From positions 13,508 to 77,507 of the IMG/VR virus record IMGVR_UViG_3300021255_003438: a DNA stretch of 64,000 nt. One strand, 5' to 3'. Source of the DNA: a virus (taxonomy: Duplodnaviria; Heunggongvirae; Uroviricota; Caudoviricetes). Of the stretch, positions 1-64,000 are shown piece by piece. How positions within the stretch are numbered: position 1 is the stretch's first letter; every line of letters begins with the position of its first letter. A model generated the notes under the pieces. The model was not told where the DNA came from and made no database searches. It saw nothing but the letters and a program-made list of their open reading frames with translations. The position numbers were made by a program, and so were the translations under genes.

Positions 1-209
1 TGAGGAATCTTTCTTTAAAATTTTTCATAACTATTTAAATAAAATTATTCCAATCAAAACTAATGTTATAATAAATAGTGCTAACTGTAAAAAATCTAAT
101 GCCTTATAAATTTTTAAAGGCATATAATTACTTCCCTTGTCATTCATATGCTGCAAATATATAAATAATTTTTTAAATAACCAAATATATAGTTATATTT
201 TAACAAAAA

Positions 210-896
210 TTATTCCAATTTCTTCCACATATCTTCTGGATATGAACTATGCAGCTTATTCAACCACCACTTTGTCTTCGTCTTACACATTGGCAGTCTC
301 TGACCACTCATAAGCGTTGACCTCTTAATTACCACACCTTCCTTAATATTAGGATATTGACAGCCCTTTTCCGTCCAATCATTGTTGTTTACGGAGTTGA
401 TGAAATCCATGTTAAGTTTGCCAATGTATATCACCTCTGGAGTTTCAATCCTATCGTCCTCACAGAAGATGTCAATGAATGTGTTAGGCTCAATATAGCC
501 CTTTTTCTTCAAAAACACGTCAATCAATGCAAGGTGCATTTCATCACCATCTTGGTGGAATCCACAAAAGCTGTGCTCACCGTACCATTCAAAGAACAGT
601 GTAATTTCTTCAATGCCGTTGAAGATGCCTTTCTTTCCAGAGTTATTAATAATGATTTCCCTCAAAACATTTTCATAGTTCTTTTTAAAGAACCTTACAG
701 CATCACCAAACCCATCTGTGTTTTCATCCACTAGGGTTTGACGAGAGCCAAACAATGTAAACTGTTGCTTAGTTGCACCCTTGGGAGTATATTTCACCCT
801 AAAATTTTGGCCATCAAGCTTGTTGAACGCAACTACTTGTTCACCATGTAGTGTTTTGTCATCCCTAAAATTTGGTATGCTTAGATATTCTTTCAT
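210..896 (-). CDS. Putative ATP-dependent RNA ligase-like nucleotidyltransferase (KxDG motif)
   Basis: 228 aa ORF. N-terminal 'AFNKLDGQNFRV' matches covalent nucleotidyltransferase motif I (KxDG). Ends with a TAA stop. Confidence 0.45.
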   Translation of the reverse strand: MKEYLSIPNFRDDKTLHGEQVVAFNKLDGQNFRVKYTPKGATKQQFTLFGSRQTLVDENTDGFGDAVRFFKKNYENVLREIIINNSGKKGIFNGIEEITLFFEWYGEHSFCGFHQDGDEMHLALIDVFLKKKGYIEPNTFIDIFCEDDRIETPEVIYIGKLNMDFINSVNNNDWTEKGCQYPNIKEGVVIKRSTLMSGQRLPMCKTKTKWWLNKLHSSYPEDMWKKLE

Positions 897-899
897 GAT

Positions 900-1457
900 T
901 TAATGCCAACAACTTTTTTTATGTAATACTTTAAGCTTTTGAAGCCAATATGTTTCTATACGCTGTTTTTTATAACTGTTAAAACAATTCCTTACAAGTT
1001 CAAATTGATTTTCACCTATTTGCCATTCCGTTCCAATCGTGCAAGAATAGTACATTTTATCACCAGTTTTAATATAAGGCTTCAATTCAATATAAAACGA
1101 TAGATTAGGAGCATGACTAATTAGAGTTAAACATAATTCTTTGACTTTTTCTTCTATCACAAACTCAAACTCTTCAAAATGAGTTTCCATTTCGTTGTCT
1201 ATGTATATTTTGATAGCTATATCATCTGTAAGATAGTTACTGTCTTCGCAATAATATATCCTACCAACACAAAACTTACCAGTAGAAAAATAGTTTTGCC
1301 TAGTAATTTGTTTATAATAATAATCGCCCAAATAATGTTTATAAGAATCGTCCAAATAGCCGCCAAACATTTTTTGAATGGCATATTCATAGTTTATGGT
1401 ATTTGGCTCAAACGGCAGTTCCTTTGTTAAGATGTAATACTTACCTTTTTCTATCAT
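900..1457 (-). CDS. Hypothetical protein, paralog of the next gene
   Basis: 185 aa ORF. Starts MIEKGKYYILTKELP, similar to MFEKGKYYVCIGKP of the adjacent ORF, so a tandem paralog. Confidence 0.5.
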   Translation of the reverse strand: MIEKGKYYILTKELPFEPNTINYEYAIQKMFGGYLDDSYKHYLGDYYYKQITRQNYFSTGKFCVGRIYYCEDSNYLTDDIAIKIYIDNEMETHFEEFEFVIEEKVKELCLTLISHAPNLSFYIELKPYIKTGDKMYYSCTIGTEWQIGENQFELVRNCFNSYKKQRIETYWLQKLKVLHKKSCWH

Positions 1458-1995
1458 AGAAATATCGTCCTCTAATTGCTTTCAATAGTTTACAGTCTTT
1501 TAACACAGCTATTTTGATTTCTCTGAGCAAAATCTTAGCAGTATCAGTTAGTTCATTGCGGCTTATGCCAGTGTAACGGATATATTCATCAGTGGCATAT
1601 ATGCACTCAATTTTAAATTTCACTTCGTCATTTTTTCTATCTATATAGTCTGGTTTTATACTCAAGTTTCTAACGCATTTAAGTTCATAAATTGGTTTAA
1701 ACATCTTGTCATCAAAAGTCACATCTATTTCTTGAAAATAGTTCTCATCCCTTTCTGAAAGTTTATAATACATACCACAGTCATTTTTCAAAAGACCCCA
1801 TGTCACTACTGGACCATATATCTTATCTTTGGTAAAGTTGAATTCACAGTCCTCAGTATAGAACTCACGGTCTTCAAAGTATATTGTGCTTCTTCTCCTA
1901 AATCTATTGTTTCCAAATACAGATGCAATAAAATCATTCACCTCTTCTGTACTTGGTTTACCTATACACACGTAATATTTCCCCTTTTCAAACAT
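1441..1995 (-). CDS. Hypothetical protein, paralog of 900..1457
   Basis: 184 aa ORF with N-terminal similarity to its neighbour. Confidence 0.5.
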   Translation of the reverse strand: MFEKGKYYVCIGKPSTEEVNDFIASVFGNNRFRRRSTIYFEDREFYTEDCEFNFTKDKIYGPVVTWGLLKNDCGMYYKLSERDENYFQEIDVTFDDKMFKPIYELKCVRNLSIKPDYIDRKNDEVKFKIECIYATDEYIRYTGISRNELTDTAKILLREIKIAVLKDCKLLKAIRGRYFYDRKR

Positions 1996-2001
1996 ACTTT
2001 G

Positions 2002-2361
2002 TTAGCATTTTACGTATTTCAGTTTTATTGTCTTTTTATCCCTATCTATTATACAAGAGTCATCATCTTTATTGGAATGTGGATAAATAATGTTATTTCC
2101 ATATTTTTCTTGGTAAAATACATTTAGCCATTTTCGAAAGGCGTAGTATAATCCTATTTTAAAATCTATGTTTTTTTCATGTTTAAACCAATGGGTTATT
2201 GATGAACAACCAAAATCAACAATAATACTTGAAGAATCAAATGGAATTGTTCGATAATACTTAGTATTTCTTTGATACTCCAAAAATTCATGATAGAATC
2301 CTATTTGTTTAAAGAATCTACATAGTAGTTTATATCCGTCTGAAAATGTTTTAGCAGCCAT
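2002..2361 (-). CDS. Hypothetical protein
   Basis: 119 aa ORF, minus strand, packed with its neighbours. Confidence 0.4.
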   Translation of the reverse strand: MAAKTFSDGYKLLCRFFKQIGFYHEFLEYQRNTKYYRTIPFDSSSIIVDFGCSSITHWFKHEKNIDFKIGLYYAFRKWLNVFYQEKYGNNIIYPHSNKDDDSCIIDRDKKTIKLKYVKC

Positions 2362-2782
2362 AAGCCCTTACTTTTCTCCATGTATATTTCCCAAAAGAAT
2401 CTTCCAAGTATAGTTCTGGAAATATATAACCCCTAATTACAAATGATATTGTTTGTCCGTTTCTTGTGAATTTTATGGTGTTACCATAGTATGAATAGGT
2501 GAATGTCTGTGTATACCAATTAACGTCTCTTGCTTGAGCCATCGTGATGTCGCACGTCCTTTCACTTAGGAACTTTATTTCCTTGAACTCAACGCTTCCA
2601 ACAATGCAGCCGTATTCACACTGCCATGTACCCAAAAGCTTTTCAGCACAGAAATAATCATACTTTTGATGGTAATGTGGTATTCCATAATCATCAAACC
2701 CATCTTCATCATGCCCATAGGGGCAATATTCACAAGATATGAATGATAGTGATAGTATGGTAAATAAAATTATTTTTCTCAT
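2351..2782 (-). CDS. Putative lipoprotein (signal peptide + lipobox-like ...FISC)
   Basis: 143 aa. N-terminal hydrophobic MRKIILFTILSLSFISCEY, Cys-rich. Confidence 0.45.
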   Translation of the reverse strand: MRKIILFTILSLSFISCEYCPYGHDEDGFDDYGIPHYHQKYDYFCAEKLLGTWQCEYGCIVGSVEFKEIKFLSERTCDITMAQARDVNWYTQTFTYSYYGNTIKFTRNGQTISFVIRGYIFPELYLEDSFGKYTWRKVRAYGC

Positions 2783-2985
2783 ATTCGTTTAATCTTATTT
2801 ATGTCTAGATTTACGATACTAGCGTTTAGTCTTTCCTCATTGCCTTTCACATTTGTAATCTTTCCATCCCTAATAATGACTATTGTGCACTGTCCATTCC
2901 CATGTAATGAATATAGATACCACTGTCTGTTCGGTTTCCAATCGTCAACATAGGTCACTACATCGCCAACTTGTAGGTTATCCAT
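2779..2985 (-). CDS. Hypothetical small protein
   Basis: 68 aa ORF with a 4-nt overlap to its neighbours. Confidence 0.35.
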   Translation of the reverse strand: MDNLQVGDVVTYVDDWKPNRQWYLYSLHGNGQCTIVIIRDGKITNVKGNEERLNASIVNLDINKIKRI

Positions 2986-3481
2986 TTTCCTTCAACAGCT
3001 TTTCCCTAACCTCATCTAATGCTTTCCCAAGTAGGTTTAAACCGTTCCAATTGGACTTGTCATCAAGTGCTTCTGTCTCTCCGCATTTGATGCCATAAAT
3101 TCCATCGATGGGTGAAGCCTCCACAAAGTGCTTACCCTTTAGCTCATCATTGAGCAAGTTAGCCTTAAGCTCTTCGTTGTTCTTGAACTTGTGATAACAA
3201 GCATCAACCATGACTTGATAACGCTTTTCATCCCAAACTTTATCGTCATAGTTCTTTACCATGCGCCCAAACGTCTTGGCTTTCTTTGGATTCTTGCCCT
3301 CAAGTAGTATCTTAAGTGCCATTTCTTCGTCACCGAATGTCTTGGCTTTGATGTACATGAAATACTGTTCAGAGTTATAGAATGTATAATTATTACCGTC
3401 AATCTTTACATTGAAAAGACATGGAAACCAGTTTGATGGCCATTCTCCCCAAAAAAATACGTGCTTATCTGTTACTCTCAT
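2978..3481 (-). CDS. NADAR (DUF1768/YbiA-like) domain protein, ADP-ribose/NAD-related N-glycosidase family
   Basis: 167 aa. 'FFWGEWPSNW...YNSEQYFMYIKAKTFGD...KFKNNEELKANLL...EASPIDGIYGIKCGE' matches the NADAR consensus (FxSNf...saEqyfq..Ka..F.D...EaSp.D..WGiG). Confidence 0.7.
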   Translation of the reverse strand: MRVTDKHVFFWGEWPSNWFPCLFNVKIDGNNYTFYNSEQYFMYIKAKTFGDEEMALKILLEGKNPKKAKTFGRMVKNYDDKVWDEKRYQVMVDACYHKFKNNEELKANLLNDELKGKHFVEASPIDGIYGIKCGETEALDDKSNWNGLNLLGKALDEVREKLLKENG

Positions 3482-3842
3482 AATAATGGTTTTTTAAAAT
3501 GGTAATTCTAATGGTGGGTTTTTTATCTATTAATTCCTTGGTTTTCAAATTGTATGTATACCTATTGGTTTCTTTCAATTCTTTGTCCAACATGAGCATG
3601 TTTTCTGCCGTTGGTTTGTCTAATATCCAATCTCCGTTGTCAACTATGAAAAGAATGTCATCTATTTTAAACTCTAAATCAAAATCTGAATGTATAAGGC
3701 AAAATTTATACCTAATTGACATTAGAGGACCGAAAGGAGTAGTTTCATCTGTTTTAGTAAATGTTGGATAAACCAATATCCAATTATATGACTGCCATTT
3801 TGATTTTAGTCTGCATAATTTATTTAATGGTATGTTTAACAT
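3465..3842 (-). CDS. Hypothetical protein
   Basis: 125 aa ORF. Confidence 0.4.
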   Translation of the reverse strand: MLNIPLNKLCRLKSKWQSYNWILVYPTFTKTDETTPFGPLMSIRYKFCLIHSDFDLEFKIDDILFIVDNGDWILDKPTAENMLMLDKELKETNRYTYNLKTKELIDKKPTIRITILKNHYYESNR

Positions 3843-3875
3843 TTTTCAATTCTAATGTTTAATAATTAATTCTCT

Positions 3876-4262
3876 TTAGGATTCTCCTTTAATTTTTAAA
3901 CGACTCCTATTTATTCTTAAATGGTTTTCCCTCATTACGTTTTTCAGCTTCATATACTCTTCAAGTGTCGGTTTTCTGATGACACACCTATTATTACACC
4001 CACAAATGGTATTAAAAGACCATTTATCAGTCATTGAATTATAGTACATATAGCAGTATATTTCGTGCCATCCCATACCGAAACCGTTTAAACTGACTGA
4101 TTTAACTATCCCAATTATTTTTTCTGTTAAAACATTATGGTCGTTTATGCCCCATCGCATATGTTTATACTCTAAAGCGAAAACATCACCAATTTTCAAT
4201 TTGTTGACAAATTCAATATTTGGGTCGTTTTTGCCATATTTTTTAGAACATACTTTCTCCAT
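3876..4262 (-). CDS. Hypothetical Cys-containing protein, paralog of 4243..4620
   Basis: 128 aa. Shares GxGWHxIxCY...W..N..CGC with the neighbour. Confidence 0.45.
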   Translation of the reverse strand: MEKVCSKKYGKNDPNIEFVNKLKIGDVFALEYKHMRWGINDHNVLTEKIIGIVKSVSLNGFGMGWHEIYCYMYYNSMTDKWSFNTICGCNNRCVIRKPTLEEYMKLKNVMRENHLRINRSRLKIKGES

Positions 4263-4620
4263 ATTCGTTAGTAAAATTAATATCTTCTCCTCTTGTTAAT
4301 AAACGTTTGTGGTTTAAAATGGTTTTGTTGCCTTTAAGTATGGAAGCCATTTTAAAATAATCTTCCATCGTTGGCTTTAATATTTTAGTCATTGTATCAC
4401 ATCCGCAAGAACCGTTTATATACCACTTTTTATTGGTTAAATTTATCAAAAAATAACAATTTATCTTATGCCAACCTTGTCCATACACATCTAGTGCACA
4501 AGACTTGAAAATGCCAACTATTTTTATTCTTGAGTTAAAGCTATTAAAAGCTATTTTAAATAAATCACCTTTTTTAAAATTAGCGATTATATCTTTATTT
4601 TTATCTTCTAATTCTATCAT
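4243..4620 (-). CDS. Hypothetical Cys-containing protein (paralog). Start moved to the internal Met downstream of the promoter.
   Basis: The ORF track gives 4243..4683, but a host-type promoter (-7 at 4644-4651) lies inside the 5' end. A Met (MIELEDK...) at 4620 fits. Confidence 0.4.
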   Translation of the reverse strand: MIELEDKNKDIIANFKKGDLFKIAFNSFNSRIKIVGIFKSCALDVYGQGWHKINCYFLINLTNKKWYINGSCGCDTMTKILKPTMEDYFKMASILKGNKTILNHKRLLTRGEDINFTNEYGESMF

Positions 4621-4643
4621 TTTACTATCTGCAATTATATTTG

Positions 4644-4675
4644 CAAATATATAAAAAAACATGGAGAATTCAAAA
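4644..4675 (-). promoter_or_regulatory. Bacteroidetes sigma-A type promoter (TTTG -33 / TAnnTTTG -7)
   Basis: Plus strand reads caaatata at 4644-4651 and caaa at 4671-4674 with a 19-nt spacer. Confidence 0.5.
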
Positions 4676-4703
4676 TCCTCCATGTTAATTTATGTTAACT
4701 GAT

Positions 4704-5927
4704 TTAACCAATCTGTTTAATCAGATAATTGCACTTCTCAGTATTTCCCAAGGTTTTACCCTTATCATTGGAAAGCTTAACGCAATCATGCCATTCACGG
4801 CTCTCTGTAAGCCTCATTCCAATCAATTTGATTACAATGTTGCTATAAGGAAATTTCTCTTTTGTTTCCATGTTGGCAACATCAGCGCAAAGATGTGTTC
4901 CAATGCCATAGGAGTCCTTCATACGTCCGCCAAGCCACTTGTGCAACTCAACAGCCTTGTCAATGGTAAGGGCGTTAGAATATACAATAGACTTGGTTGA
5001 TGGGTCAATACCAAGAGAACGATATTTCTCAATCATCTTCTCAGTTTCCTCATGCTCGTCACCACTGTCAATACGGATACCATCGAACATCTTAGCCATC
5101 TTTTTAGAGAAATTGGAAAGGAACACCTTTGAGCCAAAACAGTCAGGAAGGAATATGCCCAAGTCGCCGTCATACACGTCAGACCATTTCTTCATAACTT
5201 GATAATTGCACTCAAACACGCCACTTACGCACTCTTCGAATGAGCAAATCTGGTGTGACATCGTTCCTATCACTCCAAGGTCAAATTCCTTTGCAAACCA
5301 CACATTAGATGTTCCAACGAATTTTCCATTGTAATGAGGGGTTTTCTTAATCTCTATATCAGCATTTTTTAATGCGTTAATTACATTACGCTGAACGTCA
5401 AATGAAAAGCGTCTACGTGTTCCCATGTCAGAAAGCAGCAGTCCATTTGTAAATGCTTTAGCTCCTTTTGCATACGCTTCTCTGTATACGTCATCCATGT
5501 CAACCTTTTCAATGTCGCCTTTAAGTATATGCATCAACTCTGAAATGGTAGATAGAATTGGCATTTCCCACATAATTGTGGAATACCACTTACCCTCAAT
5601 CATAATTGAGAGATAGCCATCAAGGTCTTGGAAAATGTGAACCTCACTAGGATTGAAACGGAATCCACGAAGGAAATTGTAGTACCACTCTGGAAGGAAA
5701 TAAATCTTTTTCTTCATAAACTCAATCTCTTCTTCAGTGATAATTACATTGGCCATTCCGTTAATCTGCTCTTGTAGCATCTGACCAAATCCTTTTGGAT
5801 AGCGAGTATAGTTTCTGTCAAAGAACGAATACCTTACCTCTGCACGAGGATAAGTGTGTAAAATGTAATACTGACAAGTGTACGTATAGAGGTCGTTATC
5901 AGTAAAATGAGTTACAATTTGTTTCAT
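4704..5927 (-). CDS. pncB: Nicotinate phosphoribosyltransferase
   Basis: 407 aa. Has 'LLSDMGTRRRFS' and the overall NAPRTase layout and length. Confidence 0.8.
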   Translation of the reverse strand: MKQIVTHFTDNDLYTYTCQYYILHTYPRAEVRYSFFDRNYTRYPKGFGQMLQEQINGMANVIITEEEIEFMKKKIYFLPEWYYNFLRGFRFNPSEVHIFQDLDGYLSIMIEGKWYSTIMWEMPILSTISELMHILKGDIEKVDMDDVYREAYAKGAKAFTNGLLLSDMGTRRRFSFDVQRNVINALKNADIEIKKTPHYNGKFVGTSNVWFAKEFDLGVIGTMSHQICSFEECVSGVFECNYQVMKKWSDVYDGDLGIFLPDCFGSKVFLSNFSKKMAKMFDGIRIDSGDEHEETEKMIEKYRSLGIDPSTKSIVYSNALTIDKAVELHKWLGGRMKDSYGIGTHLCADVANMETKEKFPYSNIVIKLIGMRLTESREWHDCVKLSNDKGKTLGNTEKCNYLIKQIG

Positions 5928-5962
5928 GCTTTATATATTTTGGTAATAATATAGGTGTTGAC

Positions 5963-6406
5963 CTATTTTTGAATGCTAATCGAAATATCTGGTTTAACAA
6001 CGAGTTCAAATTGATTAAAGTCTTTACCGCCTTCTTTTTCTTTAATATATCTTTGTTTTAAATCAAAATTTTCGTGTTCCCCTTCATTTATAAACAATTC
6101 AACATCAATAATAGTTGCCAACTTGAATACTGGCATACTTCTAAATAATGTTGTATTCCAATAAATCATATCAATTTTGTTTTTAGCAGCCTTTTTAGTA
6201 TTAAACAATTTCGCATTGTTAATGTTTTGGCTGTAACATTTAAAATAATATGCACCGCCATCGTAATACAATGGCTCTTCTCCTTTCCACCCATCAGCAA
6301 TGAATTTTGGGTCTTCTTCAAGATGATACTTTTTTTTACAATTAAGTAACTCTTGTATACCATCTTTGGACGGAAATAATTTAATAATATATTTTTTCAT
6401 ATTCAA
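5963..6406 (-). CDS. Hypothetical protein
   Basis: 147 aa. Uses a TAG stop. Confidence 0.4.
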   Translation of the reverse strand: MNMKKYIIKLFPSKDGIQELLNCKKKYHLEEDPKFIADGWKGEEPLYYDGGAYYFKCYSQNINNAKLFNTKKAAKNKIDMIYWNTTLFRSMPVFKLATIIDVELFINEGEHENFDLKQRYIKEKEGGKDFNQFELVVKPDISISIQK

Positions 6407-6474
6407 TAATTAAAATTTAAAAATATGTTAATTTTTGCTTGGGTCAACTGATATATCATTGCCTATATTTTTAA

Positions 6475-6846
6475 TTAATGTATACTTTGTACAAAAACAT
6501 TTGATGTTGTGTTTTTACCTCGTCTTATAAGTATGATTTGGTCTTTGGTAGAGTCTTTTAACTCAAATACTATGTGTTGATTAATCCTGTTTTTCAGCAA
6601 AATAAGTGCTTCAAAAGGATAAAGTGCTTTAACAGCTATTATCTTCCACTCACGGCTAACAATACTAGTCGAAGGATATTCTGTATCACTACTACAAGGA
6701 ATGTTTGAACTAACGCCAAAAAAAGTTTTACTAGAATGGAGTTGAAAGCACCATTCGTTAGTATCTAGTGCCACAATATCACCAATATTCGGCACACAAT
6801 CGATGTCTGTGTATATACCTAAACGATTTCTAATGTGTATTGTCAT
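6475..6846 (-). CDS. Hypothetical protein
   Basis: 123 aa ORF. Confidence 0.4.
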   Translation of the reverse strand: MTIHIRNRLGIYTDIDCVPNIGDIVALDTNEWCFQLHSSKTFFGVSSNIPCSSDTEYPSTSIVSREWKIIAVKALYPFEALILLKNRINQHIVFELKDSTKDQIILIRRGKNTTSNVFVQSIH

Positions 6847-7364
6847 CTTCTTGGTAGTTTCAGAACTTTAGGAGTGTTGTTCTTGGGGTTATGCTTCACC
6901 ATTGCAAGTCCATCAACGCCAACCAATATACTTCTTTTCAATTCGTCAATAAGTTGGCATATTATATTATGCCCCCTTTCGTGCATAATCATTCCAGCAA
7001 TGCGCCATTTCTTATTTTGCCAATATTTTTCAGGTGGTATTTCACCATTTGCAACAAATAAGTAGCCTCCAGCGTAATAACGGTTATTAAAATCACTTCT
7101 ACCCATCAATCCATTGGGGTATTGTTCTTCTGCCTTAGAAAAACCATGCCATTTCTTTCCCCATAAAGCTTCCATAGCATCTGAATAGGTTGAATATAAG
7201 CATCCGTAATTTACGCACTTAACTATGTCATTTATGTTAAAGCCGCTATTGTTAATAACCGTTTCCATAGTCGTAATCGTATCTATTGTATCTGTGTTTC
7301 TGATAGCTGTTGCTGCCATCTTTTGCCATATCCCCAAGGTAATAGAAAGATTCACAGCAGCCAA
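6843..7364 (-). CDS. Hypothetical protein with HExxH (MIMHERGHN) motif, possible zinc metallopeptidase
   Basis: 173 aa. The single HExxH motif is the only evidence. Confidence 0.3.
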   Translation of the reverse strand: MAAVNLSITLGIWQKMAATAIRNTDTIDTITTMETVINNSGFNINDIVKCVNYGCLYSTYSDAMEALWGKKWHGFSKAEEQYPNGLMGRSDFNNRYYAGGYLFVANGEIPPEKYWQNKKWRIAGMIMHERGHNIICQLIDELKRSILVGVDGLAMVKHNPKNNTPKVLKLPRR

Positions 7365-7424
7365 CCATCAAGAATATTATTAGAATGAGCCTAATAAACC
7401 ATCTGAAAAAATCTCTTCCCATAA

Positions 7425-8327
7425 CTACTTTGCCTCTACGTTGGTATAGTACCATTTCTCAAACTCGTTAAACTCTTCTTCAGAAAATTCTTTTTTCACA
7501 CGGTCAAGTTCGACATAATCACAATATTTAACTTTTACGATTACCCTATTGCCATTGCCACTGCAAAGAGGTACAACTGGACGTGCGACAATACCCTCTT
7601 CAATCATGGTTGGGTCAGCAGCCTTATCGTACTGAGTCGTAAAACCACTACGAACTTTGCGCTCAATTTCCTCAAGCGTCATTACACCTAGGAATGGAAC
7701 AGTCTCAAGCCCAAGACCCTTACAGAGAGAGTCACGAACATCCTTTGGAGTCCACCAGCCTTGCTGCTGGATGTCGAACACTACGAACCCATTTCCGTTC
7801 TGAATATAACGAGAGCCGCATTTCTGAATGCCAGTTCCGAAATACTCGCCATAGATGTAGATGGGGACTTCCTCAAGACGAACACCATACTGCCCTTCAC
7901 TTGTAGGAACTACAGTTAAAAGGCCAAGATGGTCTGACATATCCCAATACTCAACCTTGTTGGTGCTGCTATCCTTTACAGGGGCAAACCTAGCAGTCTC
8001 TTTTGGGAACATGGCCTTTAACTGAGGCTTGATACGCTCACCTATGGCTTGCAGCATTTCAAACTGACCATGCTGAGAATCAGCCTTATCCGTTTTACCA
8101 CCAACACGAATCTCACCAGTTGATGGGAAGTATGCAATCTTGGAGTTAGTTCCGTCAATCTTGGAATATGCCTCCCAAGGACAATTGAACAGATACTTAG
8201 CCTCTACATTGGAGAAGTTACCAATGATGATTTTGTTCTTGAACTTAAGCCAATCCTTGTTAGGACACTCCTTGCCATCGAAAATGTACCTTTTATATAG
8301 GGTATCAATCTTAGTATATGTATTCAT
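7425..8327 (-). CDS. ATP-dependent RNA ligase-like protein
   Basis: 300 aa. 'EAYSKIDGTNSKIAYF' carries the KxDG(T)N motif I of RNA/DNA ligases. TAG stop at 7425-7427. A host-type promoter lies just upstream at 8348-8379. Confidence 0.6.
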   Translation of the reverse strand: MNTYTKIDTLYKRYIFDGKECPNKDWLKFKNKIIIGNFSNVEAKYLFNCPWEAYSKIDGTNSKIAYFPSTGEIRVGGKTDKADSQHGQFEMLQAIGERIKPQLKAMFPKETARFAPVKDSSTNKVEYWDMSDHLGLLTVVPTSEGQYGVRLEEVPIYIYGEYFGTGIQKCGSRYIQNGNGFVVFDIQQQGWWTPKDVRDSLCKGLGLETVPFLGVMTLEEIERKVRSGFTTQYDKAADPTMIEEGIVARPVVPLCSGNGNRVIVKVKYCDYVELDRVKKEFSEEEFNEFEKWYYTNVEAK

Positions 8328-8347
8328 GTTTTCTAATTTTTTTTTTG

Positions 8348-8379
8348 CAAATATACGATAAACTTACGAAATAGCCAAA
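8348..8379 (-). promoter_or_regulatory. Bacteroidetes-type promoter
   Basis: caaatata at 8348-8355 and ccaaa at 8375-8379, spacer 19 nt. Confidence 0.55.
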
Positions 8380-8397
8380 TATGAAATGTTAAAAATG

Positions 8398-8922
8398 CTA
8401 AATATAGGTTTTATACTCTGCATAAGATATAAACATTCCCAAAACTATTGCCACAAGCAAAAGTGCTTTTATTGGAAGAATTATTGTTAAATAGCAAAAG
8501 AAAATCATCAGTCCAACAGTTGTTGTTATTACACCCCCAACCATTTTGTAGTGAACATCAGTATGCTTTGTTACAATTTCATTAGGATGGCTCTTAAAAT
8601 AGTCTTCGATGAATATGTCTTGCAACGATTCTATTGTCACTGGTTCTTTTACATACTTAATTTTTTTTGTCGGCAAACAATGAATAAGTTTTATCCCTTC
8701 CATGAACTCAGTTGGAGGAACGCTTGTTGTTGGAAATTTGACTTTATTCGTCCGTATTATGTAATCATGCCTTACTAGGAAAGAAAGATTATCATCATAA
8801 TAGTAATCGTAAAGGCTTTTATATGAAAGCATAAAACTTCCAAACAACTTTCTTTTTTTAAGAGACCTAAAAAAAGAAATGAAATGTTTTAAATATGGAC
8901 TAGAATGAATTCTTTTTTTCAT
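8398..8922 (-). CDS. Membrane protein
   Basis: 174 aa with C-terminal hydrophobic segments. Confidence 0.4.
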   Translation of the reverse strand: MKKRIHSSPYLKHFISFFRSLKKRKLFGSFMLSYKSLYDYYYDDNLSFLVRHDYIIRTNKVKFPTTSVPPTEFMEGIKLIHCLPTKKIKYVKEPVTIESLQDIFIEDYFKSHPNEIVTKHTDVHYKMVGGVITTTVGLMIFFCYLTIILPIKALLLVAIVLGMFISYAEYKTYI

Positions 8923-9143
8923 TTATAAAATAGGTTGCTAAATGGTTTTATAACACGTTTCCAATTAAACAATCTGTTAATGAAGCCTTCACTTTTCAAA
9001 TCATCAAACAATTCTTTTGCTTCGTTGAACTTTTGTTTGTATATGATTGTTTGATTTTTCTCTTCAATTAAAGAAGATTCCAAGGACTTAACTTTATCCT
9101 TAAGTCCTTGGTACTCTTCCATTGGAATTTCTATACGAGCCAT
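8919..9143 (-). CDS. Hypothetical small coiled-coil protein
   Basis: 74 aa ORF. Confidence 0.3.
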   Translation of the reverse strand: MARIEIPMEEYQGLKDKVKSLESSLIEEKNQTIIYKQKFNEAKELFDDLKSEGFINRLFNWKRVIKPFSNLFYK

Positions 9144-9742
9144 ACTCTTTCTGAATTTTCAATAAAATTAGTAAAGCTATTTGCTGTGTCTTCGGCTATA
9201 GCTGGGCTATATTCCTTCATCACTGCGAAATTAACATCAGGCATCGCTTTAACGCCATCTTTCACTGAGTCTGCAAGGCAATAGTCATATGCAAGGCCGC
9301 ATACATTAATGACTTGCGGTTTAATATAGTTGCAAAGGTTTACGATGAGGTCATGAGACTTTTCGTTCTTGAACACAGAATATTCCTCATGCTCTTCATT
9401 AAGACCCTTGGTGACTACAACATAATCAGCCTTAATTTCGTTGAGCGCGTCAAGAATCGGCTGATAGATAGCTGCTCCATGAGAGTGCTGAACACAGTGC
9501 ATTGGCCACATGCCGCCATTATCCTTAAACGAACAATGTGTGATAGGATGCCAATCAGCAGTTAGAATGATTTTTTCGTAATCCTTTCCGTGACCTCTGA
9601 TAAAGTCAGCCAAGTTATTCATTGCTCTCTCTGCACCATTTACAGGGAGTGTTCCACCCTCTAAAAAATCATATTGTGGGTCTACTACTAATAAAATTTT
9701 ACTTGTCATATTATTATTTGTTTTATTTTTCTTATAAATCAA
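9131..9742 (-). CDS. pncA: Nicotinamidase/pyrazinamidase (isochorismatase family)
   Basis: 'ILLVVDPQYDFLEGGTLPV', 'ADWHP', and a catalytic Cys context (NVCGLAYDYC). The start may be the internal Met at 9709. Confidence 0.75.
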   Translation of the reverse strand: MIYKKNKTNNNMTSKILLVVDPQYDFLEGGTLPVNGAERAMNNLADFIRGHGKDYEKIILTADWHPITHCSFKDNGGMWPMHCVQHSHGAAIYQPILDALNEIKADYVVVTKGLNEEHEEYSVFKNEKSHDLIVNLCNYIKPQVINVCGLAYDYCLADSVKDGVKAMPDVNFAVMKEYSPAIAEDTANSFTNFIENSERVWLV

Positions 9743-9983
9743 TAGAGTCTTCAGTTATGTCATAGGTGACACAACTGTTATGATACTTTTTCACAAATAG
9801 GTCGGTGCAATGACCATCTTCCTTTTTAGTGCCCTTAAATGGGCATTTCTTACATAATGTTCCCATGATTTATTCCTTTTTTGCAAATATATAAAAAATA
9901 TATTAAATATAAAAATATATTAATATATAATTTATTTATTTAATATAATTTAATAATATATATTAATTAATTAAGAGTCCAAC

Positions 9984-11381
9984 TCAAGTTGTTAGGCTCT
10001 TAATTTTATTCTCTACGACCTCAAAGCATTCATCTTTCGTAATATTTGGATTTTCGAAATAGGCATCTTTGACTGCCTCAAGCAGAACTCCAATTATCGG
10101 CCCACCTTTTAATTTAAATTCTGCCATAATGTCTTTTCCATTTATAGGCAGTTTGATGTTGGCCATCTTATCAATGTCCTCAAGCTCTTCTATTCTGTTA
10201 AGAAGGTCGTACACTTGTCGTTTTTTCTTGTCGTATGTGGAATGTAGGTTATTGGCGTTCATTAGGTCAACCACTGTTCCGATGTCGTTTCCGCATAGAT
10301 TCATGAACTTTCTGATTTTCTTATCTGGAGGTACTACGCCATCCGCATAGATTTTGAAAATCCTATGATATTCTATAGCAGTTTGTACGCTTTTAATGAT
10401 ATGGTTTGGAAACTTCATCATCTTCAAGTCTGCTGCTGCAATCTCTCCGCTAAAGTTATCAGGATTAACTGTTTTGTCCTTATCCGTTATAACCTTTCCA
10501 ACGTCATGGAATAATGCTGCCAATCTGCTTTCAAGGTATGGCTGCGTTTCGTCCAACACATTCATGGTATGGTCAAATGTTGTTACCATTGGGTTTTTAG
10601 ACTCATACGCAAAGTTAGTGTCGTATATATCAGGCATTACCTTGTTCAGCACGCCACAGTAATACATTTTCCTTATGCCAACGCTAGGCTTGCTGCATAA
10701 CAGAATTTTTGAAATTTCATCACTGATTCGTTCTTGTGATACGATTTCCAACCTATTTACGTTTTTAATCATACCAAGCCATGTGTCCTTATCAATACCC
10801 CATCCTAGACGAGTTGAGAAACGAATGACACGCATAATCCTCAATGGGTCATCATTGAACGTTATATCTGGGTCTGTTGGTGTTCGTATGATTTTAGCAC
10901 AAAGGTCAGAATATCCAGTGCCGTTAAAATCGCACAGTTTATCTTGGCTTATGTTGTAATATAAAGAATTGATTGTTAAATCTCTTCTTTTTGCGTCTTC
11001 TTCTATAGTTCCAAATACAGTCTCTGGATTCCTATTTTCTTTATGATACTGCTCCTTACGAGTCTGCACACATTCTATTTCAATGTCCTTAAACTCTTCG
11101 TGTTTATATAATTGGAATTTAGCAGTACCATAGGTCTCAAATATTACAGGATTTGTTGACGTAACAAAACATTGATGTTTCATCGTCATGTATGTGGAGA
11201 ATAGAAGTCCTCCATTTGGTATGTCAATTACCAAATCCAAATCCTTAATTGGAAGCCCTAAGATGCTGTCACGGACAGAGCCACCGACAACGTATACATG
11301 ATTGTCGAAGTGGGTGAACTTAATCGTTTCCCTTATTAGATTTAGAAGCTTTTTTATTTTCTCGTCCTTGAATATTTCCAT
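9984..11381 (-). CDS. cca: tRNA nucleotidyltransferase (CCA-adding enzyme) with HD domain
   Basis: 465 aa. 'VVGGSVRDSILGLPIKDLDLV' is the PolyA-polymerase head motif. 'LFHDVGK' is the HD motif. Confidence 0.8.
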   Translation of the reverse strand: MEIFKDEKIKKLLNLIRETIKFTHFDNHVYVVGGSVRDSILGLPIKDLDLVIDIPNGGLLFSTYMTMKHQCFVTSTNPVIFETYGTAKFQLYKHEEFKDIEIECVQTRKEQYHKENRNPETVFGTIEEDAKRRDLTINSLYYNISQDKLCDFNGTGYSDLCAKIIRTPTDPDITFNDDPLRIMRVIRFSTRLGWGIDKDTWLGMIKNVNRLEIVSQERISDEISKILLCSKPSVGIRKMYYCGVLNKVMPDIYDTNFAYESKNPMVTTFDHTMNVLDETQPYLESRLAALFHDVGKVITDKDKTVNPDNFSGEIAAADLKMMKFPNHIIKSVQTAIEYHRIFKIYADGVVPPDKKIRKFMNLCGNDIGTVVDLMNANNLHSTYDKKKRQVYDLLNRIEELEDIDKMANIKLPINGKDIMAEFKLKGGPIIGVLLEAVKDAYFENPNITKDECFEVVENKIKSLTT

Positions 11382-11622
11382 TATCGTTTAAAGATTTTAA
11401 TCTGTATTTTTTGAATTCTTCTAACAAACAACACATCCATTTCATGTTTATATTTTTCCAATACTTAACCCCTTCCTCAGTTTTATCCCAAGGAATCGAT
11501 GTGACAGCAAAACTATTGTCGTTAAGAGCATATTTCCTATAATAGTAGCAATATTTTATATAACATCCGTTTTCCTTCAAGAATTTGGAAAACAAAGGTG
11601 TTATTCGCGTTTTTTCTTCCAT
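11320..11622 (-). CDS. Hypothetical protein
   Basis: 100 aa. Overlaps the cca start by about 60 nt. Confidence 0.3.
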   Translation of the reverse strand: MEEKTRITPLFSKFLKENGCYIKYCYYYRKYALNDNSFAVTSIPWDKTEEGVKYWKNINMKWMCCLLEEFKKYRLKSLNDNGNIQGRENKKASKSNKGND

Positions 11623-12632
11623 TATGATACTAACTCTAAAGGATATAAAAATCTAGCCAATTCATGCTCATAGTAAAAAACTAAGTCAGAATCAACAATT
11701 TCTATCCCATTGAGTAATTTATACACTTGAGGGTAATAAGTGGCAGGAACGCCCTTTAAAATGCGTCTATTGGCATTTAAATAATCTTCTTTCTCATATA
11801 CAGTTAATATTGAGCTAGATGCTGCTAATTTAAAATTTCTTGCATAAAGTTTAAACTTGCTTCCTTTGTATTCAATTCCTTCAAATACAATAGATGGTAA
11901 TATTTCGCATTTTTCAAATTCTTTTTCATTACCATTCCATTTAAAAATTATTTCGTCTGAATTTATAGAAAATAAAGTGAGCTTTCCAGCCATTATATAA
12001 TCTCTACTATGTTCTTTTGCGAAAATATTAATTATTCCATTGGTAGAAGATACGATTGACTTTGCAACTTCATTTGTAATCCACTTTTCAAGATTAATTG
12101 TTCTTTTTGGATTGAGTTTACCAAAAATTACTTGTCTTGTGTATTTTGACTGTTTTATATAATCAAGGTCAGTGAATTTTCCAATAAAATTTTCATAAGT
12201 ATTAGCATCGCAAACTATAGCTGGATTTGCATATTTCAACGTTTGGAAGTTTGCTTTTTTCATATCATATGATATAAACAAGCATCCATCTTGTTCGTTT
12301 GTGTATAAATTTTTATTTGAACAAATTGGAACTATATTCTTGACAAATTTTTCATTAGATATGAAATCTTTATATGCTTCAGAATTTGTTATACTTGTAA
12401 TAATATTGTCTCTTACTTGATGATAATATTCAAGAAACTTATTTGGATTTCCATCGAATTTTTCATCAATCATAAATAACAAATTTTCGTATAAGGTTTT
12501 CGCCATATATTCTTCCTCTAGCAGTTCTAATCTATCTTCAAAGTATGGCGACTGCACCACTTGAATGGGCAGACTGAAATCGCTCACAAAGCGGTTTCTG
12601 AGTTGTTTAATTTCTAATGATGTTTCTATCAT
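11622..12632 (-). CDS. Hypothetical protein
   Basis: 336 aa ORF. Confidence 0.45.
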   Translation of the reverse strand: MIETSLEIKQLRNRFVSDFSLPIQVVQSPYFEDRLELLEEEYMAKTLYENLLFMIDEKFDGNPNKFLEYYHQVRDNIITSITNSEAYKDFISNEKFVKNIVPICSNKNLYTNEQDGCLFISYDMKKANFQTLKYANPAIVCDANTYENFIGKFTDLDYIKQSKYTRQVIFGKLNPKRTINLEKWITNEVAKSIVSSTNGIINIFAKEHSRDYIMAGKLTLFSINSDEIIFKWNGNEKEFEKCEILPSIVFEGIEYKGSKFKLYARNFKLAASSSILTVYEKEDYLNANRRILKGVPATYYPQVYKLLNGIEIVDSDLVFYYEHELARFLYPLELVS

Positions 12633-12940
12633 ATGTCGTATTTTTCTTTATATTCTTGATGATACACAAATGACTTCCATTCCTCATTTATTTTATGCCA
12701 AAAATCAAGTTTTTTAAAAAACCCATTTATATTTTTTGGATAACTAATACTTGATACACTAGAAAATGAATGAATCAAGTCACGCATTTGGCAATTGTTG
12801 AAAATGTCATTGACATATATTCTGTGCCTTTTTGCCTCAATCATATAGTTACCAATGAAATCCCCTAACAGTTTTTTCTCTTTCAAGAATTTAACCAATA
12901 TCTGTTTTTTTTTCAGTCCAATTTGATGTAAATCTTCCAT
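12629..12940 (-). CDS. Hypothetical protein
   Basis: 103 aa ORF. Confidence 0.4.
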   Translation of the reverse strand: MEDLHQIGLKKKQILVKFLKEKKLLGDFIGNYMIEAKRHRIYVNDIFNNCQMRDLIHSFSSVSSISYPKNINGFFKKLDFWHKINEEWKSFVYHQEYKEKYDI

Positions 12941-13000
12941 AGTGCAAATATATGAAAAAAACGTGAGATACCAAAATATCCCACGTTAAAGTTTATTAAA

Positions 13001-13771
13001 TCAACCATTATTGATTGAACATTCAAATATTGTGACTAATGCATTTGGGTCTAGGTTCTTTATAAACCTATCATAAAACGTACTGACCCATTCAGTTTCA
13101 CTACCTTCAAAGGTATCTACGTCAACCCACCCATCTTTGTCAACAAAGGCATAGTTCCAATAAGAGGTGCTGTAGTTTACATACTCTTCTTCTGATTTGA
13201 ATTTACGGAAATATGCTTCTTTGTCTTTCATGGCGTTATAGATGGCCTCTTCTTCCGTATTTGAAGGTGTTTTACCTTCCATAACCATTTCCCAAGCAGC
13301 TTTATAGACACTTGCGTTTGTGTGTGTCATTGATTCCCAATCCACTTCACTTACATGAGCAGAATAGGCTTCCATACCATTTTTTAATAGCAATGGCATA
13401 GAGAAATTCCTTCCTACCCTACAAGTGTTGAAATGGGCATTAGGATTTTCAGTTGACAAGGCATCACCATCTTCATTGTAATACATTCCATCTGTAAGCT
13501 GTCTGTAATACTCGAATGAAGATTGTTTTTTAAGCTCTTCTAAGCGTGTTTTAAGCGTTTCTTGTGTGGTTGGTGGTATTCCTATCTTATCAGCTTCATC
13601 AAGCAACTTCTCAAGCGTTTTAATAGATGCTTGCTGATACTTCTTAGCCTCAAGATATTTGTACTTGACATATGGTTCGACTTCATAGTCTGCGCCATAT
13701 TTCTCCATCATTTTCTGTGGCTCTTCTCCTACGGCCATTACAGAAAAAAATCTACTATTCGTCTGTGCCAT
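13001..13771 (-). CDS. Hypothetical protein
   Basis: 256 aa ORF. Confidence 0.45.
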   Translation of the reverse strand: MAQTNSRFFSVMAVGEEPQKMMEKYGADYEVEPYVKYKYLEAKKYQQASIKTLEKLLDEADKIGIPPTTQETLKTRLEELKKQSSFEYYRQLTDGMYYNEDGDALSTENPNAHFNTCRVGRNFSMPLLLKNGMEAYSAHVSEVDWESMTHTNASVYKAAWEMVMEGKTPSNTEEEAIYNAMKDKEAYFRKFKSEEEYVNYSTSYWNYAFVDKDGWVDVDTFEGSETEWVSTFYDRFIKNLDPNALVTIFECSINNG

Positions 13772-13774
13772 ACA

Positions 13775-15154
13775 TTATCTGTTTGGGGTCGTTTCACCTA
13801 GATAGTTCGGCATTTCAAAATGCATTCTAACTGGTTCATATTCAATATGAGGTACTTGAATGTCAGCAGTTATAGTTGCTGCGATTTGGTTTACACCGTT
13901 CAGTGCTGTGTTGTCAATGAAATCCCTATCCATTTGTTGGCCAATTCTGCCACCAAATATATCATCAAGGGAATCATCATCGTCATTTGCCGCACCAACA
14001 GCACCTACTCCTTCCATAGGTTCGCCACCTTCTACTTCTTCCTCACCTATAAGCTCACCGTTCTCTACCTCATCCTCTTCAATGTCAAAGGCGTTTGTCA
14101 TTTCACTTCCTATGCTTTCAATTTTTTTAATAAGCTCATCCGTTACTTCTTTATTGTAGGAAATTTTGGTTGAAGAATCAAAATTTACTCCAAAATTAGC
14201 AGACACGCAATCATTGAAAGAATATGTTTCTTGTTTGCCTAGAGATTGGAACAGAATATCATTCACGATATTGTTGTGATTTGTTTTATATCTTGTGTAA
14301 AACCAAGTATATGGTTTTTTGTTTTTGCTAATAATCTTTTCATACACCTTATCCATGAGTCTTCTTTCATTAAGAATGTCCTCAAGGAGTGACTTGTCTT
14401 TCAAGGCCCAAGAACTCTTATTGAAGGAGTTGGTGCCAGGAAATGCAAACGATGGGCATGTGCTAGACACTATGCAAGCGATGTCATAGTCTTCTAATAT
14501 ACTATCAATCGCTTTTTCGTTGTAAACAAAACTTTCATCTTTCCAATACAGTTTCCTACCGATTCTTTCTTGCTGCGCCTTTTTCCATTCCCTATCCAAT
14601 GAAATGCTTCCGCCCAAACATAGGCAGTTGAATGATTCAAACTTAACTATTGAATAATCAGGTACTGTCTTCACATTTGACAGATTGATTTCTTCATTGT
14701 TGAACAAACTAGGGTTGTCGCTGTTTCCTCTGACAAACAGCACATGACAATTGTTATCACTTAAAACTGTATTGAAATTGTTAAACTTAGAAATGTAGAA
14801 AGATGTGTCTTTACTACCCAAACCACAATTTCCGCATACGATTATAATAGTGTCATTTAAGAAACCACGCATACTTGACATCATCTTTTTAAGCGATGGC
14901 CTAGAATGGTCAAATGCATGAGCGTGCAAACCAAAAGGATTGACAAAAGGGTTATTAAGTTGTTCTCTAAGTCTTTCCTCTTCTTTCCTTTTAAGCCTTT
15001 CTTGTCTTTCAACTTCTTTTGGATGAATTTCTTTTGATACGTTCTGTGTATTAGGCAGTTTTCTTATAACGTTTTCGATGAATTTGTCAAGGCCGTTTTC
15101 TATACTGCCACAAAGCACACAGTTATTAATCGGTTCGTAATCATAAATTTTCAT
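13775..15154 (-). CDS. Hypothetical protein with degenerate calcineurin-like phosphoesterase motifs and an acidic C-terminus. Start adjusted.
   Basis: 'IIIVCGNCG' and 'FVRGNSDNP' weakly resemble metallophosphoesterase motifs GDxHG and GNH[DE]. The ORF track gives 13775..15352, but a promoter at 15197-15228 lies inside, so the Met at 15154 (MKIYDYEP) is the likely start. Confidence 0.35.
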   Translation of the reverse strand: MKIYDYEPINNCVLCGSIENGLDKFIENVIRKLPNTQNVSKEIHPKEVERQERLKRKEEERLREQLNNPFVNPFGLHAHAFDHSRPSLKKMMSSMRGFLNDTIIIVCGNCGLGSKDTSFYISKFNNFNTVLSDNNCHVLFVRGNSDNPSLFNNEEINLSNVKTVPDYSIVKFESFNCLCLGGSISLDREWKKAQQERIGRKLYWKDESFVYNEKAIDSILEDYDIACIVSSTCPSFAFPGTNSFNKSSWALKDKSLLEDILNERRLMDKVYEKIISKNKKPYTWFYTRYKTNHNNIVNDILFQSLGKQETYSFNDCVSANFGVNFDSSTKISYNKEVTDELIKKIESIGSEMTNAFDIEEDEVENGELIGEEEVEGGEPMEGVGAVGAANDDDDSLDDIFGGRIGQQMDRDFIDNTALNGVNQIAATITADIQVPHIEYEPVRMHFEMPNYLGETTPNR

Positions 15155-15196
15155 ACTTGTTAGGTTTTTTAAAAATTCGACATATATTTCTTTTTG

Positions 15197-15228
15197 CAAA
15201 GATATGTTTTTTTTTCTTAATTTCCAAA
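15197..15228 (-). promoter_or_regulatory. Bacteroidetes-type promoter
   Basis: caaagata at 15197-15204 and ccaaa at 15224-15228, spacer 19 nt. Confidence 0.5.
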
Positions 15229-15290
15229 ATTTGAACAATAAAAAAATGAGTGATACTTTCAAAATAGCACCACTCATTTCTGTATGTAGT

Positions 15291-17333
15291 TTACATTGCT
15301 CTAGTAAGCTCGTATTCCAATGAGTCCTCCGTCTCAACCTCAACGTTGTCATTGAAGATGTCTTTGTTAGGTTTGATATACTCCTTAAGGTCTATCTTAC
15401 AAGACTTTGCGAGTTTCTTGTCCTCTTCCCTAACCTTAAGGTCAGGTCTCTGACCAATAATCTTCAATGCCTCAAGGTTGTTATTCACGATGCACTGTCC
15501 AAGTGCAGCGCAACCAAAATCATTAACGTTGTTGACGTTGACGTTCTTCTTTGCTGCAAGAACCTTCACAACCCACACTTGGCTTGGGAATTCACATGCC
15601 ACGTTAATAGCCGTATCGTGGTTAAGGTCAAGCGTATTGAAGTCGAATGTCTTGCTAGAAAGAACTGACTTAATCATGGTAGTAAGCAGTTTGTTGTCCT
15701 CCTTAGAAGTGACAATTTCATCACTGCCGTGCAGATAAAGAAGTGACTCAAGAAGTGTCTCGCCAAAGCCGTCTTCAATCTTAGAGTTGAACTTAGGATG
15801 GTTCACAATAGCATCGAAAAGCTTATACATCTTGTTGTTGATGGCAGAGAACACAGGAACTCTTGTGTTAAATTCATAGTTAACGTCAATGTTGTTACCC
15901 TCTTTATTAATAAGCTCAATTGCACCAAGCTCATCGTTCTCGTCAATCAGCTTGTGTAGCAAGATGGATGGGTCAATAGCCTCACGGTTCAGATATGCGT
16001 CACTTGAAATGCCAATCTTTGACAGATAGCCTTGCTTGGTCAAGTCTGCGCCGAATGTTTCAGTCGCACGAACCAAAGATAGTGCACCATATTGGTCTTT
16101 GCGGTACTGCATTGCAATCATGGACATGTCATCGTTGTAGTTGAGGTTGAAGTCCATAAAGAGATACAACTTATTATTGGTATCCACAGAGAAGTTTCCA
16201 CTCTTGATGAAACTGTGACCCACAAGCTTGTCAAATCCATTCTTGTTAAGGATGTTGATAATCAAACGGCCATCACCCTCGTATGCAATTGCATAGTTTG
16301 ATGGTTCTTTCTTTACCATTTCAAGAATGGATGCAATAGTCCAAGTGAAACCAATGTTCCTAGGCAGACGCATGAACTTGCTGGCCTTAACGCCAATCTT
16401 TGCAAGAAGCTTGTGGATGTTAAGAGTTTCACTACCTTGCTTGAAATCTTCCATCATGTCCTTGTTGTCACAAGTCTGAGCAATGATAATTCCACTACCA
16501 CCCTCAACTGTGAATCCAACGTGTGCGAAACAGTCAGTTTCCTTACGGCTGAAATCAAACAAGAAGTATTGGTCACGCTTGCCATCGTAACGTGTCACAT
16601 AATCTGAAAAGAAATGTGCCTCACGAGTAATGCACCACTGTGTACGGCCGCTGCCACAAAGCTTGTGGCTAGAATCGAATGACGGAACGCGAATAATAAC
16701 AACAGACCCTTCGTTGTACACGATTTCACAATCGCTAGCATTATGCTCAAGGTAACAAAGCATATCTTCCTTATCCCATTCATATGTCTCTTCAAGACAG
16801 CTATTGATTGCTGCTAGCAAAGAGTCAGCAGTTTTCAGTGCAGAGCAAGTGCTATAGAACTTGTTCTTGCGACCCATAGGCTTTTTATTGAAGAGTTTGA
16901 ATACATTGTACCATTTCTTAATCGTGGCATCGCTGTAAGCTTCGAGAGCCGTATATTCCTTATCAAGGAGTGCCTTGGTAAGAATCTTCCTTTGGTCAGT
17001 GTTAAAGTGCGAAATGATGTTCTTGATGAATGCCAATCTGTCAAGTCCTTCCATTTCCTTTTTCAACTGAGCAATACCTGATTTATTAGAGTAGGACACA
17101 ATGTTCTTTTTCGCAAGCTTACTGATGAGGTTCTGATTTTCAACAATCCAATCGTGAATCTGCTGTAAGTCCTCAAAAGTTAATGACTGCGAGAAAATCA
17201 TCTTAACAGCCCAATTTTGATAGTTGGTCTGTCCATCGAACATTTCTACTACGCTAATAAACAATTTGTTAGTCTCTGGATTGATTTGATACTTATCAAT
17301 CAAGGGCTGCATCTGTTTTTTGTTGTAAGTCAT
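15291..17333 (-). CDS. Large ankyrin-repeat protein with an N-terminal domain paralogous to 17655..20174
   Basis: 680 aa. The C-terminus has ANK-like repeats (G.TLLESLL..., HDTAINVACEF...NDFGCAALGQC). 'TQWCITREAHFFSDYV...QYFLFDFS...HVGFT' aligns with 'TNWCISKNKSYWNNYI...QYMIFDFS...IVGFT' in the next gene. Confidence 0.5.
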   Translation of the reverse strand: MTYNKKQMQPLIDKYQINPETNKLFISVVEMFDGQTNYQNWAVKMIFSQSLTFEDLQQIHDWIVENQNLISKLAKKNIVSYSNKSGIAQLKKEMEGLDRLAFIKNIISHFNTDQRKILTKALLDKEYTALEAYSDATIKKWYNVFKLFNKKPMGRKNKFYSTCSALKTADSLLAAINSCLEETYEWDKEDMLCYLEHNASDCEIVYNEGSVVIIRVPSFDSSHKLCGSGRTQWCITREAHFFSDYVTRYDGKRDQYFLFDFSRKETDCFAHVGFTVEGGSGIIIAQTCDNKDMMEDFKQGSETLNIHKLLAKIGVKASKFMRLPRNIGFTWTIASILEMVKKEPSNYAIAYEGDGRLIINILNKNGFDKLVGHSFIKSGNFSVDTNNKLYLFMDFNLNYNDDMSMIAMQYRKDQYGALSLVRATETFGADLTKQGYLSKIGISSDAYLNREAIDPSILLHKLIDENDELGAIELINKEGNNIDVNYEFNTRVPVFSAINNKMYKLFDAIVNHPKFNSKIEDGFGETLLESLLYLHGSDEIVTSKEDNKLLTTMIKSVLSSKTFDFNTLDLNHDTAINVACEFPSQVWVVKVLAAKKNVNVNNVNDFGCAALGQCIVNNNLEALKIIGQRPDLKVREEDKKLAKSCKIDLKEYIKPNKDIFNDNVEVETEDSLEYELTRAM

Positions 17334-17368
17334 TGATTATTTAATTTATGTTATTCAACTTTTTTGTG

Positions 17369-17399
17369 CAAATATATAGTTAATTTTCAAAAATGCAAA
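17369..17399 (-). promoter_or_regulatory. Bacteroidetes-type promoter
   Basis: caaatata at 17369-17376 and caaa at 17396-17399, spacer 19 nt. Confidence 0.5.
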
Positions 17400-17418
17400 G
17401 TTTTTCGTGTTAATAAAA

Positions 17419-17604
17419 CTAAAAACATGAAAAATATATTGTCCAAGCTATTATAATGACCATCATCATAATGAAGGAATATATCGCACTACTCTTTGTT
17501 TCGTCTTCACTAAATGCAATTACTCTTACTGCTTTGCTGAATTTATCGTTTATGAAAAACACTGTAAATGCAATTGCAATAAATAAAACTAAGGCTTTTA
17601 TCAT
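17419..17604 (-). CDS. Small membrane protein
   Basis: 61 aa with two hydrophobic helices. Confidence 0.3.
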   Translation of the reverse strand: MIKALVLFIAIAFTVFFINDKFSKAVRVIAFSEDETKSSAIYSFIMMMVIIIAWTIYFSCF

Positions 17605-17654
17605 TTTATGTCTAATATTATGTGGTGTGCCTTAACGGCACACCACTTATTATT

Positions 17655-20174
17655 TTAATCGTTACCCCTACGCAAATAAGGAGGGTTCGCACCAACAGCA
17701 ACTAAGTAGTCATTTAACATGGCGGTAGTTACTGGAGTAACGTTTGACTTAGCAAACTTTTCACTGACTTTGATTTGCTCATACAAATCGTTACACAGTT
17801 TCTTAGCCCATCCATGCTTATTGGAAATGTTTTTAGCAATTTCCTTAAGCTCCTCATCACCGTACATGACAGAGTACCTAATAAAATGGGTAGTTGCATC
17901 GTTTCTCTGATTGAAATCAAGCCTGTTAATCATTGCAAGCAAGAATTCTTTAATCGCATCACCAACCAAGCTAGAAGAAAATATGTTCGTGATAACCCTT
18001 CCGTAATGTCTAGAATACTCTACAGTTGTTTTTTCGTTGGAAACCTCTTTCTCTAACAACATTTTCATAAGTATGTAGTTTCCCACATAAACAGTAAAGT
18101 TTCTGTCTGCTATTGAACGATTATAGAATGCTTCAATGTCTTCTTCCGAAGGTTTCTTAAAGTTGTTGTTCTCAAACACCCTTCTGCCATAGTTTTTCAT
18201 AGTGTTGAACACCATTTTGAACAATTCACTGACATAGCCCTCATCCAAGAATTGTGAAAGTATGTAGCCGTTGTCATAGAATATGTCCAAGTAATCAAAT
18301 GAAAGATAATCGTTAACAGACACCCTAATCAAATGATACAAATGCTCATTGTCTATGTAGTTGTTCAATACAATTTCCATGACCTTTTTGTCTTTCTCTA
18401 GACAATCTTTAATCATAGGCGTATTGAAATTTAAAAACGCATTCTTGAACTTCCTAACATTATCATCCGTTCTTCTGATAATGTCATAAGGCACGCCAAA
18501 TTCAATAAGCTTTGCATCGAAATTGTTTAAAATAGGCGTAGAGGTCTCATTATACATTGCATTGCAATAATCTTCATCAGACCCACCATCGTATATAATA
18601 GCAAACTGGAGCTTGTTTGGGTCGTACTGACTCATTGAAAAGTCAATGAAAATGATGTGCTGTTCACCCCAATCGTCAGAAGAAACATTATCCATGTAGG
18701 CATCACCAAAGAAATACTTGATGTTCTCATCAGTGACAGATAAGACAAGTTTGTCACCATCTGACTTAATAATGTCCACATTTTCAGAATTGACGCATTC
18801 ATATAGATAATCCATGAGTGCTTCCCTATCCCACTTGTAAAGCGGCTTGTCGTAATGGGCAACCAAAGTAATATCTATATTGCAGTCTTGCATTATCTTA
18901 TAGATGTTCTTATTATTGTCAAATCTTGAAACATAAGACGTGAGGTACTGCATGGCATTGTTGTCACTAGCCATAAGGTTGTTGTTAACAAAGTCATGGG
19001 CTGACGTAATACCTTTATTATATGTGGTAGTGAATCCAACAATAGATAATTTTTCATCCTCAAGCTTTGAGAAGTCAAATATCATATACTGGGTTGCCTT
19101 GCCATGATGGTTTTCAATGTAGTTGTTCCAATATGACTTGTTCTTGGAAATACACCAGTTGGTTGTCTTACCCAACTGCTTAATCGTCTCATAATCAGCC
19201 ACTTTCACAAGAACGACATTATCACTCTCGTATATTGTTTCATACTTAATACCCTCAACGTTCCTAATGAAGTCCATAAATGAATCTTTGTTCCATTCAA
19301 AATGAACGCTAGTTATGTGGCGCATTTGCCTCATAAGCTCTTGGAAGTCTTCAATGGTCGAAACTTTTTTGATGAAGTTAATGCGCTTTGTATCAGACAG
19401 CTTTGAGAACCTAGCAAGGGTCTTATTGTCAGTTTCAGACAATTCATTAGTCTTTAACAGCTTTTTCTGTGCGGTGTTGAAAGAGTTAATGGCATCGTTG
19501 ATGCGCTTTCCGTTCCTAAGTTCAGAAAGCTCATCCAACAGTTTGGCAATGGCATCAGGAGTTGTGTATGCCGTAATACTACCTTTGCTAAGATTTTTGG
19601 ACAACTGTTTGTAATATTCGTTCCAAGTCAGTATGTTCTGGATTGTCCTCATTGAAATACCATACTGATAATGGAGATTAACTGCCCACTGGAAAAAGTT
19701 CTTAGAACCATCTGTGTAGATGTAAAGCCTTTTGATTCTTACGTCTCTAGTATTGAAGCCAATCTTATCACTGAGCGTTTTAATCATCTTGGCATTTTCT
19801 TTCAAAAATGCTTCGTAATCCTTGTCAAACGTTTTAGGCAATAAATATATTTCATTGAAAAATGCATTATATTCCGTAAAATTGTCATGGTCATGCCTAG
19901 GCTTGACTTCAAGTATTCTTGAATGCTCAATATCCTTTAGCTCCTTTTTCAATTCTTTGTTATAACTCACAATTGAGCTAAACCCATAATTGTTCTGGTT
20001 ATAATAACTGTTGAAGATAAACATACGTTCACCCATAAGGGGATTATCCTTTTCAGTTTTTACAACCTCGCAAATATCATAGCCATGCTCGTTGCAACGG
20101 GCTAGTATTTTCTGGAGAGAGGTATCAGCTACCCTCCAAAGATGTCTGATACCTCTAATGCTTGTTCCTATCAT
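17655..20174 (-). CDS. Very large hypothetical protein (paralogous domain shared with 15291..17333). Start adjusted.
   Basis: The ORF track extends to 20561, but that 5' extension overlaps the upstream gene in another frame. The Met at 20174 (MIGTSIRG...) abuts the stop of the upstream gene. Confidence 0.5.
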   Translation of the reverse strand: MIGTSIRGIRHLWRVADTSLQKILARCNEHGYDICEVVKTEKDNPLMGERMFIFNSYYNQNNYGFSSIVSYNKELKKELKDIEHSRILEVKPRHDHDNFTEYNAFFNEIYLLPKTFDKDYEAFLKENAKMIKTLSDKIGFNTRDVRIKRLYIYTDGSKNFFQWAVNLHYQYGISMRTIQNILTWNEYYKQLSKNLSKGSITAYTTPDAIAKLLDELSELRNGKRINDAINSFNTAQKKLLKTNELSETDNKTLARFSKLSDTKRINFIKKVSTIEDFQELMRQMRHITSVHFEWNKDSFMDFIRNVEGIKYETIYESDNVVLVKVADYETIKQLGKTTNWCISKNKSYWNNYIENHHGKATQYMIFDFSKLEDEKLSIVGFTTTYNKGITSAHDFVNNNLMASDNNAMQYLTSYVSRFDNNKNIYKIMQDCNIDITLVAHYDKPLYKWDREALMDYLYECVNSENVDIIKSDGDKLVLSVTDENIKYFFGDAYMDNVSSDDWGEQHIIFIDFSMSQYDPNKLQFAIIYDGGSDEDYCNAMYNETSTPILNNFDAKLIEFGVPYDIIRRTDDNVRKFKNAFLNFNTPMIKDCLEKDKKVMEIVLNNYIDNEHLYHLIRVSVNDYLSFDYLDIFYDNGYILSQFLDEGYVSELFKMVFNTMKNYGRRVFENNNFKKPSEEDIEAFYNRSIADRNFTVYVGNYILMKMLLEKEVSNEKTTVEYSRHYGRVITNIFSSSLVGDAIKEFLLAMINRLDFNQRNDATTHFIRYSVMYGDEELKEIAKNISNKHGWAKKLCNDLYEQIKVSEKFAKSNVTPVTTAMLNDYLVAVGANPPYLRRGND

Positions 20175-20184
20175 ATCGTAACTG

Positions 20185-21711
20185 TTAGAATTTAATTTCG
20201 TTATTGAATTTTTCGCTGATAGCAGCTTCAAATACATCGAACAAAACATGATTCTGCACGCACAAGTCCTTAACGGCCTCAAGCACCTCTTCCTTAATCG
20301 AGTTGATGTGACCCTCGTAGCGGTTGACGATATACTTAACCGTTTCAAACTTGATTTCGTCCTCTTTCTTGGTGGTGTACGTTGTGGTAGTATTGGTGTT
20401 CGTGTGCGTTGAACCGCTACCATAACCAAAGTAGTTCTTACGAGTGTTGTCACCAAGGTTTTCAAGCTTTGTAATGTCATCAACGTCAACACGCTTGTAT
20501 GTACCATCGTCATTACGCACGTATGTGCCATTGTTACGGTCAGTCCAAGTGCTGCCGCCATGCTTCAAGTAATGCCTTGTGCAACCAATTGATTCGATAA
20601 GGTCAACGCCCATACCACATGCTTGGTCCATGTCTTCAATGATGCAGTACTCATTTTCAGAGTGAGCATAATAACCACCGTTACCAAAGTTCATACAGAT
20701 AACTTCGACTTTCTCACGAATGTTCTTAACGTCCGTGTAAGGCTCTGAGAAGAAACAGCCTTTGGTAAGACCCCAACGGTCACAAACCTCTTTCATATGT
20801 TTCTCGTAGAACTCATAGCTAAACAACTTTGTTCCACTACAAGCCCATGCAGCACGATAAAGGTCTGGAGAGTCATAACCAATCACATAACCTACATCTT
20901 TAAACCAATCCTTGTCAAGGTTATCACTTCCATGACAACCTGTTTCCTCATCCAAAAAGAAGCAAGCCTTAAGTTTGTCAAGGTGATTAAACAACGAAAG
21001 ACAGATACATACACCGCCCTTGTCATCAGCACCAATACCAATTGAAGAGCCACCGTTTGCATCAACGCTAATCTTATGCAAGCCATCCTTGGTGCGCTCG
21101 GTCTTGAGGTCAAGAGGAACACCTGCATAGATGTATGGGTCATGCTTGGTCTGAACAGTATCAAGGTGTGACGTTACGCAAGGATAGTATTCGCCTTCTG
21201 CAAGTTCACCCTTTGTCAGATACACATTGCCAAAGTCATCAAACTCATATTTGATGCCGTTCTTTCTAGCCCACAAGATGATAAATACGACCATTCTGTA
21301 CTCTAACTTACTGTGAGTAGGAACAGACATACAATCATACACGAAATCCTTGTCAAGATACAAGAGCTTCATGTCATCGTCACGAGGGTTCAAAGGAATT
21401 GTAACAGCCTCAGTAGGCTCGGTAGATGTAGGAGGTATTTCAACAGCATCGTCTTCTGTATAATCCTCTACAGTGGTTTGCGCGTTAGTTTCTGCGCTAT
21501 TTTCCACGTTGTTCTCTTTGATTGACTCATTGGTGCTGTCGTTGGCAACATTAGCGTTAGCAACATTAGCGTTTTCTGCGCTAGTATTCTCTACGTTTTC
21601 GTTAGAGTCAGTCTTTGGTTTTTCAACCTCTGCTGATGGTGTCTGAACCACCTCAGTAGGTGTGTTGGCAACAACATTGCCATTCTCATTTAAAATGTTT
21701 GAGTCAGTCAT
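20185..21711 (-). CDS. M20-family metallopeptidase-like protein with an acidic N-terminal extension
   Basis: 'CVTSHLDTV' and 'IGADDKGGV' resemble the M20/ArgE/DapE metal-binding motifs. The start is moved to the Met at 21711 because a promoter at 21739-21770 overlaps the annotated start. Confidence 0.45.
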   Translation of the reverse strand: MTDSNILNENGNVVANTPTEVVQTPSAEVEKPKTDSNENVENTSAENANVANANVANDSTNESIKENNVENSAETNAQTTVEDYTEDDAVEIPPTSTEPTEAVTIPLNPRDDDMKLLYLDKDFVYDCMSVPTHSKLEYRMVVFIILWARKNGIKYEFDDFGNVYLTKGELAEGEYYPCVTSHLDTVQTKHDPYIYAGVPLDLKTERTKDGLHKISVDANGGSSIGIGADDKGGVCICLSLFNHLDKLKACFFLDEETGCHGSDNLDKDWFKDVGYVIGYDSPDLYRAAWACSGTKLFSYEFYEKHMKEVCDRWGLTKGCFFSEPYTDVKNIREKVEVICMNFGNGGYYAHSENEYCIIEDMDQACGMGVDLIESIGCTRHYLKHGGSTWTDRNNGTYVRNDDGTYKRVDVDDITKLENLGDNTRKNYFGYGSGSTHTNTNTTTTYTTKKEDEIKFETVKYIVNRYEGHINSIKEEVLEAVKDLCVQNHVLFDVFEAAISEKFNNEIKF

Positions 21712-21738
21712 TTCGATTATTGATTTAATTAGTTTTTG

Positions 21739-21770
21739 CAAAGATATGAAATTTTAATCAGTTAAACAAA
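21739..21770 (-). promoter_or_regulatory. Bacteroidetes-type promoter
   Basis: caaagata at 21739-21746 and caaa at 21767-21770, spacer 20 nt. Confidence 0.5.
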
Positions 21771-21802
21771 TAATTGGTATAAATTTTAACATTAATTAAC
21801 TA

Positions 21803-22048
21803 TTACTCCACTATTGCACATGCTACCAACGGTGAAACATTGCTTTTAGGGGCAATCTGTATTCTTATTTCGTTTCTTTTACCTATAGTAATATCTTTCT
21901 CATTACAACCTTGCGTTGTGACATTCACACCAATTTTATAACCCAAAGACTTAATTAAACTTGTCCTTAGTTCAATGTTCTTAACATGGTCAACAAAATA
22001 GTTGATGTCACGAATATCAATTGAAAAATCTTTTTTATTCTTACCCAT
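21803..22048 (-). CDS. Hypothetical protein
   Basis: 81 aa ORF. Confidence 0.35.
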   Translation of the reverse strand: MGKNKKDFSIDIRDINYFVDHVKNIELRTSLIKSLGYKIGVNVTTQGCNEKDITIGKRNEIRIQIAPKSNVSPLVACAIVE

Positions 22049-22403
22049 TATTTAATATTGAGTTTAGCAAGATTTTCTTGTCTTGAGGCGATAGCTTAAA
22101 CCATTTGCTTGCGAAATGAGACAACCCAAACTTCTGTTTTATTCGTGTTTTGTCAATATTCGCTAAAGCGTCATAAGTCCTAATCAATTCTCCTTTGATT
22201 AATATGTTCCTCTGTTGTTTCGTGAGGTTAGAAAAATTGTTAGACCAATCGGTACTAGGTAAGTTGTGCTTAACGAAAATATGCTTGTATTTTAGACTAG
22301 AACGCACTTTTTCACTTGGCGTTTTCCTATTCCATCTTTCGCTAGCCTTGTTTGTGATGCTGCGAGTTGATAAAATGTTTTCAATATTTTCATTCTCTGC
22401 CAT
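22041..22403 (-). CDS. Hypothetical basic protein
   Basis: 120 aa. Its start is in frame immediately after the folA TAA stop. Confidence 0.4.
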   Translation of the reverse strand: MAENENIENILSTRSITNKASERWNRKTPSEKVRSSLKYKHIFVKHNLPSTDWSNNFSNLTKQQRNILIKGELIRTYDALANIDKTRIKQKFGLSHFASKWFKLSPQDKKILLNSILNNG

Positions 22404-22928
22404 TTAAATCTTCTTTTTAAGAACTTCAAAATAGAATGACTTGTCCACACCCTCCCATGAACTCACTTGAGCCATTGACTTGTAATATGAATACCAATCA
22501 TCCTCTGTGTACTCAGGAAAAAACACATCCCCATCGCTCTCGTCTTTAACGATGGTCAGCCTCATTTCGTCAACAAGGTTCTGTTCCATAAACTGACGAT
22601 AAATGCTCTCTCCACCTATGACAAACAATTCTTTATCATAGAAGAAAGCATCGCACAGTTCTACCACGTCATTTACAGAATGAGCAATGTAAACATTCTC
22701 ATACTCTGGACTTACACCAAACTCTTCATCTGACGTAAGAATGACATTAATCCTATCCTTTAACGGTTCTCCGTTGGGCAAACTTTCATAGGTCTTACGA
22801 CCCATGATAACAACATTACCAACTGTCATACGCTTGAAGTTAGCAAGGTCATTACCAATGTGGAAAAGAAGCTTACCATCCTTCCCCAATGCCCTTTTTT
22901 GGTTAATACATGCGATAATTTTAAACAT
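22404..22928 (-). CDS. folA: Dihydrofolate reductase
   Basis: 174 aa. Has 'IIACINQKRALGKDGKLLFHI...DLANFKRMTVGNVVIMGRKTYESLP' and 'LFVIGGESIY', the classic DHFR motifs. Confidence 0.85.
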   Translation of the reverse strand: MFKIIACINQKRALGKDGKLLFHIGNDLANFKRMTVGNVVIMGRKTYESLPNGEPLKDRINVILTSDEEFGVSPEYENVYIAHSVNDVVELCDAFFYDKELFVIGGESIYRQFMEQNLVDEMRLTIVKDESDGDVFFPEYTEDDWYSYYKSMAQVSSWEGVDKSFYFEVLKKKI

Positions 22929-22957
22929 ACTGTTGAAATTTAGTTTTTACTTTTGTG

Positions 22958-22989
22958 CAAAGGTATATAAAAAAATTGAGAAATCAAAA
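22958..22989 (-). promoter_or_regulatory. Bacteroidetes-type promoter upstream of folA
   Basis: caaaggta at 22958-22965 and caaa at 22986-22989, spacer 20 nt. Confidence 0.5.
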
Positions 22990-23019
22990 AATGATTCCTC
23001 AATTCTATATTAAAAAATG

Positions 23020-23370
23020 TTAAAGCGGAACTAATGCTTCCATTAAACTTTTCATAAAGCATGTATTAACCACTTTTTCTAGTAGATAGTCCTTTATAGT
23101 TTCCATTGTAGGATATTTGGCGCAAAGGCAGTCTGGTTTGTCACCAATCCACGCCACTTCGGTAAAGTAAAAGTGCACGCCCTCTTCCCCATATTTGAAC
23201 AACTTTTCATCATCACCGTCTTTGTTATAGTATACGGCAACTTTTCCACGATTATAACAATACTTCTTAAGAAGCTTATCTATGTCTTCGTTTAATAAGT
23301 TAATTTTAATTTCCATATCACTTACATTTTTTTTAATTATGCCAATAGCAATAAATACATTTATGCTCAC
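23020..23370 (-). CDS. Hypothetical protein
   Basis: 116 aa ORF. Confidence 0.4.
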   Translation of the reverse strand: MSINVFIAIGIIKKNVSDMEIKINLLNEDIDKLLKKYCYNRGKVAVYYNKDGDDEKLFKYGEEGVHFYFTEVAWIGDKPDCLCAKYPTMETIKDYLLEKVVNTCFMKSLMEALVPL

Positions 23371-24097
23371 ATTGTTTGGGCTTCACTTTTAATAAAGAAG
23401 TTTTATTGGCTGGACAGCCACAGCTCTTCCTTTGTTCAGCACTTCCGACCAATTCTATTTCATCATTTAAACCCAATATATCAATATCTTTTTGCGATAA
23501 ACATGGAATACTTTCAATTCCTGGTTCACCACATGCTTCAACTGATTCAAATCCGCACTCAAAAGCACACTGCTTAATCTTTTCTAAAGCATCTAGCCTT
23601 TCTGCAAGTGGCGCATGGAAACTACCGTCATATAAAATAGGTATATTTTCCTCTTTAAAACGCTCTTGGACGTGTTTATAGTTGTCCAAGAAGGAAATCC
23701 TCACCCTACGTATTCCAAAGTCTCTAAAAGCCCTTAAAACGCGCATAGCAGTCTCTACACCCTTATGTGTGGGAACAATTGGGTCAACCCTTAACACAAC
23801 GTGGGAAATAGGAAATCCACCTTCAATCAGTTTAACAAACTTATTATGCGTCTCTTCAACTGACGGAACAAACGGTTCAATGCGAGTGCTACCCATTCCT
23901 GTGCATGTTAGATGCAATATTACCTTGTCTTGATGCTCTATGAGTTTTTCAATTAACTTATCAGTTAACCTTTTGGTAATAATTATGTTACCTTTATAAA
24001 GTCTGTCAAAGGCATCTAGGTTATAAGAAATTTCGCCACTTTCAGTAGTACCTATCCTATTTTCTGTGTCTAAAACTAATTTTTTTGTCGAAGCCAT
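23333..24097 (-). CDS. Hypothetical protein with C-terminal CxxxCxxC Fe-S-like motif
   Basis: 254 aa. The C-terminus reads '...KPKQCEHKCIYCYWHN'. Start codon verified at 24095-24097. Confidence 0.4.
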   Translation of the reverse strand: MASTKKLVLDTENRIGTTESGEISYNLDAFDRLYKGNIIITKRLTDKLIEKLIEHQDKVILHLTCTGMGSTRIEPFVPSVEETHNKFVKLIEGGFPISHVVLRVDPIVPTHKGVETAMRVLRAFRDFGIRRVRISFLDNYKHVQERFKEENIPILYDGSFHAPLAERLDALEKIKQCAFECGFESVEACGEPGIESIPCLSQKDIDILGLNDEIELVGSAEQRKSCGCPANKTSLLKVKPKQCEHKCIYCYWHN

Positions 24098-24701
24098 GTG
24101 ATTCTATGTGTTCATCGTTTGTTCTACCATCTACAATTTCTTTATCTCTTAGCGAAGAAATATATTCGTATAAATTATTCCACATTTCTTTTGCATCAAT
24201 GAATTTAGGAATATATGTGTTTTTCAATATAGGGTTTTCAATAATATTTATTGGGTTTTTACTAATAGAAACCTCACCTCTATATCTAGTGTATATAACA
24301 TCAGTGCAAATAGATAGAGGGCAATTGCTTAATTTGTGCTTTTTATCAATTTTCTTTTTTTCTATTAATTGCGGCTCTAATATCAAATTATCATTATCAT
24401 CAAGATACCTCTCAACTTTAAAAAAATAATGATAATATCCACTTTCCACTAGAAAATAAAAAAATCTACCTTCCATGACTGGTACTTTAATTCCGTATCC
24501 TTTAACTAGTCTACGTTTTATATCATATGTTTTATCTTTTTCTTTTTTGAAAATGTTATCAAGACCGTGACCAATATAATAATTATTCAAATCAATTGGG
24601 TATGATTTCCTTCTGTCATAAACCACCAATTCATCAATTCCAAAATAATTTTGGAGATAATCATAATAGTCTTTCTCCCCACGTTTGCATAGGATTTTCA
24701 T
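24057..24701 (-). CDS. Hypothetical protein, dispersed paralog of 42392..43009
   Basis: 214 aa. C-terminus 'HGFDKKISFRHRK' versus 'HGFDLKTSFRKRKES' in the paralog. Confidence 0.45.
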   Translation of the reverse strand: MKILCKRGEKDYYDYLQNYFGIDELVVYDRRKSYPIDLNNYYIGHGLDNIFKKEKDKTYDIKRRLVKGYGIKVPVMEGRFFYFLVESGYYHYFFKVERYLDDNDNLILEPQLIEKKKIDKKHKLSNCPLSICTDVIYTRYRGEVSISKNPINIIENPILKNTYIPKFIDAKEMWNNLYEYISSLRDKEIVDGRTNDEHIESHGFDKKISFRHRK

Positions 24702-24802
24702 AATAACAATTATATTTTTAAATGTTAAACGCTAGATGATAGATGTTTTAAGCACCCACCGTCTAGCGTTATTTAAAATTTTTAATAATCTCTTGTTAGG
24801 GA

Positions 24803-24994
24803 TTACTCAGCAACAACCACTGTATCAGCGGCAGTCTCAACAAGTGAGTCAGCTACAACAACAGTCGTATCTGCACCTGCTACTGCTAGACTATCAGTTC
24901 CGTTTGCTGTAGTGTCGCACTTACTTGTACCATTTCCACAAGATGCGAATGTCATAGCCATCATTGCTACGAATAAAAATGCAATCTTTTTCAT
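24803..24994 (-). CDS. Small secreted lipoprotein
   Basis: 63 aa. Signal peptide 'MKKIAFLFVAMMAMTFASCG' with a lipobox Cys. Ala/Thr/Asp-rich mature part. Confidence 0.5.
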   Translation of the reverse strand: MKKIAFLFVAMMAMTFASCGNGTSKCDTTANGTDSLAVAGADTTVVVADSLVETAADTVVVAE

Positions 24995-25056
24995 TTTTTC
25001 TTTAATTTTGTTTGTTTTATAATTGTTATTTTATAATTGTTATTTTTTTTCGAGTG

Positions 25057-25088
25057 CAAAGATATAATAAATATTTCTAATTTCCAAA
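25057..25088 (-). promoter_or_regulatory. Bacteroidetes-type promoter
   Basis: caaagata at 25057-25064 and ccaaa at 25084-25088, spacer 19 nt. Confidence 0.55.
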
Positions 25089-25092
25089 TTTT

Positions 25093-25566
25093 TCAGCAAT
25101 TTTTTTTCACATTTGAAAGAAAACTACGATAATAATGTTGTTTGTTTGAATATTCTTCTTTAGAAATCTTCCCACTATGAGGATGTTCTGAAAACTCTAA
25201 CACGTCCATCAAATGACATTTAGCATCGTAATAATTATATATCTCATTATACAATTTGGCATGGGTAACTTGGTATTTTCCCCATCGTAGGGCAAGGAAA
25301 TAGAAAAAATCATATCCTTGTGCGGATGCTGACCAAATAACTGCCTTATTGATGGTGTCCATATGCTGGCCTTCTTCAAATTTCTCTAGAATTTTATATT
25401 TTTCACAAGTTGCAACGTCATGCACTTCAAGAAAATTGACTAACGCATCAAATAACTTGAGCAGTTGTTTTTTCTTTTCTCCTTTATAGTGCGCAGACAT
25501 ACGTTTGCGAATTATCTGTATTCGGCTTTCTTCCGTTTCTTTGCATTTTGTAAATTTAAGTTTCAT
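25093..25566 (-). CDS. Hypothetical protein
   Basis: 157 aa ORF. Confidence 0.4.
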   Translation of the reverse strand: MKLKFTKCKETEESRIQIIRKRMSAHYKGEKKKQLLKLFDALVNFLEVHDVATCEKYKILEKFEEGQHMDTINKAVIWSASAQGYDFFYFLALRWGKYQVTHAKLYNEIYNYYDAKCHLMDVLEFSEHPHSGKISKEEYSNKQHYYRSFLSNVKKNC

Positions 25567-25574
25567 TGGCTAAA

Positions 25575-26165
25575 TTAATATAAGTTGGAAAAATAAAGGT
25601 AAATTTCATTAATGCGAGTCTTATGATTAAACGCCCATTCATAATTGTCAATGTCATTCACTTTCACCCATTTAATTTCCCCAACTTCTTTACCCTCGTT
25701 GTTTTTCTTGGAAAACTCAAAATCAGTCGTAACCTTGTCTGTAATCCAAGCGCCAAACCTAAACGTAACGTTCTGTCTGTTGGTGGTAACTGGGTCATCC
25801 TCATAGTTGATGAACGTAAGTTGGGATGGGTCAAGTTTAACACCTGTTTCCTCAAAGCACTCACGAACCGCGCATTCCTTTGTGGTCTCGTCAAAGTCAA
25901 GATAACCACAAGGACAATTCCACATGCCTCTGAAATCAGCAGCCTCTTCACCACGTTCAGATGCTAGCACACACCAATCGCCATCAGCATCCTTACAGAA
26001 TACGAAAATGGCTGTTGCCATAGAACGGCTAAACCAACCAATAAATGCTTGGCTTAACACTACTCCAATATCTCCTTCTGAAATGCCCAAACTACTTAAA
26101 TTGGTTGCAAGCAATTTTATTGCTTTTTCCATGTCCAAACAAGGACGATTTGTCATCTTCTCCAT
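25575..26165 (-). CDS. Nudix hydrolase
   Basis: 'GMWNCPCGYLDFDETTKECAVRECFEETGV' fits the Nudix box Gx5Ex7REUxEExGU. Confidence 0.75.
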   Translation of the reverse strand: MEKMTNRPCLDMEKAIKLLATNLSSLGISEGDIGVVLSQAFIGWFSRSMATAIFVFCKDADGDWCVLASERGEEAADFRGMWNCPCGYLDFDETTKECAVRECFEETGVKLDPSQLTFINYEDDPVTTNRQNVTFRFGAWITDKVTTDFEFSKKNNEGKEVGEIKWVKVNDIDNYEWAFNHKTRINEIYLYFSNLY

Positions 26166-26231
26166 ATGTTTTTAAAACGTTTTTCGTAACTTTTTTGTTC
26201 CAAATTTATTCATTACACACTTTATTTGTTG

Positions 26232-26262
26232 CAAATATATGAAAAATAAATGAAATGTCAAA
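26232..26262 (-). promoter_or_regulatory. Bacteroidetes-type promoter upstream of the Nudix gene
   Basis: caaatata at 26232-26239 and caaa at 26259-26262, spacer 19 nt. Confidence 0.5.
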
Positions 26263-26324
26263 ATCTGAAATATTAAAAAACCATAAAAGAGGTTAGGAAT
26301 CCTTTTTCCCAACCCCTTTTGAAA

Positions 26325-26708
26325 TTATTGGTTTATCTTAGATAAATCAAACCCTCTATTCTGTAGAGTTACATTAAGCAAAGTTAAGTATTTACGGTAC
26401 TGCTCCTTATTAAGGACATAACCCATATACCTAGCATTTTTCTTAACTGCGCTAGCTATGACCTTCATACGAGATTCCTCAGTCTCCATAGATGCTGCAA
26501 ATCTCATGTCGTTTACAAACTCGTTAAAAATGCTTTCAAACATTTCCATCTGGTCTAATGTCATTTCTAGCACGCATGCTAGTCTACGATGGTTAAACTT
26601 GAACTCATATCTTTCGATATTGTCAACCTTTGCTGCATTGCTGTCATCAGCAAATGAATAAACGCTCATACTAAGCATCATAAACATAATTAAAATAAAC
26701 TTCTTCAT
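26325..26708 (-). CDS. Secreted protein (signal peptide)
   Basis: 127 aa. N-terminus 'MKKFILIMFMMLSMSVYSFA'. Confidence 0.45.
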   Translation of the reverse strand: MKKFILIMFMMLSMSVYSFADDSNAAKVDNIERYEFKFNHRRLACVLEMTLDQMEMFESIFNEFVNDMRFAASMETEESRMKVIASAVKKNARYMGYVLNKEQYRKYLTLLNVTLQNRGFDLSKINQ

Positions 26709-27063
26709 AATAAATTTCCCTTTTTTTTTTACACTTACTTATTTTTCACTTACTTTGTTTTTAATTTGGAACTGAATATCGGCTTGATGCCGATACCAAT
26801 TCCATTGCACTTACTTTCATAACCCCCAAGCTGTTGCTTATGGATTCATTCTAGGGTGCGAGGAGGATAATGATGCATACTTCATAATTATTTCCCTTTC
26901 ATTTTTTTAATTTGACACTTACTAACTTACTCACTTCATATAATATATATTATACATTTTTCTTTTGTAAACCATTTTCATGGCCAATTTCACTTAAACC
27001 TATCCATTCTTGATGTACATCAAAGTGTGCTGTGCACGTACACACCGTTTAAATTTAACAATG

Positions 27064-27095
27064 CAAAGATATAAAAAATATATTAGAAAGGCAAA
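27064..27095 (-). promoter_or_regulatory. Bacteroidetes-type promoter with a ~350-nt leader
   Basis: caaagata at 27064-27071 and caaa at 27092-27095. The leader 26709-27060 has a 10-codon uORF and a GGTATCGGC/GCCGATA hairpin. Confidence 0.4.
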
Positions 27096-27298
27096 ATTTT
27101 TCATCAAAAAAGGTATCAAATACACTTATTATTGATATAAATCATTATATAAAAAATGAGCACCCATCGCTGGATGCTCTTGAAAAATCTTATCGCAACA
27201 AGAAAGATTTTAAAAAACAAGGAACAATAATGGTCGGATTCTAACCGACACAAGATTGATTTGCAATCAATTGAGTTAACTTGCTGTATGTTCCTTTG

Positions 27299-27370
27299 TA
27301 GCGAGAGAGAGAATCGAACTCTCACCTAATGAATATGAGTCACTTGTTCTAGCCGTTAGACTATCTCGCT
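27299..27370 (-). tRNA. tRNA-Met/Ile2-type (anticodon CAT)
   Basis: Acceptor AGCGAGA/TCTCGCT. T-arm GAGAG-TTCGATT-CTCTC. Anticodon stem AGTGA/TCATT with loop CTCATAT. Confidence 0.65.
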
Positions 27371-27529
27371 ATGAATTTATTAAATTCTTCTTCTACAAAT
27401 TTGGGGTCATATTTACCCATATCTTTGATTATATATGGAGTGTAACCGCAATTTATAATTTCTTTAATCTTTATTTTATCTCTATTGATATTTTTCCTAA
27501 ACGATTGACCACTCTGCCACCTCGTCATA

Positions 27530-27781
27530 TCAATTAAATATGCTCATAGGGTCTTCATTAACCTTAACAAGCTCAACAGACAATTGGAATCGTGGATTTT
27601 CATCCTTTTCCTTATACTCTTCTGGATGCTCTTCCATCTGTTTCACTTGCTCTTCAAGCCTTTTAATAGCCTCCTTGAGCATTTCAACTTTGTCAGTTCC
27701 AGGATAGTTTAAACCAAACCTAAACTCCTTCCCTTCCATAAGCAACATTTTTGCTTGCAACATTTTTGTAAACTTATCCAT
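27530..27781 (-). CDS. Hypothetical coiled-coil protein. Start uncertain because the 5' end overlaps a tRNA-like element.
   Basis: The ORF track gives 27530..27838. The start is moved to the internal Met (MDKFTKML). Confidence 0.3.
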   Translation of the reverse strand: MDKFTKMLQAKMLLMEGKEFRFGLNYPGTDKVEMLKEAIKRLEEQVKQMEEHPEEYKEKDENPRFQLSVELVKVNEDPMSIFN

Positions 27782-27797
27782 AACCTTAAATAATTTG

Positions 27798-27859
27798 TCG
27801 GTGGTGTTGGACTCGAACCAACCATGCTCTAGAATCATCGCGCCAAAAATTTACCACCG
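27798..27859 (-). ncRNA. Truncated tRNA-like element (no D-arm) with a TTCTAGA loop (anticodon-like CTA)
   Basis: Perfect acceptor CGGTGGT/ACCACCG and T-arm GTTGG-TTCGAGT-CCAAC. Only 62 nt. Weak ATG(A)/(G)CAT stem around a TTCTAGA loop. Confidence 0.3.
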
Positions 27860-27861
27860 TT

Positions 27862-27905
27862 TTGTTAAAAAATGGCTGTTAAGTTAGCTACTCCTAACAG
27901 CCATA
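27862..27905 (-). terminator. Rho-independent terminator-like hairpin (ATGGCTGTTA...TAACAGCCAT + T-tract on the minus strand)
   Basis: 10-bp perfect inverted repeat at 27873-27905, followed on the minus strand by TTTTTTAACAAAA. Confidence 0.4.
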
Positions 27906-28363
27906 AAGCCCATCATATCCCAATCTCCCTCACGTGTTGGGTAGGTGATATGATATAGTCACGAAAGTTTCCATTTTTATAATACAAATATTAATTAATC
28001 AATAAATATAATCTATTTTTTTCCGAGTCATTTTATCTAAAATAGATTCATAATTAACTTCCGTAACTTTTTAAGACTTTTTGTTGTATTCTAATCCGTA
28101 TTTAAAGAACTTCTCACATAGTATCATCACTTGGTTCTGTGACATAAATGATGGCTCACCTAGTAATTCTATTCTCATTTTCTTACGGAAAAATTCTAGT
28201 GCTTCCTTATCCATCATTGTATTCTTTTTAAATAAGTTATTTTCAATAAGTCGTTCTCTCTAGGAACTCGTCATCATCTTCTTCTTTTACAATTATTCCC
28301 ATGTCGAAAATGCAACGTTTTCTTTTGCCACTTGCTTCACACTTCCCATATAACCGACATTTT

Positions 28364-28675
28364 TCATTGCAAGGTATCATGGTCTAATTCTTTTAAAACG
28401 TTATTGGTTAAATCTTTACTTTCTTTTCTGAGGGTTTTAATCTTTTTGTGCGCATTATATTGGTCATATCTGTACGTCCACTTTGTAGCAGTTTTTTTGT
28501 ACTGTTTGACCTTTGAGGATGGGTCAGAGTCAAGTTCTTTCCAATTTTTCGCATTCCTATACCCTCTAGGGGCATTTTTATCTTTAACTATCCAATAGTA
28601 CAAGTTTTTGCTAATGCGAGACACATATTTTGTGTGTGACTTCCACATTCTGAACGCTTTGCCTCTTTTTGTCAT
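28364..28675 (-). CDS. Hypothetical basic protein
   Basis: 103 aa, Lys/Arg-rich. Confidence 0.4.
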   Translation of the reverse strand: MTKRGKAFRMWKSHTKYVSRISKNLYYWIVKDKNAPRGYRNAKNWKELDSDPSSKVKQYKKTATKWTYRYDQYNAHKKIKTLRKESKDLTNNVLKELDHDTLQ

Positions 28676-28771
28676 AGATAAATAGTTTGTAAAGATTATT
28701 TATTCGCTAAATTAATAACGAAATGTTACCAAATGATATGTTTAAAAAGTGTACGAAAAAAACGAACCTTG

Positions 28772-28844
28772 TGATTGGGATGGGACTCAAACCCATATGA
28801 ACAGACTTAGGAGGTCTGTGCCTAATTCTTTCAGCCACCCAACC
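28772..28844 (-). tRNA. tRNA-Arg (anticodon CCT)
   Basis: Acceptor GGTTGGG/CCCAATC (one G-U pair). Anticodon stem CAGAC/GTCTG with loop CTCCTAA. T-arm ATGGG-TTTGAGT-CCCAT. Confidence 0.55.
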
Positions 28845-28898
28845 AAGTAATAAAAAGGCTTACCAACCATTCTCCTAATTGATAAGCCTTAAAAGTGT

Positions 28899-29453
28899 TT
28901 AGTGTCTGCCAAGTCTGAATCTACGATTCATAACTACGCTTGGGTCAGTATCCGCTACCACTGGCGGAGTCTTCCAAGGCTCGTCACTCTCCGTCTTACG
29001 GACGAATCGTCCTCTAGCGTCACGTTTTGCAAGCTCTAGAGCACACGGTGCTTCACGAGGAGCTTCAAAGCGAGGGCAATCTCTACGAACCTCTGGTCTA
29101 CCACACTGAGACTGTCTTGGCTGCACGCAACCGTTAAGCAGTTCAGTAACCACGCAAAGCAATACGGCTGAAGCCACTGGAAGCTCTGGGGTGCTGTCAA
29201 TCAAGTAGACCTCACCACCCTTTACATCGAAAGCAAGGATAGCGTGTACGCCATTCTGTGCATCACGGCTGATTGCGCGTGCCTCTTCGCTACTGAGCTT
29301 ATACTCGCGGTTAGCGTTAGGCGTGGTAGCGCACTCTACATGATTCTCAGAGAGGTGGTAGATTACAAGACGCAGATTTGACTTGTCGCTACACTGTGAC
29401 AGAATTTCAGCCATAGGGCTGTTGTCAGAATGAAGTCTAATGTAATTCCACAT
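28899..29453 (-). CDS. Hypothetical protein, GC-rich compositional outlier
   Basis: 184 aa. Markedly higher GC and Arg/Pro/Ala content than the surrounding AT-rich genes. Confidence 0.4.
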   Translation of the reverse strand: MWNYIRLHSDNSPMAEILSQCSDKSNLRLVIYHLSENHVECATTPNANREYKLSSEEARAISRDAQNGVHAILAFDVKGGEVYLIDSTPELPVASAVLLCVVTELLNGCVQPRQSQCGRPEVRRDCPRFEAPREAPCALELAKRDARGRFVRKTESDEPWKTPPVVADTDPSVVMNRRFRLGRH

Positions 29454-29477
29454 AAATTTCTCTTGTTAGCTAATTAA

Positions 29478-29530
29478 TACTCGTTTGTTTTAAAAAAAAT
29501 AGGTGGGTAGCTTGGTGGCCACCCACCTTT
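29478..29530 (-). terminator. Rho-independent terminator (AGGTGGGT...ACCCACCT hairpin + T-tract on the minus strand)
   Basis: 8-bp stem. The minus strand continues with ATTTTTTTTAAAA. Lies downstream of 29549..29893. Confidence 0.5.
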
Positions 29531-29548
29531 AAAAGAGAGATACAACGA

Positions 29549-29893
29549 TTAATCTGCGTCAGCAGTCTCCTCATCGTCATCGAAGAACTCGTCAAAGGTT
29601 GCCTGAGCAATCTTGAGTTCAACGTTCAGCTCGTAGAGACGAGTCTTAGCGTCCTGCAAGTCAGCAGCCCACTTGGTTGGATTCCAACCCTTCACACCAG
29701 GACGGAGTGAATCAGTGGTGTCTGGAGCGAAATCGGTCAGACCCTGAATCTGCATTTCCACGTTGGTCTTCTCAATCTTAAGCTTGTGGATGATTTCCTC
29801 TTGGGCAATCTTTGCCTGAGTGTTAATCTGTGAAGCACGTGCTACAAGAGCCTTAGAGTCATTCTGACTCATCATCTGTAAAAACTTTCCCAT
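29549..29893 (-). CDS. Hypothetical coiled-coil protein
   Basis: 114 aa. Tandem promoters upstream at 29975-30006 and 30082-30113. Confidence 0.45.
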   Translation of the reverse strand: MGKFLQMMSQNDSKALVARASQINTQAKIAQEEIIHKLKIEKTNVEMQIQGLTDFAPDTTDSLRPGVKGWNPTKWAADLQDAKTRLYELNVELKIAQATFDEFFDDDEETADAD

Positions 29894-29974
29894 TGTTGTT
29901 TAAGTTTTAAAAGGTTTATAAAATGTGAACTATAAATAATTGTTTTACAACTTGTTGTTGTCTTTTTTACAGTG

Positions 29975-30006
29975 CAAAGATATATTTTTTATTTGTAATT
30001 TCCAAA
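29975..30006 (-). promoter_or_regulatory. Bacteroidetes-type promoter (first of a tandem pair)
   Basis: caaagata at 29975-29982 and ccaaa at 30002-30006, spacer 19 nt. Confidence 0.5.
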
Positions 30007-30081
30007 TTTTTTTGGATTAATTTTTCAAAAAAATTACCTTTGTTTTTTTGATGTTGTTTTCATCGTTTCTTTTTAACAATG

Positions 30082-30113
30082 CAAAGATATATCTTTTTTT
30101 CGTAATTTCCAAA
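30082..30113 (-). promoter_or_regulatory. Bacteroidetes-type promoter (second of a tandem pair)
   Basis: caaagata at 30082-30089 and ccaaa at 30109-30113, spacer 19 nt. Confidence 0.5.
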
Positions 30114-30123
30114 ATTTTCAGTG

Positions 30124-31110
30124 TTAATGCTTGTTAAAAGTTTTAAAAGCCTCATCTGCAAGTTGTGATACTAGGTCTATCTGAGCAGTTGCTAACGCAC
30201 TTCTGAACATTCTAGGGTTAATGCGCCTTTTAGAGTCTTTCTTGCCCTTTCTAGAAGCTATTACCTTGTCTACAAGCTCTTTGGAGGGTTTCAACTGTTC
30301 TTTCTCTGACGAATAACCAACGTGGGTAAACCCAAGGAAAGAACCGCTTTTTTCAATCTTACAAAGCTCAACATGGTTTTCGCCATATTTAAACTCTCCA
30401 GTGCGAACTTTAATCTGCTTGATGTACCTAATGGTTGGGTCTTTAATGCTTGCGCCAATTGCAAACATGGCGTCAAAGAAATTGGTCAGCTTTTTACTGC
30501 CACTAAGACTGTTCTGCGTTAAAGGAGTGCCCAAGTTACGCTTTGGAGTATGGGAAAGCACAAGAATGCTTATATCATATTTCTTCTTCAATGTACAAAG
30601 GTTTTTCATGAGCTTTCCAGCAGTAGTTGCGGTGTCTTTCATATTCACCAACCAACTGAGGTTGTCAACAATGATTACCTTTGAGTTGTATTTGTTAATG
30701 TTGGCCTCAATGCCGCCAATAATAACCTCGTCAAAGCTTTGCTTGGAGGCATCACAATAATCCCTCACTTTGTCACTGTCAAGCTCAACACGAATAAACT
30801 TGTCGTTGAACTTGAAAGTGCTCTTATTCTTCTCGTCAGTATAACGTAGTTCAAATTGCTTCTTGCTCAACTCAAAGTCATAATACAAAACAGTTTCATC
30901 CTTACCCAACTTATCAGCAATCATATTGCTAATCTGAACGGCAAGGATGCTCTTACCAACATTGGCATCAGCAAAAAGGCAACATACCTCATTCTCAATC
31001 CAAAACTCTTTCCAAAGTTTCTTCGGATTCTTCTGCACCTTTGCAGCCTCGATTGTCTCATTGGCTGTCATTGCGCTAAAGATGTCTGTTAAATTTGGTT
31101 TGTTTGCCAT
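30124..31110 (-). CDS. RecA-like P-loop ATPase (DnaB/RepA-family C-terminal-like, AAA_25-type)
   Basis: 328 aa. Walker A 'ADANVGKS'. Walker B 'VIIVDNLSWL'. Confidence 0.45.
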   Translation of the reverse strand: MANKPNLTDIFSAMTANETIEAAKVQKNPKKLWKEFWIENEVCCLFADANVGKSILAVQISNMIADKLGKDETVLYYDFELSKKQFELRYTDEKNKSTFKFNDKFIRVELDSDKVRDYCDASKQSFDEVIIGGIEANINKYNSKVIIVDNLSWLVNMKDTATTAGKLMKNLCTLKKKYDISILVLSHTPKRNLGTPLTQNSLSGSKKLTNFFDAMFAIGASIKDPTIRYIKQIKVRTGEFKYGENHVELCKIEKSGSFLGFTHVGYSSEKEQLKPSKELVDKVIASRKGKKDSKRRINPRMFRSALATAQIDLVSQLADEAFKTFNKH

Positions 31111-31297
31111 ATATAAAAATTAAATTGATTTCTAAAAAAAAAAAATAAAAATTAGCTGCTAGGGGCAGGCTACGTTCTAACGATTATCCCCTCTTAACTG
31201 AGTACGCCCATAGGTATTATTACGTAATTATCCCCTATTGCTTTCTCTGCCCTGTGGTAGACCTTTATCAAATTACGTCCGCAACAGCTAATTATTG

Positions 31298-31368
31298 TAC
31301 CCCCTCAAGGAATCGAACCTCGTTGTTACAGCACTACGCCAAATGTCCTACCATTAGACGAAAGGGGT
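31298..31368 (-). ncRNA. tRNA-like element with a non-canonical anticodon region
   Basis: Acceptor ACCCCTT/AGGGGGT. D-arm GTC-TAATGGTAG-GAC. T-arm CGAGG-TTCGATT-CCTTG. No clean anticodon stem found. Confidence 0.35.
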
Positions 31369-31454
31369 ATAGACGAGAAATGATTTTGCTAGCGTTGCTC
31401 ATTTCTCGCAAAAGCAACAGTTGTACTCAACCAACGAGACGGTTTAAAAGACAC

Positions 31455-31540
31455 CCACATGACTCGAAATCCGACAACCCAGTCAGTTGCTTGAGAGCAA
31501 CCACTCTACAACCTTATGCGTCATACCATTACGCAATATA
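31455..31540 (-). ncRNA. tRNA-like hairpin element. Perfect GTTGC/GCAAC stem with loop TCTCAAG (anticodon-like TCA).
   Basis: Hairpin at 31485-31502 and a T-loop-like GACTCGAAATCC at 31461-31472. No acceptor pairing found. Confidence 0.25.
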
Positions 31541-31568
31541 AAAGGGAAGGTTGTATACCCTTAGTTCG

Positions 31569-32390
31569 TTATTTTATTGGATACATCATTGTTGTACCTC
31601 CACCGACAACTACGTCAACGTTAGCATCCTTCTTCTTTTCAATGACTTCCCACTTACGTAACTCAATATACTGAGGCACAGTAAGATTCAATGCTGTCAT
31701 ATATGCTTTATCAGCAATAGCCCTCTGACGTTCAGCCTTTTCACGAGCCAACTGTACCTCTGCTTCACGCTCTTGCGTCTGCTTTGCTTGCACAGCCCTA
31801 GCAGTTTTGTTCATTTCAGCCAACTGTTCCTCATTAGGTGTAGCCTTACCAATCGTCACTTGGCGAATGGTCACTGGAAATTCCTTGTCCTTTGACAGCT
31901 CTGCCACATAATCTTGCATCTGTTTCAATACCCTATCGTCAATCTCATTCAGAATCGCACGATTGGACATAAGGTCAAACGGACTATGCTGTGAAATATG
32001 GTCTCGCACTAGGTTACAGTAGTAGTTATAAATGTTGGTATTAAACCAATCCTCGCCATAATTCTGCAATAGTACTGGAGACTTTCCCTTCTGAATCTGA
32101 GTGATAATCACGGTATGGAAATCCAACGGTGTATTGTCATCAGAGAACAAATCGTTCATATCCACTTGATGCTTCACTGGAACAATCTTGAACGTAACCG
32201 CATCAGTTGTCCACACACACCAAGTAAGACCACTCTCCACTGGAGTCATGTCAATACCACCATGACCAAAGAACCAAGGCTTGTAAATCAGCACAGCCTC
32301 CTCGTCTGCGTTAGGTTTAACGCCATGACATGAACATGTCATCACTAGCGTAAGAAACGCCATCAAACTAAGAACTAAATATTTCTTCAT
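31569..32390 (-). CDS. Lipoprotein (signal peptide + Cys)
   Basis: 273 aa. N-terminus 'MKKYLVLSLMAFLTLVMTCSC'. Confidence 0.45.
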   Translation of the reverse strand: MKKYLVLSLMAFLTLVMTCSCHGVKPNADEEAVLIYKPWFFGHGGIDMTPVESGLTWCVWTTDAVTFKIVPVKHQVDMNDLFSDDNTPLDFHTVIITQIQKGKSPVLLQNYGEDWFNTNIYNYYCNLVRDHISQHSPFDLMSNRAILNEIDDRVLKQMQDYVAELSKDKEFPVTIRQVTIGKATPNEEQLAEMNKTARAVQAKQTQEREAEVQLAREKAERQRAIADKAYMTALNLTVPQYIELRKWEVIEKKKDANVDVVVGGGTTMMYPIK

Positions 32391-32415
32391 GTTCTTTTGT
32401 TTTTTAAAGTTAAAA

Positions 32416-32778
32416 TCAATAGAAACTGCTTATCTTTACCTCAAGAGAAGACACGGTATCTGCTGTAGCGGCCTCTTTCTCTACGATGTTGATTTCTGCA
32501 TAACCGCAGTCACCACCTTGAATGAAGATGCTACCATCCTTTTTACGTTCAACATTCTCGTTCTCCCACTCTTTAAGGTGGTCATCATCGCGGAAAGTGC
32601 AGTTATCAAGAATCTTCTCGTAAACTTTTTCCACTACAGCTTTTGCTGTTTCTTTACTGTCGCAAGGGATGACCTCAGTATTTACGTAAAAGTCATCACT
32701 GTTGAAAAACATTGTTTCTACTACTACCATTGTTTTTTGTTTTTTAAAGTTAATAATGTTGTTGCTAAATTTTGGCAA
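32416..32778 (-). CDS. Hypothetical protein
   Basis: 120 aa ORF. Confidence 0.4.
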   Translation of the reverse strand: MPKFSNNIINFKKQKTMVVVETMFFNSDDFYVNTEVIPCDSKETAKAVVEKVYEKILDNCTFRDDDHLKEWENENVERKKDGSIFIQGGDCGYAEINIVEKEAATADTVSSLEVKISSFY

Positions 32779-32987
32779 TTATATAGTACTTGACCCAAAT
32801 AGTTAATCTACTATTGCGTACATATATTCTTCGCCATTTGCTTCTTTATCCATTATGGATTTAATCTCCTCTTTGCTTTTTTTAGCAGTTTTGTTCCAAT
32901 AAATAAAATGTTTCATACGTTATTAATATAAATTATTTTTTTTTTTTCTAAAATGTCTAATTGTATATAGTTACCTAAATTTTTGTG

Positions 32988-33019
32988 CAAATATATGAAA
33001 AACAAATGGAATAACCAAA
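32988..33019 (-). promoter_or_regulatory. Bacteroidetes-type promoter
   Basis: caaatata at 32988-32995 and ccaaa at 33015-33019. Drives a 37-codon ORF at about 32808-32921 (-). Confidence 0.45.
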
Positions 33020-33046
33020 TATTTTAACATTTATTATGCATTTTGT

Positions 33047-33119
33047 TGCGGAGAAAGGACTCGAACCTCTAACCTCCCCATTATACGTGGGGTGAGCTTC
33101 CCAACTTGCTCTACTCCGC
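33047..33119 (-). tRNA. tRNA (anticodon TAT, Ile-like)
   Basis: Acceptor GCGGAGT/TCTCCGC. D-arm GAGC-AAGTTGGGAA-GCTC. Anticodon stem CCCCA/TGGGG with loop CGTATAA. T-arm AGAGG-TTCGAGT-CCTTT. Confidence 0.5.
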
Positions 33120-33216
33120 GAAACTAAGTATACCTAGAACACCTTTCAACATTGATGAACTTCATAACAGTAACGGCCTATTACCGTTATGCTCTATCAA
33201 CATCTAATCAATGTTG

Positions 33217-33293
33217 TGGGTCTAGAGGGGTTTGAACCCACGTGTAACCAACTACGGTTTCAACTGCTTATGAGGCAGAGCCGATATAGACCC
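33217..33293 (-). ncRNA. Non-canonical tRNA-like gene: no recognizable D-arm, CTCATAA (CAT) anticodon loop, extra hairpin in the variable region
   Basis: Acceptor GGGTCTA/TAGACCC is perfect. Hairpin TCTGC-CTCATAA-GCAGT. Extra AACC-GTAGTT-GGTT hairpin. T-arm GTGGG-TTCAAAC-CCCTC. Confidence 0.4.
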
Positions 33294-33446
33294 AAATTGC
33301 CAAAGGAACTTTCAATTTAATTCTATCATGTATGCTGCGCCTTACGCCCAGACTCTGACGCATTAATTAAATAAGATAAGTACTCCTGCCGTAACAAATC
33401 ACATACATGAATCCTATGTTAGACTCTCTTTGGCTATATGGTTTAT

Positions 33447-33713
33447 TCAATAATAATCGTCTTCGTCATAAAACTCGTCATCATAAACATCATAGTCTTC
33501 GTAATCATCGTATTCATTATAATCCTCGTAGTCTTCGTCTTCATACTCTTCGTCCTCGTAGCCCTCATCTTCGTAGCCCTCGTCATAGTCCTCTTCGTCT
33601 TCATCACCGTTTTCTATGATGTCCATTACGTCCTCTTCGGAGATTCCTAACTCATCGGCTATGTCTTCTACTGTATAGCCATCTTCAATCATGTTGTAAA
33701 TTTCTTCTTCCAT
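33447..33713 (-). CDS. Highly acidic small protein (HTH-like N-terminus + D/E/Y-rich tail)
   Basis: 88 aa. 'YTVEDIADELGISEEDVMDII' followed by a tail of about 55 residues made almost only of D/E/Y. Confidence 0.5.
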   Translation of the reverse strand: MEEEIYNMIEDGYTVEDIADELGISEEDVMDIIENGDEDEEDYDEGYEDEGYEDEEYEDEDYEDYNEYDDYEDYDVYDDEFYDEDDYY

Positions 33714-33726
33714 AGTGATTTTTTTG

Positions 33727-33758
33727 CAAATATATGATTTTTATTTTTAATAACCAAA
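33727..33758 (-). promoter_or_regulatory. Bacteroidetes-type promoter
   Basis: caaatata at 33727-33734 and ccaaa at 33754-33758, spacer 19 nt. Confidence 0.55.
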
Positions 33759-33762
33759 TATT

Positions 33763-34026
33763 TTAACATTTATTAATGCTATACATCCAATAAATTAAAA
33801 AAAATATCCAACCAACCAAAAACACGATACCATAAGATACGGCCATACAAACATACACATAAACAACATCAAGCAAATTCATAAGGCTTTTGGCGAGCAT
33901 TTCCTTAGTTGGTATGTCACTCACATCACTAGGCACTATGCTATCTTTGAATATAAGAAAACTAGTTAAACAGAATAATGCGATGAGCAATATGATTTTG
34001 AATCTATTTTTATTTTTCATAATCAA
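33763..34026 (-). CDS. Small membrane protein
   Basis: 87 aa with two TM helices. Confidence 0.4.
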   Translation of the reverse strand: MIMKNKNRFKIILLIALFCLTSFLIFKDSIVPSDVSDIPTKEMLAKSLMNLLDVVYVYVCMAVSYGIVFLVGWIFFLIYWMYSINKC

Positions 34027-34048
34027 TTATAACAGAAATAAAAACTAA

Positions 34049-34456
34049 CTAGTAATTCATACGTGAGGGTATAACACCTCTTACGCCACCTCTAGGGTTT
34101 TCAACGTCACCCTCATATCTAGGAATTATGTGTATGTGACAATGATGAATGGTTTGCCCAGCAACCTCTCCACAGTTAATACCAATATTATAACCTTGGG
34201 GATGGTATCTTTCGTCTAATATTTTTTTGGCATTCTCTATCGCATAATGCAATGACTCCTTTTGAGAATCTGATAAATCAAAATATGTTTCAACGTGTTC
34301 CTTTGGTATAATAAGTGTGTGACCTTTAGATACTGGATATTCATCTAATACGGCTTTCCATATAGTTCTGTCGAACAACACATTCTCTTCCTTTTGATTT
34401 TCACAAAAAACACACTTATCCATTGTTCTGCTGCCCATTCTCTCTAATGTGTTCAA
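34049..34456 (-). CDS. HIT-family (histidine triad) nucleotide hydrolase/transferase
   Basis: 135 aa. 'IHHCHIHIIPR' is the HxHxHxx motif. Confidence 0.75.
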   Translation of the reverse strand: MNTLERMGSRTMDKCVFCENQKEENVLFDRTIWKAVLDEYPVSKGHTLIIPKEHVETYFDLSDSQKESLHYAIENAKKILDERYHPQGYNIGINCGEVAGQTIHHCHIHIIPRYEGDVENPRGGVRGVIPSRMNY

Positions 34457-34934
34457 CTGCGCTCTTAAGTGCTACCGAAATGGCTTTTTCAATATTATTG
34501 CTTCTAGAAGAATCAGCTTCAATCTTTACATACTTGAAAGTGACTCTTCCATTTATTTTCTTGCACACACAAATCCATATTGTACCATTTTCACTGTCCT
34601 CATGGATAAATGCGTCACCAATAACACTAATACATACATCTACGTTAAACATATAAGACGCACATAATGCAGTTTTCATTGCCACTTGAGAACTGTATAA
34701 GCCATTCGCCTTTATAACATCTTCACCTATTCCCATCAACGTTTTAAGGGCATCGTCATTGAAATAGTTAAGAGTGCCCTTATATATTGTTGGAACGGCA
34801 CATACGCTTCCTATGGTTGCTCCAAGCAGTCCACAAGTACAATTTTCAACCGTTGCTATCGTTAGACCTCTGTTGAGGATTTCTAGGGCTAATTCTTTCA
34901 ATTCTTCACTCATCGAAATAAACGTTTTTGTCAA
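34416..34934 (-). CDS. pncC: CinA C-terminal domain protein (PncC-like NMN deamidase)
   Basis: 172 aa. 'TIATVENCTCGLLGATIGSV...YSSQVAMKTA...DVCISVIGDA...GTIWI' matches the CinA_C/PncC consensus (ESCTGGLLA...SNE.K...GAVS...MA.GA...ISVTGIAGP...GTV). Confidence 0.6.
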   Translation of the reverse strand: MTKTFISMSEELKELALEILNRGLTIATVENCTCGLLGATIGSVCAVPTIYKGTLNYFNDDALKTLMGIGEDVIKANGLYSSQVAMKTALCASYMFNVDVCISVIGDAFIHEDSENGTIWICVCKKINGRVTFKYVKIEADSSRSNNIEKAISVALKSAVEHIRENGQQNNG

Positions 34935-35286
34935 TATTAAACTCTCTAAACACGTCCATGATTTTTTTGTTGATGTCTTGTTTCTGCTTTTTCAATTTGG
35001 CTATGATGCACCTTAAAGCTTCTTCCTTGTTAAGGAAATATACATTATTTACAGATGATTTTTTCATATCATCAGAATGCCAAATACTGAATTGGCAGCT
35101 ATCACCCCACCAATCATGCGTTTGCCTACCTAGCTTATCCACGAAGAGGCAAAGTAATCGCCCTTGGTCTCTACCATCAATTATGCCATTGGTAGGCTTA
35201 ATTCTTTTGGTTTCAACCTTATTCCCTTTTATTACGTATATTGGATAAATCTCTCCAATAGTTAAATCTTTAAATGTAAGTGCCAT
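34906..35286 (-). CDS. Hypothetical protein. Start moved to the Met downstream of the promoter.
   Basis: The ORF track gives 34906..35361, but a promoter at 35318-35349 lies inside. The Met at 35286 (MALTFKDL) fits. Confidence 0.4.
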   Translation of the reverse strand: MALTFKDLTIGEIYPIYVIKGNKVETKRIKPTNGIIDGRDQGRLLCLFVDKLGRQTHDWWGDSCQFSIWHSDDMKKSSVNNVYFLNKEEALRCIIAKLKKQKQDINKKIMDVFREFNIDKNVYFDE

Positions 35287-35398
35287 TCCATATATTTTTT
35301 TTTTATTAAACTTTTTGCAAATATATAAAAAAAAATTGGAAGATACAAATATATCTCCCAACTTTAATTTTGTTTAACAATTTGCCTATATGGATGTG

Positions 35399-35472
35399 TG
35401 AGCGTAGTGGGATTCGAACCCACGAACAACGGTTTTAGAGACCGCCCCAATAGACCACTCTAGCATACGCCC
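35399..35472 (-). tRNA. Candidate suppressor tRNA (anticodon CTA, would read UAG)
   Basis: Acceptor GGGCGTA/TACGCTC. T-arm GTGGG-TTCGAAT-CCCAC. Anticodon stem (G)CGGT/ACCG(T) with loop CTCTAAA (U33, CUA, A37). The D-arm is irregular. Own promoter at 35481-35511. Confidence 0.45.
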
Positions 35473-35480
35473 TTATGTTG

Positions 35481-35511
35481 CAAATATATGAAAAATAATT
35501 TGCATAGCAAA
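35481..35511 (-). promoter_or_regulatory. Bacteroidetes-type promoter driving the CUA tRNA
   Basis: caaatata at 35481-35488 and caaa at 35508-35511, spacer 19 nt. Confidence 0.5.
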
Positions 35512-35576
35512 ATAATTTAAAGAATTTTAATAAAAAAGCACCATAAGCAAGAGCCTATAGTGCTTTTTATATTGTA

Positions 35577-35936
35577 TTAGTCTTCGGTAACAATATCTAA
35601 ATTCTTAAATAGCTCTTCATGACCGTGTACCGCGATTGCAGTAATTCTATCGTCCAAGTCAGGTTCTCTGAACTCAGAATAATCAACGCCTAGAAGGTCT
35701 AACTTCCTTCTCCACTTTATTATGTCAGCTCTTAAGTAAATCAGATATTCGTTATCCCATAGGTGGGTATTTTTATGCTCTAGCATCCATTGCGCTACGG
35801 CATGACCCCCTTGGACACAACCATATACTGGTTTCAACGTCTTGTCAATCAAGACATAAAGTTTATTCTTCTCCATCAGTTGATGCATATTTGTTGTAAG
35901 TGTTAATAACACGGTTTTTAAATGCTGGAACCACAT
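35577..35936 (-). CDS. Hypothetical protein
   Basis: 119 aa ORF. Confidence 0.4.
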   Translation of the reverse strand: MWFQHLKTVLLTLTTNMHQLMEKNKLYVLIDKTLKPVYGCVQGGHAVAQWMLEHKNTHLWDNEYLIYLRADIIKWRRKLDLLGVDYSEFREPDLDDRITAIAVHGHEELFKNLDIVTED

Positions 35937-36177
35937 AGCTTTCGGTCATTTCACCTCCGCTTACTCCCCAACGGCCACTGTATAACATCTTCCAACAACG
36001 ATGTCTTATTTCATCCTCAAGATACTTGTCACGCTCCTCACCTTCAATACGATGCTTAAAAATGTAATAAGCAACATAATCAGAATGGTCTTTTTCTGCG
36101 TCTGACTTAATAAACTCTTTAAACTTAAGATACTGTTCCTTAGTGGTGGCTTCGTTTGTAAAAATTTTCTTTTCCAT
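35863..36177 (-). CDS. Hypothetical protein
   Basis: 104 aa ORF. Overlaps the downstream gene. Confidence 0.35.
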   Translation of the reverse strand: MEKKIFTNEATTKEQYLKFKEFIKSDAEKDHSDYVAYYIFKHRIEGEERDKYLEDEIRHRCWKMLYSGRWGVSGGEMTESYVVPAFKNRVINTYNKYASTDGEE

Positions 36178-36429
36178 ATGATATATTTTTTAATTTGTTT
36201 GTTATTATTAATGAATTTAAATTACTTCACTTATATTTCCCATTCAAACTAAAATATATCAGGACCACGAATCTTTTTCAGCTACCAGAATTCGTCAGAA
36301 ATCTACCAAAAACTGTTCTTTTTCATAATGTTAATTAATTTAATTTGTTATTAAAAAACGGAAGCTCTTTTTCTAGAATAAATTGATTACAAGTCAAGCC
36401 CTATTAGAAATTGCTGTAAGCTTCCTTAC

Positions 36430-36456
36430 GATAAAAATAAGGAGATTATTCTCCCA
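36430..36456 (-). terminator. Rho-independent terminator after tRNA-Met (GGAGA-ATAA-TCTCC + TTATTTTTAT on the minus strand)
   Basis: Hairpin at 36441-36454, followed on the minus strand by a T-tract. Confidence 0.5.
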
Positions 36457-36462
36457 CTCTAG

Positions 36463-36535
36463 TAGCGACCCTTGGAGTCGAACCAAGTGTTACAAGGTTA
36501 TGAGCCTTGTGTGTAAGCCGTTTCACTCGGTCACT
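36463..36535 (-). tRNA. tRNA-Met/fMet/Ile2-type (anticodon CAT)
   Basis: Acceptor AGTGACC/GGTCGCT. Anticodon stem CAAGG/CCTTG with loop CTCATAA. T-arm CTTGG-TTCGACT-CCAAG. Confidence 0.65.
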
Positions 36536-36564
36536 ATTAAATCTTCACCCTTCCGCAATGTTAA

Positions 36565-36650
36565 AACTCAATATATAGGATTCAAACCCATGTATTCCAA
36601 TGCTAGTGTCTATCTGTTGCTCTACTCAAATCCATTTAAGGTTAGTTAGC
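36565..36650 (-). ncRNA. tRNA-like element (type-II-like length). Structure unresolved.
   Basis: T-arm ATGGG-TTTGAAT-CCTAT and acceptor-like GCTCAAT/ATTGAGT pairing. Inconsistent internal arms. Confidence 0.25.
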
Positions 36651-37076
36651 GATTGAGCTAATATTGAGTTATATTAAAACTTACGGATATACTTTATCAG
36701 GAATCTGGCTTTCTCTGCTGAAGACTTATTTTTACCCATCCACTCATAGGAACTTCACAGAGTGCTTCACACACCATTAGGTAGCATCGAATGAGATAGT
36801 ATTCCATACGCTAGTGGAACTATATAGACATTGTTACATACCTCAATCTACATTCTTCTTAGTGTGTACCCTTGCGACAAATGTACCCACGCTTGTATAT
36901 CTACGCCTCTATCGTAAGTTTTGTGTTGAAGGGAACTTTTTTTTTCGGTATTCGTTTCAAGCAAATTCCATATAGTCATTGCTGTAAGTTCCCGCTATTG
37001 GTTAAGGAATTGGAAACGGTAGAGCCACACTACGAAACTCTCTACCTACTCATCGTAGCATTATCCAAAACCTTAG

Positions 37077-37149
37077 TGGAGGTAGAGAGACTCGAACTCT
37101 CAAATATAGCTTGCAGAGCTATCAGTTTAGCCTGTTAGCCTATACCCCC
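37077..37149 (-). tRNA. tRNA-Ala (anticodon TGC)
   Basis: Acceptor GGGGGTA/TACCTCC with the G3:U70 Ala identity pair. Anticodon stem ATAGC/GCTAT with loop TCTGCAA. T-arm GAGAG-TTCGAGT-CTCTC. Confidence 0.65.
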
Positions 37150-37193
37150 AATGTTAGTCAGAAGGAATCGAACCTTCATACAACCATTTGACC

Positions 37194-37520
37194 TTAAAGT
37201 TTCTCTACGACCTTTCCGTAGATTTGGTTTCTACCTATCCATCCATTCATGTGACCGTGAGTATTGCCTATTAGGTATTCACTATCATTCTTTATGGCAT
37301 GGATTAGATGCAAATAATGATGACCTCTAACCTTACATAATACAATGTCCTTTTTGTTAAGTTTAGTGTCATCTTTCACAGGTTCACATATTACTGCTTG
37401 CCTTGATTTCAAAAGTGGTAACATAGAATTGCCTATTCCAGTCACCTTACATGTCTCACCTCCTCTGAGGTGGTTGCATGTCTCTTGGTTTTCAAAACCA
37501 CTATAAGTAAAATCTCTCAT
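37194..37520 (-). CDS. S24-family (LexA/UmuD-like) peptidase domain protein
   Basis: 108 aa. 'GNSMLPLL' is the G(D/N)SMxP motif, with a downstream Lys (CKVRG). Confidence 0.5.
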   Translation of the reverse strand: MRDFTYSGFENQETCNHLRGGETCKVTGIGNSMLPLLKSRQAVICEPVKDDTKLNKKDIVLCKVRGHHYLHLIHAIKNDSEYLIGNTHGHMNGWIGRNQIYGKVVEKL

Positions 37521-37686
37521 ATATTGTTAAGTTTTAGATTCACTTACCTAAAAAGATTGAGATTCTTGCAAGCTACATAGTAGTATCTCCTCATTTATGT
37601 CCAGCCCACCGATGAAGGCTTCTACTAGAACTGGTTACCTCCGATTCACACGTGCTTCGCTTTTCTACTATGTAAATCTCAATTTG

Positions 37687-37811
37687 CAGGGACTGATGGA
37701 CTCGAACCACCATTTTTCATTAACAGTTAAAGGCGTAATCTGTTCCGCAGTCGAGACTACGTTAATTCCTTAAATCGTAACAAACCACTCTTACCCTTGA
37801 GCTAAATCCCT
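37687..37811 (-). ncRNA. Long tRNA-like gene (~125 nt) with acceptor + D-arm + T-arm and ~50 extra nt
   Basis: Acceptor AGGGATT/AGTCCCT. D-arm GCTC-AAGGGTAA-GAGT. T-arm GGTGG-TTCGAGT-CCATC. Extra internal hairpins, including AACAG...CTGTT. Confidence 0.35.
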
Positions 37812-38612
37812 ATATAAATATACAAAAGACTGAGAATGTTGTCTTATGTTGATGCCGTCACACAACGGTTGGACGTTGCTCTTCACACGCTGCCTTACAG
37901 CAGACGTAGACACCATGCACGATGATTTTGCGAAAACCACCAAAAAACTTACTAGTTTAAACCTCTCGGTGCAGCATCATAGCTTTCAGTTCTTCGCCAA
38001 GCTCTTGCGGATTCATAGGATGCCTCCTATTAACTCAGGCGAGTACTTTTACACGCTCATTGAATTCCTTGCGAGTCCTCAATGTCTTCATATTGCAGAA
38101 GAATAAGTGCATTTTAGCTGCCTAGTGTCGCGCACTTTTGCTAATATAAAACCGTTTGAATCAACATTTCAAAATTTTATTGCCCATGACCTTGGAAGAC
38201 GAGGCGCGACCCATCGCATTCGTACCTTTTGAGTACGACCCACGAAATCGCCTTCCTACAAAGACTCACCACAAGTCCAATTGCTGTTATGCACTATCAG
38301 CCTTACGGTTCTCACGCCTTTCAGCGCAAGACTAGCGAATAACTAAACCCAACACGCCAACTGGTGATTATTGCATCGAGTTCAGCACAGTAATCTATTG
38401 TGTCACCACTCATCCAAAGACTCTTCGCCCTTGGAAACCTACACCTATGGTGTTACCCACGATGTAGACCGTACTATGCTCTTTTCAGTGAAATGCCTCA
38501 GTCAGCCAAGGCATCTGCAACGCTACTTGGTCAATTTCACGCCACATTTATCCTATCACTAGATTATCCTTAATGGCTACGAAAGCTAGCCAAAACCCCT
38601 TGCGAGATTCGT
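37800..38612 (-). ncRNA. GC-richer ~0.8 kb region with no ORFs: candidate large structured RNA or degenerate tRNA-like array
   Basis: No ORF over 90 codons on either strand. GC visibly higher than its flanks. Long-range complementarity (for example GGAAGACGAGGCG...CGCCTTCC, TTCGTAC...GTACGA). Embedded between tRNA genes on the transcribed strand. Confidence 0.3.
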
Positions 38613-38722
38613 TGGTAAGAAGAGATTTGCACTCTTGAAGCCTCCGAAGAGGCACATCAAGCACGAACTTGATGCCCATTTGTCTACATCAGTCTCTCGA
38701 CTGTTCTCCTCTGGTACTTACC
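38613..38722 (-). ncRNA. Long tRNA-like gene A (~110 nt), tandem paralog of 38760..38866
   Basis: Acceptor GGTAAGT/TCTTACC. T-arm AAGAG-TGCAAAT-CTCTT. Internal hairpins (GCATCAAG...CTTGATGTGC, GCCTC-TTCG-GAGGC). Conserved 5' blocks AGAGGAGAACA and GATGTAGACAAAT shared with its neighbour. Confidence 0.4.
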
Positions 38723-38759
38723 AAAAGGTGGTTTTTCAATTTGTCCACCACAAAATAGT

Positions 38760-38866
38760 TGGTAGAGCTAGATTTGCACTAGCGAAGCCACCTAAGTAGC
38801 ACAATACTTACCGTATTGCCGATTTGTCTACATCACCATCACTGGTGTTCTCCTCTCGTATCTACC
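38760..38866 (-). ncRNA. Long tRNA-like gene B (~107 nt), tandem paralog
   Basis: Acceptor GGTAGAT/CTCTACC. T-arm CTAG(A)-TGCAAAT-CTAG. Shares the 5' conserved blocks with gene A. Confidence 0.4.
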
Positions 38867-38875
38867 AAATGTAGT

Positions 38876-38954
38876 TGCGGAAGTGGGATTTGCACCCACG
38901 AACCTTACGGACTAGCTTATGAAACTAGCGAGATTGACTACTCCTCCATTCCGC
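38876..38954 (-). tRNA. tRNA (anticodon CAT) with an extended variable region
   Basis: Acceptor GCGGAAT/(C)TTCCGC. Anticodon stem CTAGT/GCTAG with loop TTCATAA. T-arm GTGGG-TGCAAAT-CCCAC. Confidence 0.5.
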
Positions 38955-39067
38955 TATGTTAAAAATAAGGAAACGTTTTTGTTTTTTCAAGAAACATTTA
39001 CATACTTAAGCTAGTTGCTGTGCGTTTCCACTATTCTATGAATTTTATTATCTTTTTTCCAACTGCG

Positions 39068-39099
39068 CAAAGATATAAAAAATATTTTTAATATCCAAA
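39068..39099 (-). promoter_or_regulatory. Bacteroidetes-type promoter upstream of the tRNA cluster unit
   Basis: caaagata at 39068-39075 and ccaaa at 39095-39099, spacer 19 nt. Confidence 0.55.
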
Positions 39100-39103
39100 T
39101 TTT

Positions 39104-39370
39104 TTACGAACTTTTTTCAGCTTTTTTGAAAAATTCTTTCAACTTGGCCAATTCTGCAAGTTGGAAAGTGTATTCATCAGCACTGATTATCAATTCATCT
39201 TTATCTTCTTCAATGTTAACAATCTGTGCCTTTAGCTTTTCAATAAGGCTTGCTTTTAATGCATCACGATACTTGACGCTAACTATATTAGTAGCTTCGC
39301 CTTTACTGTACCCAGCATCACATAAGTTCTTATACAACTCGTTTCTAAACTCTTTGTCTAATATTTTCAT
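39104..39370 (-). CDS. Hypothetical protein
   Basis: 88 aa. Promoter at 39393-39424. Confidence 0.4.
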   Translation of the reverse strand: MKILDKEFRNELYKNLCDAGYSKGEATNIVSVKYRDALKASLIEKLKAQIVNIEEDKDELIISADEYTFQLAELAKLKEFFKKAEKSS

Positions 39371-39392
39371 AACCGTTTTGTTTTTAACAGTG

Positions 39393-39424
39393 CAAAGATA
39401 TATAAAATTTTTGAAACTTCCAAA
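39393..39424 (-). promoter_or_regulatory. Bacteroidetes-type promoter
   Basis: caaagata at 39393-39400 and ccaaa at 39420-39424, spacer 19 nt. Confidence 0.55.
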
Positions 39425-39427
39425 TTT

Positions 39428-39676
39428 TTATGAACCTTTTTTCTTAAAAATCACAATTTCTTTTGATTTTTCCCATATCAGCCATCCAATCATCACAAAA
39501 AAGGCAAATATCATAAATAGTACCACAAACCAAGATAATGTACAACATATCAAAGCTGCAATAATGTCAGATAGCCTAATTTCATCAATTCGGAATTTTT
39601 CGCTTCTGTCACATCTTACTAGTAGAACTAATAGAAATGCAACAAAGCACCCAATAAGATAAATTGTCATAACCAT
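39428..39676 (-). CDS. Small membrane protein
   Basis: 82 aa with two TM helices. Confidence 0.4.
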   Translation of the reverse strand: MVMTIYLIGCFVAFLLVLLVRCDRSEKFRIDEIRLSDIIAALICCTLSWFVVLFMIFAFFVMIGWLIWEKSKEIVIFKKKGS

Positions 39677-39690
39677 TTGTCCATCAATTT

Positions 39691-40391
39691 GTTAAGTGGA
39701 GCTAGAGTGAAATAAATCTCATTAAACTCCGTACTTTTCCACATTTGTAAATATTTATATTAAAATCAATATTACTATGTCAAAAAAATATAACTTTAAT
39801 CGTAAACTAGGTACAGTTAAATGTGATAATTGCGGCAAAGAATTCCAAAAGCCCCAATCAGAAATTAACCGTAACGCTAAACTCAATAGAAATAACTACT
39901 GCTGTAGAGAATGTTCTGCTGAAGGGGTTAGAAAAACTAGATTGAATTTACCTTATAAACCAGCATCTAAAAAAATGTTAGAACATTTAAAAGATATTTG
40001 TGGAAATCATCGTGATGATTACACTCCATTCAGATATTCTTTAAGATGCGCTAAAAGACGTTTTAAAGACGTTAATGTAACTTTGGAAGACTTAAAAGAA
40101 ATATGGGAAAAACAAAATGGTGTTTGCCCATACACTGGTTTTAAACTAATTCTTCCTGAAAACTCTAATGTGAATAAAATCGATTTTTTTCATAGAGCAT
40201 CTTTAGATAGAATAGATTCTTCACTTGGTTACATTAAAGGTAACATTCAATTTATTTCTACACCTATTAACTTGATGAAACAAACACAAAGTGATGCAAG
40301 CGTTAAACAATTCCTAAAAGAAATTTCAAGTTATACATCAAAACTTTTATAAGTGTCTGATTTTCAAGTAGTTAAGTGGAGCTAGAGTGAA
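39691..40391 (+). mobile_element. Free-standing HNH homing endonuclease insertion flanked by a 21-bp direct repeat derived from a tRNA 3' end
   Basis: Identical gttaagtggagctagagtgaa at 39691-39711 and 40371-40391. The right copy continues into an intact T-arm (GAGTG-TTCGATT-CACTC). The only sizeable plus-strand gene in the window. Confidence 0.55.
39777..40352 (+). CDS. HNH homing endonuclease
   Basis: 191 aa. 'FFHRASLDRIDSSLGYIKGNIQFIS...N' matches the HNH_3 motif. N-terminal Cys pairs (CDNCGK...CCREC). Confidence 0.65.
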   Translation: MSKKYNFNRKLGTVKCDNCGKEFQKPQSEINRNAKLNRNNYCCRECSAEGVRKTRLNLPYKPASKKMLEHLKDICGNHRDDYTPFRYSLRCAKRRFKDVNVTLEDLKEIWEKQNGVCPYTGFKLILPENSNVNKIDFFHRASLDRIDSSLGYIKGNIQFISTPINLMKQTQSDASVKQFLKEISSYTSKLL

Positions 40392-40762
40392 TCGAACACT
40401 CGTCCATACTACCATCCCATAAGAGATTATACAAGCTTTAAAATTGGAAAGTTGACATTGCTGTCCTCACCGCCACCTCATTTTGCGAAAACGAGGAAAA
40501 CTAGGGGGATGACTAGAGTCATCAGTCCACCATTCGGTTTTAAGAAACCGACAAAAAGTTGCTAGGATGTTCTGTTCCTAAGAGCCTAGCCTCTCGGCTT
40601 ACATTACGCAGCTATTGCGTACTCGTAAGCAGGAGTATCAATATACTCGCCGTTTATTTTTTTCTTGCTATTTCTAGTGTATGCCCACTGCTTGTCTCTT
40701 ACCAAATGCATAGCTGTCTATACCATTGTAGCCCCATTGTGTCAAAGAACTCTTTCTTGTTG

Positions 40763-40839
40763 TCGAGACGGCAGGAGTTGAACCTGCGTGTGACCTACTA
40801 CACTTTCTACTCCTTATCAGGGAGAGGTGATACGTCTCG
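40763..40839 (-). ncRNA. Non-canonical tRNA-like gene (no clear D-arm, CTGATAA/GAT Ile-like loop, extra variable hairpin)
   Basis: Acceptor CGAGACG/CGTCTCG is perfect. CTCC-CTGATAA-GGAG hairpin. GTGT-AGTAGGTC-ACAC hairpin. T-arm GCAGG-TTCAACT-CCTGC. Confidence 0.4.
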
Positions 40840-40842
40840 CTG

Positions 40843-41052
40843 TTATAAAAATACTGTTTTAGCTTTATTTAAAACTTCATCTACCCTACCATCAAAAGTA
40901 AAACTATTACCATCTACTCTAATGCAAGTTTTTTCTTCACCTTCGTTGGTTGTGTAATCATAAATATTCTTTATGTCAGTTTTTCTAATCAATATTTTAT
41001 GACCATCTTGATTAGTTATTTCCAAAAACGCATTCGTATAATCGTAATTCAT
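40843..41052 (-). CDS. Hypothetical protein
   Basis: 69 aa ORF. Confidence 0.35.
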   Translation of the reverse strand: MNYDYTNAFLEITNQDGHKILIRKTDIKNIYDYTTNEGEEKTCIRVDGNSFTFDGRVDEVLNKAKTVFL

Positions 41053-41123
41053 ATTTTTATTTTTAAAAAACGGAAACGATTCAATTTAAAGTTGAACTAT
41101 TAGAAATTGCTGTATGTTTCCTT

Positions 41124-41191
41124 GGTGCTTGCGATAGGATTTGAACCTACTGTACCCCACTATAAGATGGCGTGTGTCTGCCAATATATCA
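41124..41191 (-). ncRNA. tRNA-like element with encoded CCA. Internal structure unresolved.
   Basis: T-arm GTAGG-TTCAAAT-CCTAT. 3' end ...CGCAAGC-A-CCA. 5' GCTTGAG pairs 6/7. No clean anticodon stem. Confidence 0.3.
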
Positions 41192-41390
41192 CCCCTCAAG
41201 CATGTTCGCACTCTGTACTCTTTCAAGCCATCGAGCACTTGTCTTGCATTATCGTAGTTAAGACCAATATACGGCATTCTTGACCTAAAGTATGCTTACG
41301 ATGGAGTTAAATGTGTGTCCTCTGTTTTAAGTCCGCGCAATTTCCTCATAGCTCCCAAGAGACTTATGCGCTTGACTGATACTCAAGTAG

Positions 41391-41466
41391 TTGGAGGTAA
41401 CGGATTCGAACCGATGACCTTCTGCTTGTAAGGCAGACGCTGCTGAACCAACTGAGCTAACCTCCA
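41391..41466 (-). tRNA. tRNA-Val (anticodon TAC)
   Basis: Acceptor TGGAGGT/ACCTCCA. Anticodon stem TCTGC/GCAGA with loop CTTACAA. T-loop TTCGAAT. Confidence 0.6.
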
Positions 41467-41678
41467 ATTTGGGAGCGTTTGTTTTACGTGTGACTCGCCC
41501 TTTCAACAAGACCTGAGGTTTCCGAAGATTCCACTATTACAGTTCTCTTGTTCCACAATCCCTATTGTCTGTTTACTTGTCCATCAGAAACTTATATCCG
41601 AAAACTCCACAAACAGCACCAACAATAAATGTAAGCATAATGATTTTTTTTATTAGTTAGACATTTGAATTAACAGTG

Positions 41679-41710
41679 CAAAGATATATAAAATATTTGA
41701 AACTTCCAAA
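41679..41710 (-). promoter_or_regulatory. Bacteroidetes-type promoter
   Basis: caaagata at 41679-41686 and ccaaa at 41706-41710, spacer 19 nt. Confidence 0.55.
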
Positions 41711-41729
41711 TTTTATTCCTTAAAAAATG

Positions 41730-42395
41730 TTACCATTTGTCTATATTGTCAGCTACCCATTGTTTTGCCGCTTTCTTTTCGTATTCCTCTTGGATTGCGT
41801 CAGTAGCATCAAACTCATCTTCCAATTCGCTTTCGTCAAACTGAACATGCAACCCATATTTTTTCTTACGAGGTTTCTTGCAAGTTTCTTGTTTGCAAAT
41901 CACTGCATTCTTGCCATCACCCCAACGGTATTGTAGCCACCCTTCGTATTCTCCAGTGTCAAATAAATATCCTTTTGGAATTTCATCATCACCTCTAAAG
42001 AAATCATCAAGCATTTCCAACCCCATGCGTACAGTTCCACGACATATTTTCATGACATTGCCATGATATTTGTAAATGCCATCACCACCTGTTTTTAATA
42101 TCTTGTTTTTTTCAAAATCAAGAACCAAATACCCCCAAAAGCGGCTTTCAATTTTAAACTCCCAAATTTCTTCATGCCTTTTGGAACGCAAATTGGGAAC
42201 TTTATATGGCCTTGGCGTGTCTGCGTAAACCTCTTCTATAAGTTTAACCTCTTCTTTCCATTCAGCTTCGGTATTAAATTCTGTCTCAGAATGAGAATAT
42301 TCTTTCAACTGATACAAATCTTGCATATCCCTAGCTGTAGGGGATTTACCCCACATGGAAAAAATCACCATATATCTTTTTGTATGCTTTTTCAT
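41730..42395 (-). CDS. Hypothetical protein
   Basis: 221 aa ORF. Confidence 0.45.
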   Translation of the reverse strand: MKKHTKRYMVIFSMWGKSPTARDMQDLYQLKEYSHSETEFNTEAEWKEEVKLIEEVYADTPRPYKVPNLRSKRHEEIWEFKIESRFWGYLVLDFEKNKILKTGGDGIYKYHGNVMKICRGTVRMGLEMLDDFFRGDDEIPKGYLFDTGEYEGWLQYRWGDGKNAVICKQETCKKPRKKKYGLHVQFDESELEDEFDATDAIQEEYEKKAAKQWVADNIDKW

Positions 42396-43009
42396 GATTC
42401 TTTTCTTTTTCTAAAAGATGTCTTCAAATCAAAACCGTGAGCTAATATTTTACCTTCGTTGGTTTGTGTTTTCACACCCTCTGGAGAACCAAATAAATCA
42501 CAGAAACAGTCATGTTTAAACTCATTTATTTTTTTCTCATCATATTTGTTTTCATATAAAAAAGTAACGATGTTATTCATTACCTTTTCCAAATCACTAA
42601 TGAGGTGGTCTTCAATTCCGTTTCCAATCAAATCCCAAGGTCTAATTTCATAGCCTATGGAAGTGTTATTCCTATTTGTTAAATAACTTATGTCATAGTA
42701 GCCACCTTGAAACTCTATCCTATACACCTTTCTAATACCTTCCTCTTGGTATTTTTTCTTATTGTTTAAAGAACTTTCGCTTTTGTAGTAGTAAAAGCCC
42801 AAAGGAGAGAGACATTTCAATTTCCTTCCACCTTTACCTACACGGCTAACAACTCTTTCATCACGAACAATTTCTTCTCCTTTTTGAAAGGTAATGGTGT
42901 TGCTATATATAAATTGAGCATTAATTGCGGGGTTTTCTACTTTCTGTACAATAACCTCACATTTACTGAACAATATCTTCCTTTTTTCTCTTACCTTATT
43001 GTCTTTCAT
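42392..43009 (-). CDS. Hypothetical protein, dispersed paralog of 24057..24701
   Basis: 205 aa with a conserved C-terminus HGFDLKTSFRKRKES. Confidence 0.45.
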   Translation of the reverse strand: MKDNKVREKRKILFSKCEVIVQKVENPAINAQFIYSNTITFQKGEEIVRDERVVSRVGKGGRKLKCLSPLGFYYYKSESSLNNKKKYQEEGIRKVYRIEFQGGYYDISYLTNRNNTSIGYEIRPWDLIGNGIEDHLISDLEKVMNNIVTFLYENKYDEKKINEFKHDCFCDLFGSPEGVKTQTNEGKILAHGFDLKTSFRKRKES

Positions 43010-43218
43010 GACGCGAAACTTTCAAACCAATTTTTAATAAGTTTTACAGGCCAAAAGAACATAAGGAAAACTATAAGCAGAACAGCCATAGACTCTTCAA
43101 CCTCGTCAGCGTCTTTCTCATATTCGTACTCTGGTTTATATTCATCATTCCACCACACTAGTGCTAGAACCAAGCCTATTACAAAATAAGCTATTAATAT
43201 AACTTGACCTACACTCAT
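43006..43218 (-). CDS. Small membrane protein. Start adjusted to avoid the tRNA overlap.
   Basis: The ORF track gives 43006..43266, but its first 16 codons overlap the tRNA 3' end. The Met at 43218 (MSVGQVIL) fits. Confidence 0.35.
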   Translation of the reverse strand: MSVGQVILIAYFVIGLVLALVWWNDEYKPEYEYEKDADEVEESMAVLLIVFLMFFWPVKLIKNWFESFAS

Positions 43219-43241
43219 AACAATAAAAATTAAATTAACAG

Positions 43242-43330
43242 CTCGCAGGGTGCGATTCGAACACACGGTAGGATTTTAAACCTACGGCAGTTTTGGAGAC
43301 TGCTGGGTTAAACCACTCCCCCACCTGCGA
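43242..43330 (-). tRNA. tRNA with a Trp anticodon (CCA) but a type-II-like long variable arm
   Basis: Acceptor TCGCAGG/CCTGCGA is perfect. Anticodon stem GCAGT/ACTGC with loop CTCCAAA. Variable hairpin GTAGG-TTTAAAAT-CCTAC. T-arm GTGTG-TTCGAAT-CGCAC. Confidence 0.5.
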
Positions 43331-43386
43331 ATATATACCTAAATTCCTAGATATGTTTTTAACTCCTTTTTAGATGTTGGTAAATT

Positions 43387-43644
43387 TTAGTTCAAATACC
43401 CATGTTCAATAAGGTATTTCTCGCCTTTCTTTGTGCAACGATACCGCGTTTTCACGATACTTCCATACCGATACTTCTTACGGGCAACCTTTTCAATGAT
43501 AAAGTTTTTTTTAATCAGCATTTCGATTGAAAAACTAATACCATAATAAGAAATTGTCTTTAAATATGGGAGTTGTTCTATTTCCCCATAAGACATCGGC
43601 ATCGCATATATGCTAGCTAATATTTTTTCAGTCACTTCTAACAT
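43387..43644 (-). CDS. Small hypothetical protein (possible winged-helix regulator)
   Basis: Start moved from 43665 to the Met at 43644, downstream of the promoter at 43663-43694. Confidence 0.3.
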   Translation of the reverse strand: MLEVTEKILASIYAMPMSYGEIEQLPYLKTISYYGISFSIEMLIKKNFIIEKVARKKYRYGSIVKTRYRCTKKGEKYLIEHGYLN

Positions 43645-43662
43645 ATTCTGTAGTTTTTTTTG

Positions 43663-43694
43663 CAAATATACGAAAAAAAATTCATATAGCCAAA
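43663..43694 (-). promoter_or_regulatory. Bacteroidetes-type promoter
   Basis: caaatata at 43663-43670 and ccaaa at 43690-43694, spacer 19 nt. Confidence 0.55.
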
Positions 43695-43698
43695 TCCT

Positions 43699-44274
43699 TT
43701 AACGTATATTAACAAAATCTATTGCCAATATGTCTTTATCCGTTCCCTTTTTAAGTGTTTTTTTGTTATTCAACTTAGCAAATAACCAAGGAAACCAATC
43801 ATCTATTATCTTAGGACTTTGAACTGACGAATATACAGCCTCCTCAGTTGGCTCATACTCATACTTATAGTCAAATTCCCAATTGTAAAGATTCCTACCA
43901 CAATAGAATTTTATATTAGGAAACCTAATTTCCATTGCTTGACAGAAATCCTTGAATCTTTCAACACTTTCTTTAGTATATTGTTTTTTGTTCCTTGCCT
44001 CATGCAATACTCTAACAATGCACCCATTATCATTCATGAACTCCAAATGCTTCATTAAAGTCATGTAGTTAATGCCAAATTGAAAGAATCCATGAGCAAT
44101 TACAATTCTGCCCTTCTTGTCGAATCTTATCCTCAAATCAAAACTTCTAACACCATAATCATAATATTGATGATATATTGAAGCTTTTTGGCATCTAGCC
44201 ATAAATCTAAATGGCCTTAACCACCATTTCTCTGGCCTTAAATATGACCACGAATTGTGAGATTGTAATATCAT
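43699..44274 (-). CDS. PI-PLC X-domain-like phosphodiesterase
   Basis: 'YDYGVRSFDLRIRFDKKGRIVIAHG' resembles the PLC-like phosphodiesterase motif (GiR.fDlRv...v.HG). The N-terminal part of the ORF-track ORF (to 44460) is a read-through of two tRNA genes. The start is set at the Met at 44274 and is uncertain. Confidence 0.4.
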   Translation of the reverse strand: MILQSHNSWSYLRPEKWWLRPFRFMARCQKASIYHQYYDYGVRSFDLRIRFDKKGRIVIAHGFFQFGINYMTLMKHLEFMNDNGCIVRVLHEARNKKQYTKESVERFKDFCQAMEIRFPNIKFYCGRNLYNWEFDYKYEYEPTEEAVYSSVQSPKIIDDWFPWLFAKLNNKKTLKKGTDKDILAIDFVNIR

Positions 44275-44281
44275 TTGCTTT

Positions 44282-44354
44282 CCATTTTTTGAGCCTTGTG
44301 TCGGAATCGAACCAACGACATTCACGTTACGAAGGTGACGCTCTACCGTCTGAG
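44282..44354 (-). tRNA. tRNA-Thr (anticodon CGT)
   Basis: Acceptor GCCTTGT/ACAAGGC is perfect. D-arm GCTC-AGACGGTA-GAGC. Anticodon loop TTCGTAA. T-arm GTTGG-TTCGATT-CCGAC. Confidence 0.7.
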
Positions 44355-44361
44355 CTAACAA

Positions 44362-44445
44362 GGCATTACCTTTAATGTCCTCCGTGTTGGAGTCGAACCA
44401 ACGTTGCGTTTCCGCACAGATTAAGAGTCTGTTGCATGACCTCTC
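44362..44445 (-). ncRNA. tRNA-like element with a Lys-type anticodon arm (ACAGA-CTCTTAA-TCTGT, CTT). Acceptor pairing not found.
   Basis: Perfect T-arm GTTGG-TTCGACT-CCAAC and anticodon hairpin. No complementary 5' acceptor strand. Confidence 0.3.
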
Positions 44446-44460
44446 TGCCAGGTGCATCAT

Positions 44461-45306
44461 TTATTGTATGTCCTTCTTTCTATATGGTAAACCGTAGTAT
44501 TTACACCATTTTCTTACAGCGTTGTCTGATACCCCATAAGTCCTTCCTATTGCACTGAAATTGCTCTCTTGCAGCAGCATACTAAGTTCTTCCTTACTTG
44601 GTCTCTCAACTTTTCTCTGAAGTTTCTTATTACATTCATCACATCTAGTACTATGCGAATCTATATGTTTACCACAATTAATGCACACGCCATAATATCT
44701 AACTCTTGGATGTGGCATTATACTGTTTGTTTTTAATTCACCATTGACCATCTTCTTATAACATTCATCGCAAAGTCCTGTCTGAGTCTTGTTTATTTCC
44801 TTTCCACAGCATTTACAATAATGTTTCTTATCTACACCATTGTGATGATTATTAGCGCCACAATAGTTATCTGTTTGTGAATGGCAATTGGGGCATAGTA
44901 TTTGTAAATTTTCTAGCCTATTGTCTGTATTATCCCCATTTATATGGTGTAGTTGTAAACTTATTTGTTCACCATTCCAATGAATTATACCGCATTTCTC
45001 GCATTTATATTCTTTTAGTCCACTAGAAAATAGTTTCCATTTAAGTCTATCAGCCTTAATATATGAGTTAGTAGTAAGGTAATCTTCTACTTTTTTCTCG
45101 TTGTGTTTAACACCACTATTGGACTTTCCTTTCATTGTGAAATGACTAGTATCAAGCTCTAACTCATTTATGTATTTTTTGACATATCTGTAGTTACCGC
45201 CTTGTGGCTTCCATCCAATCTTTCTACATACATCAGCGTATGTGTGGCTCTCTTCAACGAACCTTTTAAAATCCTCGTTACTAATTCTTTTCATATGCAA
45301 AATCAT
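44461..45306 (-). CDS. HNH homing endonuclease-like protein with a C-terminal HTH
   Basis: 281 aa. 'LQLHHINGDNTDNRLENLQILCPNCH' is the HNH motif. Several CxxC pairs. Confidence 0.6.
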   Translation of the reverse strand: MILHMKRISNEDFKRFVEESHTYADVCRKIGWKPQGGNYRYVKKYINELELDTSHFTMKGKSNSGVKHNEKKVEDYLTTNSYIKADRLKWKLFSSGLKEYKCEKCGIIHWNGEQISLQLHHINGDNTDNRLENLQILCPNCHSQTDNYCGANNHHNGVDKKHYCKCCGKEINKTQTGLCDECYKKMVNGELKTNSIMPHPRVRYYGVCINCGKHIDSHSTRCDECNKKLQRKVERPSKEELSMLLQESNFSAIGRTYGVSDNAVRKWCKYYGLPYRKKDIQ

Positions 45307-45370
45307 TTCCTATATAAATAAATAGTTAACGACTTGCAAAAATCAAGTCTTAGTTCGATTTTTTTTTTTG

Positions 45371-45442
45371 TGCCCCCAGAGAATTTTGCAATCTCGACCC
45401 CATGTTTAAGAGACACGTGCTCTACTTCTGAGCTATGGAAGC
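45371..45442 (-). tRNA. tRNA-Lys (anticodon CTT)
   Basis: Acceptor GCTTCCA/TGGGGGC (two G-U pairs). D-arm GCTC-AGAAGTA-GAGC. Anticodon stem CGTGT/ACATG with loop CTCTTAA. T-loop-like TTGCAAAAT. Confidence 0.5.
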
Positions 45443-45452
45443 ATATGAACTG

Positions 45453-45527
45453 TACGCCTGGTGGGATTCGAACCCACGTAGTCACAGATTAAAAGTCTGG
45501 TGCATAAAGCCACTCTGCCACAAGCGC
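45453..45527 (-). tRNA. tRNA-Lys-like (anticodon TTT)
   Basis: Acceptor GCGCTTG/CAGGCGT (two G-U pairs). Anticodon stem (C)CAGA/TCTG(T) with loop CTTTTAA. T-arm GTGGG-TTCGAAT-CCCAC. Confidence 0.45.
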
Positions 45528-45535
45528 AAATATTG

Positions 45536-45607
45536 TGCGCCCAGAGGATTCTGCCACCTCGACTCCTAGTTTAAAAGACTAGTGCTCTACTTCTGAGCTA
45601 TGAGCGC
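45536..45607 (-). tRNA. tRNA-Lys (anticodon TTT)
   Basis: Acceptor GCGCTCA/TGGGCGC. D-arm GCTC-AGAAGTA-GAGC. Anticodon stem CTAGT/ACTAG with loop CTTTTAA. Confidence 0.55.
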
Positions 45608-45609
45608 AA

Positions 45610-45680
45610 TTTCTACTATTTTACCTATAGTTAAAAGAGGCCGCAGCTCTACCGTTAAGCTATAGGAGCAATTATCTATA
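45610..45680 (-). ncRNA. tRNA 5'-fragment-like element (acceptor + D-arm, no T-arm)
   Basis: The sense strand reads GCTCCTA-TA-GCTT-AACGGTA-GAGC..., then closes on itself (CCTATAG...CTATAGG) without a T-arm. Confidence 0.3.
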
Positions 45681-45775
45681 TCTTATTCATAACGCTCCTA
45701 GTCCAACGGTGTTGGTACTCGACAGAGCATTACATCTGTTTACGTTTTATACACTTTATCTTTCTCATACGTTTT

Positions 45776-46084
45776 TTACTTCTTTTTCTTATACTTATTA
45801 AGTTCATTTAAGAACATTTCTTTAGTGTTTAAATTATCCAATTCATACTCTTTCTTTCTTTCGCTGTACATATTTAAATCAAATACACCTATAACAAAGT
45901 TAATTGCTGCCAATACGTAACGACCGTGTAAAAGACACCCAATTCCATTGCAAATGATACCTATGGCCATAAACAACAAACCAAGAACAACCTTTTTTTT
46001 GTCAACATTCATCGTAAGAGACATACCCCAAAGAATGAACACTAGACATAATATTGAAAAAATTGAACTAATAATTGAAATCAT
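45776..46084 (-). CDS. Small membrane protein
   Basis: 102 aa with three hydrophobic helices. Confidence 0.4.
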   Translation of the reverse strand: MISIISSIFSILCLVFILWGMSLTMNVDKKKVVLGLLFMAIGIICNGIGCLLHGRYVLAAINFVIGVFDLNMYSERKKEYELDNLNTKEMFLNELNKYKKKK

Positions 46085-46106
46085 AACACTTAGTTTTAAA
46101 ATTATG

Positions 46107-46192
46107 CGGAGGGGCAGGAATTCGAATCCTATACCCTAATGGGTACGTTCTGATTAGCAGTCAGACCCAGTTCCTTTCTGGTTGCGCCCTCC
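46107..46192 (-). tRNA. tRNA-Ser (anticodon GCT), type II
   Basis: Acceptor GGAGGGC/CCCCTCC. D-stem CCAG/CTGG. Anticodon stem TCTGA/TCAGA with loop CTGCTAA. Variable-arm hairpin TACCC-ATTA-GGGTA. T-loop TTCGAAT. Confidence 0.6.
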
Positions 46193-46339
46193 TTCATATC
46201 TTCTACTATTATACGCCACTATTTAAATACTTACATTCCACTATCTCGTACAACTGTAAAGAATACCTTGATAAATGATATATTCCATCGTTGCCTACGA
46301 TAACTTCTTCAAGTAATTAGCTTGATGTTTCCTTCAGTA

Positions 46340-46633
46340 TTATAATGTTCCATTAAATTCTATACTTTTAATATTAGCCCTTTCTAGTGTCACATAAAGA
46401 TTTTCCTTGTGCAAATGACTTGGCGAACTAATTACCCATCTATGTTGTTCAATTACTAAATCAACTGAATCATTATTGAATTTTGCCTTTATTATTTTAT
46501 CGTCAGCAAATGAATGGCATAACAAATTCCACCTATTATAGAATTCTCCATTAACTTCTACAGATTCAAACAAATCAATTCGATAAGTTTCATTAATTCT
46601 TCTCTTCCAGTCATTCCAAAATTTTTTAGTCAT
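46340..46633 (-). CDS. Hypothetical protein
   Basis: 97 aa ORF. Confidence 0.4.
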   Translation of the reverse strand: MTKKFWNDWKRRINETYRIDLFESVEVNGEFYNRWNLLCHSFADDKIIKAKFNNDSVDLVIEQHRWVISSPSHLHKENLYVTLERANIKSIEFNGTL

Positions 46634-46662
46634 TTTATATCAACCGCCACCAACTATATTTG

Positions 46663-47037
46663 TTACTCCCCTAATGTTGGAAGGGATGCTTTTCTTATCA
46701 TTGTCGGCATAAGTGGGTCATCAGTTCTTTCAAACCCAAATTTCTTATAGAAAGCAACCAAACCGCTTACAGTTCTATGATTAATACTTTCATCCACTCT
46801 TGGCATAGGTACTACGTTTAGACGTAATTCATAACCTTTAAAGTCTTCAATCATCTTGTTCAACATAGAGGTTGCTATACCATTTCCACAAGCTGATAGG
46901 TTAGTTATGACATATATAATTTTAGCAACTTTTCCATCGACATATACGCCCAACTTGCCTATTCTGTTGTCGTTATTGTCAAAAGCATTAACATAATAAT
47001 AGTCTTTGCCTCTTTTAACTTGTAGTTTATACTCCAT
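46663..47037 (-). CDS. GNAT-family acetyltransferase-like protein
   Basis: 124 aa. C-terminal 'LVAFYKKFGFER' resembles the GNAT motif. Confidence 0.4.
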   Translation of the reverse strand: MEYKLQVKRGKDYYYVNAFDNNDNRIGKLGVYVDGKVAKIIYVITNLSACGNGIATSMLNKMIEDFKGYELRLNVVPMPRVDESINHRTVSGLVAFYKKFGFERTDDPLMPTMIRKASLPTLGE

Positions 47038-47043
47038 AACTGT

Positions 47044-47844
47044 TTAAATATTTTGCAAATTGTTTAATATATGTTCTTTCCAATAATTTCTTCTAGTGCT
47101 GTTTTTATTTTTTGACTTAAATGTGTCTAACTGACTATCACAATTAGGACATATCATCCGCAAATTTTCTCTTTTGTTGTTAGAAGCATCACCATCAATA
47201 TGGTCTAGTACAAATACTAACGGTTTACCATTATGTTCTGGTTTACCTCCACATATTGGGCATATACCACCTTGTTCCTTTAAGAATTCTTTTTTAAAAG
47301 CTTTTGGTGTATAATTTCCTCTACAGTATTTATTGTTATTTTCTAGAAAATCTTTATAAGATTCTCTATGCCTATGTTCTGCAACACATTTTTCAGAACA
47401 ATATTTAGCATCTTTTACTGTAGTTTCAAAATATTTTCCACAAACAACACATTTTTTTGTATATTTAATTAATTTCTTTTCTTTTTTAATGTGTTCTTTT
47501 TTCGTTTTCTTTAACTTACTAGCAATACCATCATAAACAGATTTATCCCTATGTTCATTGTTATACTTCGCAGCACAAGAACGGCAACAAAATTCCTTAC
47601 CCCATTTATTAGTAATTTCTTTTCCGCATTGCTTACAATATTTAATTATTTTTTTCTTTTTATAAGTATCTAAATCAAATCCAACTGACGTTGCAATTTC
47701 TTTCAAATATTCAGAACCTTGTTTATTATCGCTTATTCCGAAATATTCATGTGCTTGATTTTTGCTAGTAAAACTATCAAATTTATCAAAGACCTCTTTC
47801 TTTTTTTCTTCTGTACTAATGTCAATAATCTTTCTTTTCCTCAT
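47044..47844 (-). CDS. HNH homing endonuclease-like protein
   Basis: 266 aa. 'VLDHIDGDASNNKRENLRMICPNCDSQ' is the HNH motif. Many CxxC pairs. Confidence 0.6.
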   Translation of the reverse strand: MRKRKIIDISTEEKKKEVFDKFDSFTSKNQAHEYFGISDNKQGSEYLKEIATSVGFDLDTYKKKKIIKYCKQCGKEITNKWGKEFCCRSCAAKYNNEHRDKSVYDGIASKLKKTKKEHIKKEKKLIKYTKKCVVCGKYFETTVKDAKYCSEKCVAEHRHRESYKDFLENNNKYCRGNYTPKAFKKEFLKEQGGICPICGGKPEHNGKPLVFVLDHIDGDASNNKRENLRMICPNCDSQLDTFKSKNKNSTRRNYWKEHILNNLQNI

Positions 47845-47933
47845 AATTAAATGTATTATATATAATATATAATACTTTTTGCGGAAAAATCAAGGTTTTG
47901 ACCAAACTTTTTTTTGTTTTTTTTTTTGAAATG

Positions 47934-48028
47934 CGGTGGGAGTAGGATTCGAACCCACGCTCCGATATATCTCAACCGAACTAAGAGATTTCAAGTCTCC
48001 CCCCTTATAACCACTTGGGTATCCCACC
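47934..48028 (-). tRNA. tRNA-Ser (anticodon TGA), type II
   Basis: Acceptor GGTGGGA/TCCCACC. D-stem CCC/GGG with a long loop. Anticodon stem GGAGA/TCTCT with loop CTTGAAA. Long variable region. T-arm GTGGG-TTCGAAT-CCTAC. Confidence 0.55.
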
Positions 48029-48299
48029 AAAATAAAGGAATATACTAGCGAATCGTGTGTTGTATTTCACTCCACGTCTTTGACCACTACCATTTCATCA
48101 ATCCATTTCGTCTACCATACTTTCACATGTTTGGAATAATTAGATAATCAGTAATAACGACTATAGTCTCCTGAAGTTTGTCCATCTAATCCATGTTATT
48201 CATACAGCCTATTCTTTCATTTGTAATTTAATACAGATGATACTCTATGCATCACGAACTTACTGTTCTTCCGACCTTTATTCCTTTGTGGAGCTGAAG

Positions 48300-48372
48300 A
48301 GAATCGAACTCTCCCACGAACCTTGCAAAAGTCCATCGCCAGCCTTGGAACATGCAACCCCAAGCAATGCAC
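48300..48372 (-). ncRNA. tRNA-like element (acceptor with G3:U70, canonical T-arm, no clean anticodon stem)
   Basis: Acceptor GGGGTTG/CAGCTCC. T-arm GAGAG-TTCGATT-CTCTT. A palindromic TTTTGCAA sits where the anticodon arm should be. Confidence 0.3.
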
Positions 48373-48500
48373 AGCAGCAGTATCGTTGGCTTAGTGCGTC
48401 CTTACGGCTAGGTAAAAACCAATCCATCATGGGGGGAACAACCCTAGCCACTCATATGTACATCTTTGAGTGTTGTTTTAGACCCACGTCTGGGTGCGTT

Positions 48501-49571
48501 CTATTTCTTGTCAAATATCACCCCATCTGGTAAATCATTGTCTACCACTTTCTTCTCCTTGTAGTAGTCCAAATAGGCATTTCCATCGTCATTGATGATG
48601 TATTCGATGCCTCTTGAATATTCATAGGTAGATGCAACACCTTGCAGCATAAAGAAGAAAAATCCATCCTTATCTACTAGTCGCAACCAATGGGAATCAT
48701 TTGTATTTTCCTCTTGTATGATTTTGTACTTGTCCGTTGCCTTTACCTTTTCTATGTATTTGTTGAAAGTTGGGGCAAACTTACCAGTTGCACAATCACC
48801 TCTGAAACGAACAGATTCAAACCCTATTTTCTTAGCCCATTCGACAAAATTCTCAACGAATGTAGGAAAGTTCTCAATTTCCTTATACACAACACTCACT
48901 GCTGATGTTGTTATGTTTCTGTCAAGAAGCTGTACTATCAAGCTAGTAAGCTCTTCGTCTGTCGGAATTCTCCAAGTGTTAAATATCTCTCTTCGTGCAT
49001 CTAAATTATAATGATGGATTGAAATATTTACATAGTTAACCACGCCAATTAATGAATCTAAAACTTCATTCAGCTTATATCCATTTGTGGTAAGGGTCAC
49101 TCTGTTAATTTTATCCAACCATTTAGAGTTTTTTAGCCTCCTTAACACTTTCCTTAACAAGTCTGGATTGAACGTTGGTTCATTTCCAGTTATGTCAAGA
49201 CTAATTGGCTGTTTGCCGTATACTCTATCAACCACATCGCCAAGAGAATCAATAAATCTGCTCAAGAATAAGTCATAGTCATGCTCCATGTTCTTATATC
49301 CGTTCATAAAACAAAACTCACACTTTGCTTGGCAGAAAGATGGGATTATCAACTTAATTGAAACCACATTCTCATAGTCAACTCTTACGTTGTAATTGTC
49401 AAGTACCCATAAATGCCATTTTGCAGCATTCACAACATTTTCATTCTCATGCTTTAGAAGAGATTCAACATAACCTCTGTCCAAGGTAAAATCCTTTTTC
49501 AGCTTATGGTATATGTCTGTCCATTTCTCCCTTTTGTGTTCTAAAATTGTCTTTTTGACATCTTTCCACAT
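48501..49571 (-). CDS. Radical SAM domain protein
   Basis: 356 aa. N-terminal 'CQAKCEFCF' is the CxxxCxxC motif. Confidence 0.6.
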   Translation of the reverse strand: MWKDVKKTILEHKREKWTDIYHKLKKDFTLDRGYVESLLKHENENVVNAAKWHLWVLDNYNVRVDYENVVSIKLIIPSFCQAKCEFCFMNGYKNMEHDYDLFLSRFIDSLGDVVDRVYGKQPISLDITGNEPTFNPDLLRKVLRRLKNSKWLDKINRVTLTTNGYKLNEVLDSLIGVVNYVNISIHHYNLDARREIFNTWRIPTDEELTSLIVQLLDRNITTSAVSVVYKEIENFPTFVENFVEWAKKIGFESVRFRGDCATGKFAPTFNKYIEKVKATDKYKIIQEENTNDSHWLRLVDKDGFFFFMLQGVASTYEYSRGIEYIINDDGNAYLDYYKEKKVVDNDLPDGVIFDKK

Positions 49572-49599
49572 ACTACTGAGTTATTAATTGATGAAACAT

Positions 49600-49670
49600 T
49601 GCGGAGGTAGAGGGAATCGAACCCACACCTAATGGTTAACAGCCACTTGCTCGACCTTCGAGCTACACCT
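49600..49670 (-). tRNA. tRNA-Asn (anticodon GTT)
   Basis: Acceptor GGAGGTG/TACCTCC. D-arm GCTC-GAAGGTC-GAGC. Anticodon stem AGTGG/CCATT with loop CTGTTAA. Confidence 0.6.
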
Positions 49671-49677
49671 CCAATTT

Positions 49678-49748
49678 TGTGGATGCAATAGGATTCGAAC
49701 CTATGTTTTTTTACCATTGTATATGGTCACTCCCCAGAGGAGTCCTTA
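49678..49748 (-). ncRNA. tRNA-like element (good acceptor/T-arm, aberrant D/anticodon region)
   Basis: Acceptor GGATGCG/TGCATCC. T-arm ATAGG-TTCGAAT-CCTAT. ACCA-TATACAA-TGGT hairpin. Confidence 0.35.
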
Positions 49749-49761
49749 CACGCATCCATAT

Positions 49762-49953
49762 TTAGTCATTACAAAAATGTACCCAATAGGTATCATCTTT
49801 AATATCCTTTAAAACTTTTTTCCTATCCCAATTATGTAGTATACATAATTTCCATAACATTTTTTTAGATAAAGGATTTATACACCCAAAAGGTGTAGTT
49901 CCAATAAGAGAATTTAACACCTCAATATGCTTTGTGTTACGTATTTTATGCAT
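49762..49953 (-). CDS. Small hypothetical protein. Start adjusted because the annotated 5' end overlaps tRNA-Asp.
   Basis: The ORF track gives 49762..50022. Its first 23 codons translate tRNA-Asp. The Met at 49953 (MHKIRNTK) fits. Confidence 0.25.
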   Translation of the reverse strand: MHKIRNTKHIEVLNSLIGTTPFGCINPLSKKMLWKLCILHNWDRKKVLKDIKDDTYWVHFCND

Positions 49954-49975
49954 AGTTATTATAATTTCAATTTTG

Positions 49976-50047
49976 CAGTGACGATGGGATTCGAACCCAC
50001 GACTTTTGGTTAGACAGACCAACGCTCTACCACTGAACTACGCCACT
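49976..50047 (-). tRNA. tRNA-Asp (anticodon GTC)
   Basis: Acceptor AGTGGCG/CGTCACT. D-arm GTTC-AGTGGTA-GAGC. Anticodon stem TTGGT/ACCAA with loop CTGTCTA. T-loop TTCGAAT. Confidence 0.65.
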
Positions 50048-50065
50048 ATTTGAACTAATTTTTTG

Positions 50066-50138
50066 AGCCGTGTGAGGGATTCGAACCCACGACATTCACA
50101 TTACAAGGGTGACGCTCTACCAACTGAGCTAACACGGC
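50066..50138 (-). tRNA. tRNA-Thr (anticodon TGT)
   Basis: Acceptor GCCGTGT/ACACGGC is perfect. D-arm GCTC-AGTTGGTA-GAGC. Anticodon loop CTTGTAA. T-loop TTCGAAT. Confidence 0.7.
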
Positions 50139-50220
50139 ATTGTTAAACTAGGTCTGCACTCCCCTCGCATGCTACGTGTCGGAGTTACTTGCATTGCTGC
50201 ATTTGTTGTTACCTAGTTTG

Positions 50221-50293
50221 TGGGGCTGGGTGGAGTTGAACCACCGACACGAGGATTTTCAGTCCTCTGCTCTACCACCTGAGCTACAGCCCC
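50221..50293 (-). tRNA. tRNA-Phe (anticodon GAA)
   Basis: Acceptor GGGGCTG/CAGCCCC. D-arm GCTC-AGGTGGTA-GAGC. Anticodon stem GAGGA/TCCTC with loop CTGAAAA. T-arm GGTGG-TTCAACT-CCACC. Confidence 0.75.
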
Positions 50294-50298
50294 AATAT

Positions 50299-50589
50299 TC
50301 ATTTGTCAATTTTATCAAGAATCTCTTGAGCCAAATTTATCATCTTTCCTAATGTCTGTAGATGCTCATGTAAAAGCAAACAGCTTGGTGCTTCGGCTGC
50401 ATTCTCTTTAGTTAAATGAGAGTTTTCTTTCCACCACTTTTTAAACACCCTCGGATGTACGTCACAATGATGCTCTATTACCTTTGTTATTGGCACTAGC
50501 ACCATGCCGTTACATTCCTCTTTGTACCCATCTACCACCTCTTTTTGTGGACAGTAGTTTTGGCAATCTAAGCAACTATACTTTCCCAT
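50299..50589 (-). CDS. Cys-rich small protein
   Basis: 96 aa. 'CLDCQNYC...HHCDVH'. Promoter at 50598-50629. Confidence 0.4.
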   Translation of the reverse strand: MGKYSCLDCQNYCPQKEVVDGYKEECNGMVLVPITKVIEHHCDVHPRVFKKWWKENSHLTKENAAEAPSCLLLHEHLQTLGKMINLAQEILDKIDK

Positions 50590-50597
50590 TTTTTTTG

Positions 50598-50629
50598 CAA
50601 ATATATGATTTTTTTTTCAAATAGCCAAA
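50598..50629 (-). promoter_or_regulatory. Bacteroidetes-type promoter
   Basis: caaatata at 50598-50605 and ccaaa at 50625-50629, spacer 19 nt. Confidence 0.55.
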
Positions 50630-50960
50630 TTTTTTCTCCACTTTAACATACCTTAACTATAGGCACATAAAAAAGCTGCTGAATACTTTTTTGAGAGTTC
50701 TTCAACAGCTTGGGAAATATATAGTGAAGTAAGTGCCTACATTAAACCTTTCATACCTCTATATCACCGTCTAGCTGTCCTAGAACTGCGTCTGAATTAA
50801 ACACAACTGTATCATTCCATTTACTATTCGCAAATGAATCAGATGTCTTAATGATATTTTTAATAGTTGTGTTCATGATATAAAAGTTTAATTGATTTTT
50901 CTATAATTATATATTAACTCTCAAAAAGTTCTATTTTTCGTGAATTTTTTTTTAATTTTT

Positions 50961-51392
50961 TTATTTAAGTATATTTCCCACTTCTTTACACTTAGCTTTC
51001 AATGCCTCAAGGTGTTGCATGGCACTTTCATTGTCTTTAAAATATTGTGTATTGTTAAGCCTACATTCAACACAGTTAACCCTAACCTTGGCTTTATCGT
51101 ACACATCATTACCTTTCAAAAAGGTATTCCCCCAAGGGAAGTTAATATCATACGCTTTCTGTAAATCACTAAACCTATAGAATGGGTTATTCGATGTCCT
51201 ATAAAGGTCTTTTTTAGCTACCAATGGAATCAGTGGAATAAAGCCCCAAAGTCTCCAAAAATATAGCTTGCCTTTACGCACTTTAGGATTAAGAGTTATG
51301 CGTTTCTCAACTGGAGTAAAGCTAATATTTGTTATATTCTTATAATAAGCTTCTCCTTCCAATTTAATTGGTGTATAATTTTTACCTTCCAT
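50961..51392 (-). CDS. Hypothetical protein
   Basis: 143 aa. Promoter at 51430-51461. Confidence 0.45.
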   Translation of the reverse strand: MEGKNYTPIKLEGEAYYKNITNISFTPVEKRITLNPKVRKGKLYFWRLWGFIPLIPLVAKKDLYRTSNNPFYRFSDLQKAYDINFPWGNTFLKGNDVYDKAKVRVNCVECRLNNTQYFKDNESAMQHLEALKAKCKEVGNILK

Positions 51393-51429
51393 TTATATGG
51401 TTATTTAAAGTTTCACAATGCAAAGATAT

Positions 51430-51461
51430 ATATTTTTTTTATAAATTCCAAATTTTTAGAA
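51430..51461 (-). promoter_or_regulatory. Bacteroidetes-type promoter
   Basis: caaagata at 51430-51437 and ccaaa at 51457-51461, spacer 19 nt. Confidence 0.55.
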
Positions 51462-51523
51462 AACTTTTTTCAAAAAAAATTGCCTTTTTTTTATGTATAA
51501 AGTTCCATATTTTAAGTCTCTTT

Positions 51524-51871
51524 TTAATGATATTTATAAGTAATCGTATGAACGTTTAACCCATATCGTTCATAATCTTCAACAATAACATTACTGATTG
51601 GGCAATTTTCTTTTCGTTCTGCCATTCTATATCCACACACAGCATTATCGTATACTTCATTTGCTCTCTTTTTATTCTCTACGATATAGATGTTTCTTCT
51701 TTCATTTGAATTGGGTTTGAAACAAGTCATAAGGTGACAGCCACAAATAGTGTTAATAGAAAAACCGCCATCACGATGATAACCACATCCAAATTCAAGC
51801 CAAATGGGAATGTGCTTTTTTTTAGAAACTCCACTTTCATTCAGATAACTGTAATTAATTTCTTTGTCCAT
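51524..51871 (-). CDS. Hypothetical Cys-containing protein
   Basis: 115 aa ORF. Confidence 0.4.
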   Translation of the reverse strand: MDKEINYSYLNESGVSKKKHIPIWLEFGCGYHRDGGFSINTICGCHLMTCFKPNSNERRNIYIVENKKRANEVYDNAVCGYRMAERKENCPISNVIVEDYERYGLNVHTITYKYH

Positions 51872-51924
51872 TATACATTATTCTATTTTAAAAGTTAAAC
51901 ATGAAACCATTGAAAAGAAAATTT

Positions 51925-51960
51925 TGTATAGGGGGTGGGAGTCGAACCCACAACTACCTT
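51925..51960 (-). ncRNA. Orphan tRNA 3' half (T-arm + acceptor 3' strand) directly downstream of tRNA-Arg
   Basis: GTGGG-TTCGACT-CCCAC then CCCCTAT. No 5' partner strand within 100 nt. Confidence 0.35.
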
Positions 51961-51965
51961 ATTCG

Positions 51966-52040
51966 TTGCTCGTCTGGGACTCAAACCCAGGACCCTATCT
52001 TTCGTAGAGATATGCTCTAATTCAACTGAGCTAACGAGCA
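51966..52040 (-). tRNA. tRNA-Arg (anticodon ACG)
   Basis: Acceptor TGCTCGT/ACGAGCA. D-arm GCTC-AGTTGAATTA-GAGC. Anticodon stem TATCT/AGATA with loop CTACGAA. T-arm CTGGG-TTTGAGT-CCCAG. Confidence 0.65.
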
Positions 52041-52459
52041 ATAAAAAGGAAACGTAGGTTTTCGAGCTTGCTTATTCTGCTATTACTATGAGGGTGGTAT
52101 TTCAAGATTGACTCCACACATCCTAGCGAATATGCTTCAACGTCTCCCACCTATCCTACACTCATATGCCATTGCTACTGTTATTCACAAGAGTAACACG
52201 TTATGCAGCCCTAGCCTTATCTTTTGGAATTGTAACGAGTTAAGATTTCATATGCTGTACGTTTCCGATATATTGTGTCAATTGCGACAAAAGAAAAAAG
52301 GAACGACCAATTTTATGTCTTGGCTCGACATTCGCCCCGAAGAGCATAGGTAAGTGCCTCGCAATGATGATTTAACGCTTCTCTTACCTTCGTCTAGTCT
52401 GAATTAAAAATGTGTTCTTATAAATTTATTTTAATCAAACTGCTGTACGTTCCTACTTG

Positions 52460-52533
52460 TACATCCGCTGGGACTCGAACCCAGAACCTACGGCTTAGAA
52501 GGCCGTTGCTCTAATCCATTGAGCTACGGATGC
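52460..52533 (-). tRNA. tRNA-Arg (anticodon TCT)
   Basis: Acceptor GCATCCG/CGGATGT. D-arm GCTC-AATGGATTA-GAGC. Anticodon stem ACGGC/GCCGT with loop CTTCTAA. T-arm CTGGG-TTCGAGT-CCCAG. Confidence 0.7.
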
Positions 52534-52867
52534 ATTTACATTAACTCAACGTTGGGTCATTTTTTGGGTCGTAGTCATCGTGCAAGAAAGGCTCTGTTGA
52601 TGGAACTTCTACTGCATTGCGAAATTCATACACCATTATGCCTATAAATGCTACTAAAAACGCCAATACGATTATTCCAATTATTCTCATTTTATTTATT
52701 TCTTTTTTTAGAATATTTTTCCAACTCTTCTTTAAAGGATTTCATTTTTTCCTTTTTACTTGGACGTTTCTTAGGGAAACTACAAACTAGCATAATAAGC
52801 ATGTATCCCCATATAAACGAAAGTAAAATAAATAGTAACCTTCCCATAGCATTTTCTATTTACGTTG

Positions 52868-52899
52868 CAAATATATGAAAAAAAATTGAAATAGCCAAA
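52868..52899 (-). promoter_or_regulatory. Bacteroidetes-type promoter (drives two small TM-peptide ORFs at about 52536-52851, then tRNA-Arg)
   Basis: caaatata at 52868-52875 and ccaaa at 52895-52899, spacer 19 nt. Confidence 0.5.
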
Positions 52900-53922
52900 T
52901 TATTTTGACCTTTTTAACTTATTTCTATACCAATTTTTCAAAATATCATAAATTCCTTTATTTCTTTTAACAAATATATCACCTTGTGGAATCTCCTTTG
53001 ATGAATATTTTTTGAAACTACCTCTAGCAGTACCATTTTCCTCATTCCATCTTCCAATGACCCTTCTCATTTTCTTAATCAAATAAGAAATGTTGGCATC
53101 GCATAATTTAAAATAGTTTTTTGGTTCATCTATTCTCCTAATAGATGCATCAATATATTCTTTTGTGTTATCTTTTGTGTAATAATCATCTTTTGAAACA
53201 TACACTCGTTTCAACAATTTGTAGTCTTTAATTGTACCAGATAGCATTTTATAGGTCTTAGTGTCTCTGATGTCATTTTCATATTGTGACTCCATATACA
53301 TTTCTTGAACCCATGCATCTATCTCGTCTCTATCTAATCTATAGTATATCCAAGGTATTGTAAAATCTACAATTTGTTTCATAGGAGTATTCGCGCTTGG
53401 ATTGAAGCCAAATTTATTCCTCATTTCGCTTTGCGCTTTGGAGTATTGAGGTGTAATATTAGTGCCACCTCTTTTATACGATTGGTAAGCATGTTTTACT
53501 TCATGATTGATTGTAGATACGATATAGTTTTTTTCCCTATGAGGTATGACATCTGTCATTGTCCATACAAATGAAAATGTTATTACTCTATTACTAGGAG
53601 AAAAATTATTTTTTAAATAGCCATTACTAGAAATAAAATCCATAACATCATCAAACGTTTCATTCTGTGGGTTATAGTAGTATAGGTTAACAGTGATTCC
53701 ATTCAAAAAAGACAATATTTGAATATTATTAATATCTAAATTAAATGTTTTACCATATATTTTTTTACCCCCAATCTGGAACATTTGACCTCTATATTCT
53801 CTATGATGCTCATATATCAAATTAAAAATGGTCATAGATATTTGCATAATATCATTTGACACACCGCCATATTCTAATATTACTTCTTTTACTATGGATT
53901 CTATGAGATTATTTTTAATCAT
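52900..53922 (-). CDS. Hypothetical protein with HExxH (INHEVKHAY) motif, possible metalloprotease
   Basis: 340 aa with a single zincin-like motif. Confidence 0.35.
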   Translation of the reverse strand: MIKNNLIESIVKEVILEYGGVSNDIMQISMTIFNLIYEHHREYRGQMFQIGGKKIYGKTFNLDINNIQILSFLNGITVNLYYYNPQNETFDDVMDFISSNGYLKNNFSPSNRVITFSFVWTMTDVIPHREKNYIVSTINHEVKHAYQSYKRGGTNITPQYSKAQSEMRNKFGFNPSANTPMKQIVDFTIPWIYYRLDRDEIDAWVQEMYMESQYENDIRDTKTYKMLSGTIKDYKLLKRVYVSKDDYYTKDNTKEYIDASIRRIDEPKNYFKLCDANISYLIKKMRRVIGRWNEENGTARGSFKKYSSKEIPQGDIFVKRNKGIYDILKNWYRNKLKRSK

Positions 53923-54299
53923 AACAAAAAATGATATTTTATTATTTTAACTAATAATAAATATCATTTTAAGCTAAAAATAACTGAATGTGTTGTTACA
54001 CCAAAGACAACGCTTGTACTTTACGTCTCACGATTTACGTTTACATTCGACTAAGAATCCAGCAGCGGCTTTAAAGGTTCTCCAACTTGACTTCACGAGC
54101 CTCATTCGGTCTTATATTTCAGATTCTCAGACTTCGACCTCTCGTCTCTCGCCAATTAGGGATTTGCAACTCCCACGTTATTTGGATGCACCTAGGGTTT
54201 TTATATGAGGTGTAAACCCATAAAACATTCTACCTCACCACTTACTGAGTACTGTCACTCCTTAGAAGATGGACACTACCAATCCCACTTTTTCAGTTA

Positions 54300-54340
54300 T
54301 CTATGTAGGGTAGAAGGGATTCGAACCCCCCACAAACCTT
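54300..54340 (-). ncRNA. Orphan tRNA 3' half downstream of the 54343..54420 tRNA
   Basis: GGGGG-TTCGAAT-CCCTT then CTACCCT-A. No partner 5' strand. Confidence 0.35.
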
Positions 54341-54342
54341 TG

Positions 54343-54420
54343 TACCGCTGGTGGGAGTCGAACCCACAAAATGACGCTACCCCTAAAATAGCCGACTTTA
54401 CCTAATTTGCCCACAGCGGT
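54343..54420 (-). tRNA. tRNA (anticodon TAG, Leu-like) with an irregular D region
   Basis: Acceptor ACCGCTG/CAGCGGT is perfect. Hairpin GCTAT-TTTAGGG-GTAGC. T-arm GTGGG-TTCGACT-CCCAC. Confidence 0.4.
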
Positions 54421-54547
54421 ATTATTTAGACAGATTGAATTTTTGACTCCATTTATGTATTGCTTTATCACTAACCTCAAAATATTTTCCAGTTTTTGTT
54501 TTGTTCCAATTGCGATTAGCGGTTTTGAACAAATATTGCTGTTTGTT

Positions 54548-54621
54548 TCCTTACAAGTGGACTCGGAGGGAATTGAACCCACGACCTTCAGATTATGAGT
54601 CTGCTGCTCTAACCAACTGAG
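54548..54621 (-). tRNA. tRNA-Met/Ile2-type (anticodon CAT)
   Basis: Acceptor GGACTTG/CGAGTCC. D-arm GCTC-AGTTGGTTA-GAGC. Anticodon stem (G)CAGA/TCTG(A) with loop CTCATAA. Confidence 0.6.
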
Positions 54622-54825
54622 CTACAAGTCCTTACACCAATATGGATAATTCCTCTTTTCAGATTCTGGTGTATCTGTCAACTCATACCTTGCGCCACAG
54701 TAAGGACAATGGGCATAAGTCACCATTGCATCGTCTTCTTCACTCAAATCTTCTCCGTTGATTTCACTGAGCATAAAGTTTCCCTCTAGAATTAGGTCAT
54801 GCTCACAACGCATACATTTTTCCAT
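54622..54825 (-). CDS. Small zinc-ribbon protein
   Basis: 67 aa. CxxC...CxxC. Confidence 0.35.
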   Translation of the reverse strand: MEKCMRCEHDLILEGNFMLSEINGEDLSEEDDAMVTYAHCPYCGARYELTDTPESEKRNYPYWCKDL

Positions 54826-54843
54826 ATTGAATTAGTTTTACTG

Positions 54844-54957
54844 AGCCGTGTGCTGGATTCGAACCAACGTTTGTACTTAAACACCCCTTGTGCATATGCT
54901 GGTACCTACTGGGGTCGCCTCGTTTGCGCTGTGCTGACCGTCTTACACTAACACGGC
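54844..54957 (-). ncRNA. Long tRNA-like gene (~114 nt) sharing the acceptor stem with tRNA-Thr(TGT)
   Basis: Acceptor GCCGTGT/ACACGGC. T-arm GTTGG-TTCGAAT-CCAGC. About 85 nt internal with GGTACC/GCATATGC palindromes. Confidence 0.35.
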
Positions 54958-55231
54958 AATTTCTTGAGCAGTGTAGGAGATTCGAACTCCCTCCTTGACC
55001 TTGGCAAGGTTATATGCTACCATTAACACCAACACTGCAAAGTCAGTTTTTATAACCGTAAAACTGAAAAACTTCCTCCACCTACGATGAGGCAATAGTT
55101 TGAATCCCTTCAGGGACTACTGACGTTACGTTGAGCCTCAAATCTCTTTTGATAGTCTTTTTTAACGTGCAGATAATCTAGCAAGTAGTATGTACACGAT
55201 ATTTTAAGGAAACGTTTGTTGTTTATTTTTT

Positions 55232-55320
55232 AGTGCTCTAACCAACTGAGCTACCACGCTATGTTATTATGATTTAGTAGCGTGGACAGGATTCGAACCT
55301 GTGACCCCTAGCTTGAAATG
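55232..55320 (-). ncRNA. Permuted/split tRNA-like unit A: 3' half then 17-nt linker then 5' half
   Basis: On the sense strand: ...GGGTC-ACAGG-TTCGAAT-CCTGT-CCACGCT-A, then CTAAATCATAATAACAT, then AGCGTGG-TA-GCTC-AGTTGGTTA-GAGC-A, then an A-rich tail. The acceptor strands are perfectly complementary (7/7). Confidence 0.45.
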
Positions 55321-55358
55321 CTTTTTAAACGATGTACTTTGCTGTACGTTTCCACTTG

Positions 55359-55430
55359 AGCGAGTAAAGGGAATCGAACCCTCATCAGAAGATTGGAAAT
55401 CTCCTACACTAACCGTTGTGCTATACTCGC
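55359..55430 (-). tRNA. tRNA-Gly (anticodon TCC)
   Basis: Acceptor GCGAGTA/TACTCGC. D-arm GCAC-AACGGTTA-GTGT. Anticodon stem GGAGA/TCTTC with loop TTTCCAA. T-loop TTCGATT. Confidence 0.65.
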
Positions 55431-55666
55431 AACGATGAACTAACTTAGTGATACTTCGATTTATTATCGGAAAATGAACAAATGAAAATAGTATCTAGTT
55501 TGGTATTAGTCCGTGAGCTGTTTACTTTTCGCAGCAACCGTTTATCTAACTATCTTTACCATCATAATAGCAGAAAGGAGAATGTAGACAACTTGATAGT
55601 TGATAAACTTGCGGTTTTAACGATTTACCGCCAACGCCTTACTTTTTAGTATTCTCCTAAAACTTT

Positions 55667-56689
55667 TTACTGAGCAGTAGTTGGCTTAACGATTACCAAA
55701 CGGTTAAGCTTAACGCCCTCACCTACGGACTTGTTAACTCTTACACCACGAGCCTTAAGGTACTCTGCAACAGCATCTGCTCTGCGCTGTGAAAGCTCCT
55801 TGTTATAAGCTTCACTACCCTCTGGTGATGCATATCCGAACACGTCAACGATACCATCTTGTCCGATTGTGTTAAGAACTGCCTTTGCATCACTTGTAAG
55901 CTCTGCGCTATTGAAAGCGAACTCAACCATCCACTCGTTAGTCTTTTCAACAGCACGGAAGATAGGCTTCTCAACAACAACTTGCGTTACAACCGTATCA
56001 ACTGGATGTTGTCTTTGACACTCATCAAGTGCGCCACGAAGTCTATTAATCTCATCATTCATAGCACCAATATCCCATGTCTTGAAGTGATGTGTACCGT
56101 TGCTAGTCTTGAAGTGGTATACATAACTTACGTTAAGTGCCAACTGTGAACCACGCTTATCAAACTGAATATCGCCAAACTTGTGGAGATTCCAATAGAT
56201 TGCTGGAGTCAAGACCAACGAATGAGCTTTTTTCTTACCAATGTTCCAAGCAAAGTCAAGACCTGTCTTAGAACTTAGATAGTTGTTACTTGTGTTCCAT
56301 GTATGAAGCCAACCGATACCTGCAATTGCACTAACTTCAAACTTCCTAGGAGTACCTTGGTATCCACCAAATACATTTGACAAATTGAGTGCGCCATTAA
56401 GACCTACGTTTGTTGCCTTTACTGATGTCTTGATGTCAGTGAAATGGTTGTCATTCAAAAATGCCAAACCTTCTACTTGGAAACCGAATGCTGGAGTGAA
56501 ATCCTTAGTGAACTTAAGACCAACATTTGTGTTGAGAGGGAAAACTGAGTTGAAGTCAAGCGGAGTTGAAACGCCACCAGTGATACCGATGCCAATGTTA
56601 TCAAGTGCTGAACTGTTCTCAGTTGCAATCTGTGCCTTTGCACCAACTACGGCACTAAAAAGTGCCAACATTAAAATTAATTTTCTCAT
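55667..56689 (-). CDS. OmpA-family outer membrane protein (signal peptide + beta-barrel + OmpA_C peptidoglycan-binding domain)
   Basis: 340 aa. 'MRKLILMLALFSAVVGAKAQ'. C-terminal 'FAFNSAELTSDAKAVL...GYASPEGSEAYNKELSQRRADAVAEYL'. Confidence 0.7.
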   Translation of the reverse strand: MRKLILMLALFSAVVGAKAQIATENSSALDNIGIGITGGVSTPLDFNSVFPLNTNVGLKFTKDFTPAFGFQVEGLAFLNDNHFTDIKTSVKATNVGLNGALNLSNVFGGYQGTPRKFEVSAIAGIGWLHTWNTSNNYLSSKTGLDFAWNIGKKKAHSLVLTPAIYWNLHKFGDIQFDKRGSQLALNVSYVYHFKTSNGTHHFKTWDIGAMNDEINRLRGALDECQRQHPVDTVVTQVVVEKPIFRAVEKTNEWMVEFAFNSAELTSDAKAVLNTIGQDGIVDVFGYASPEGSEAYNKELSQRRADAVAEYLKARGVRVNKSVGEGVKLNRLVIVKPTTAQ

Positions 56690-56734
56690 AACTTTTTTTT
56701 AATTGTGCTATTTTTAATAATGTTATTTCAAATG

Positions 56735-56766
56735 CAAAGATATACAAAAAAATTGTAAATTCCAAA
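56735..56766 (-). promoter_or_regulatory. Bacteroidetes-type promoter upstream of the OmpA-like gene
   Basis: caaagata at 56735-56742 and ccaaa at 56762-56766, spacer 19 nt. Confidence 0.55.
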
Positions 56767-56768
56767 TT

Positions 56769-57074
56769 TTAGAATGGCAATTTATCAATTTTTTTTAATT
56801 TCCATTTGTACGTATACGTTCTAACCCCATTGTTCTTAACCATTTTATATGTTGGAGTGCTCACATAAAAACTTTTTCTTGTGAACGCTTTTATTATCAA
56901 CGTAAATGCATCAGAACAATAAGGATGACTAGATGTTTCTATCGTAACCTCTATTTCATCACCGACATTTTTGATGTCATATTCATCAATGCTGTCTTGA
57001 ATTTCCTTAATGAAGAAATAGCAATACCTTGGAAAATCAATATACTCTTTTGTTATTTTCTTATATTCACCCAT
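56769..57074 (-). CDS. Hypothetical protein
   Basis: 101 aa ORF. Confidence 0.4.
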   Translation of the reverse strand: MGEYKKITKEYIDFPRYCYFFIKEIQDSIDEYDIKNVGDEIEVTIETSSHPYCSDAFTLIIKAFTRKSFYVSTPTYKMVKNNGVRTYTYKWKLKKIDKLPF

Positions 57075-57100
57075 AACATTACCTTAAAAAACGGATACTT

Positions 57101-57165
57101 TTGTTTAATATACCAATACCCACGAATGGGTGCTTAAACCATTTGTTTAGGTTTAGCTTGGATTC
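57101..57165 (-). ncRNA. Permuted/split tRNA-like unit C (3' half then 8-nt linker then 5' half)
   Basis: On the sense strand: CTTGG-TTCGAAT-CCAAG-CTAAACC-T, then AAACAAAT, then GGTTTAA-GC-ACCC-ATTCGTG-GGT. Acceptor strands pair 6/7. Confidence 0.4.
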
Positions 57166-57359
57166 GAACCAAGAAATTGTAACAAAATTACATTGCTGTA
57201 AGTATCCTTGCGTTAATTATATCAACTATCACGTTTGGACTGCTACTAGAGACCTTACCCCCATCCATACCTCTCTAGGAAGATAACCTAGCACATTCTT
57301 TCAATTTCCATGACCCCACAGTTTATTGGACTTACGTGGCACGATTATTTGATATATAG

Positions 57360-57432
57360 TCTAGGTGAAGGGACTTGAACCCCCGACCACAGCCGCCCAA
57401 GGGCCGCATTCTACCTACTGAACTACACCTAG
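57360..57432 (-). tRNA. tRNA-Pro (anticodon TGG)
   Basis: Acceptor CTAGGTG/CACCTAG is perfect. D-arm GTTC-AGTAGGTA-GAAT. Anticodon stem CGGCC/GGCTG with loop CTTGGGC. T-loop TTCAAGT. Confidence 0.6.
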
Positions 57433-57460
57433 ATTTTTCGGAAACATTTTTTATTTTTTA

Positions 57461-57530
57461 CATTGCTCTACCAACTGAGCTACAACGAGCTATTGCCCAT
57501 TGAAGAGACTCGAACTCTTGACCTACGGAT
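57461..57530 (-). ncRNA. Permuted/split tRNA-like unit B (3' half then 5-nt linker then 5' half)
   Basis: On the sense strand: AAGAG-TTCGAGT-CTCTT-CAATGGG-C, then AATAG, then CTCGTTG-TA-GCTC-AGTTGGTA-GAGC-A, then an A-rich tail. Acceptor strands pair 7/7 with two G-U. Confidence 0.4.
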
Positions 57531-57732
57531 TACAAATCATAATAAAAACGTTTGCATTGCTGTATGTTTCCTTTTATGTTTTATGAAACTGTTTTGGCTC
57601 TATGCTTTCTGTTCTATCACGTTCCAATACGTAATCCCTAAGAAGGGTTAGGCTTAACGAATTATTCTTTTACATTTCATTCGCCCTCTTGCTACGATAG
57701 CAAGACTGTGATTACTCACCGTTCAGTCTCAT

Positions 57733-57810
57733 TGAGCAAGCCTATGGAATCGAACCATTCTTTCCCTCGGATGAGGGCTGTGCTAGCCATTACACCAAAG
57801 CCGCATTTTA
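57733..57810 (-). ncRNA. tRNA-like element (T-arm AATGG-TTCGATT-CCATA). Anticodon region is a tetraloop hairpin.
   Basis: T-arm present. CCCTC-ATCC-GAGGG hairpin. Poor acceptor pairing. Confidence 0.25.
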
Positions 57811-57821
57811 TTTTAACGATG

Positions 57822-57853
57822 CAAAGATATAAAAAATATTTGAGAACTCCAAA
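57822..57853 (-). promoter_or_regulatory. Bacteroidetes-type promoter
   Basis: caaagata at 57822-57829 and ccaaa at 57849-57853, spacer 19 nt. Confidence 0.55.
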
Positions 57854-58016
57854 TTTTTTACCATTTTTTGGCATTAAAATCCCATTTCTTCCTTAGTTGG
57901 TTCTTCTGAACCGCCTATTCTTATACCTTCTGCCAATAGTTTCAGCATTTCCCTATCTTTTTCGTTTGGGAATCTTTTTTCAGCTAGCCTATAATATTTT
58001 CTTTTTTTCATATTTG

Positions 58017-58090
58017 GGTGTACGACAGGATTCAAACCTGCGTATACAAGTGCCACAAACTTGCGCCTAAGTCTCTCGGCCACGTACACC
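58017..58090 (-). tRNA. tRNA-His (anticodon GTG) with encoded G-1
   Basis: G-1 pairs with C73. Acceptor GTGTACG/CGTACAC is perfect. Anticodon stem CAAGT/ACTTG with loop TTGTGGC. T-arm GCAGG-TTTGAAT-CCTGT. Confidence 0.65.
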
Positions 58091-58242
58091 ATGTTTAAAA
58101 CTAGGTGTTGCAACATTAGAAATGGGCTTACAATATTCGACATTCGGCTCAACCGCTCTAGATTTCGGTATCATAGCCTCCTCCTCGTAGCCTCTTACTG
58201 CCATTCTAAACCTAGTTTTATGAAAACGGAATCTATAAACTT

Positions 58243-58313
58243 TCGGTAGGTTGAGACTCGAACTCAAATCTCTTAGTAAAAGCCAAGGCTCTAACCCATT
58301 GAGCTACCCATCG
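58243..58313 (-). ncRNA. tRNA-like gene (canonical D- and T-arms, unresolved anticodon stem)
   Basis: D-arm GCTC-AATGGGTTA-GAGC. T-arm TTGAG-TTCGAGT-CTCAA. Acceptor pairs 6/7. Confidence 0.4.
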
Positions 58314-58340
58314 CGTTACCTTATGCTGTTAGATTCCTTT

Positions 58341-58421
58341 GTCGGAAGGGTAGGATTCAAACCTACGAACTCTGCTATATCAACACGGCTAGTTTGCAGA
58401 ACTGCTGCCGTTTCCTTCCGA
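58341..58421 (-). ncRNA. tRNA-like gene (perfect acceptor TCGGAAG/CTTCCGA, T-arm GTAGG-TTTGAAT-CCTAC), internal arms unresolved
   Basis: 81 nt. GCAG-TT-CTGC hairpin inside. Confidence 0.35.
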
Positions 58422-58426
58422 TTTTG

Positions 58427-58499
58427 TCAGGGTACTTGGACTCGAACCAAGAACAGCGTGTCTCCAAAGCACGTCGTCTACCTATTGACGTACACCCTG
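58427..58499 (-). tRNA. tRNA-Pro-like (anticodon TGG), second copy
   Basis: Acceptor CAGGGTG/TACCCTG. D-arm CGTC-AATAGGTA-GACG. Anticodon stem CGTG(C)/(A)CACG with loop TTTGGAG. T-arm CTTGG-TTCGAGT-CCAAG. Confidence 0.5.
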
Positions 58500-58593
58500 A
58501 GTTAAAATGCCAACACGTTAGAATTCTTGCATTATTACCTCTATAGTCTTATGCTGCTCTTAGAGAGGTTGCCTAAAGACTTGTGTTAGCTTG

Positions 58594-58679
58594 TCGGAGG
58601 AGAGGGATTCGAACCCCCTGCGTATCTTACGTGCTAGATTTACAGTCTAGTGCCCATCCACCATCTGAGCAGCCCTCCG
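58594..58679 (-). tRNA. tRNA-Tyr (anticodon GTA), type II
   Basis: Acceptor CGGAGGG/TCCTCCG. D-arm GCTC-AGATGGTGGAT-GGGC. Anticodon stem CTAGA/TCTAG with loop CTGTAAA. Variable-arm hairpin CGTA-AGA-TACG. T-loop TTCGAAT. Confidence 0.65.
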
Positions 58680-58902
58680 ATTTTAAAGCATAGGTTTCTC
58701 AACCACAATCCTTTCGAATTGACCACAGTGGTGAACTGTGTATGCTTTTATGTTTATTTAATTTTTCTATTTCATTTATTTATTATCGTCATAACAACAC
58801 GGATATGGACATTTCACCCTTAATGCTCTATCACGCCCATCACAAGGATTGCAAGAACATGCGTCACAACGTTTTTTCCACTTTTCTTCGTATTCGTTCA
58901 TG

Positions 58903-59340
58903 TTACTTAAACTTACCCAATCGTATACTTTCCACTAAATAATCGTATAATATTTCCCAATCTGTTTCAGCATCAAATCCAAATTTATCATCAATGCCTA
59001 CATTGAAATATGTTTTTTCATCGAAACAAGACAACGATGTATTTTTTGTTTCAATGTTTCGGTTAATATAATCAAACCGAATGCCATTAGCTTTAAAATA
59101 TCCAATATACTCATCTATTATGTTTTTATAAGTTGATGTCCAAAGAATTAAAGAAATTTGTTGCGCATGGCTCATAATATCCAATGCTTCTTTCGCAAAG
59201 GGATACCATTTATATTCTTCCTTGTTGTGATAGCACGCTTCAAACACTGTATCGTGTATATCCACAAGGACATAGATTTTCTCCCAATTACGTTCTTTCA
59301 TTCTTTTGAAAGCGCCTTCGAAACTCTTAGTTATACTCAT
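58903..59340 (-). CDS. HAD-superfamily 5'(3')-deoxyribonucleotidase-like (NT5C family)
   Basis: 145 aa. 'IYVLVDIHDTV' is the DxDxT motif at the N-terminus. Size fits NT5C. Confidence 0.45.
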   Translation of the reverse strand: MSITKSFEGAFKRMKERNWEKIYVLVDIHDTVFEACYHNKEEYKWYPFAKEALDIMSHAQQISLILWTSTYKNIIDEYIGYFKANGIRFDYINRNIETKNTSLSCFDEKTYFNVGIDDKFGFDAETDWEILYDYLVESIRLGKFK

Positions 59341-59775
59341 ACTTATAATTTCATTTTAGAAAAGATTCCTACATCTGTCATAGAGCAATTAACTCAAAGG
59401 CAAATAGACTTCATATTCGATGTAAAATTGCTTCTACAAGTTTTCAATCCATCACCACTTTTATTTACCTGGAAGTGCAGATTCTCACTGCTTTTCTCTT
59501 ACACAGTCTCCATCTGGTTGCTTTACCAATCACACTGGCCTCAATCACGTGTTTGCCACTACAAGGTCTTCCAACTGTCAATTCAGTATCCCCATTGAAA
59601 TAAATTATTTCGCCCTCGGAATCTTTTGTTAAAAAAAGGATAGTAGTCTCAAATCAAGCAAACAAACCAAAGTACCCTCTATGGCTGTTATGACATTCTC
59701 ATATGCCTTGGGTAATCTGCATCAAATGACATATCTCGAAAGACTTGCTATCCTACAAGGCTTACATACCCATTT

Positions 59776-59800
59776 TGTCAGCCAAGGTAGATTCGAACTA
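59776..59800 (-). ncRNA. Orphan T-arm/acceptor 3' fragment (GGTAG-TTCGAAT-CTACC + TTGGCTG)
   Basis: No complementary 5' strand found. Confidence 0.25.
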
Positions 59801-60101
59801 CCACCGTTATTTCTAACGCCATCAAGTCTTCCCAATTGCACTATAACTTGAAACCTCCTAGCCCAATGTAGGTGTGCTACCATTACTCCATTGACTGAAT
59901 TTGCTACATCGGTGGGATTCGAACCCAACGTAGAAACGAAAATGTTTCGACTCATATCTAACAAGGATGCACTTTTAAGGTCTTTGCTAGCAATTGACCT
60001 CCTAGTTTCATTGACTGTTTGTCTCATTTGTCCCAGATGTGGCATTAAGACTTGCAATTTTCTTAAAAATCCATATCCATTCCTCTGATACGATGCAGTT
60101 G

Positions 60102-60174
60102 TTGGGATTAAGGGAATCGAACCCCTACAGACCAAGAGTCAGAGTCTTGCGTACTACCATTATACTAAACCCCA
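60102..60174 (-). tRNA. tRNA-Gln (anticodon CTG)
   Basis: Acceptor TGGGGTT/AATCCCA. D-arm GTA-TAATGGTAG-TAC. Anticodon stem CAAGA/TCTTG with loop CTCTGAC. T-arm AGGGG-TTCGATT-CCCTT. Confidence 0.55.
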
Positions 60175-60262
60175 AAGTAAAGGGAACATTTTTAACCGTA
60201 TTCTTAAAACCCAAATTTAATTACTTGTTAATTCAATAATACTTGCTGTAAGTTCCCACTTG

Positions 60263-60334
60263 TAGCGCATAGGAGAGTCGAACTCCTCTTTAGAGAATGA
60301 AAATCTCTCGTCCTAGCCGATAGACGAATGCGCC
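60263..60334 (-). tRNA. tRNA-Glu (anticodon TTC)
   Basis: Acceptor GGCGCAT/ATGCGCT. D-stem GTCT/GGAC. Anticodon stem AGAGA/TCTCT with loop TTTTCAT. T-arm AGGAG-TTCGACT-CTCCT. Confidence 0.6.
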
Positions 60335-60484
60335 ATTAAAGAAAGATGCTGTGTTGGAGGCGTGAATCTCTCGCCCACTATTCTCATACTACGGATGGAA
60401 AACACCAGTGCATGTAGGGTACGACTTTCCACATTTAATATACTTCGGTGCATTTCGAACTACACCTTTTCTAACATCTTTTTG

Positions 60485-60557
60485 TAGTCGTAGGGAGGCT
60501 CGAACTCCCATTCTCTGCGTGAGAGGCAGTACTCCTAACCTTTTAGAGGATACGACC
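60485..60557 (-). tRNA. tRNA-Glu (anticodon CTC)
   Basis: Acceptor GGTCGTA/TACGACT. D-arm CTCT-AAAAGGTTA-GGAG. Anticodon stem (A)CTGC/GCAG(A) with loop CTCTCAC. T-arm GGGAG-TTCGAGC-CTCCC. Confidence 0.55.
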
Positions 60558-60576
60558 ATTTTCAAATTTCACGTTG

Positions 60577-60608
60577 CAAATATATGAAAAAAAATCGGAA
60601 TATCCAAA
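60577..60608 (-). promoter_or_regulatory. Bacteroidetes-type promoter at the head of the tRNA island
   Basis: caaatata at 60577-60584 and ccaaa at 60604-60608, spacer 19 nt. tRNA-Glu 5' end at 60557. Confidence 0.55.
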
Positions 60609-60892
60609 TTTTTAGCCAATTTTTAACGTATTTAAACAATTTAAGGTGGATAATCCGTAGACTACCCACCTATACATTATATTTTACCGATGTAAGAAAT
60701 CTTGTTTAAATATAATAATAAAATGATTGAGTCTACACTTAACATATGGACATACCGCCTAGTCTTGGGTATTCATATCCAAGCTCTCTAGGCTGTTCTA
60801 TATGTAGACTAAAAGTAATCATATTATTATTAACTGTTTATTATAAATATAATGTATTTCAAAAAAATTTAAATGGAAAATGAAAAATATTT

Positions 60893-61321
60893 TTATTCCC
60901 CATTATGTTCTTCCCAAGAGGTTCTTATTTCGTCAGTAACCTTTTGGTATATGTCCGTGCCCTTTGCAAGGCCATAGACTTTCTTTGTCCATCCGAAAAC
61001 GGACGTTCCAGTGCTACCAATCTTAAACCAAAGTTCATGATTGTGGCTTGAACTTGATATTTCCCACACTTGGTGCACCATAGGATATTCGTTGCCGTAT
61101 CCGTCATCAATAAGGCAGAATACACAATCGCCTCTTTTAATGTCAATAGGAACACAAGGTTTAATCTTGCAGTATTCCATGTGGTTAATCAATGGACGAA
61201 GTGATGTTCCAGCTTCCCAATGATATACGGTTTCACCATGTTTAAGGGCTTCTTCAATTTCCTTATAGTCTTGAACTACCCTTATTCCATCTATTTCTTT
61301 TGGTTCATTTACTATCCTCAT
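60893..61321 (-). CDS. Hypothetical protein
   Basis: 142 aa ORF. Confidence 0.4.
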   Translation of the reverse strand: MRIVNEPKEIDGIRVVQDYKEIEEALKHGETVYHWEAGTSLRPLINHMEYCKIKPCVPIDIKRGDCVFCLIDDGYGNEYPMVHQVWEISSSSHNHELWFKIGSTGTSVFGWTKKVYGLAKGTDIYQKVTDEIRTSWEEHNGE

Positions 61322-62787
61322 AACATTTCAAATAATTTATAAAGTTCGTTTGTGTCATCATCGACTGCTGTTTTTCTCTTCTTTTTTACGCCACTGAGTT
61401 TACACATTGTGTCCAAGTCTTCTTTCATAATTGCAATAGAAGAGTTAAGAGACTTTACATAGTTGTTCAGAGAGTTGACCATCATGTCAACTGATGCCAC
61501 ACTACCATTGAAATTCATTCGTGGCAAAGAAGGAATTGTGGGCATTTTAATGTTGTAGTTTTTCATTCTGAAAACTGCTGCTTCTGCCCTTTTCCTTTGT
61601 TCTTTGATTCTTCTTTCCTCTGCTTCTATTCTTTTACGTTTTTCTTCCTCTTCTCTTCTAGCCCTTTCAGCAGCTTCTTTAGCTTTCCTTTCCTTTTCAG
61701 CTTCGTACTCTTCAATGGTAATTGCGCCTAGTTCATCCCAACTAATTGTGAAATATTCATTTGGGTTAACGCCATCGAAATAAGCTCTATCAACACCAAA
61801 ACATCTATCAATTGAGTCTTCTACACCTTTTTTCGTTAATTTGATTAGAATGTAAATAGTATCCTCAGATGATATAAAATTGCCATGATTGAACAGCATA
61901 CCTTTTGGATAAACAATTTGAATATCCAAATTTGTTTTATCTTTGGTGATATAACCGTTGCCATATACTAATGGTTCAATTGTCTGAATCCTTACACTCT
62001 TCTCAAACTGCTTTTCGGTAATAAGATGACCACTAGGAGTTAGGACATACCCATCAAAGTAATCCTTAAACCCATCAAGTCTTATAAGTATGTTCCTAAC
62101 GGTGTTATCAATGTCTGACAATGGAGTAGTACCTAAGTTGTTCTTATCAAATGGTATAATGTCTTTAACTCTTTTCCAAGCTAGTTTCTTAGGAAAAAGC
62201 TGCAAACCAGTCTGATATTCAATTCCAAGCTGTGCACAGTCATTTTTGGATAATGTAAATATTAATCCTTTTTCTCCACCCACTTGTTTTACGATGACAG
62301 AATCAACTTTAACTCCATGAAACTCATCAACCATACCAACAAGTTCATAGACTTTCTCTTCCATCTTAAACCCATCGCAAGCTACACCCCTTAAAGCATA
62401 CTTCTCACCTTCAATAAACTTAGGTATCATATGCTTTGGTTCATTTACCACGCTCATGTCGGTAAAGTCAACAGCTTCAAACAACTCTTTAGGCTGAGAA
62501 AATAGCTTCTCAACCTTTGGCGTGCTGCGTTTGCGAGGACAGCCTATAGCTTCCAAAGCAGCGTTGTTAATTTCGTCTACCACCTTAAAAACGGTGCTAT
62601 TACTATTCCACAAACTCATTATATTAGTATCTACTATATCAGTCAACGGAAAAACTATTCCATCATCTGTGCTTTTTAATAAAAGGTTATTACCTTGCGC
62701 ATCTGTTACTATCTTAACAACACCTAACCCACTAGGCAGTTTAGTCCTAGTGGGAGGTGGTATTCTAGATGGAGTTATTTTTGCCAT
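61318..62787 (-). CDS. Hypothetical protein with a charged coiled-coil segment
   Basis: 489 aa. 'EAEKERKAKEAAERARREEEEKRKRIEAEERRIKEQRKRAE'. Confidence 0.45.
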   Translation of the reverse strand: MAKITPSRIPPPTRTKLPSGLGVVKIVTDAQGNNLLLKSTDDGIVFPLTDIVDTNIMSLWNSNSTVFKVVDEINNAALEAIGCPRKRSTPKVEKLFSQPKELFEAVDFTDMSVVNEPKHMIPKFIEGEKYALRGVACDGFKMEEKVYELVGMVDEFHGVKVDSVIVKQVGGEKGLIFTLSKNDCAQLGIEYQTGLQLFPKKLAWKRVKDIIPFDKNNLGTTPLSDIDNTVRNILIRLDGFKDYFDGYVLTPSGHLITEKQFEKSVRIQTIEPLVYGNGYITKDKTNLDIQIVYPKGMLFNHGNFISSEDTIYILIKLTKKGVEDSIDRCFGVDRAYFDGVNPNEYFTISWDELGAITIEEYEAEKERKAKEAAERARREEEEKRKRIEAEERRIKEQRKRAEAAVFRMKNYNIKMPTIPSLPRMNFNGSVASVDMMVNSLNNYVKSLNSSIAIMKEDLDTMCKLSGVKKKRKTAVDDDTNELYKLFEML

Positions 62788-63971
62788 TACTTCTCAAGCA
62801 TTCTTATGCCATCATTTTGAAGCTCCTTGGCAATAACACGCTGTGTCGATTCAGCAACACCAAGTGCTGTCTGAGACATCTGCTTCTCCAACTTGGCAAT
62901 TTCAGCCTCGGCAGCAGCACGCTTCTGAGCACCCTCTTGCTGGGCTTTCTGCACGCCCTCAACCGTAGCCAACAAATCTGTCGTAGTCTTACGAAGCGTT
63001 TCAATGTCAATTACTGTACGCTGATTCTGCTTTGCAACCTCAATTGCTTGGGTCTTCATCATTTCAGAATTCTTTCTGAAGATTTCATTGGTTGCATTTG
63101 CAACCTTACTACTAACTTCAAGACTCTGCTTCTGATTATACAAAGCCACTGCAAGTGAAAGCTGATTCTTCCAAAGAGGAATTGTCATGGCAATCTGAGA
63201 CTCTGTATTGTTGGCATCCATAATATTGGTGCGCTGAATAATGCGAATCTGCGTGAGAGACTGCTTAAACGCATAGCGAAGCATTGTAAGGTCTGTGAGA
63301 CGCTTATCCAAAGAATTTTTGTACTCTTCGATGTCGCTAATCTGATAGTCCTCATACTCGCCAACCCTAGACTTCATGTCTTCAATCAGTGTTCCAAGCT
63401 CATCGGACTTAATCTTACCTGCAATGATAAGGTCTTCAAGTTGGTCTACATAATCACAGTTGTTTTCAAACTGCTTCTGCAAAAGGTTGTTGTCACGAAT
63501 TGCAATCTGACGAGTGGCCTCAAGCTTATTGACAATACCATCAATGTTCTTCTGAATGGTGTTGTACTTGGCTTTAATCTGCTCAACAGATACCACAAGT
63601 TTGCGCAGCATAGGAATCTTACGCAAAAACCTCTTCATCTTACTAGGTGCTTCAAGGTCATCAATGTTGACCTCATGCAGTTCACCCAAAAGATTGGAAA
63701 TAAGCTCTGCTGATTCGATGCTTGTACGAGAGTCCATCTGCTGAGACAAAAAGTCATTGGAATAGGTGTCCATAGCCCTCTGTAGGTCAGAGCCATAGCT
63801 AGAGATACTTGTCAAGTCCTTTTCGTCAAGAACCTTTGCAATTTCAGCATAATAAGCTTTCTTTTGAGCTGGCAAGTTTTCCGTGTTAATCGTGCCATCA
63901 TCAGATACTCTCTTCTGAGGCAGATTTCCACTAATGTTCTCGCCATTAAGCTCTGCTTCTGCTTCTTCCAC
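62787..63971 (-). CDS. TelA-like (toxic anion resistance family) protein
   Basis: 394 aa. Mostly helical/coiled-coil. Length and sequence character fit the TelA/KlaB family. The start lies close to the window end. Confidence 0.4.
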   Translation of the reverse strand: MEEAEAELNGENISGNLPQKRVSDDGTINTENLPAQKKAYYAEIAKVLDEKDLTSISSYGSDLQRAMDTYSNDFLSQQMDSRTSIESAELISNLLGELHEVNIDDLEAPSKMKRFLRKIPMLRKLVVSVEQIKAKYNTIQKNIDGIVNKLEATRQIAIRDNNLLQKQFENNCDYVDQLEDLIIAGKIKSDELGTLIEDMKSRVGEYEDYQISDIEEYKNSLDKRLTDLTMLRYAFKQSLTQIRIIQRTNIMDANNTESQIAMTIPLWKNQLSLAVALYNQKQSLEVSSKVANATNEIFRKNSEMMKTQAIEVAKQNQRTVIDIETLRKTTTDLLATVEGVQKAQQEGAQKRAAAEAEIAKLEKQMSQTALGVAESTQRVIAKELQNDGIRMLEK

Positions 63972-64000
63972 AATAGTTTCAGCTACTTTCTTAGCCTTAC

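Follow-up and report, generated by a model that had tools for sequence, protein, structure and literature searches.

A predicted HNH-fold homing-type endonuclease in a putative mobile cassette at the duplicated 3′ end of a phage tmRNA gene

The window analysed here is a 64,000-nt stretch of a Caudoviricetes virus genome from IMG/VR, and the locus of interest lies where an intact tmRNA gene on the minus strand converges with a short plus-strand open reading frame (ORF) (Table 1). The insert between these repeat-marked borders is a cassette of 659 bp (39712-40370) that consists of a 65-nt leader, an ORF of 191 codons and an 18-nt spacer. A scan of the window found exactly two copies of GTTAAGTGGAGCTAGAGTGAA, one at each border as the initial annotation had described, whereas 0 are expected by chance (100 shuffles), and no third copy was present in the window even with up to three mismatches allowed. 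Both copies were also found, 680 bp apart and with an identical ORF, in six independent metagenome assemblies, thus the repeat is not an assembly artefact.

Table 1. Features of the cassette and its immediate neighbours, with positions numbered from the first letter of the window.
Feature	Coordinates	Strand	Remarks
Membrane-like neighbour gene, 82 aa	39428..39676	-	Directly after the tmRNA gene in HEG-free relatives
Left repeat copy	39691..39711	-	Orphan tmRNA 3′ end: 16 nt of the gene and 5 nt downstream; native downstream flank directly adjoining
Cassette leader	39712..39776	+	Conserved among relatives; alignable in L014, L016, L024 and L025
191-aa protein ORF	39777..40352	+	N-terminal zinc ribbon and C-terminal HNH-fold domain
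Spacer, stop codon to right repeat	40353..40370	+	18 nt; homologous in all convergent relatives
Right repeat copy	40371..40391	-	Functional tmRNA 3′ end and 5 nt
Intact tmRNA gene	40374..40735	-	ARAGORN; Rfam RF00023 (left end 40374/40376 in the two calls)

Read on the minus strand, the repeat is TT-CACTC-TAGCTCC-A-C-TTAAC, which corresponds to the final 2 nt of the T-loop, the 3′ strand of the T-stem, the 3′ strand of the acceptor, the discriminator A, a single C and, beyond the gene, 5 nt. The right copy continues into a full T-arm, GAGTG-TTCGATT-CACTC, as had been noted from the letters. The duplicated terminus had been attributed to a tRNA gene; the duplication stands but the gene is that of a tmRNA, recognised by ARAGORN and by Rfam RF00023 (57.9 bits for a gathering score of 47, full-length over 1-374), with the tag GEYIDTPAYEYAIAA (ARAGORN), an acceptor GGGGCUA/UAGCUCC containing a G3-U pair, and a CCA that is only partly encoded. 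Nor did the insertion split the gene, as had been suggested: the tmRNA gene is whole, and the left copy is an orphan fragment that has no 5′ partner.

The window contains 38 ORFs of at least 150 aa, 36 of them on the minus strand. The other plus-strand ORF of this size, 39126-39662, is antisense to two minus-strand genes, and the cassette ORF is the only credible plus-strand gene among the 38, in agreement with the first description of it as the sole sizeable one. The insert has a GC content of 28.7% compared with 36% for the window. Among relatives the leader has the consensus AT(T/A)AA..TTAAA.TCCGT.TTT.TCCACA..TATTTATAT, and a T(T/C)CCAC motif is found upstream of family members whatever their layout; the leader probably holds the promoter or operator of the ORF, and a sigma-70-like match within it, TCCACA-17-TAAAAT at 39738-39766, is not above chance. 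At the other end, the stop codon, the 18 nt, the following 5 nt and the tmRNA end could be aligned between the window, L014, L016, L024 and L025. Inspection of the insert ends gave no terminal inverted repeats, with end similarity at shuffle level, and there is no integrase between the repeats, only the single ORF of HNH fold. Rfam detected no group I intron at E ≤ 1 in the window from 38500 to 42000; a degenerate group I intron inside the insert was considered and rejected, as Rfam reported none and the non-coding parts are just 65 and 18 nt long.

Two further HNH genes in the tRNA island, at 44461-45306 and 47044-47844, were confirmed by matches to PHROG 10822 (2e-52) and PHROG 1271 (2e-25), respectively, and by weak matches to Pfam HNH_3. 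The proposal that endonuclease genes remodel the RNA-gene island also receives some support, since the 99%-identical strain L004 lacks the HNH gene at 44461-45306 and carries intact tRNAs where those of the window are fragmented.

The 191-aa protein had been described as an HNH homing endonuclease, with an HNH_3/AP2 fold to be checked. The HNH fold and the PHROG matches agree with the first part of this description, but the HNH_3/AP2 assignment fails, as no Pfam model matched, and the protein lacks the catalytic His. Searches with Pfam HNH, HNH_3, HNH_5 and AP2 and with NCBIfam gave no HNH model even at E ≤ 1, and the HNH assignment follows from matches to PHROG families labelled endonuclease, endonuclease VII and HNH together with the beta-beta-alpha-metal fold that is present in the protein. 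A sequence search of the PDB returned only weak zinc-finger matches, to the N-terminal ribbon, and none to the catalytic domain. This CxxC...CxxxC zinc ribbon is common to the 266-aa HNH protein of the window (hhalign 92.7%), and in hhalign comparisons with the two canonical HNH proteins of the window the N-terminal ribbon alone was aligned.

The C-terminal domain is marked by the block W..Q.G.CPYTG...SLDRIDS..GY..GN.QF.S..IN..K. Where canonical enzymes have the general-base His, within LDHID, the protein has an Arg (L-D144-R145-I-D) that is conserved without exception across 37 diverse members, and the family alignment contains no invariant His at any position. N156, N165 and then K168 are invariant, with a spacing that, as a sequence pattern, is that of the HNN/HNK variants and fits the central Asn and the metal-binding Asn/His of the HNH helix, and an invariant Tyr, Tyr152, is located in the loop between the strands. 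C117 is the sole invariant Cys of this domain, the CxxC...CxxxC ribbon being a separate N-terminal module. Despite the match to a PHROG family labelled endonuclease VII, the Endo VII/F-CphI motif CX2-4C...DHDH...R...CX2C-N is absent from the family alignments. PacI is an active HNH enzyme that has no His at this position and uses a loop Tyr in its role (PMC5714182, PMC3384342), and by analogy nuclease activity of the 191-aa protein is plausible. No sequence similarity to PacI could be detected; judged from its place in the alignment, Tyr152 is a candidate counterpart of the PacI loop Tyr.

Homology searches returned 540 and then 1,231 relatives of the protein. We examined 90 loci, comprising the window, nine phage and bacterial loci (including two cyanobacterial chromosomes) and 80 loci from IMG/VR, and besides these 80 loci from cellular genomes, 66 of which are near-full-length matches. 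Almost all of the loci examined lie beside a tmRNA gene. An adjoining tmRNA gene, tmRNA-type 5′ or 3′ end or tmRNA intron was labelled automatically at 66 of the 80 IMG/VR loci, and most of the remaining ones show a tmRNA feature on inspection. ARAGORN placed a tmRNA within 1.5 kb at 50 of the 66 near-full-length cellular loci, nearly all ending 50-130 nt upstream on the same strand, and at a further seven of these loci a matching group I intron takes its place; for a gene placed at random, such proximity to the single ssrA of a genome is expected in about one case in a thousand. Homologs are found in the cyanobacterial genera Rivularia, Calothrix, Scytonema, Oscillatoria and Laspinema, among others, and the order atpG - ssrA - homolog - GNAT is conserved across many genera, a fixed synteny that looks more like that of a retained cellular gene than of a selfish one.

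Different layouts of the ORF and the tmRNA gene were observed. The tmRNA gene is convergent with the ORF in L014, L016-18, L024-26 and L044, it lies directly upstream on the same strand in L001, L002, L021 and L023, and in L020 and L098 the ORF follows shortly after, and in the same orientation as, a tmRNA gene with an ORF-less intron. A search for direct repeats at the same-strand loci L001 and L002 found none. Rough neighbour-joining analysis put the cyanobacterial and phage forms with the same-strand layout at the base of the tree and the convergent clade of the window beside L020, L027, L028, L038 and L044. We found no description of a free-standing endonuclease associated with tmRNA or of tmRNA introns in crAss-like phages in the literature that we covered, which is an incomplete part of it.

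In 24 IMG/VR loci and in the crAss-like phages cr6_1 and cr128_1, a group I intron is found on the opposite strand, abutting or overlapping the 3′ end of the ORF. Along the intron strand, the tmRNA body, which ends in ...T-stem-TT, is followed first by the ribozyme core, next by the ORF in antisense, and then by a short tail with G as its last base and by CGAnT-T-stem′-acceptor-AC. The T-stem halves are complementary across 812-891 nt in the 24 loci, with seven different stem sequences, and upon in-silico splicing 8 of the 24 constructs are recognised by ARAGORN as a tmRNA with a normal ...AA tag; it is only after such splicing that ARAGORN calls intron-split phage tmRNA genes. The insertion point, between TT and CGAnT, corresponds to T-loop position 3 as numbered by PMC11915505, where introns at this position are reported from Bacteroidia only and endonuclease genes in just 36 of 883 tmRNA introns, all of them LAGLIDADG and in sense orientation. 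In the window, 65 nt separate the left repeat from the ATG downstream of it; the repeat thereby occupies the place that the 3′ exon has in the intron-bearing relatives (24 loci), and it starts 3 nt 3′ of their splice point.

The convergent layout of the window is retained in the more distant phage relatives L014, L016-18 and L024-26 (70-83% nucleotide identity), and the right junction, i.e. the stop codon, 18 nt, 5 nt and the tmRNA end, is homologous in all of them. The left copies, on the other hand, vary in length (repeats of 6 to 26 nt among relatives) and follow in sequence the tmRNA of each lineage: that of L014 is 20 bp long with two mismatches, that of L024 comprises 18 bp of its own, different tmRNA type, and L016 and L025 have kept 11 of 12 bp and 6 bp, respectively. 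The left remnant of L044 is a complete T-arm and acceptor strand, GGCGG-TTCGACT-CCGCC-CAAGTCC, with an internally complementary stem that differs from that of the adjoining functional tmRNA (GAGAG/CTCTC); being distinct and yet self-complementary, it is what remains of an allele that was once functional. Related genomes that share the arrangement but have diverged repeats had been put forward as evidence against a recent mobile insertion. Such repeats do occur in the distant relatives L014, L016 and L025 and make the arrangement old in the wider phage group, but the arrival in the lineage of the window is still recent, and an old arrangement together with a recent arrival fits repeated gain and loss.

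The site itself is polymorphic, being filled in the window and L003-L009 and empty in L010 and L184-L192, in line with the earlier prediction of a mobile insertion with a single repeat copy at the empty site. L010, an IMG/VR contig that is ~94% identical, is collinear with the window over 37684-39711 and 40364-43199 and has exactly one copy of the 21-mer and no ORF at the joint. L184-L192 were reached via homologs of the 82-aa left neighbour (four protein variants on 17 contigs, some of ~400 kb), and in all nine a single tmRNA 3′ end abuts the 82-aa gene with no trace of the ORF. An exact scan for the 21-mer gave no match in JGI metagenome contigs and only L010 in IMG/VR, and a DNA search of a phage collection found no close relative of the window, matching only the 3′ half of the endonuclease gene, in crAss-like phages. 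That distant relatives carry the cassette would speak for a loss restricted to L010; this reading is weakened by the nine additional empty relatives and by the transfer seen in L009.

The short contig L009 encodes exactly the same protein within a cassette that is identical to that of the window at 656 of 659 positions (99.5%), whereas its flanks are only 68-86% identical to those of the window. The left flank matches the empty-site L188 at 74 of 74 positions but the window at 54 of 79, and the tmRNA part matches L188 at 159 of 159 positions but the window at 143 of 166. A near-identical cassette between flanks identical to L188 indicates that the insertion was horizontal and recent, as is consistent with homing; in two lineages the same site has thus received one cassette. 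The outermost base of the left copy in L009 is that of the local L188 lineage (TTAAT) and the right copy has the TTAAC of the cassette, so that the right crossover falls between window positions 40371 and 40407. Towards the tmRNA, the exchange ended inside the last ~36 bp of the tmRNA gene, i.e. the co-conversion tract on this side is 36 bp at most. Comparison of the window with L010 revealed no co-conversion tract, the nearest differences being at 39616 and 40430 with no clustering beside the insert.

In light of these data we propose, with a probability of roughly 0.6, that 39712-40370 together with one repeat copy is a small mobile cassette encoding a predicted non-canonical HNH-fold endonuclease of homing type that is specialised for tmRNA genes. 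The cassette is placed immediately beyond the 3′ terminus of the tmRNA gene, on the other strand, and would bring with it the last 16 nt of the gene and 5 nt more, and it is because of this copy of the last 16 nt that the tmRNA gene stays whole. The native 3′ end of the resident would be displaced to the far side, where it would become the left repeat, positionally a vestigial 3′ exon. The protein is predicted to break an HEG-free tmRNA gene within its last ~36 bp, the T-arm/acceptor region, and the break would be repaired from a co-infecting cassette-bearing phage, with the tmRNA body as homology arm on one side and the ~20-bp left repeat on the other. The left copy is the sole left-side sequence in common with HEG-free phages and hence a natural left homology arm, one that would open phages with different downstream genes to the cassette. 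The initial annotation regarded the repeat as a product of the insertion event; a displaced native 3′ end that acts as a homology arm reads better.

The homing reading accounts for the outer edge of the left copy following the recipient (L009), for its inner border being inherited with the cassette (window, L014), for the different downstream genes among carriers and for the very short exchange on the tmRNA side. Movement of the cassette by break repair, rather than by site-specific recombination, is most likely. The best-supported view of the window layout is that of an intron-less version, in which the duplicated 3′ terminus, with no ribozyme, keeps the host RNA functional. Several observations argue against homing, namely that the tmRNA gene of the window does not differ from the empty site across the repeat or further on, that the canonical general-base His is absent family-wide, that the window and L010 show no co-conversion tract, and that the cyanobacterial homologs keep a conserved position. 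The first duplication also counts against it, as it goes beyond what homologous repair accounts for; we speculate that it may have arisen when an intron-less allele broken just beyond TTAAC was joined, in a single illegitimate event, to an intron-bearing allele at a point shortly after the ORF. A wider proposal, on balance still doubtful, is that the protein represents a new His-less (PacI-like) family of HNH homing endonucleases dedicated to tmRNA genes, ranging from cyanobacterial chromosomes to crAss-like phages and ~400-kb phages, that provides the missing mobility function for the mostly ORF-less T-loop introns, whether encoded antisense within them or sited shortly downstream, and that in the window has a duplicated 3′ terminus in place of the ribozyme.

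The absence of any invariant His from the family and the invariant Arg at the catalytic His position raise the question of whether the protein is a nuclease at all. It could be a His-less HNH-fold protein that binds tmRNA or its gene in a regulatory or RNA-processing role, with presence and absence of the ORF resulting from recombination or deletion between the repeats. Its fixed place downstream of ssrA in dozens of cyanobacterial genera would suit such a factor, as would the conserved TCCAC motif upstream of the ORF, which resembles the tmRNA 3′ end, and some His-Me groups that have no activity still bind DNA (PMC5714182). We nevertheless consider this unlikely, because two lineages whose flanks have diverged by 14-32%, each with an empty counterpart, carry a cassette that is 99.5% identical, the distribution is patchy among close relatives, the ORF occurs repeatedly inside group I introns at one T-loop position, and PacI shows that a His-less HNH protein can be active (PMC5714182).

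A perfect repeat around a short insert, with exactly one copy at the empty site, is also what a transposition-like target-site duplication would leave, in which cuts staggered by 21 nt are followed by cassette insertion and fill-in. This is improbable given that both the length of the repeat and its two borders vary (21, ~20, 18, 12 and 6 bp, and a full T-arm in L044), that there are neither terminal inverted repeats nor a transposase, and that 21 bp exceeds the usual duplications. Moreover, the right junction is homologous in all convergent relatives, the left copy sits at the 3′-exon position of the intron-bearing ones, and the cassette is located exclusively at the tmRNA end. A decayed tyrosine-integrase element that entered the tmRNA 3′ end and left the repeats as attL and attR is very improbable: duplication of the tmRNA 3′ end from the T-loop is the classic signature of tmRNA-targeting islands (PMC11915505), but the 659-bp insert holds one HNH-fold ORF and no integrase, no integrase was called beside a family member among the related loci listed with called genes, the host is a phage genome, and the intron-embedded relatives point to homing and not to site-specific recombination.

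One close parallel to the cassette is provided by the free-standing homing endonuclease genes of phages, which home without an intron. As with SegB in the tRNA region of T4 and the other Seg and Mob genes, it is a small gene with its own leader between conserved genes and beside a conserved RNA gene, and it shows presence or absence at one exact site and movement between lineages. Unlike these, its target is a tmRNA gene and its protein is neither GIY-YIG nor canonical HNH. To our knowledge, a duplicate of the end of the target gene is not a described feature of Seg and Mob insertions.

A second parallel is collaborative or trans homing, as described for F-CphI beside the psbA intron of cyanophage S-PM2 and for T4 mobE and the nrdB intron, a layout in which the intron shields its carrier from the neighbouring free-standing endonuclease (PMC6083498, PMC2790892). 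L020, L098 and several bacterial loci correspond to this layout, with the ORF downstream of a tmRNA gene that has an ORF-less intron at the presumed target, whereas the window has no intron and its protein does not carry the Endo VII motif of the F-CphI family. The tmRNA T-loop group I introns (PMC11915505) are similar in that relatives of the ORF reside in introns at T-loop position 3; they differ from our family in that its ORF has another fold and an antisense orientation and resides in the tmRNA genes of phages, and in that the ribozyme is absent from the window, either lost or never present. R.PacI, which together with PacI-like proteins makes up group 20 of the His-Me finger proteins (PMC5714182), differs from the window protein in having two structural zinc sites per subunit around the active site, compared with one invariant Cys in the catalytic domain here, and also in the N-terminal zinc ribbon of the window protein and in the context, which here would be homing and not restriction. 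Finally, ssrA islands and prophages are alike in that insertion at the tmRNA 3′ end restores the gene with their own terminus, while a partial copy ends up displaced beyond the insert, but the insert of the window is 0.66 kb long, has no integrase and lies in a phage genome.

If active, the protein would represent a seventh catalytic flavour of homing endonuclease, an HNH fold that has no His, acting on a naturally long and highly conserved target, the tmRNA T-arm and acceptor. It would also explain the spread of tmRNA introns, which are widespread although only ~4% contain a recognisable endonuclease gene (PMC11915505). With an active enzyme, phage tmRNA genes, including the intron-split ones of crAss-like phages, would stand out as an unrecorded class that is hidden from standard annotation. 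The series of layouts, from free-standing on the same strand, through beside an ORF-less intron and antisense inside an intron, to intron-less with a duplicated exon, could then serve to test models for the formation and decay of mobile introns. Should the protein prove inactive, the strict linkage of its gene to ssrA in cyanobacteria would point to a new tmRNA-associated factor. If the wider proposal is true, the window would display a second way, free of RNA catalysis, in which an essential RNA gene can harbour an endonuclease gene silently, and would show an intermediate state linking free-standing endonuclease genes with intron-borne ones.

We compared the window with L004, a strain 99% identical to it, which carries within 12430-12688 a 198-bp stretch where the window has the second HNH gene and about 1.2 kb of surroundings. 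The stretch in L004 contains complete tRNA-Ser(AGA), tRNA-Lys(UUU) and tRNA-Lys(CUU) genes, of which only a 26-nt 3' fragment of the Ser gene and a 5' fragment of about 35 nt of the Lys(CUU) gene remain in the window, so the insertion of this HNH gene, too, leaves stubs of RNA genes. The same pair of strains also differs by a 191-bp segment, present at 32785-32975 in the window and absent from L004 (1030-1050). The N-terminal zinc ribbon of the 191-aa protein, CxxCGKE...(Y/F)C(C/S)RxC, recurs in the canonical HNH protein of 266 aa (hhalign probability 92.7%), which suggests that this putative DNA-binding module has been swapped between endonuclease genes of this phage.

In all family loci, whichever their layout, a T(T/C)CCAC(A) motif is conserved 30-40 nt 5' of the ATG of the ORF, and it is similar to the tmRNA 3' end, CTCCAC(CA). 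I-TevI has an operator that mimics its target. The motif could be a -35 element or an operator of this target-mimicking kind. Among relatives without the endonuclease cassette (L184-L192, compared with window 40371-40735), the tRNA-like domain segregates as two alleles, GAGTG..CACTC-TAGCTCC and GAGGG..CCCTC-TATCTCC, and the 5' acceptor strand changes correspondingly in each. The empty-site contig L188 and L189 have common flanks and different alleles, and the GAGGG-type base is present in the left repeat of the more distant relative L014.

Features of the window and related loci.
Feature	Location	Strand	Remark
HNH gene no. 2	window 44461-45306		within segment 44377-45669
Zinc-ribbon module	window 39777-40352	+	residues 7-57 of 191-aa protein
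Zinc-ribbon module	window 47044-47844	-	residues 61-101 of 266-aa HNH protein
T(T/C)CCAC(A) motif	window 39738-39743		
GOLLD-like RNA	window 37827-38256	-	Rfam, sub-gathering
GOLLD-like RNA	L010 4016-4449; L014 1736-2170; L016 1675-2101		Rfam, sub-gathering
tRNA-like match, 125 nt	window 37687-37811		adjoins GOLLD-like RNA
tRNA-like match	window 40763-40839	-	Rfam, 32 bits; immediately 5' of tmRNA gene
Suppressor tRNA	window 35398-35472		anticodon CTA
cr6_1 features	L012 2185-2400 and 3519-3640		

Across the phage group of the window (window, L010, L014 and L016), the tRNA island keeps a GOLLD-like RNA, with scores of 73-90 bits (E about 1e-18 to 1e-22) that lie below the Rfam gathering score of 150. 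The tRNA-like match beside the tmRNA gene received no ARAGORN call; since relatives have tRNA-Ile(GAT) at the corresponding place, it may be a decayed copy of that gene. The suppressor tRNA of the window gives a hint of stop-codon recoding in these phages, and so does the annotated endonuclease CDS of the crAss-like phage cr56_1 (L011 2788-3369), which contains an in-frame stop when read with the standard bacterial code.

In crAss-like phages such as cr6_1 (L012), matches to RAGATH-7-assoc, RAGATH-9, RAGATH-20 and RAGATH-22 flank the endonuclease gene. The split T-arm of cr6_1 has RAGATH-7-assoc immediately on its 5' side, and a tmRNA-like 5' end (GGGGCATTATGGTTTTGAC) begins about 180 nt past the 3' exon; 21 IMG/VR loci carry such an end on the strand opposite to the ORF, at a distance of about 75 nt from it. 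These motifs, at L012 and L046-L075, may belong to phage tmRNAs that are permuted or made of two pieces.

Cyanobacterial homologs (L021, L023, L109-L168) are about 330 aa long and extended at the N-terminus. The gene order is atpG, ssrA, homolog and a GNAT acetyltransferase gene in L021 and L023, the two loci with listed neighbours, and adjacency to ssrA was confirmed for the remaining cyanobacterial loci. The location of the homologs beside ssrA in cyanobacteria is thus unusually stable for a selfish gene.

Follow-up and report, generated by a model that had tools for sequence, protein, structure and literature searches.

Two stranded tRNA 3' ends in the tRNA island of a giant rumen phage are very probably scars of tRNA gene replacement

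In temperate phages, attP cores often duplicate the T arm and the acceptor 3' end of a tRNA. T-arm DNA also lies at the centre of a homing system in phage T4, where SegB recognises the sequence GGTTCRANTCC, cleaves tRNA genes and drives the inheritance of its tRNA region (PMC2330249). SegB-driven amplification of a phage tRNA gene counters Septu, which is reported to cut the variable loop of a tRNA and against which phage tRNA genes are a counter-measure (PMC13096335). In the YrlA class of Y RNAs, the published architecture runs from the T arm through an acceptor stem-loop to the D arm (PMC4201824). Here we analysed a stretch of 64,000 nt of an uncultured tailed phage (IMG/VR record IMGVR_UViG_3300021255_003438, positions 13,508 to 77,507), hereafter called the window. 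A first-pass annotation had listed five orphan tRNA 3' halves in it, at 51925-51960, 54300-54340, 37161-37177, 59776-59800 and 40366-40391, and had proposed that they were either attP cores or leftovers of recombination by homing endonucleases. We consider it very probable that two of them, at 51925-51964 (relic 1) and 54304-54339 (relic 2), are scars of tRNA gene replacement and that the other three belong to complete RNAs.

The window is AT-rich (~35% G+C). ARAGORN called 32 genes in the interval from 27 to 61 kb, every one of them on the minus strand; a tmRNA and an amber-suppressor tRNA(CTA) are among them, and the Rfam scan added six further tRNA matches and a 23S rRNA fragment. The domains found among the window ORFs include TelA, radical-SAM, OmpA-like, HNH endonuclease, CCA-adding enzyme, RNA ligase and NAPRTase. 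Because of this tRNA gene content, the lack of a close relative among GenBank phages (isolated tRNA matches only) and the IMG/VR contigs of ~100 to 412 kb that encode proteins 70-95% identical to those of the window, we assigned the window to the tRNA island of an uncultured giant rumen phage family, whose relatives are ~400-kb contigs. When the OmpA-like ORF was used as an anchor for relatives, the contig of L001 alone was returned (handles beginning with L denote the 34 loci fetched for comparison). The amber-suppressor tRNA at 35398-35472 (minus strand) suggests that the phage genome, at least in part, is translated with TAG as a sense codon, and the table-11 ORF calls may therefore be split. 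None of the window tRNAs encodes CCA, and nearly all have C-A-(A) after the discriminator.

The motif GGTTCRANTCC occurs 34 times in the window against 0.16 expected, with all 34 matches on the minus strand and 14 of them outside ARAGORN genes. The modules made of a T arm and an acceptor 3' strand are not due to chance. We defined a module as a T arm (5 bp with a TTCRANN loop) followed by a 7-nt acceptor 3' strand, a discriminator and CA, and a structural scan of the window with this definition returned ~18 credible modules outside ARAGORN tRNAs and none on the plus strand. Such modules are indeed present on the minus strand at all five places listed by the first-pass annotation, whose count of five was too low. 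Counted over the window and the 34 fetched loci together, 389 modules fall within called tRNAs and 268 do not; almost all of them are on the sense strand, and ~40% of the T arms of this phage family lie beyond ARAGORN-called tRNAs.

Among 240 non-redundant modules outside called tRNAs, a perfect 7-bp partner stands 28-115 nt upstream of 95 (control, 24), and these 95 are complete unconventional tRNA-like genes of 62-125 nt. The partner lies 4-21 nt downstream for 29 of the 240 (control, 10), usually with TAGCTCAG next. Short local helices beside orphan T arms barely exceeded shuffled controls in length, and we rejected a local minihelix as a general account of the orphans for this reason. The 'intron' calls of ARAGORN were also set aside as heuristic, because the additional stretch in tRNA-like genes of 100-125 nt does not clearly represent an intron of the anticodon loop. 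In genomes of this type, standard tRNA finders overlook or mislabel a large proportion of the RNAs that bear a T arm.

Table 1 Features of the tRNA island and of related loci (window positions unless a locus handle is given; strands refer to the window).
Feature	Location	Strand	Evidence or remark
Relic 1, last ~40 nt of an 89-nt long-variable-arm tRNA-Arg(ACG), 'type A'	51925-51964	-	identical module in intact relatives
Incoming canonical 75-nt tRNA-Arg(ACG), 'type C'	51966-52040	-	ARAGORN and Rfam tRNA, 57.5 bits
Relic 2, 3' end of an 89-nt class-II tRNA-Leu(TAG), 'type A'	54304-54339	-	identical to L001 9531-9619
Incoming 78-nt tRNA-Leu(TAG), 'Leu-prime', 8-nt variable region	54343-54420	-	ARAGORN and Rfam, 43.2 bits
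Third relic, unlisted: T arm and acceptor 3' strand ACGGAGG, different tRNA body	44378-44450	-	
Phage tmRNA, tag GEYIDTPAYEYAIAA	40374-40735	-	ARAGORN; Rfam RF00023, 57.9 bits, full model
Complete 120-nt tRNA-like RNA	59778-59897	-	7/7 partner strand, conservation with L002
Small T-arm element	37152-37193	-	directly behind stop codon of ORF 37194-37520
YrlA-like unit, permuted tRNA-Thr(TGT)	57440-57571	-	closing stem GGAAACAT/ATGTTTCC; Rfam YrlA 34.1 bits, E 1.7e-4
YrlA-like unit, permuted tRNA, acceptor CCACGCT/AGCGTGG, TTC loop	55208-55353	-	Rfam YrlA 39.8 bits, E 3.8e-6
Further YrlA-like units	57093-57207; L003 2688-2758; L007 6475-6582; L020 6768-6878	-	
RNA frame, unit starts	60256, 58337, 57571, 57207, 55353, 54550, 52453, 52266, 41121, 36992, 36425, 27294	-	
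tRNA-like genes of 125, 114, 101 and 62 nt	37687-37811, 54844-54957, 36567-36667, 27798-27859	-	
tRNA with 6-nt anticodon loop, ARAGORN 'tRNA-??? (tt)'	58243-58313; L001 4603-4671; L003 12692-12762	-	conserved
Modules with a T arm in relatives, 9-42 nt after an intact tRNA	L011 5990-6014; L014 740-764; L033 480-504		
CCCCTCC/GGAGGGG family	46107-46131; L001 18853; L005 3739; L006 1612; L007 1585; L009 1283; L011 1512; L012 354; L019 1912	-	
CCA-adding enzyme	9984-11381	-	domain search
RNA ligase (PF09414)	7425-8327	-	domain search
NAPRTase	4704-5927	-	domain search

Relic 1 starts right behind the type C tRNA-Arg(ACG) and reads on the minus strand CGAATAAGGTAGTT-GTGGG-TTCGACT-CCCAC-CCCCTAT-A-CA. 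It keeps the variable-arm 3' strand and the T arm, followed by the acceptor 3' strand CCCCTAT, the A and the CA. Its 25-nt module recurs without any change at the 3' end of an intact tRNA-Arg(ACG) of 89-90 nt, which we call type A, in 11 contigs: L001 (12134-12222), L003 (7975-8064) and nine metagenome contigs (L026-L034), one of which, L029, is probably the L003 contig, with the same length, tRNA coordinates and sequence. The acceptor of the intact gene is GTAGGGG/CCCCTAT, and its true 5' strand GTAGGGG is absent from the window. Among 12 occurrences of this sequence, the window alone shows the truncated state. The locus is orthologous, because the intact type A gene in L030, L033 and L034 is preceded by the same upstream L1-stalk-mimic element as in the window. 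Alignment showed that the first ~51 nt of type A are precisely replaced by type C, with the left junction at the tRNA 5' end, after ...CGTTTCCTTTTTAT, and the right junction within the variable-arm loop CGAA. Exact 34-mer and short-BLAST searches of the fetched loci and IMG/VR yielded no donor of the incoming tRNA-Arg. The resident type A is an odd tRNA in its own right (89-90 nt, with a class-II-like variable arm, a G1-U72 pair and an Rfam score of 37 bits), and its variable arm shows a compensatory change between relatives.

Relic 2 consists of the variable-arm 3' strand AGGTTT, the T arm GGGGG-TTCGAAT-CCCTT, the acceptor 3' strand CTACCCT, A and CA. Its identity with the intact tRNA-Leu(TAG) of L001, the one relative from which an intact homologue is known and the sole match of an exact IMG/VR search, covers the 3' end and the downstream flank. 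The window segment that carries Leu-prime takes the place of the 5' part of the resident gene and of ~100 nt upstream. A ~90% identical Leu-prime stands in L031 before the relic of a different resident tRNA-Leu(TAG), which comprises the T arm, acceptor strand and flank of a gene that is intact in L002. Since the L031 relic begins with AGGTT, as relic 2 does, a single invasion followed by a later T-arm crossover might account for both cases, and two separate invasions would be equally possible. A low-threshold ARAGORN call of an overlapping 'tRNA-Ser' (54304-54396) was rejected, as its partner heptamer lies in the preceding anticodon arm and was judged a chance match. A long-variable-arm tRNA gave way to a short-variable-arm one in both window cases, Arg and Leu.

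Both relics lack the 5' acceptor strand, the D arm and the anticodon arm, and Rfam gave no match at either of them at E values up to 5. Searches upstream and downstream for a 5' partner in tRNA geometry (GTAGGGG for relic 1 and GGGGTAG for relic 2) found only heptamers inside the anticodon arm of the preceding tRNA, complementary at 6/7 and 7/7 positions, which are most simply explained by chance. The description of these two fragments as 3' halves without a complementary 5' strand, lying just 3' of an intact tRNA-Arg and tRNA-Leu, therefore stood.

A third relic, which the first-pass annotation had not listed, shares this origin from a tRNA gene of the phage family. Positions 44378-44402 exactly reproduce the 3' end of a tRNA of 91 nt, called Ser(AGA), that is intact in L007 and L009; in the window they are fused to a different tRNA body without a 5' acceptor strand, and Rfam reports a partial tRNA match at 44386-44450 (model positions 8-63). 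This relic adjoins an HNH ORF (44461-45306, HNH/HNH_3 domains). ORF 47044-47844 has a weak, sub-threshold HNH_3 match, and the ORFs adjoining relics 1 and 2 yielded no endonuclease domain.

The other three listed fragments each have their complementary strand. The module at 40366-40391 is the T arm and acceptor 3' strand of the tmRNA and was rejected as an orphan half. The one at 59776-59800, which is 300 nt from the nearest called tRNA, was rejected likewise: it is the 3' end of a 120-nt RNA whose partner CAGTCAA at 59897 pairs at 7/7 positions. This RNA consists of a 7-bp acceptor CAGTCAA/TTGGCTG, D-like and anticodon-like arms, two extra hairpins and a T arm; the limits of its conservation with L002 coincide exactly with the two acceptor strands, and an internal hairpin carries the compensatory change TCAAGT/ACTTGA to TCAAGC/GCTTGA. 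The fragment at 37161-37177 lies 5' of tRNA-Ala rather than downstream of it, and it falls inside a small element with a short local partner strand, composed of GGTCA, an 11-nt linker containing GG, GAAGG-TTCGATT-CCTTC and then TGACT-AA-CA. The element is kept at the same place, behind the ORF, in 11 related loci, where its T stem covaries (GAAGG/CCTTC, TAGGG/CCCTA, TATGG/CCATA), as does its outer helix of 5-6 bp (GGTCA(C)/(G)TGACT versus TRCCCA/TGGGTG), and the GG-containing linker recurs. Thermodynamic folding of this element gave weak z-scores.

Some of the modules outside called tRNAs are parts of permuted units. In the unit at 57440-57571, the order of the tRNA-Thr(TGT) is 3' part, 5-nt loop and 5' part, and in-silico rotation yields a perfect cloverleaf; the unit at 55208-55353, closed by the stem GGAAACGT/ACGTTTCC, also rotates into a cloverleaf. 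These units contain the whole tRNA sequence, with the junction between positions 29 and 30, and the acceptor pairs of the relatives' units covary (CGAGGGG/CTCCTTG, CGAGGAG/CTCCTTG, CGAGGGG/CTTCTTG). Within the closing stem, the elements follow the order T arm, acceptor-like stem-loop and D arm, and the modules with downstream partners are enclosed by a closing stem of the form GGAAnnT-ACAGCA ... AnnTTCC-TTTT. Rfam RF02553 (YrlA) matched over the full model; the three window scores were 39.8, 34.1 and 24.3 bits and those of relatives 33-36 bits, all short of the gathering score of 69. A reading of the units as true permuted tRNA genes was disfavoured against the YrlA-like one because of these full-model matches, because canonical Thr-TGT and Glu-TTC genes are already present in the window, and because the same closing frame also encloses non-tRNA cargo. 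No TROVE domain (Ro60/Rsr) was found in the scanned window ORFs by Pfam, two ORFs of ~500 aa had no Ro-like PDB match, the Ro-binding motif GNCGAAN0-1G was not seen in the unit sequences, and inspection of the 29/30 junction by eye revealed no bulge-helix-bulge.

The closing frame itself is a repeated feature of the island, with GGA-N3-5-ACAGCA at the 5' end, a complementary closing strand and a T run at the 3' end, and its stem positions covary. The window and loci contain 112 copies in sense and none in antisense, 61 of them with the closing 7-mer, and most stand directly 3' of a tRNA. The cargo varies from nothing (52-76 nt) through T-arm hairpins, permuted tRNA and normal-order tRNA-like sequence to an L1-stalk mimic. 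The tRNA with a 6-nt anticodon loop, for instance, lies in normal order inside a GGAATCT...AGATTCC frame. The mimic, at 52087-52166 (minus strand) inside the unit 52048-52266, is a complete copy of the 23S rRNA L1 stalk (H76-78) that matches positions 2131-2210 of the Rfam LSU_rRNA_bacteria model (57-63 bits, E ~1e-16), retains all conserved loop nucleotides and has compensated stems. It is enclosed by a GGAAACGT/ACGTTTCC stem just upstream of tRNA-Arg(ACG), occurs also in L002, L030, L033 and L034, and may bind ribosomal protein uL1. We found no earlier report of such a mimic in the literature searched.

Further structured RNAs accompany these units. A GOLLD-like large RNA lies at 37827-38256 (minus strand) of the window, directly upstream of the 125-nt tRNA-like gene, and at 9266-9696 of L007; Rfam RF02032 scores 73 bits (E 4e-18, full model) and 62 bits, respectively, short of the gathering score of 150. 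The 125-, 114-, 101- and 62-nt tRNA-like genes have perfect 7-bp acceptor stems and T arms, whereas their middles are expanded or reduced. Default ARAGORN misses these genes, most of which are conserved in relatives. A conserved family without a canonical D arm, a further case in which the partner lies downstream, carries a T arm followed by CCCCTCC and, 16-20 nt on, GGAGGGG-TTGAAATG; its two strands covary, because L019 has CCCACCC/GGGTGGG. For the modules behind intact tRNAs in L011, L014 and L033, no intact homologue was found among the fetched loci, and those of L011 and L014 form a 4-bp local stem (CTGG/CCAG or CTGG/CTAG) that runs into a GGAAGCTTACAGCAA frame.

We propose that in each of the two window cases a segment carrying a shorter tRNA of the same anticodon overwrote the resident gene up to 5-15 nt before the T stem, which would have stranded the old 36-40-nt 3' end a few bases behind the new gene. 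The exchange would be a recombination between co-infecting relatives, presumably started or resolved beside the conserved T-arm DNA (GGTTCRANTCC) that both relics contain. Recombination near T-arm DNA is the best explanation of the identity of the relics to intact genes of relatives, the junction positions, the same-anticodon neighbour and the related arrangement in L031. A homing endonuclease may have been the agent of replacement. The relics themselves probably have no function. The proposal that the listed fragments are leftovers of recombination is accordingly supported for relics 1 and 2, and also for the unlisted 44378-44402, all of which match intact genes of relatives; it fails for the other three. 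Block ends of homology between the window and L001 or L002 lie within 15 nt of T-arm modules in 14 of 64 cases against 5.9 expected, an enrichment that is confounded because tRNAs are conserved islands where similarity naturally restarts.

The relics might instead be kept as functional tRNA-like 3' modules that provide processing signals for RNase P, RNase Z or the CCA enzyme, or that act as T-arm decoys for nucleases. Elements with T arms that are not tRNAs are clearly functional elsewhere in this phage family (the element behind ORF 37194-37520, kept in 11 loci, and the YrlA-like units), the phage encodes a CCA-adding enzyme, and both relics are undecayed and still perfect copies, a state that fits a recent event and equally allows selection. 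We nevertheless judge a retained function unlikely, since the state of relic 1 is lineage-specific, occurring in no relative, and since the relics have no local partner strand and the helices adjacent to orphans are not clearly above shuffles. It is more improbable still that each relic is the 3' half of a tRNA-like gene that is split or circularly permuted and has its 5' half at another place. The island does contain such arrangements, in that the modules at 55278, 57495 and 57149 are followed within 5-18 nt by a perfect complementary 5' strand and a D arm and rotate into cloverleaves, but neither relic has a complementary heptamer downstream, the heptamers found upstream sit in the anticodon arm of the preceding tRNA, and collinear intact genes exist in relatives. 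Assembly chimeras at T-arm k-mers common to several strains deserve similarly little credence. Identical T-arm stretches of 18-20 nt do occur between different tRNAs of the family and the region is highly mosaic, whereas the relics stand behind complete tRNAs with unique junction sequences absent from the parents, and the same kind of arrangement recurs in the independent assembly L031.

The first-pass suggestion of attP cores, which would copy the 3' ends of host tRNAs for integrase-driven insertion into host tRNA genes, was not borne out, and we regard it as scarcely tenable. The shape of the fragments fits it, being T arm plus acceptor 3' end. In a search for exact matches (genome_contigs, one genome for each of 185,579 bacterial and archaeal species), GGGTTCGACTCCCACCCCCTATA and GGTTCGAATCCCTTCTACCCTA matched no genome, and the fragments belong to the tRNA genes of the phage family itself. 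The acceptor CCCCTAT would imply a G1-U72 or A1-U72 tRNA, untypical of bacteria. The 30 ORFs scanned within this 64-kb part of a ~400-kb genome showed no domain of an integrase, recombinase or resolvase, the relatives are ~400-kb phage contigs, and there are several modules per genome, all co-oriented with the tRNAs. A false lead is thereby removed, as there is no sign of temperate integration.

Replacement at tRNA genes, the reading we prefer, means that the tRNA island of a giant rumen phage turns over by cassette replacement, as with SegB in T-even phages. The same-anticodon pattern, together with its occurrence in two lineages, suggests that the target of selection is the body of the tRNA and not the decoding capacity. 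This bears on the view, now current, that phage tRNAs serve as counter-defence against host systems that cleave tRNAs. A wider proposal would be that tRNA alleles home into same-anticodon residents through T-arm breaks and are selected by tRNA-cutting host nucleases, and that T-arm modules are a general building block; taken as a whole we find this rather doubtful and offer it as speculation. If it were true, the same block would be reused in the YrlA-like permuted tRNA mimics, the ORF-end T-arm elements and the 100-125-nt tRNA-like RNAs.

Compared with known systems, the fragments fall into distinct groups. The relics resemble the attP/attB cores in tRNA genes of temperate phages in covering the T arm and acceptor 3' end; they differ in having no host counterpart and no integrase found in the ORFs scanned, in their number per genome and in their derivation from phage tRNAs. 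The listed fragment at 40366-40391 resembles the tRNA-like domain of tmRNA, in which the T arm and acceptor 3' strand lie far from the 5' strand, and it is simply part of the annotated phage tmRNA, not an orphan. Circularly permuted tRNA genes of the Cyanidioschyzon type place the 3' half before the 5' half and regain a cloverleaf on rotation, a likeness confined to 57440-57571 and 55208-55353. The YrlA Y RNAs (PMC4201824; RF02553) share their element order with these unlisted permuted units and not with relics 1 and 2, and the 7-bp acceptor stem of the units resembles that of Mycobacterium smegmatis YrlA, which is cleaved by RNase P and then CCA-tailed (PMC4201824). The units differ from YrlA in scoring below the gathering threshold, in retaining a complete anticodon stem-loop, in being many per genome and in standing in the GGAAnnT-ACAGCA ... 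AnnTTCC-TTTT frame that is common to other cargos.

The relics themselves are closest to tRNA pseudogenes and to the products of SegB homing. Like truncated tRNA genes, they are partial tRNAs that lack the 5' acceptor strand and the D and anticodon arms and have an intact homologue elsewhere; unlike them, they are undecayed and occupy the orthologous position immediately after a functional replacement, with a defined junction just 5' of the T stem. As in the T4 tRNA cluster (PMC2330249; PMC13096335), relatives differ by whole tRNA cassettes, the recognition core of SegB is T-arm DNA of the kind carried by both relics, resident tRNA markers are replaced by exchange, and free-standing HNH ORFs lie inside the island. 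The window differs from the SegB system in that neither a GIY-YIG nor any other endonuclease was detected next to relics 1 and 2, and in that the incoming gene shares the anticodon of the truncated one, of which a 3' stump is still visible. The relics add a new example to a known class of events, and the population of tRNA-like RNAs around them is the more unusual feature of this island.

Follow-up and report, generated by a model that had tools for sequence, protein, structure and literature searches.

Permuted tRNA-like units in a phage tRNA array as probable genes for Y RNA-like RNAs of the YrlA type

All the tRNA genes in the phage DNA analysed here, a stretch of 64,000 nucleotides (the window), are on the minus strand. 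Three units among them carry the parts of a tRNA in a permuted order. What do these units encode? The initial annotation considered two answers: permuted tRNA genes of the red-alga type, or a tRNA-like molecule lacking an anticodon. We consider that units 1 to 3 encode non-coding Y RNA-like RNAs of the YrlA type (probability about 0.8). On this reading, they are therefore neither permuted genes for decoding tRNAs nor decay products.

Parts and fold of the three units

Read on the minus strand, each unit presents the T-arm, the acceptor 3' strand, a short loop, the acceptor 5' strand and the D-arm, in this order. The permuted parts described in the initial annotation are real, as are the A-rich tails. 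The acceptor complementarity that it had counted was also found (7/7 in unit 1, 7/7 with two G-U in unit 2 and 6/7 in unit 3). Nevertheless, the extents that it gave were too short, since an 8-bp terminal stem and the motif ACAGCAA enclose each unit. The leader and trailer arms of this stem are GGAAACGT/ACGTTTCC, GGAAACAT/ATGTTTCC and GGATACTT/AAGTATCC. An invariant ACAGCAA comes next after it in all three. The parts are as follows.

55208 to 55353, minus strand: unit 1, read as a complete Y RNA-like tRNA mimic, from terminal stem to terminal stem
55346 to 55353, minus strand: unit 1, 5' arm of the terminal stem, GGAAACGU, pairing with ACGUUUCC at 55208-55215 (8/8 Watson-Crick)
55339 to 55345, minus strand: unit 1, ACAGCAA, in the internal loop adjoining the terminal stem
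55311 to 55321, minus strand: unit 1, mini hairpin GC-AUUUCAA-GC, tRNA positions 30-40, with the anticodon-type loop UUC
55308 to 55310, minus strand: unit 1, positions 41-43 (UAG), pairing with 27-29 (CUA, 55231-55233)
55286 to 55302, minus strand: unit 1, T-arm ACAGG-UUCGAAU-CCUGU
55254 to 55285, minus strand: unit 1, closed acceptor stem with 7/7 pairs
55279 to 55285, minus strand: unit 1, acceptor 3' strand CCACGCT (RNA CCACGCU)
55278, minus strand: unit 1, N73, which is A73
55261 to 55277, minus strand: unit 1, acceptor closing loop of 17 nt
55254 to 55260, minus strand: unit 1, acceptor 5' strand AGCGTGG (RNA AGCGUGG)
55235 to 55251, minus strand: unit 1, D-arm GCUC-AGUUGGUUA-GAGC, with U8 and A9 before it
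57440 to 57571, minus strand: unit 2, read as a complete Y RNA-like tRNA mimic, with terminal stem GGAAACAU/AUGUUUCC
57557 to 57563, minus strand: unit 2, ACAGCAA
57541 to 57548, minus strand: unit 2, second helix, UUUUUAUU with AAUAAAAA at 57448-57455
57528 to 57538, minus strand: unit 2, hairpin GA-UUUGUAA-UC
57503 to 57519, minus strand: unit 2, T-arm
57483 to 57502, minus strand: unit 2, acceptor CAATGGG/CTCGTTG
57465 to 57480, minus strand: unit 2, D-arm
57461 to 57463, minus strand: unit 2, positions 27-29 (AUG)
57093 to 57207, minus strand: unit 3, a divergent member, with terminal stem GGAUACUU/AAGUAUCC
57193 to 57199, minus strand: unit 3, ACAGCAA
57180 to 57190, minus strand: unit 3, hairpin UA-AUUUUGU-UA
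57157 to 57173, minus strand: unit 3, T-arm
57134 to 57156, minus strand: unit 3, acceptor CTAAACC/GGTTTAA
57118 to 57131, minus strand: unit 3, atypical D-arm without G18G19
57114 to 57116, minus strand: unit 3, positions 27-29 (UUG)

The units had been described as having no anticodon arm. This is wrong. Each unit has a small hairpin of 2 bp directly upstream of positions 41-43, and its 7-nt loop is of the anticodon type. The loop is AUUUCAA in unit 1, UUUGUAA in unit 2 and AUUUUGU in unit 3. Moreover, the three bases 3' of the D-arm (positions 27-29) pair with positions 41-43 in each unit. The break therefore lies between 29 and 30, and not after about nucleotide 26 as first proposed, although the shared permuted order does hold for the three units. 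The idea of a tRNA-like molecule other than a normal tRNA was close to the truth, except that it is not anticodon-less.

All three units fold better than their shuffled sequences, with z values of -3.93 (unit 1), -2.36 (unit 2) and -3.23 (unit 3). In their native order they receive no call from ARAGORN, and none from Rfam at gathering thresholds. When the halves were rejoined in silico, ARAGORN called a canonical tRNA-Glu(UUC) from unit 1 and a canonical tRNA-Thr(UGU) from unit 2, and made no tRNA call for unit 3. Conventional tRNA-Glu(UUC), tRNA-Thr(UGU) and tRNA-Lys(UUU) are also encoded in the window, and the same phage has an ordinary one-piece tmRNA (40374-40735). A blastn search of GenBank phages with the 3.5-kb region as query gave only tRNA-Gly matches to crAss001-like phages.

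Conserved copies exist in related phage genomes, where the initial annotation had proposed to look for them. Unit 1 has orthologues on four viral contigs (L092, L088, L033 and L035), and unit 2 has one on L088 (5393-5263). In the L088 orthologue of unit 1, compensatory changes turn the acceptor into CCUCCCC/GGGGAGG and the 41-43/27-29 pairing into UAC/GUA. The anticodon is not conserved among the unit 1 orthologues on a body that is otherwise conserved. Compared with UUC in unit 1, the triplet is UCC in L092 and L088 (loop AUUCCAA), L033 has the loop AAUCCAA, and L035 has lost the hairpin's 5' strand.

The ACAGCAA handle and its linkage to a Ro-like protein

The terminal stem and its adjoining motif form a handle that is not exclusive to the three units. 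The scaffold of stem plus ACAGCAW is present in at least 12 copies on the minus strand of the window, and its arms covary. Other RNAs with this handle carry different cargo.

58228 to 58337, minus strand: handle RNA GGAAUCUA-ACAGCAU ... UAGAUUCC, enclosing a normal-order tRNA-like with a 6-nt anticodon loop
52048 to 52266, minus strand: handle RNA GGAAACGU-ACAGCAU ... ACGUUUCC, with a cargo that includes a 23S rRNA-like fragment
52299 to 52454, minus strand: handle RNA AGGAACGU-ACAGCAG ... UCGUUCCU, with conserved cargo of unknown kind
36360 to 36425, minus strand: short handle RNA with an anticodon-type hairpin only
27220-27295, 36931-36993, 38969-39029, 41060-41121 and 60182-60257: similar short handle RNAs

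Across the family, ACAGCAA is invariant and stands 0-1 nt after the 8-bp terminal stem, whose arms covary. The canonical Ro-binding motif (GNCGAAN0-1G or CGAA) is absent from the leaders of units 1 to 3, and ACAGCAA is in the equivalent place. Its position and its linkage suggest that ACAGCAA may be a protein contact.

We searched IMG/VR for loci of this kind. The first pattern, GGAAACNTACAGCAA, gave mostly chance matches and needed filtering. Among the loci selected by pattern, 12 of 33 neighbouring proteins of 400-720 aa had the Pfam domains DUF2828 and DUF7788. In 36 loci with such a protein, its strand is that of every classified unit, and the two are often 170-540 nt apart. Our first finder of 8-bp stems was too lenient, with chance closure expected in roughly 40% of cases. 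In the pattern-selected set the 8-bp closure was moderately enriched (42 against 13-18 of 134 in shifted controls). For these reasons, we relied on a set selected by protein and on a covariance model.

For the unbiased set, 80 viral loci were picked by the Ro-like protein alone (a vWA domain together with Pfam DUF2828). Here the gene strand has 233 copies of ACAGCAA and the other strand 21, with about 30 expected per strand. The motif is on the gene strand in 78 of the 80 loci. The closing 8-bp stem follows the same distribution (144 against 4), and so does the stem with an enclosed T-loop (42 against 0). The units belong to a widespread phage RNA family lying on the same strand beside Ro-like genes. 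Mycobacteriophage Faith1 has three tandem ACAGCAA RNAs, the first 50 nt after the Ro-like gene, and one of them is a permuted tRNA-like. The Felix O1-like phage VpaE1 presents three more.

The AlphaFold model of the DUF2828 and DUF7788 protein has a pLDDT of 80.7. Its only significant full-length matches in the PDB are to Ro60 of Thermus phage phiLo (9l5y, E 4.8e-7, probability 1.0). This kinship comes from fold comparison only; the Pfam TROVE model did not link the DUF2828 protein to Ro60, nor did a search of the PDB with a sequence profile. A homologue in GenBank mycobacteriophage records is annotated as 'Ro-like RNA binding protein'.

No Ro-like protein was found inside the window by Pfam, PHROGs or hhalign among all ORFs of at least 90 aa, including the Ro-sized ORFs 61318-62787 and 13775-15352. 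An exact-match search of IMG/VR for the contig of the window itself gave nothing. However, a contig of 201 kb (L323) is 99.99% identical to the window and represents the same phage. At 1394-3067 on L323 there is a gene for a DUF2828/DUF7788 protein of 557 aa (hhalign 99.9%, E 5e-31).

About 69721 to 71394 in extrapolated window coordinates, minus strand: Ro-like gene on L323, 5.7 kb past the window edge

The gene is on the same strand as the units and 12-14 kb from them. Elsewhere, the RNA family is 50-540 nt from the gene.

We built the covariance model R1 only from RNAs beside the Ro-like gene in independent loci. Its three best matches in the 64-kb window are units 2, 1 and 3, all full-length, with 68.8 bits (E 1e-15), 68.7 bits (E 1e-15) and 41.8 bits (E 1e-8). 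The short handle RNAs of the 36360-36425 type give weak R1 matches of 15-21 bits. Likewise, the normal-order element at 58228-58337 has weak overlapping matches to R1 (58265-58404, 26.9 bits) and to Rfam YrlA (58255-58397, 24.3 bits), and both run upstream of the element.

The helices of the family are supported by covariation. In the alignment, 94.4% of the cells are paired, against 60.9% in shuffles and about 40% with the register slid. Changes on both sides are present in 28 of 29 pairs. RNAalifold recovered the same helices from an independent alignment.

Known systems and competing explanations

YrlA RNAs (RF02553) are found in Salmonella, Mycobacterium smegmatis, other bacteria and some phages (Chen et al. 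2014, PMC4201824; structure 10.1101/312249). Their tRNA mimicry and the phage YrlA genes have been known since 2014 (PMC4201824). Binding by Ro60/Rsr in vivo and the tRNA modifications pseudouridine 55 and dihydrouridine also belong to the definition of YrlA. As in YrlA, the 5' and 3' ends of the units pair, and the stem carries the putative Ro-binding module. The effector is a tRNA mimic made of the variable region, T-arm, closed acceptor-like stem-loop, UA, D-arm and a strand back to the stem. The T and D arms are tRNA-like in sequence, with an atypical D-loop in unit 3. The units lie on the strand of the Ro-type gene, with several Y RNAs per genome, and their acceptor has 7 bp as in the YrlA of M. 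smegmatis. Units 1 and 2 align to the Rfam YrlA model over its whole length (model positions 1-114), with 39.8 bits (E 3e-6) and 34.1 bits (E 1e-4) respectively, both far below the gathering score of 69 bits; unit 3 had no match to this model.

There are also differences from YrlA. The motif is ACAGCAA instead of GNCGAAN0-1G, and the partner is a Pfam DUF2828/DUF7788 protein instead of TROVE. The units keep a hairpin with a 7-nt anticodon-type loop, whereas the published YrlA has no anticodon loop. The chain enters at 29/30 and forms a three-way junction, whereas in YrlA the whole anticodon arm is replaced. Finally, the units are 12-14 kb from the Ro-like gene and within a tRNA array, and YrlA is typically within 4 kb of Ro60 (TROVE).

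The second relative is the pair Yrl1/Yrl2 with Ro60 of Thermus phage phiLo (PMC12135203; PDB 9L5Y, 9KOP). In this system, Y RNA-like RNAs of the phage are bound by its Ro60, which also recruits the host PNPase (PMC12135203). Both systems have a phage-encoded Ro-type ring protein (HEAT-like repeats and vWA), which in phiLo is the best structural match of the DUF2828 family linked to the units. In both, phage-encoded Y RNA-like genes adjoin the Ro-type gene, although the units analysed here are 12-14 kb from it. Both RNAs have a terminal stem beside an internal loop with a short conserved motif, and in phiLo this motif is needed for binding. Conversely, the motif in the phiLo RNAs is CGAA, and these RNAs are simple hairpins for which no tRNA-like module has been described; the proteins have no detectable sequence-profile kinship.

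Permuted tRNA genes are reportedly present in Cyanidioschyzon merolae and in some green algae and archaea. In these algal and archaeal genes, a splicing endonuclease cuts a bulge-helix-bulge at the leader-trailer junction, which gives a circular intermediate and then a decoding tRNA. The units resemble the C. merolae type in having the 3' half upstream of the 5' half, a short sequence joining the acceptor strands, a pairing leader and trailer and, for units 1 and 2, a canonical cloverleaf once rejoined at 29/30. If they were true circularly permuted genes, they would give functional tRNA-Glu, tRNA-Thr and tRNA-Lys. The leader-trailer stem would bring 29 and 30 together, an endonuclease would remove the handle and a phage RNA ligase would circularise the product. 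RNase P or RNase Z, with the CCA-adding enzyme, would then open the acceptor loop. The phage does encode two RNA ligase-family proteins (210-896 and 7425-8327) and a CCA-adding enzyme (9984-11381), as the initial annotation had noticed. Also in favour of this route, a full split anticodon stem of 5 bp is present in 15 of 43 family members (2.5 expected with permuted partners), and all 15 have U at position 33 and a purine at position 37 (background 30%). CCA is encoded at 74-76 in 7 of 54 copies, against 0.7 expected (P about 8e-6).

Several results oppose this route, which we find quite improbable. The same handle encloses a 23S fragment, short hairpins and normal-order tRNA-likes, and it tracks the gene of a Ro-like RNA-binding protein, not that of a nuclease. 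The distance from ACAGCAA to position 30 varies in the family from 2 to about 25 nt. By eye, no bulge-helix-bulge is present; Pfam gave no match to a splicing endonuclease or RtcB in the 64-kb window (the window and about 20 kb of flanks being the region examined), and Rfam gave no ribozyme match. Many family members have no anticodon hairpin or have the tRNA broken at another position, and the unit 1 orthologues have different or lost anticodon loops. Conventional tRNAs with UUC, UGU and UUU are already there. In 27 of 50 copies a pair is possible between N73 and N-1, an argument for a closed stem. The proposal of red-alga-type genes, new for phages and matured by phage ligases, is not supported; the YrlA-type architecture and the shared Ro-linked handle speak against it.

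Functionless, decaying remnants of tandemly duplicated tRNA genes would have a similar appearance, because the succession T-arm, acceptor, spacer, acceptor and D-arm is also seen where two tRNA genes adjoin. According to one proposal, YrlA arose from dimeric tRNA transcripts (10.1101/312249), and such an origin is the only sense in which this explanation is plausible. R1 does match real tandem tRNA junctions, but only in part (model positions 46-105), and the units match over their full length. The upstream and downstream acceptor strands are complementary and change in a compensatory way between phages. The terminal stem is conserved and its motif invariant, and orthologues are kept across divergent phages and tied to one protein family. 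The permuted order is real, conserved and under selection, which refutes the idea of recent decay products; as an account of the present units it is extremely unlikely.

The units might also be Y RNA-like decoys or adaptors tethered to the Ro-like protein, whose anticodon-type loops (Glu, Thr, Lys and others) would lure host tRNA-directed enzymes. For example, anti-phage anticodon nucleases would be titrated, or delivered to a Ro-like particle with a nuclease partner. A subset of the family keeps the anticodon-loop signature with loops that differ between copies and phages, stand-alone anticodon-type hairpins sit on the same handle, and many genes for RNA repair and NAD+ counter-defence lie in the surrounding genome. 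The tRNAs and RNA repair of jumbo phages have been discussed as counter-measures to tRNA cleavage (PMC7824862). However, the anticodon hairpin is dispensable in many members, its own stem has only 2-3 bp, and a specific nuclease target is not nameable from the sequence. We regard this version as unlikely.

Three other candidates were discarded. In two-piece tmRNA (RF04321, RF01851), a bacterial tRNA-like domain is likewise permuted, the acceptor 5' strand being encoded after the T-arm and acceptor. The models of this tmRNA gave only local scores of 15-19 bits in the T-arm/acceptor part (thresholds 47-70), and there is no mRNA-like tag region and no pseudoknots. An AGC triplet after an inverted-repeat stem had suggested a retron, but the T and D loops show conservation of the cargo at the RNA level, and it is a Ro-like protein that is linked, not a reverse transcriptase. 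Flanking ribozymes of the small self-cleaving kind, or a permuted intron around the tRNA, were also rejected: even with E values of up to 5 Rfam showed no ribozyme, and there is too little flanking sequence.

Proposed function and extent of the family

As Y RNA-like RNAs of the YrlA type, the three units would each consist of two modules, a handle and a tRNA mimic. In the handle, the 5' and 3' ends pair in the 8-bp stem, and the adjoining internal loop holds ACAGCAA. By analogy with the CGAA loop of canonical Y RNAs, this handle may be the docking site for the phage Ro60-like protein (DUF2828 helical domain and vWA domain). The chain would enter and leave the tRNA mimic at 29/30, in the 5' strand of the anticodon stem. 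This entry point accounts for the order in the gene: what remains of the anticodon arm, variable region, T-arm, acceptor 3' strand, closing loop, acceptor 5' strand and D-arm.

We propose that the units are excised from a long minus-strand transcript of the tRNA array and bound by the Ro-like protein through the handle. An L-shaped tRNA look-alike would then be offered to a partner that recognises tRNAs. Candidate partners are modification enzymes, RNase P, the CCA-adding enzyme and host factors such as PNPase or tRNA-directed nucleases. Since the acceptor has 7 bp plus a discriminator, RNase P could plausibly cut in the closing loop, and CCA could then be added. This would yield a nicked two-piece RNA held by the handle, like the one published for the YrlA of M. 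smegmatis, where RNase P cleavage with CCA addition is known (PMC4201824; 10.1101/312249). Decoding on the ribosome by units 1 to 3 is not expected.

The units cannot be presented as the first case of permuted tRNA genes in phages. The subfamily itself appears to be undescribed: it is marked by ACAGCAA in place of the canonical CGAA and by the split anticodon arm that it keeps. The presence of at least 12 handle RNAs with varied cargo in one window also appears to be undescribed. We found no description of the ACAGCAA-handle RNA in the literature searched, and current Rfam models miss it.

Tentatively, the phage Ro-like (DUF2828/vWA) proteins could use a new class of Y RNA with the ACAGCAA handle, and in large phages this class could form a panel of translation-apparatus mimics that tether or decoy host factors; we hold this wider idea to be possible but doubtful. 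The panel may include tRNA look-alikes with specific anticodon loops, stand-alone anticodon hairpins, normal-order tRNA-likes and a copy of the 23S L1 stalk. The factors concerned may be, for example, defence nucleases, PNPase or the ribosomal protein uL1. The retained anticodon loops and the rRNA-like cargo suggest that the role of phage Ro is tied to the host translation apparatus or to its defence nucleases.

The terminal stem plus ACAGCAA is a simple signature for the putative RNA partner of a very common phage protein ('Ro-like / DUF2828'). With it, annotators can name dozens of RNAs in phage tRNA islands that are now 'odd tRNA-like' or lie unannotated between genes. Felix O1-like coliphages and the mycobacteriophage Faith1 offer tractable systems for the function of the phage Ro particle. 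The DUF2828/vWA Ro-like protein is carried by hundreds of sequenced phages, including Felix O1-like, Listeria, Staphylococcus, Campylobacter and jumbo phages. The count is 710 for GenBank phage records and at least 6,900 for metagenomic proteins.

Architecture of the three units

All tRNA and tmRNA calls in the window (32 from ARAGORN and 36 from Rfam) lie on the minus strand, so the three permuted tRNA-like units were read on that strand. In each, the parts run from the variable region to the T-arm, the acceptor 3' strand with the discriminator, a loop, the acceptor 5' strand, positions 8-9 and the D-arm. This is the permuted order described in the initial annotation. The T-arm is canonical in all three units, the acceptor 3' strand has 7 nt, and the loop closing the acceptor has 5-17 nt. 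The acceptor strands match as reported there: 7/7 in unit 1, 7/7 with two G-U in unit 2, and 6/7 in unit 3.

It had also been stated that no anticodon arm is present and that the chain breaks after about nucleotide 26. However, a 2-bp hairpin closing a loop of 7 nt stands directly 5' of positions 41-43 in each unit (loop AUUUCAA, UUUGUAA and AUUUUGU in units 1, 2 and 3), and positions 27-29, the three nucleotides past the D-arm, pair with 41-43. Therefore, the anticodon stem is broken in its 5' strand, at 29/30, and the greater part of the arm is retained. With the halves joined at 29/30, ARAGORN recognized a canonical tRNA-Glu(UUC) in unit 1 and tRNA-Thr(UGU) in unit 2. It made no call for the rejoined unit 3, nor for the units in their native order.

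The units also extend further than first described. An 8-bp stem of leader and trailer additionally encloses each one (GGAAACGT/ACGTTTCC, GGAAACAT/ATGTTTCC and GGATACTT/AAGTATCC in units 1, 2 and 3), and ACAGCAA comes directly after it. We call this stem and motif the handle, and what it encloses the cargo.

Complete units, with fold z-scores against dinucleotide shuffles
55208-55353, minus strand: unit 1, z = -3.9
57440-57571, minus strand: unit 2, z = -2.4
57093-57207, minus strand: unit 3, z = -3.2

Unannotated non-coding spacers lie at 55039-55207, 57208-57358 and 57572-57740 (about 170 nt). The last holds a canonical Rsr-type motif, GGCGAAUG (GNCGAANG), at 57678-57685 (minus), with unit 2 about 110 nt downstream. 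This motif is not enriched over the window as a whole (15 against 12.3 expected).

Linkage to a Ro-like protein

The three units are full members of the family delimited here, the ACAGCAA-handle RNAs of phage DUF2828-type Ro-like proteins. Nothing in GenBank phages is closely related to the unit region. Conserved copies in related phages, as the initial annotation proposed to look for, are present in IMG/VR: units 1 and 2 have orthologues at loci L088, L092, L035 and L033, and compensatory changes are seen both in the acceptor (CCACGCT/AGCGTGG to CCTCCCC/GGGGAGG) and in the 27-29/41-43 helix (CTA/TAG to GTA/TAC).

A broader pattern scan found the architecture on many large viral contigs, where the sequence of the stem arms varies freely. 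Among 33 nearby proteins of 400-720 aa, Pfam DUF2828 was present in 12 and the vWA-type DUF7788 in 11. An HMM of this protein detected it in 36 loci. Its gene shares the strand of every classified unit within the same locus, often at 170-540 nt. The family counts at least 6,903 proteins, and tblastn found it in 710 GenBank phage records; mycobacteriophage records label it 'Ro-like RNA binding protein'. The AlphaFold model (pLDDT 80.7) has significant full-length PDB matches to Thermus phage phiLo Ro60 only (9l5y; E 4.8e-7, probability 1.0), and the remaining matches cover the vWA domain only. Sequence profiles gave no link between the two families. The phiLo Ro60 binds two phage-encoded Y RNA-like RNAs via a CGAA-containing loop and recruits host PNPase (PMC12135203).

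The first collections were picked via RNA features; therefore, the test was rerun on 80 IMG/VR loci picked by the Ro-like protein alone.

ACAGCAA in 80 protein-picked loci (gene strand; opposite strand)
Occurrences, about 30 expected per strand: 233; 21
Loci with at least one: 78; 19
With closing 8-bp stem: 144; 4
With closing stem and enclosed T-loop: 42; 0

Named phages present the same arrangement. Mycobacteriophage Faith1 has three tandem ACAGCAA RNAs, the first 50 nt past its Ro-like gene, and one of them, bearing a CUGUUAA hairpin, is a permuted tRNA-like. Three more lie where the tRNA array of the Felix O1-like phage VpaE1 begins.

From 16 such ACAGCAA RNAs, with no structure supplied, RNAalifold recovered the terminal stem, the T-arm, the closed acceptor and the D-arm. 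The covariance model built from this set (R1) was run on the window with filters off. Its best three matches, all full-length, were unit 2 (68.8 bits, E 1e-15), unit 1 (68.7 bits, E 1e-15) and unit 3 (41.8 bits, E 1e-8). The other handle RNAs of the window scored 15-27 bits, and real tandem-tRNA junctions gave partial matches only. In a register-fixed alignment of 30 members, standard pairs fill 94.4% of cells, against 60.9% when shuffled and about 40% in slid registers, with both-sided changes in 28 of 29 pairs; its rows were partly picked by pairing, so these counts are to be read beside the protein-picked loci, RNAalifold and R1.

No ORF of the window belongs to the Ro-like family. The window's 489-aa protein is also encoded on a 201-kb ENA contig of the same phage (L323), identical to the window at 99.99% over 11.5 kb and 100% over 1.2 kb upstream. 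L323 also has a gene for a 557-aa DUF2828/DUF7788 protein, on the strand of the 489-aa gene and about 7 kb upstream of it. The protein aligns with the Ro-like family in hhalign (99.9%, E 5e-31), and the vWA DxSGS motif is part of the alignment. By extrapolation, its gene would lie at about 69721-71394 (minus), 5.7 kb past the window edge, with the three units 12-14 kb downstream. On L323 1394-4677 (about 68100-71400 extrapolated, minus), a tyrosyl-tRNA synthetase gene directly follows the Ro-like gene, and genes for NAD synthase, SSB and TelA come next; a sigma-70-type factor gene lies upstream of it. In Listeria phage LMTA-148 (L239), a ROOL-like RNA (1460-2011) scores 90 bits, just below the gathering score of 99.1 bits. 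It precedes the DUF2828 Ro-like gene by about 1 kb, and RtcB ligase genes lie about 1.3 kb downstream.

Decoding tRNAs or tRNA mimics

In YrlA RNAs, which are bacterial Y RNAs, the two ends make the stem that binds Ro60, and the effector module mimics a tRNA, running from T-arm to closed acceptor-like stem-loop to D-arm (PMC4201824; crystal structure, 10.1101/312249), the same order that appeared permuted in our units. [quoted passage not shown] In a permissive Rfam scan, RF02553 (YrlA, 'Y RNA-like') matched units 1 (39.8 bits, E 3e-6) and 2 (34.1 bits) at full length, both below its gathering score of 69 bits. The units have the defining architecture of YrlA, and by analogy are predicted to work like it; processing by RNase P and CCA addition, as in M. 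smegmatis, would be possible. In contrast to YrlA, they lack the CGAA-type motif and the Rfam threshold score, their same-strand Ro-like gene is 12-14 kb away and of the DUF2828 family rather than TROVE, and they keep an anticodon-type loop. No paper on this RNA family or on an RNA partner for DUF2828 was found in the literature searched, and some members may already be among the phage YrlA of 2014.

That the units decode as genuine permuted tRNAs is unlikely, even though family members have several features of a true tRNA. The 27-29/41-43 helix is whole in 25 of 43 parsed members, against 8.8 with permuted partners, and the entire split 5-bp stem in 15 of 43, against 2.5. All 15 of the latter have U at 33 and a purine at 37 (background 30%). 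CCA is encoded at 74-76, and at that offset only, in 7 of 54 copies (0.7 expected, P ~8e-6). These features also fit descent from tRNA genes with selection for a faithful tRNA shape. Against decoding, the handle tracks the Ro-like protein, and the motif lies anywhere from 2 to about 25 nt from the junction. The hairpin is missing from many members, or their tRNA is broken elsewhere: L119, L124 and L195 place a full anticodon arm 3' of the D-arm, and L131 has none. Across orthologues, the conserved body of unit 1 carries UUC, UCC, AAUCCAA or no hairpin, and ordinary tRNAs with UUC, UGU and UUU already exist in the window. Searches of the window for a splicing endonuclease, RtcB or a ribozyme were negative, and 27 of 50 copies have a discriminator that can pair with N-1.

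The handle is also common to non-tRNA cargo. The stem, ACAGCA(A/T/G), cargo and closing stem, often followed by a T-run, occur in at least 12 copies on the minus strand between 27 kb and 60 kb, around permuted tRNA-likes, a normal-order tRNA-like, short hairpins, a 23S segment and a conserved RNA. One signal frames very different cargo, so a shared handle is more likely than a tRNA-splicing signal. With the YrlA order and an unconserved anticodon, this leaves unsupported the proposal of the first permuted tRNA genes in a phage. The reading as Y RNA-like tRNA mimics is preferred.

Other handle RNAs and the tRNA island

Handle RNAs with other cargo
58228-58337, minus strand: normal-order tRNA-like with a 6-nt anticodon loop (ARAGORN 'tRNA-???')
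36360-36425, 41060-41121, 36931-36993, 38969-39029, 27220-27295 and 60182-60257, minus strand: short RNAs, sole cargo a hairpin with an anticodon-type 7-nt loop (CU-NNN-AA)
52299-52454, minus strand: ACAGCAG, cargo of 120-150 nt kept in related phages
52048-52266, minus strand: GGAAACGU-ACAGCAU ... ACGUUUCC, then a U-run, with a 23S segment

In other phages, normal-order tRNA-likes next to Ro-like genes (L241:5299-5416 and L242:4060-4175) have the handle in place of the acceptor stem, around a D-arm/anticodon-arm/T-arm module. Short anticodon-type-hairpin RNAs also occur in L075, L083, L033 and L035, and a T-loop is missing from the majority of the 144 closed handles found next to Ro-like genes. 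The cargo of 52299-52454 has no Rfam match; its counterparts are at L035 8244-8072, L088 1735-1563 and L092 10376-10234. Within 52048-52266, the cargo at 52087-52166 (minus) is an 80-nt near-perfect copy of positions 2131-2210 of the bacterial 23S rRNA model (57-63 bits, E 1e-16), a stretch that in E. coli 23S is the L1-stalk region. This RNA looks like an rRNA mimic on a Ro-type handle.

The tRNA island includes a tRNA of amber-suppressor type at 35398-35472 (minus; anticodon CUA, labelled 'Pyl' by ARAGORN), a full tmRNA at 40374-40735 (minus), and a 125-nt Rfam tRNA match at 37687-37811 (minus) that may hold an intron. Two tRNAs at 45371-45442 and 45536-45607 (minus) were called by Rfam and not by ARAGORN. 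At 210-11381 (minus), a cluster for RNA repair and NAD+ metabolism encodes two RNA ligase-family proteins, a CCA-adding enzyme with an HD domain, NADAR, NAPRTase, NUDIX, HIT and CinA. Just past the window edge, locus L320 adds genes for a metallophosphatase and for cytidylyltransferase-like and PARG-like proteins. Such counter-defence equipment is typical of large phages.
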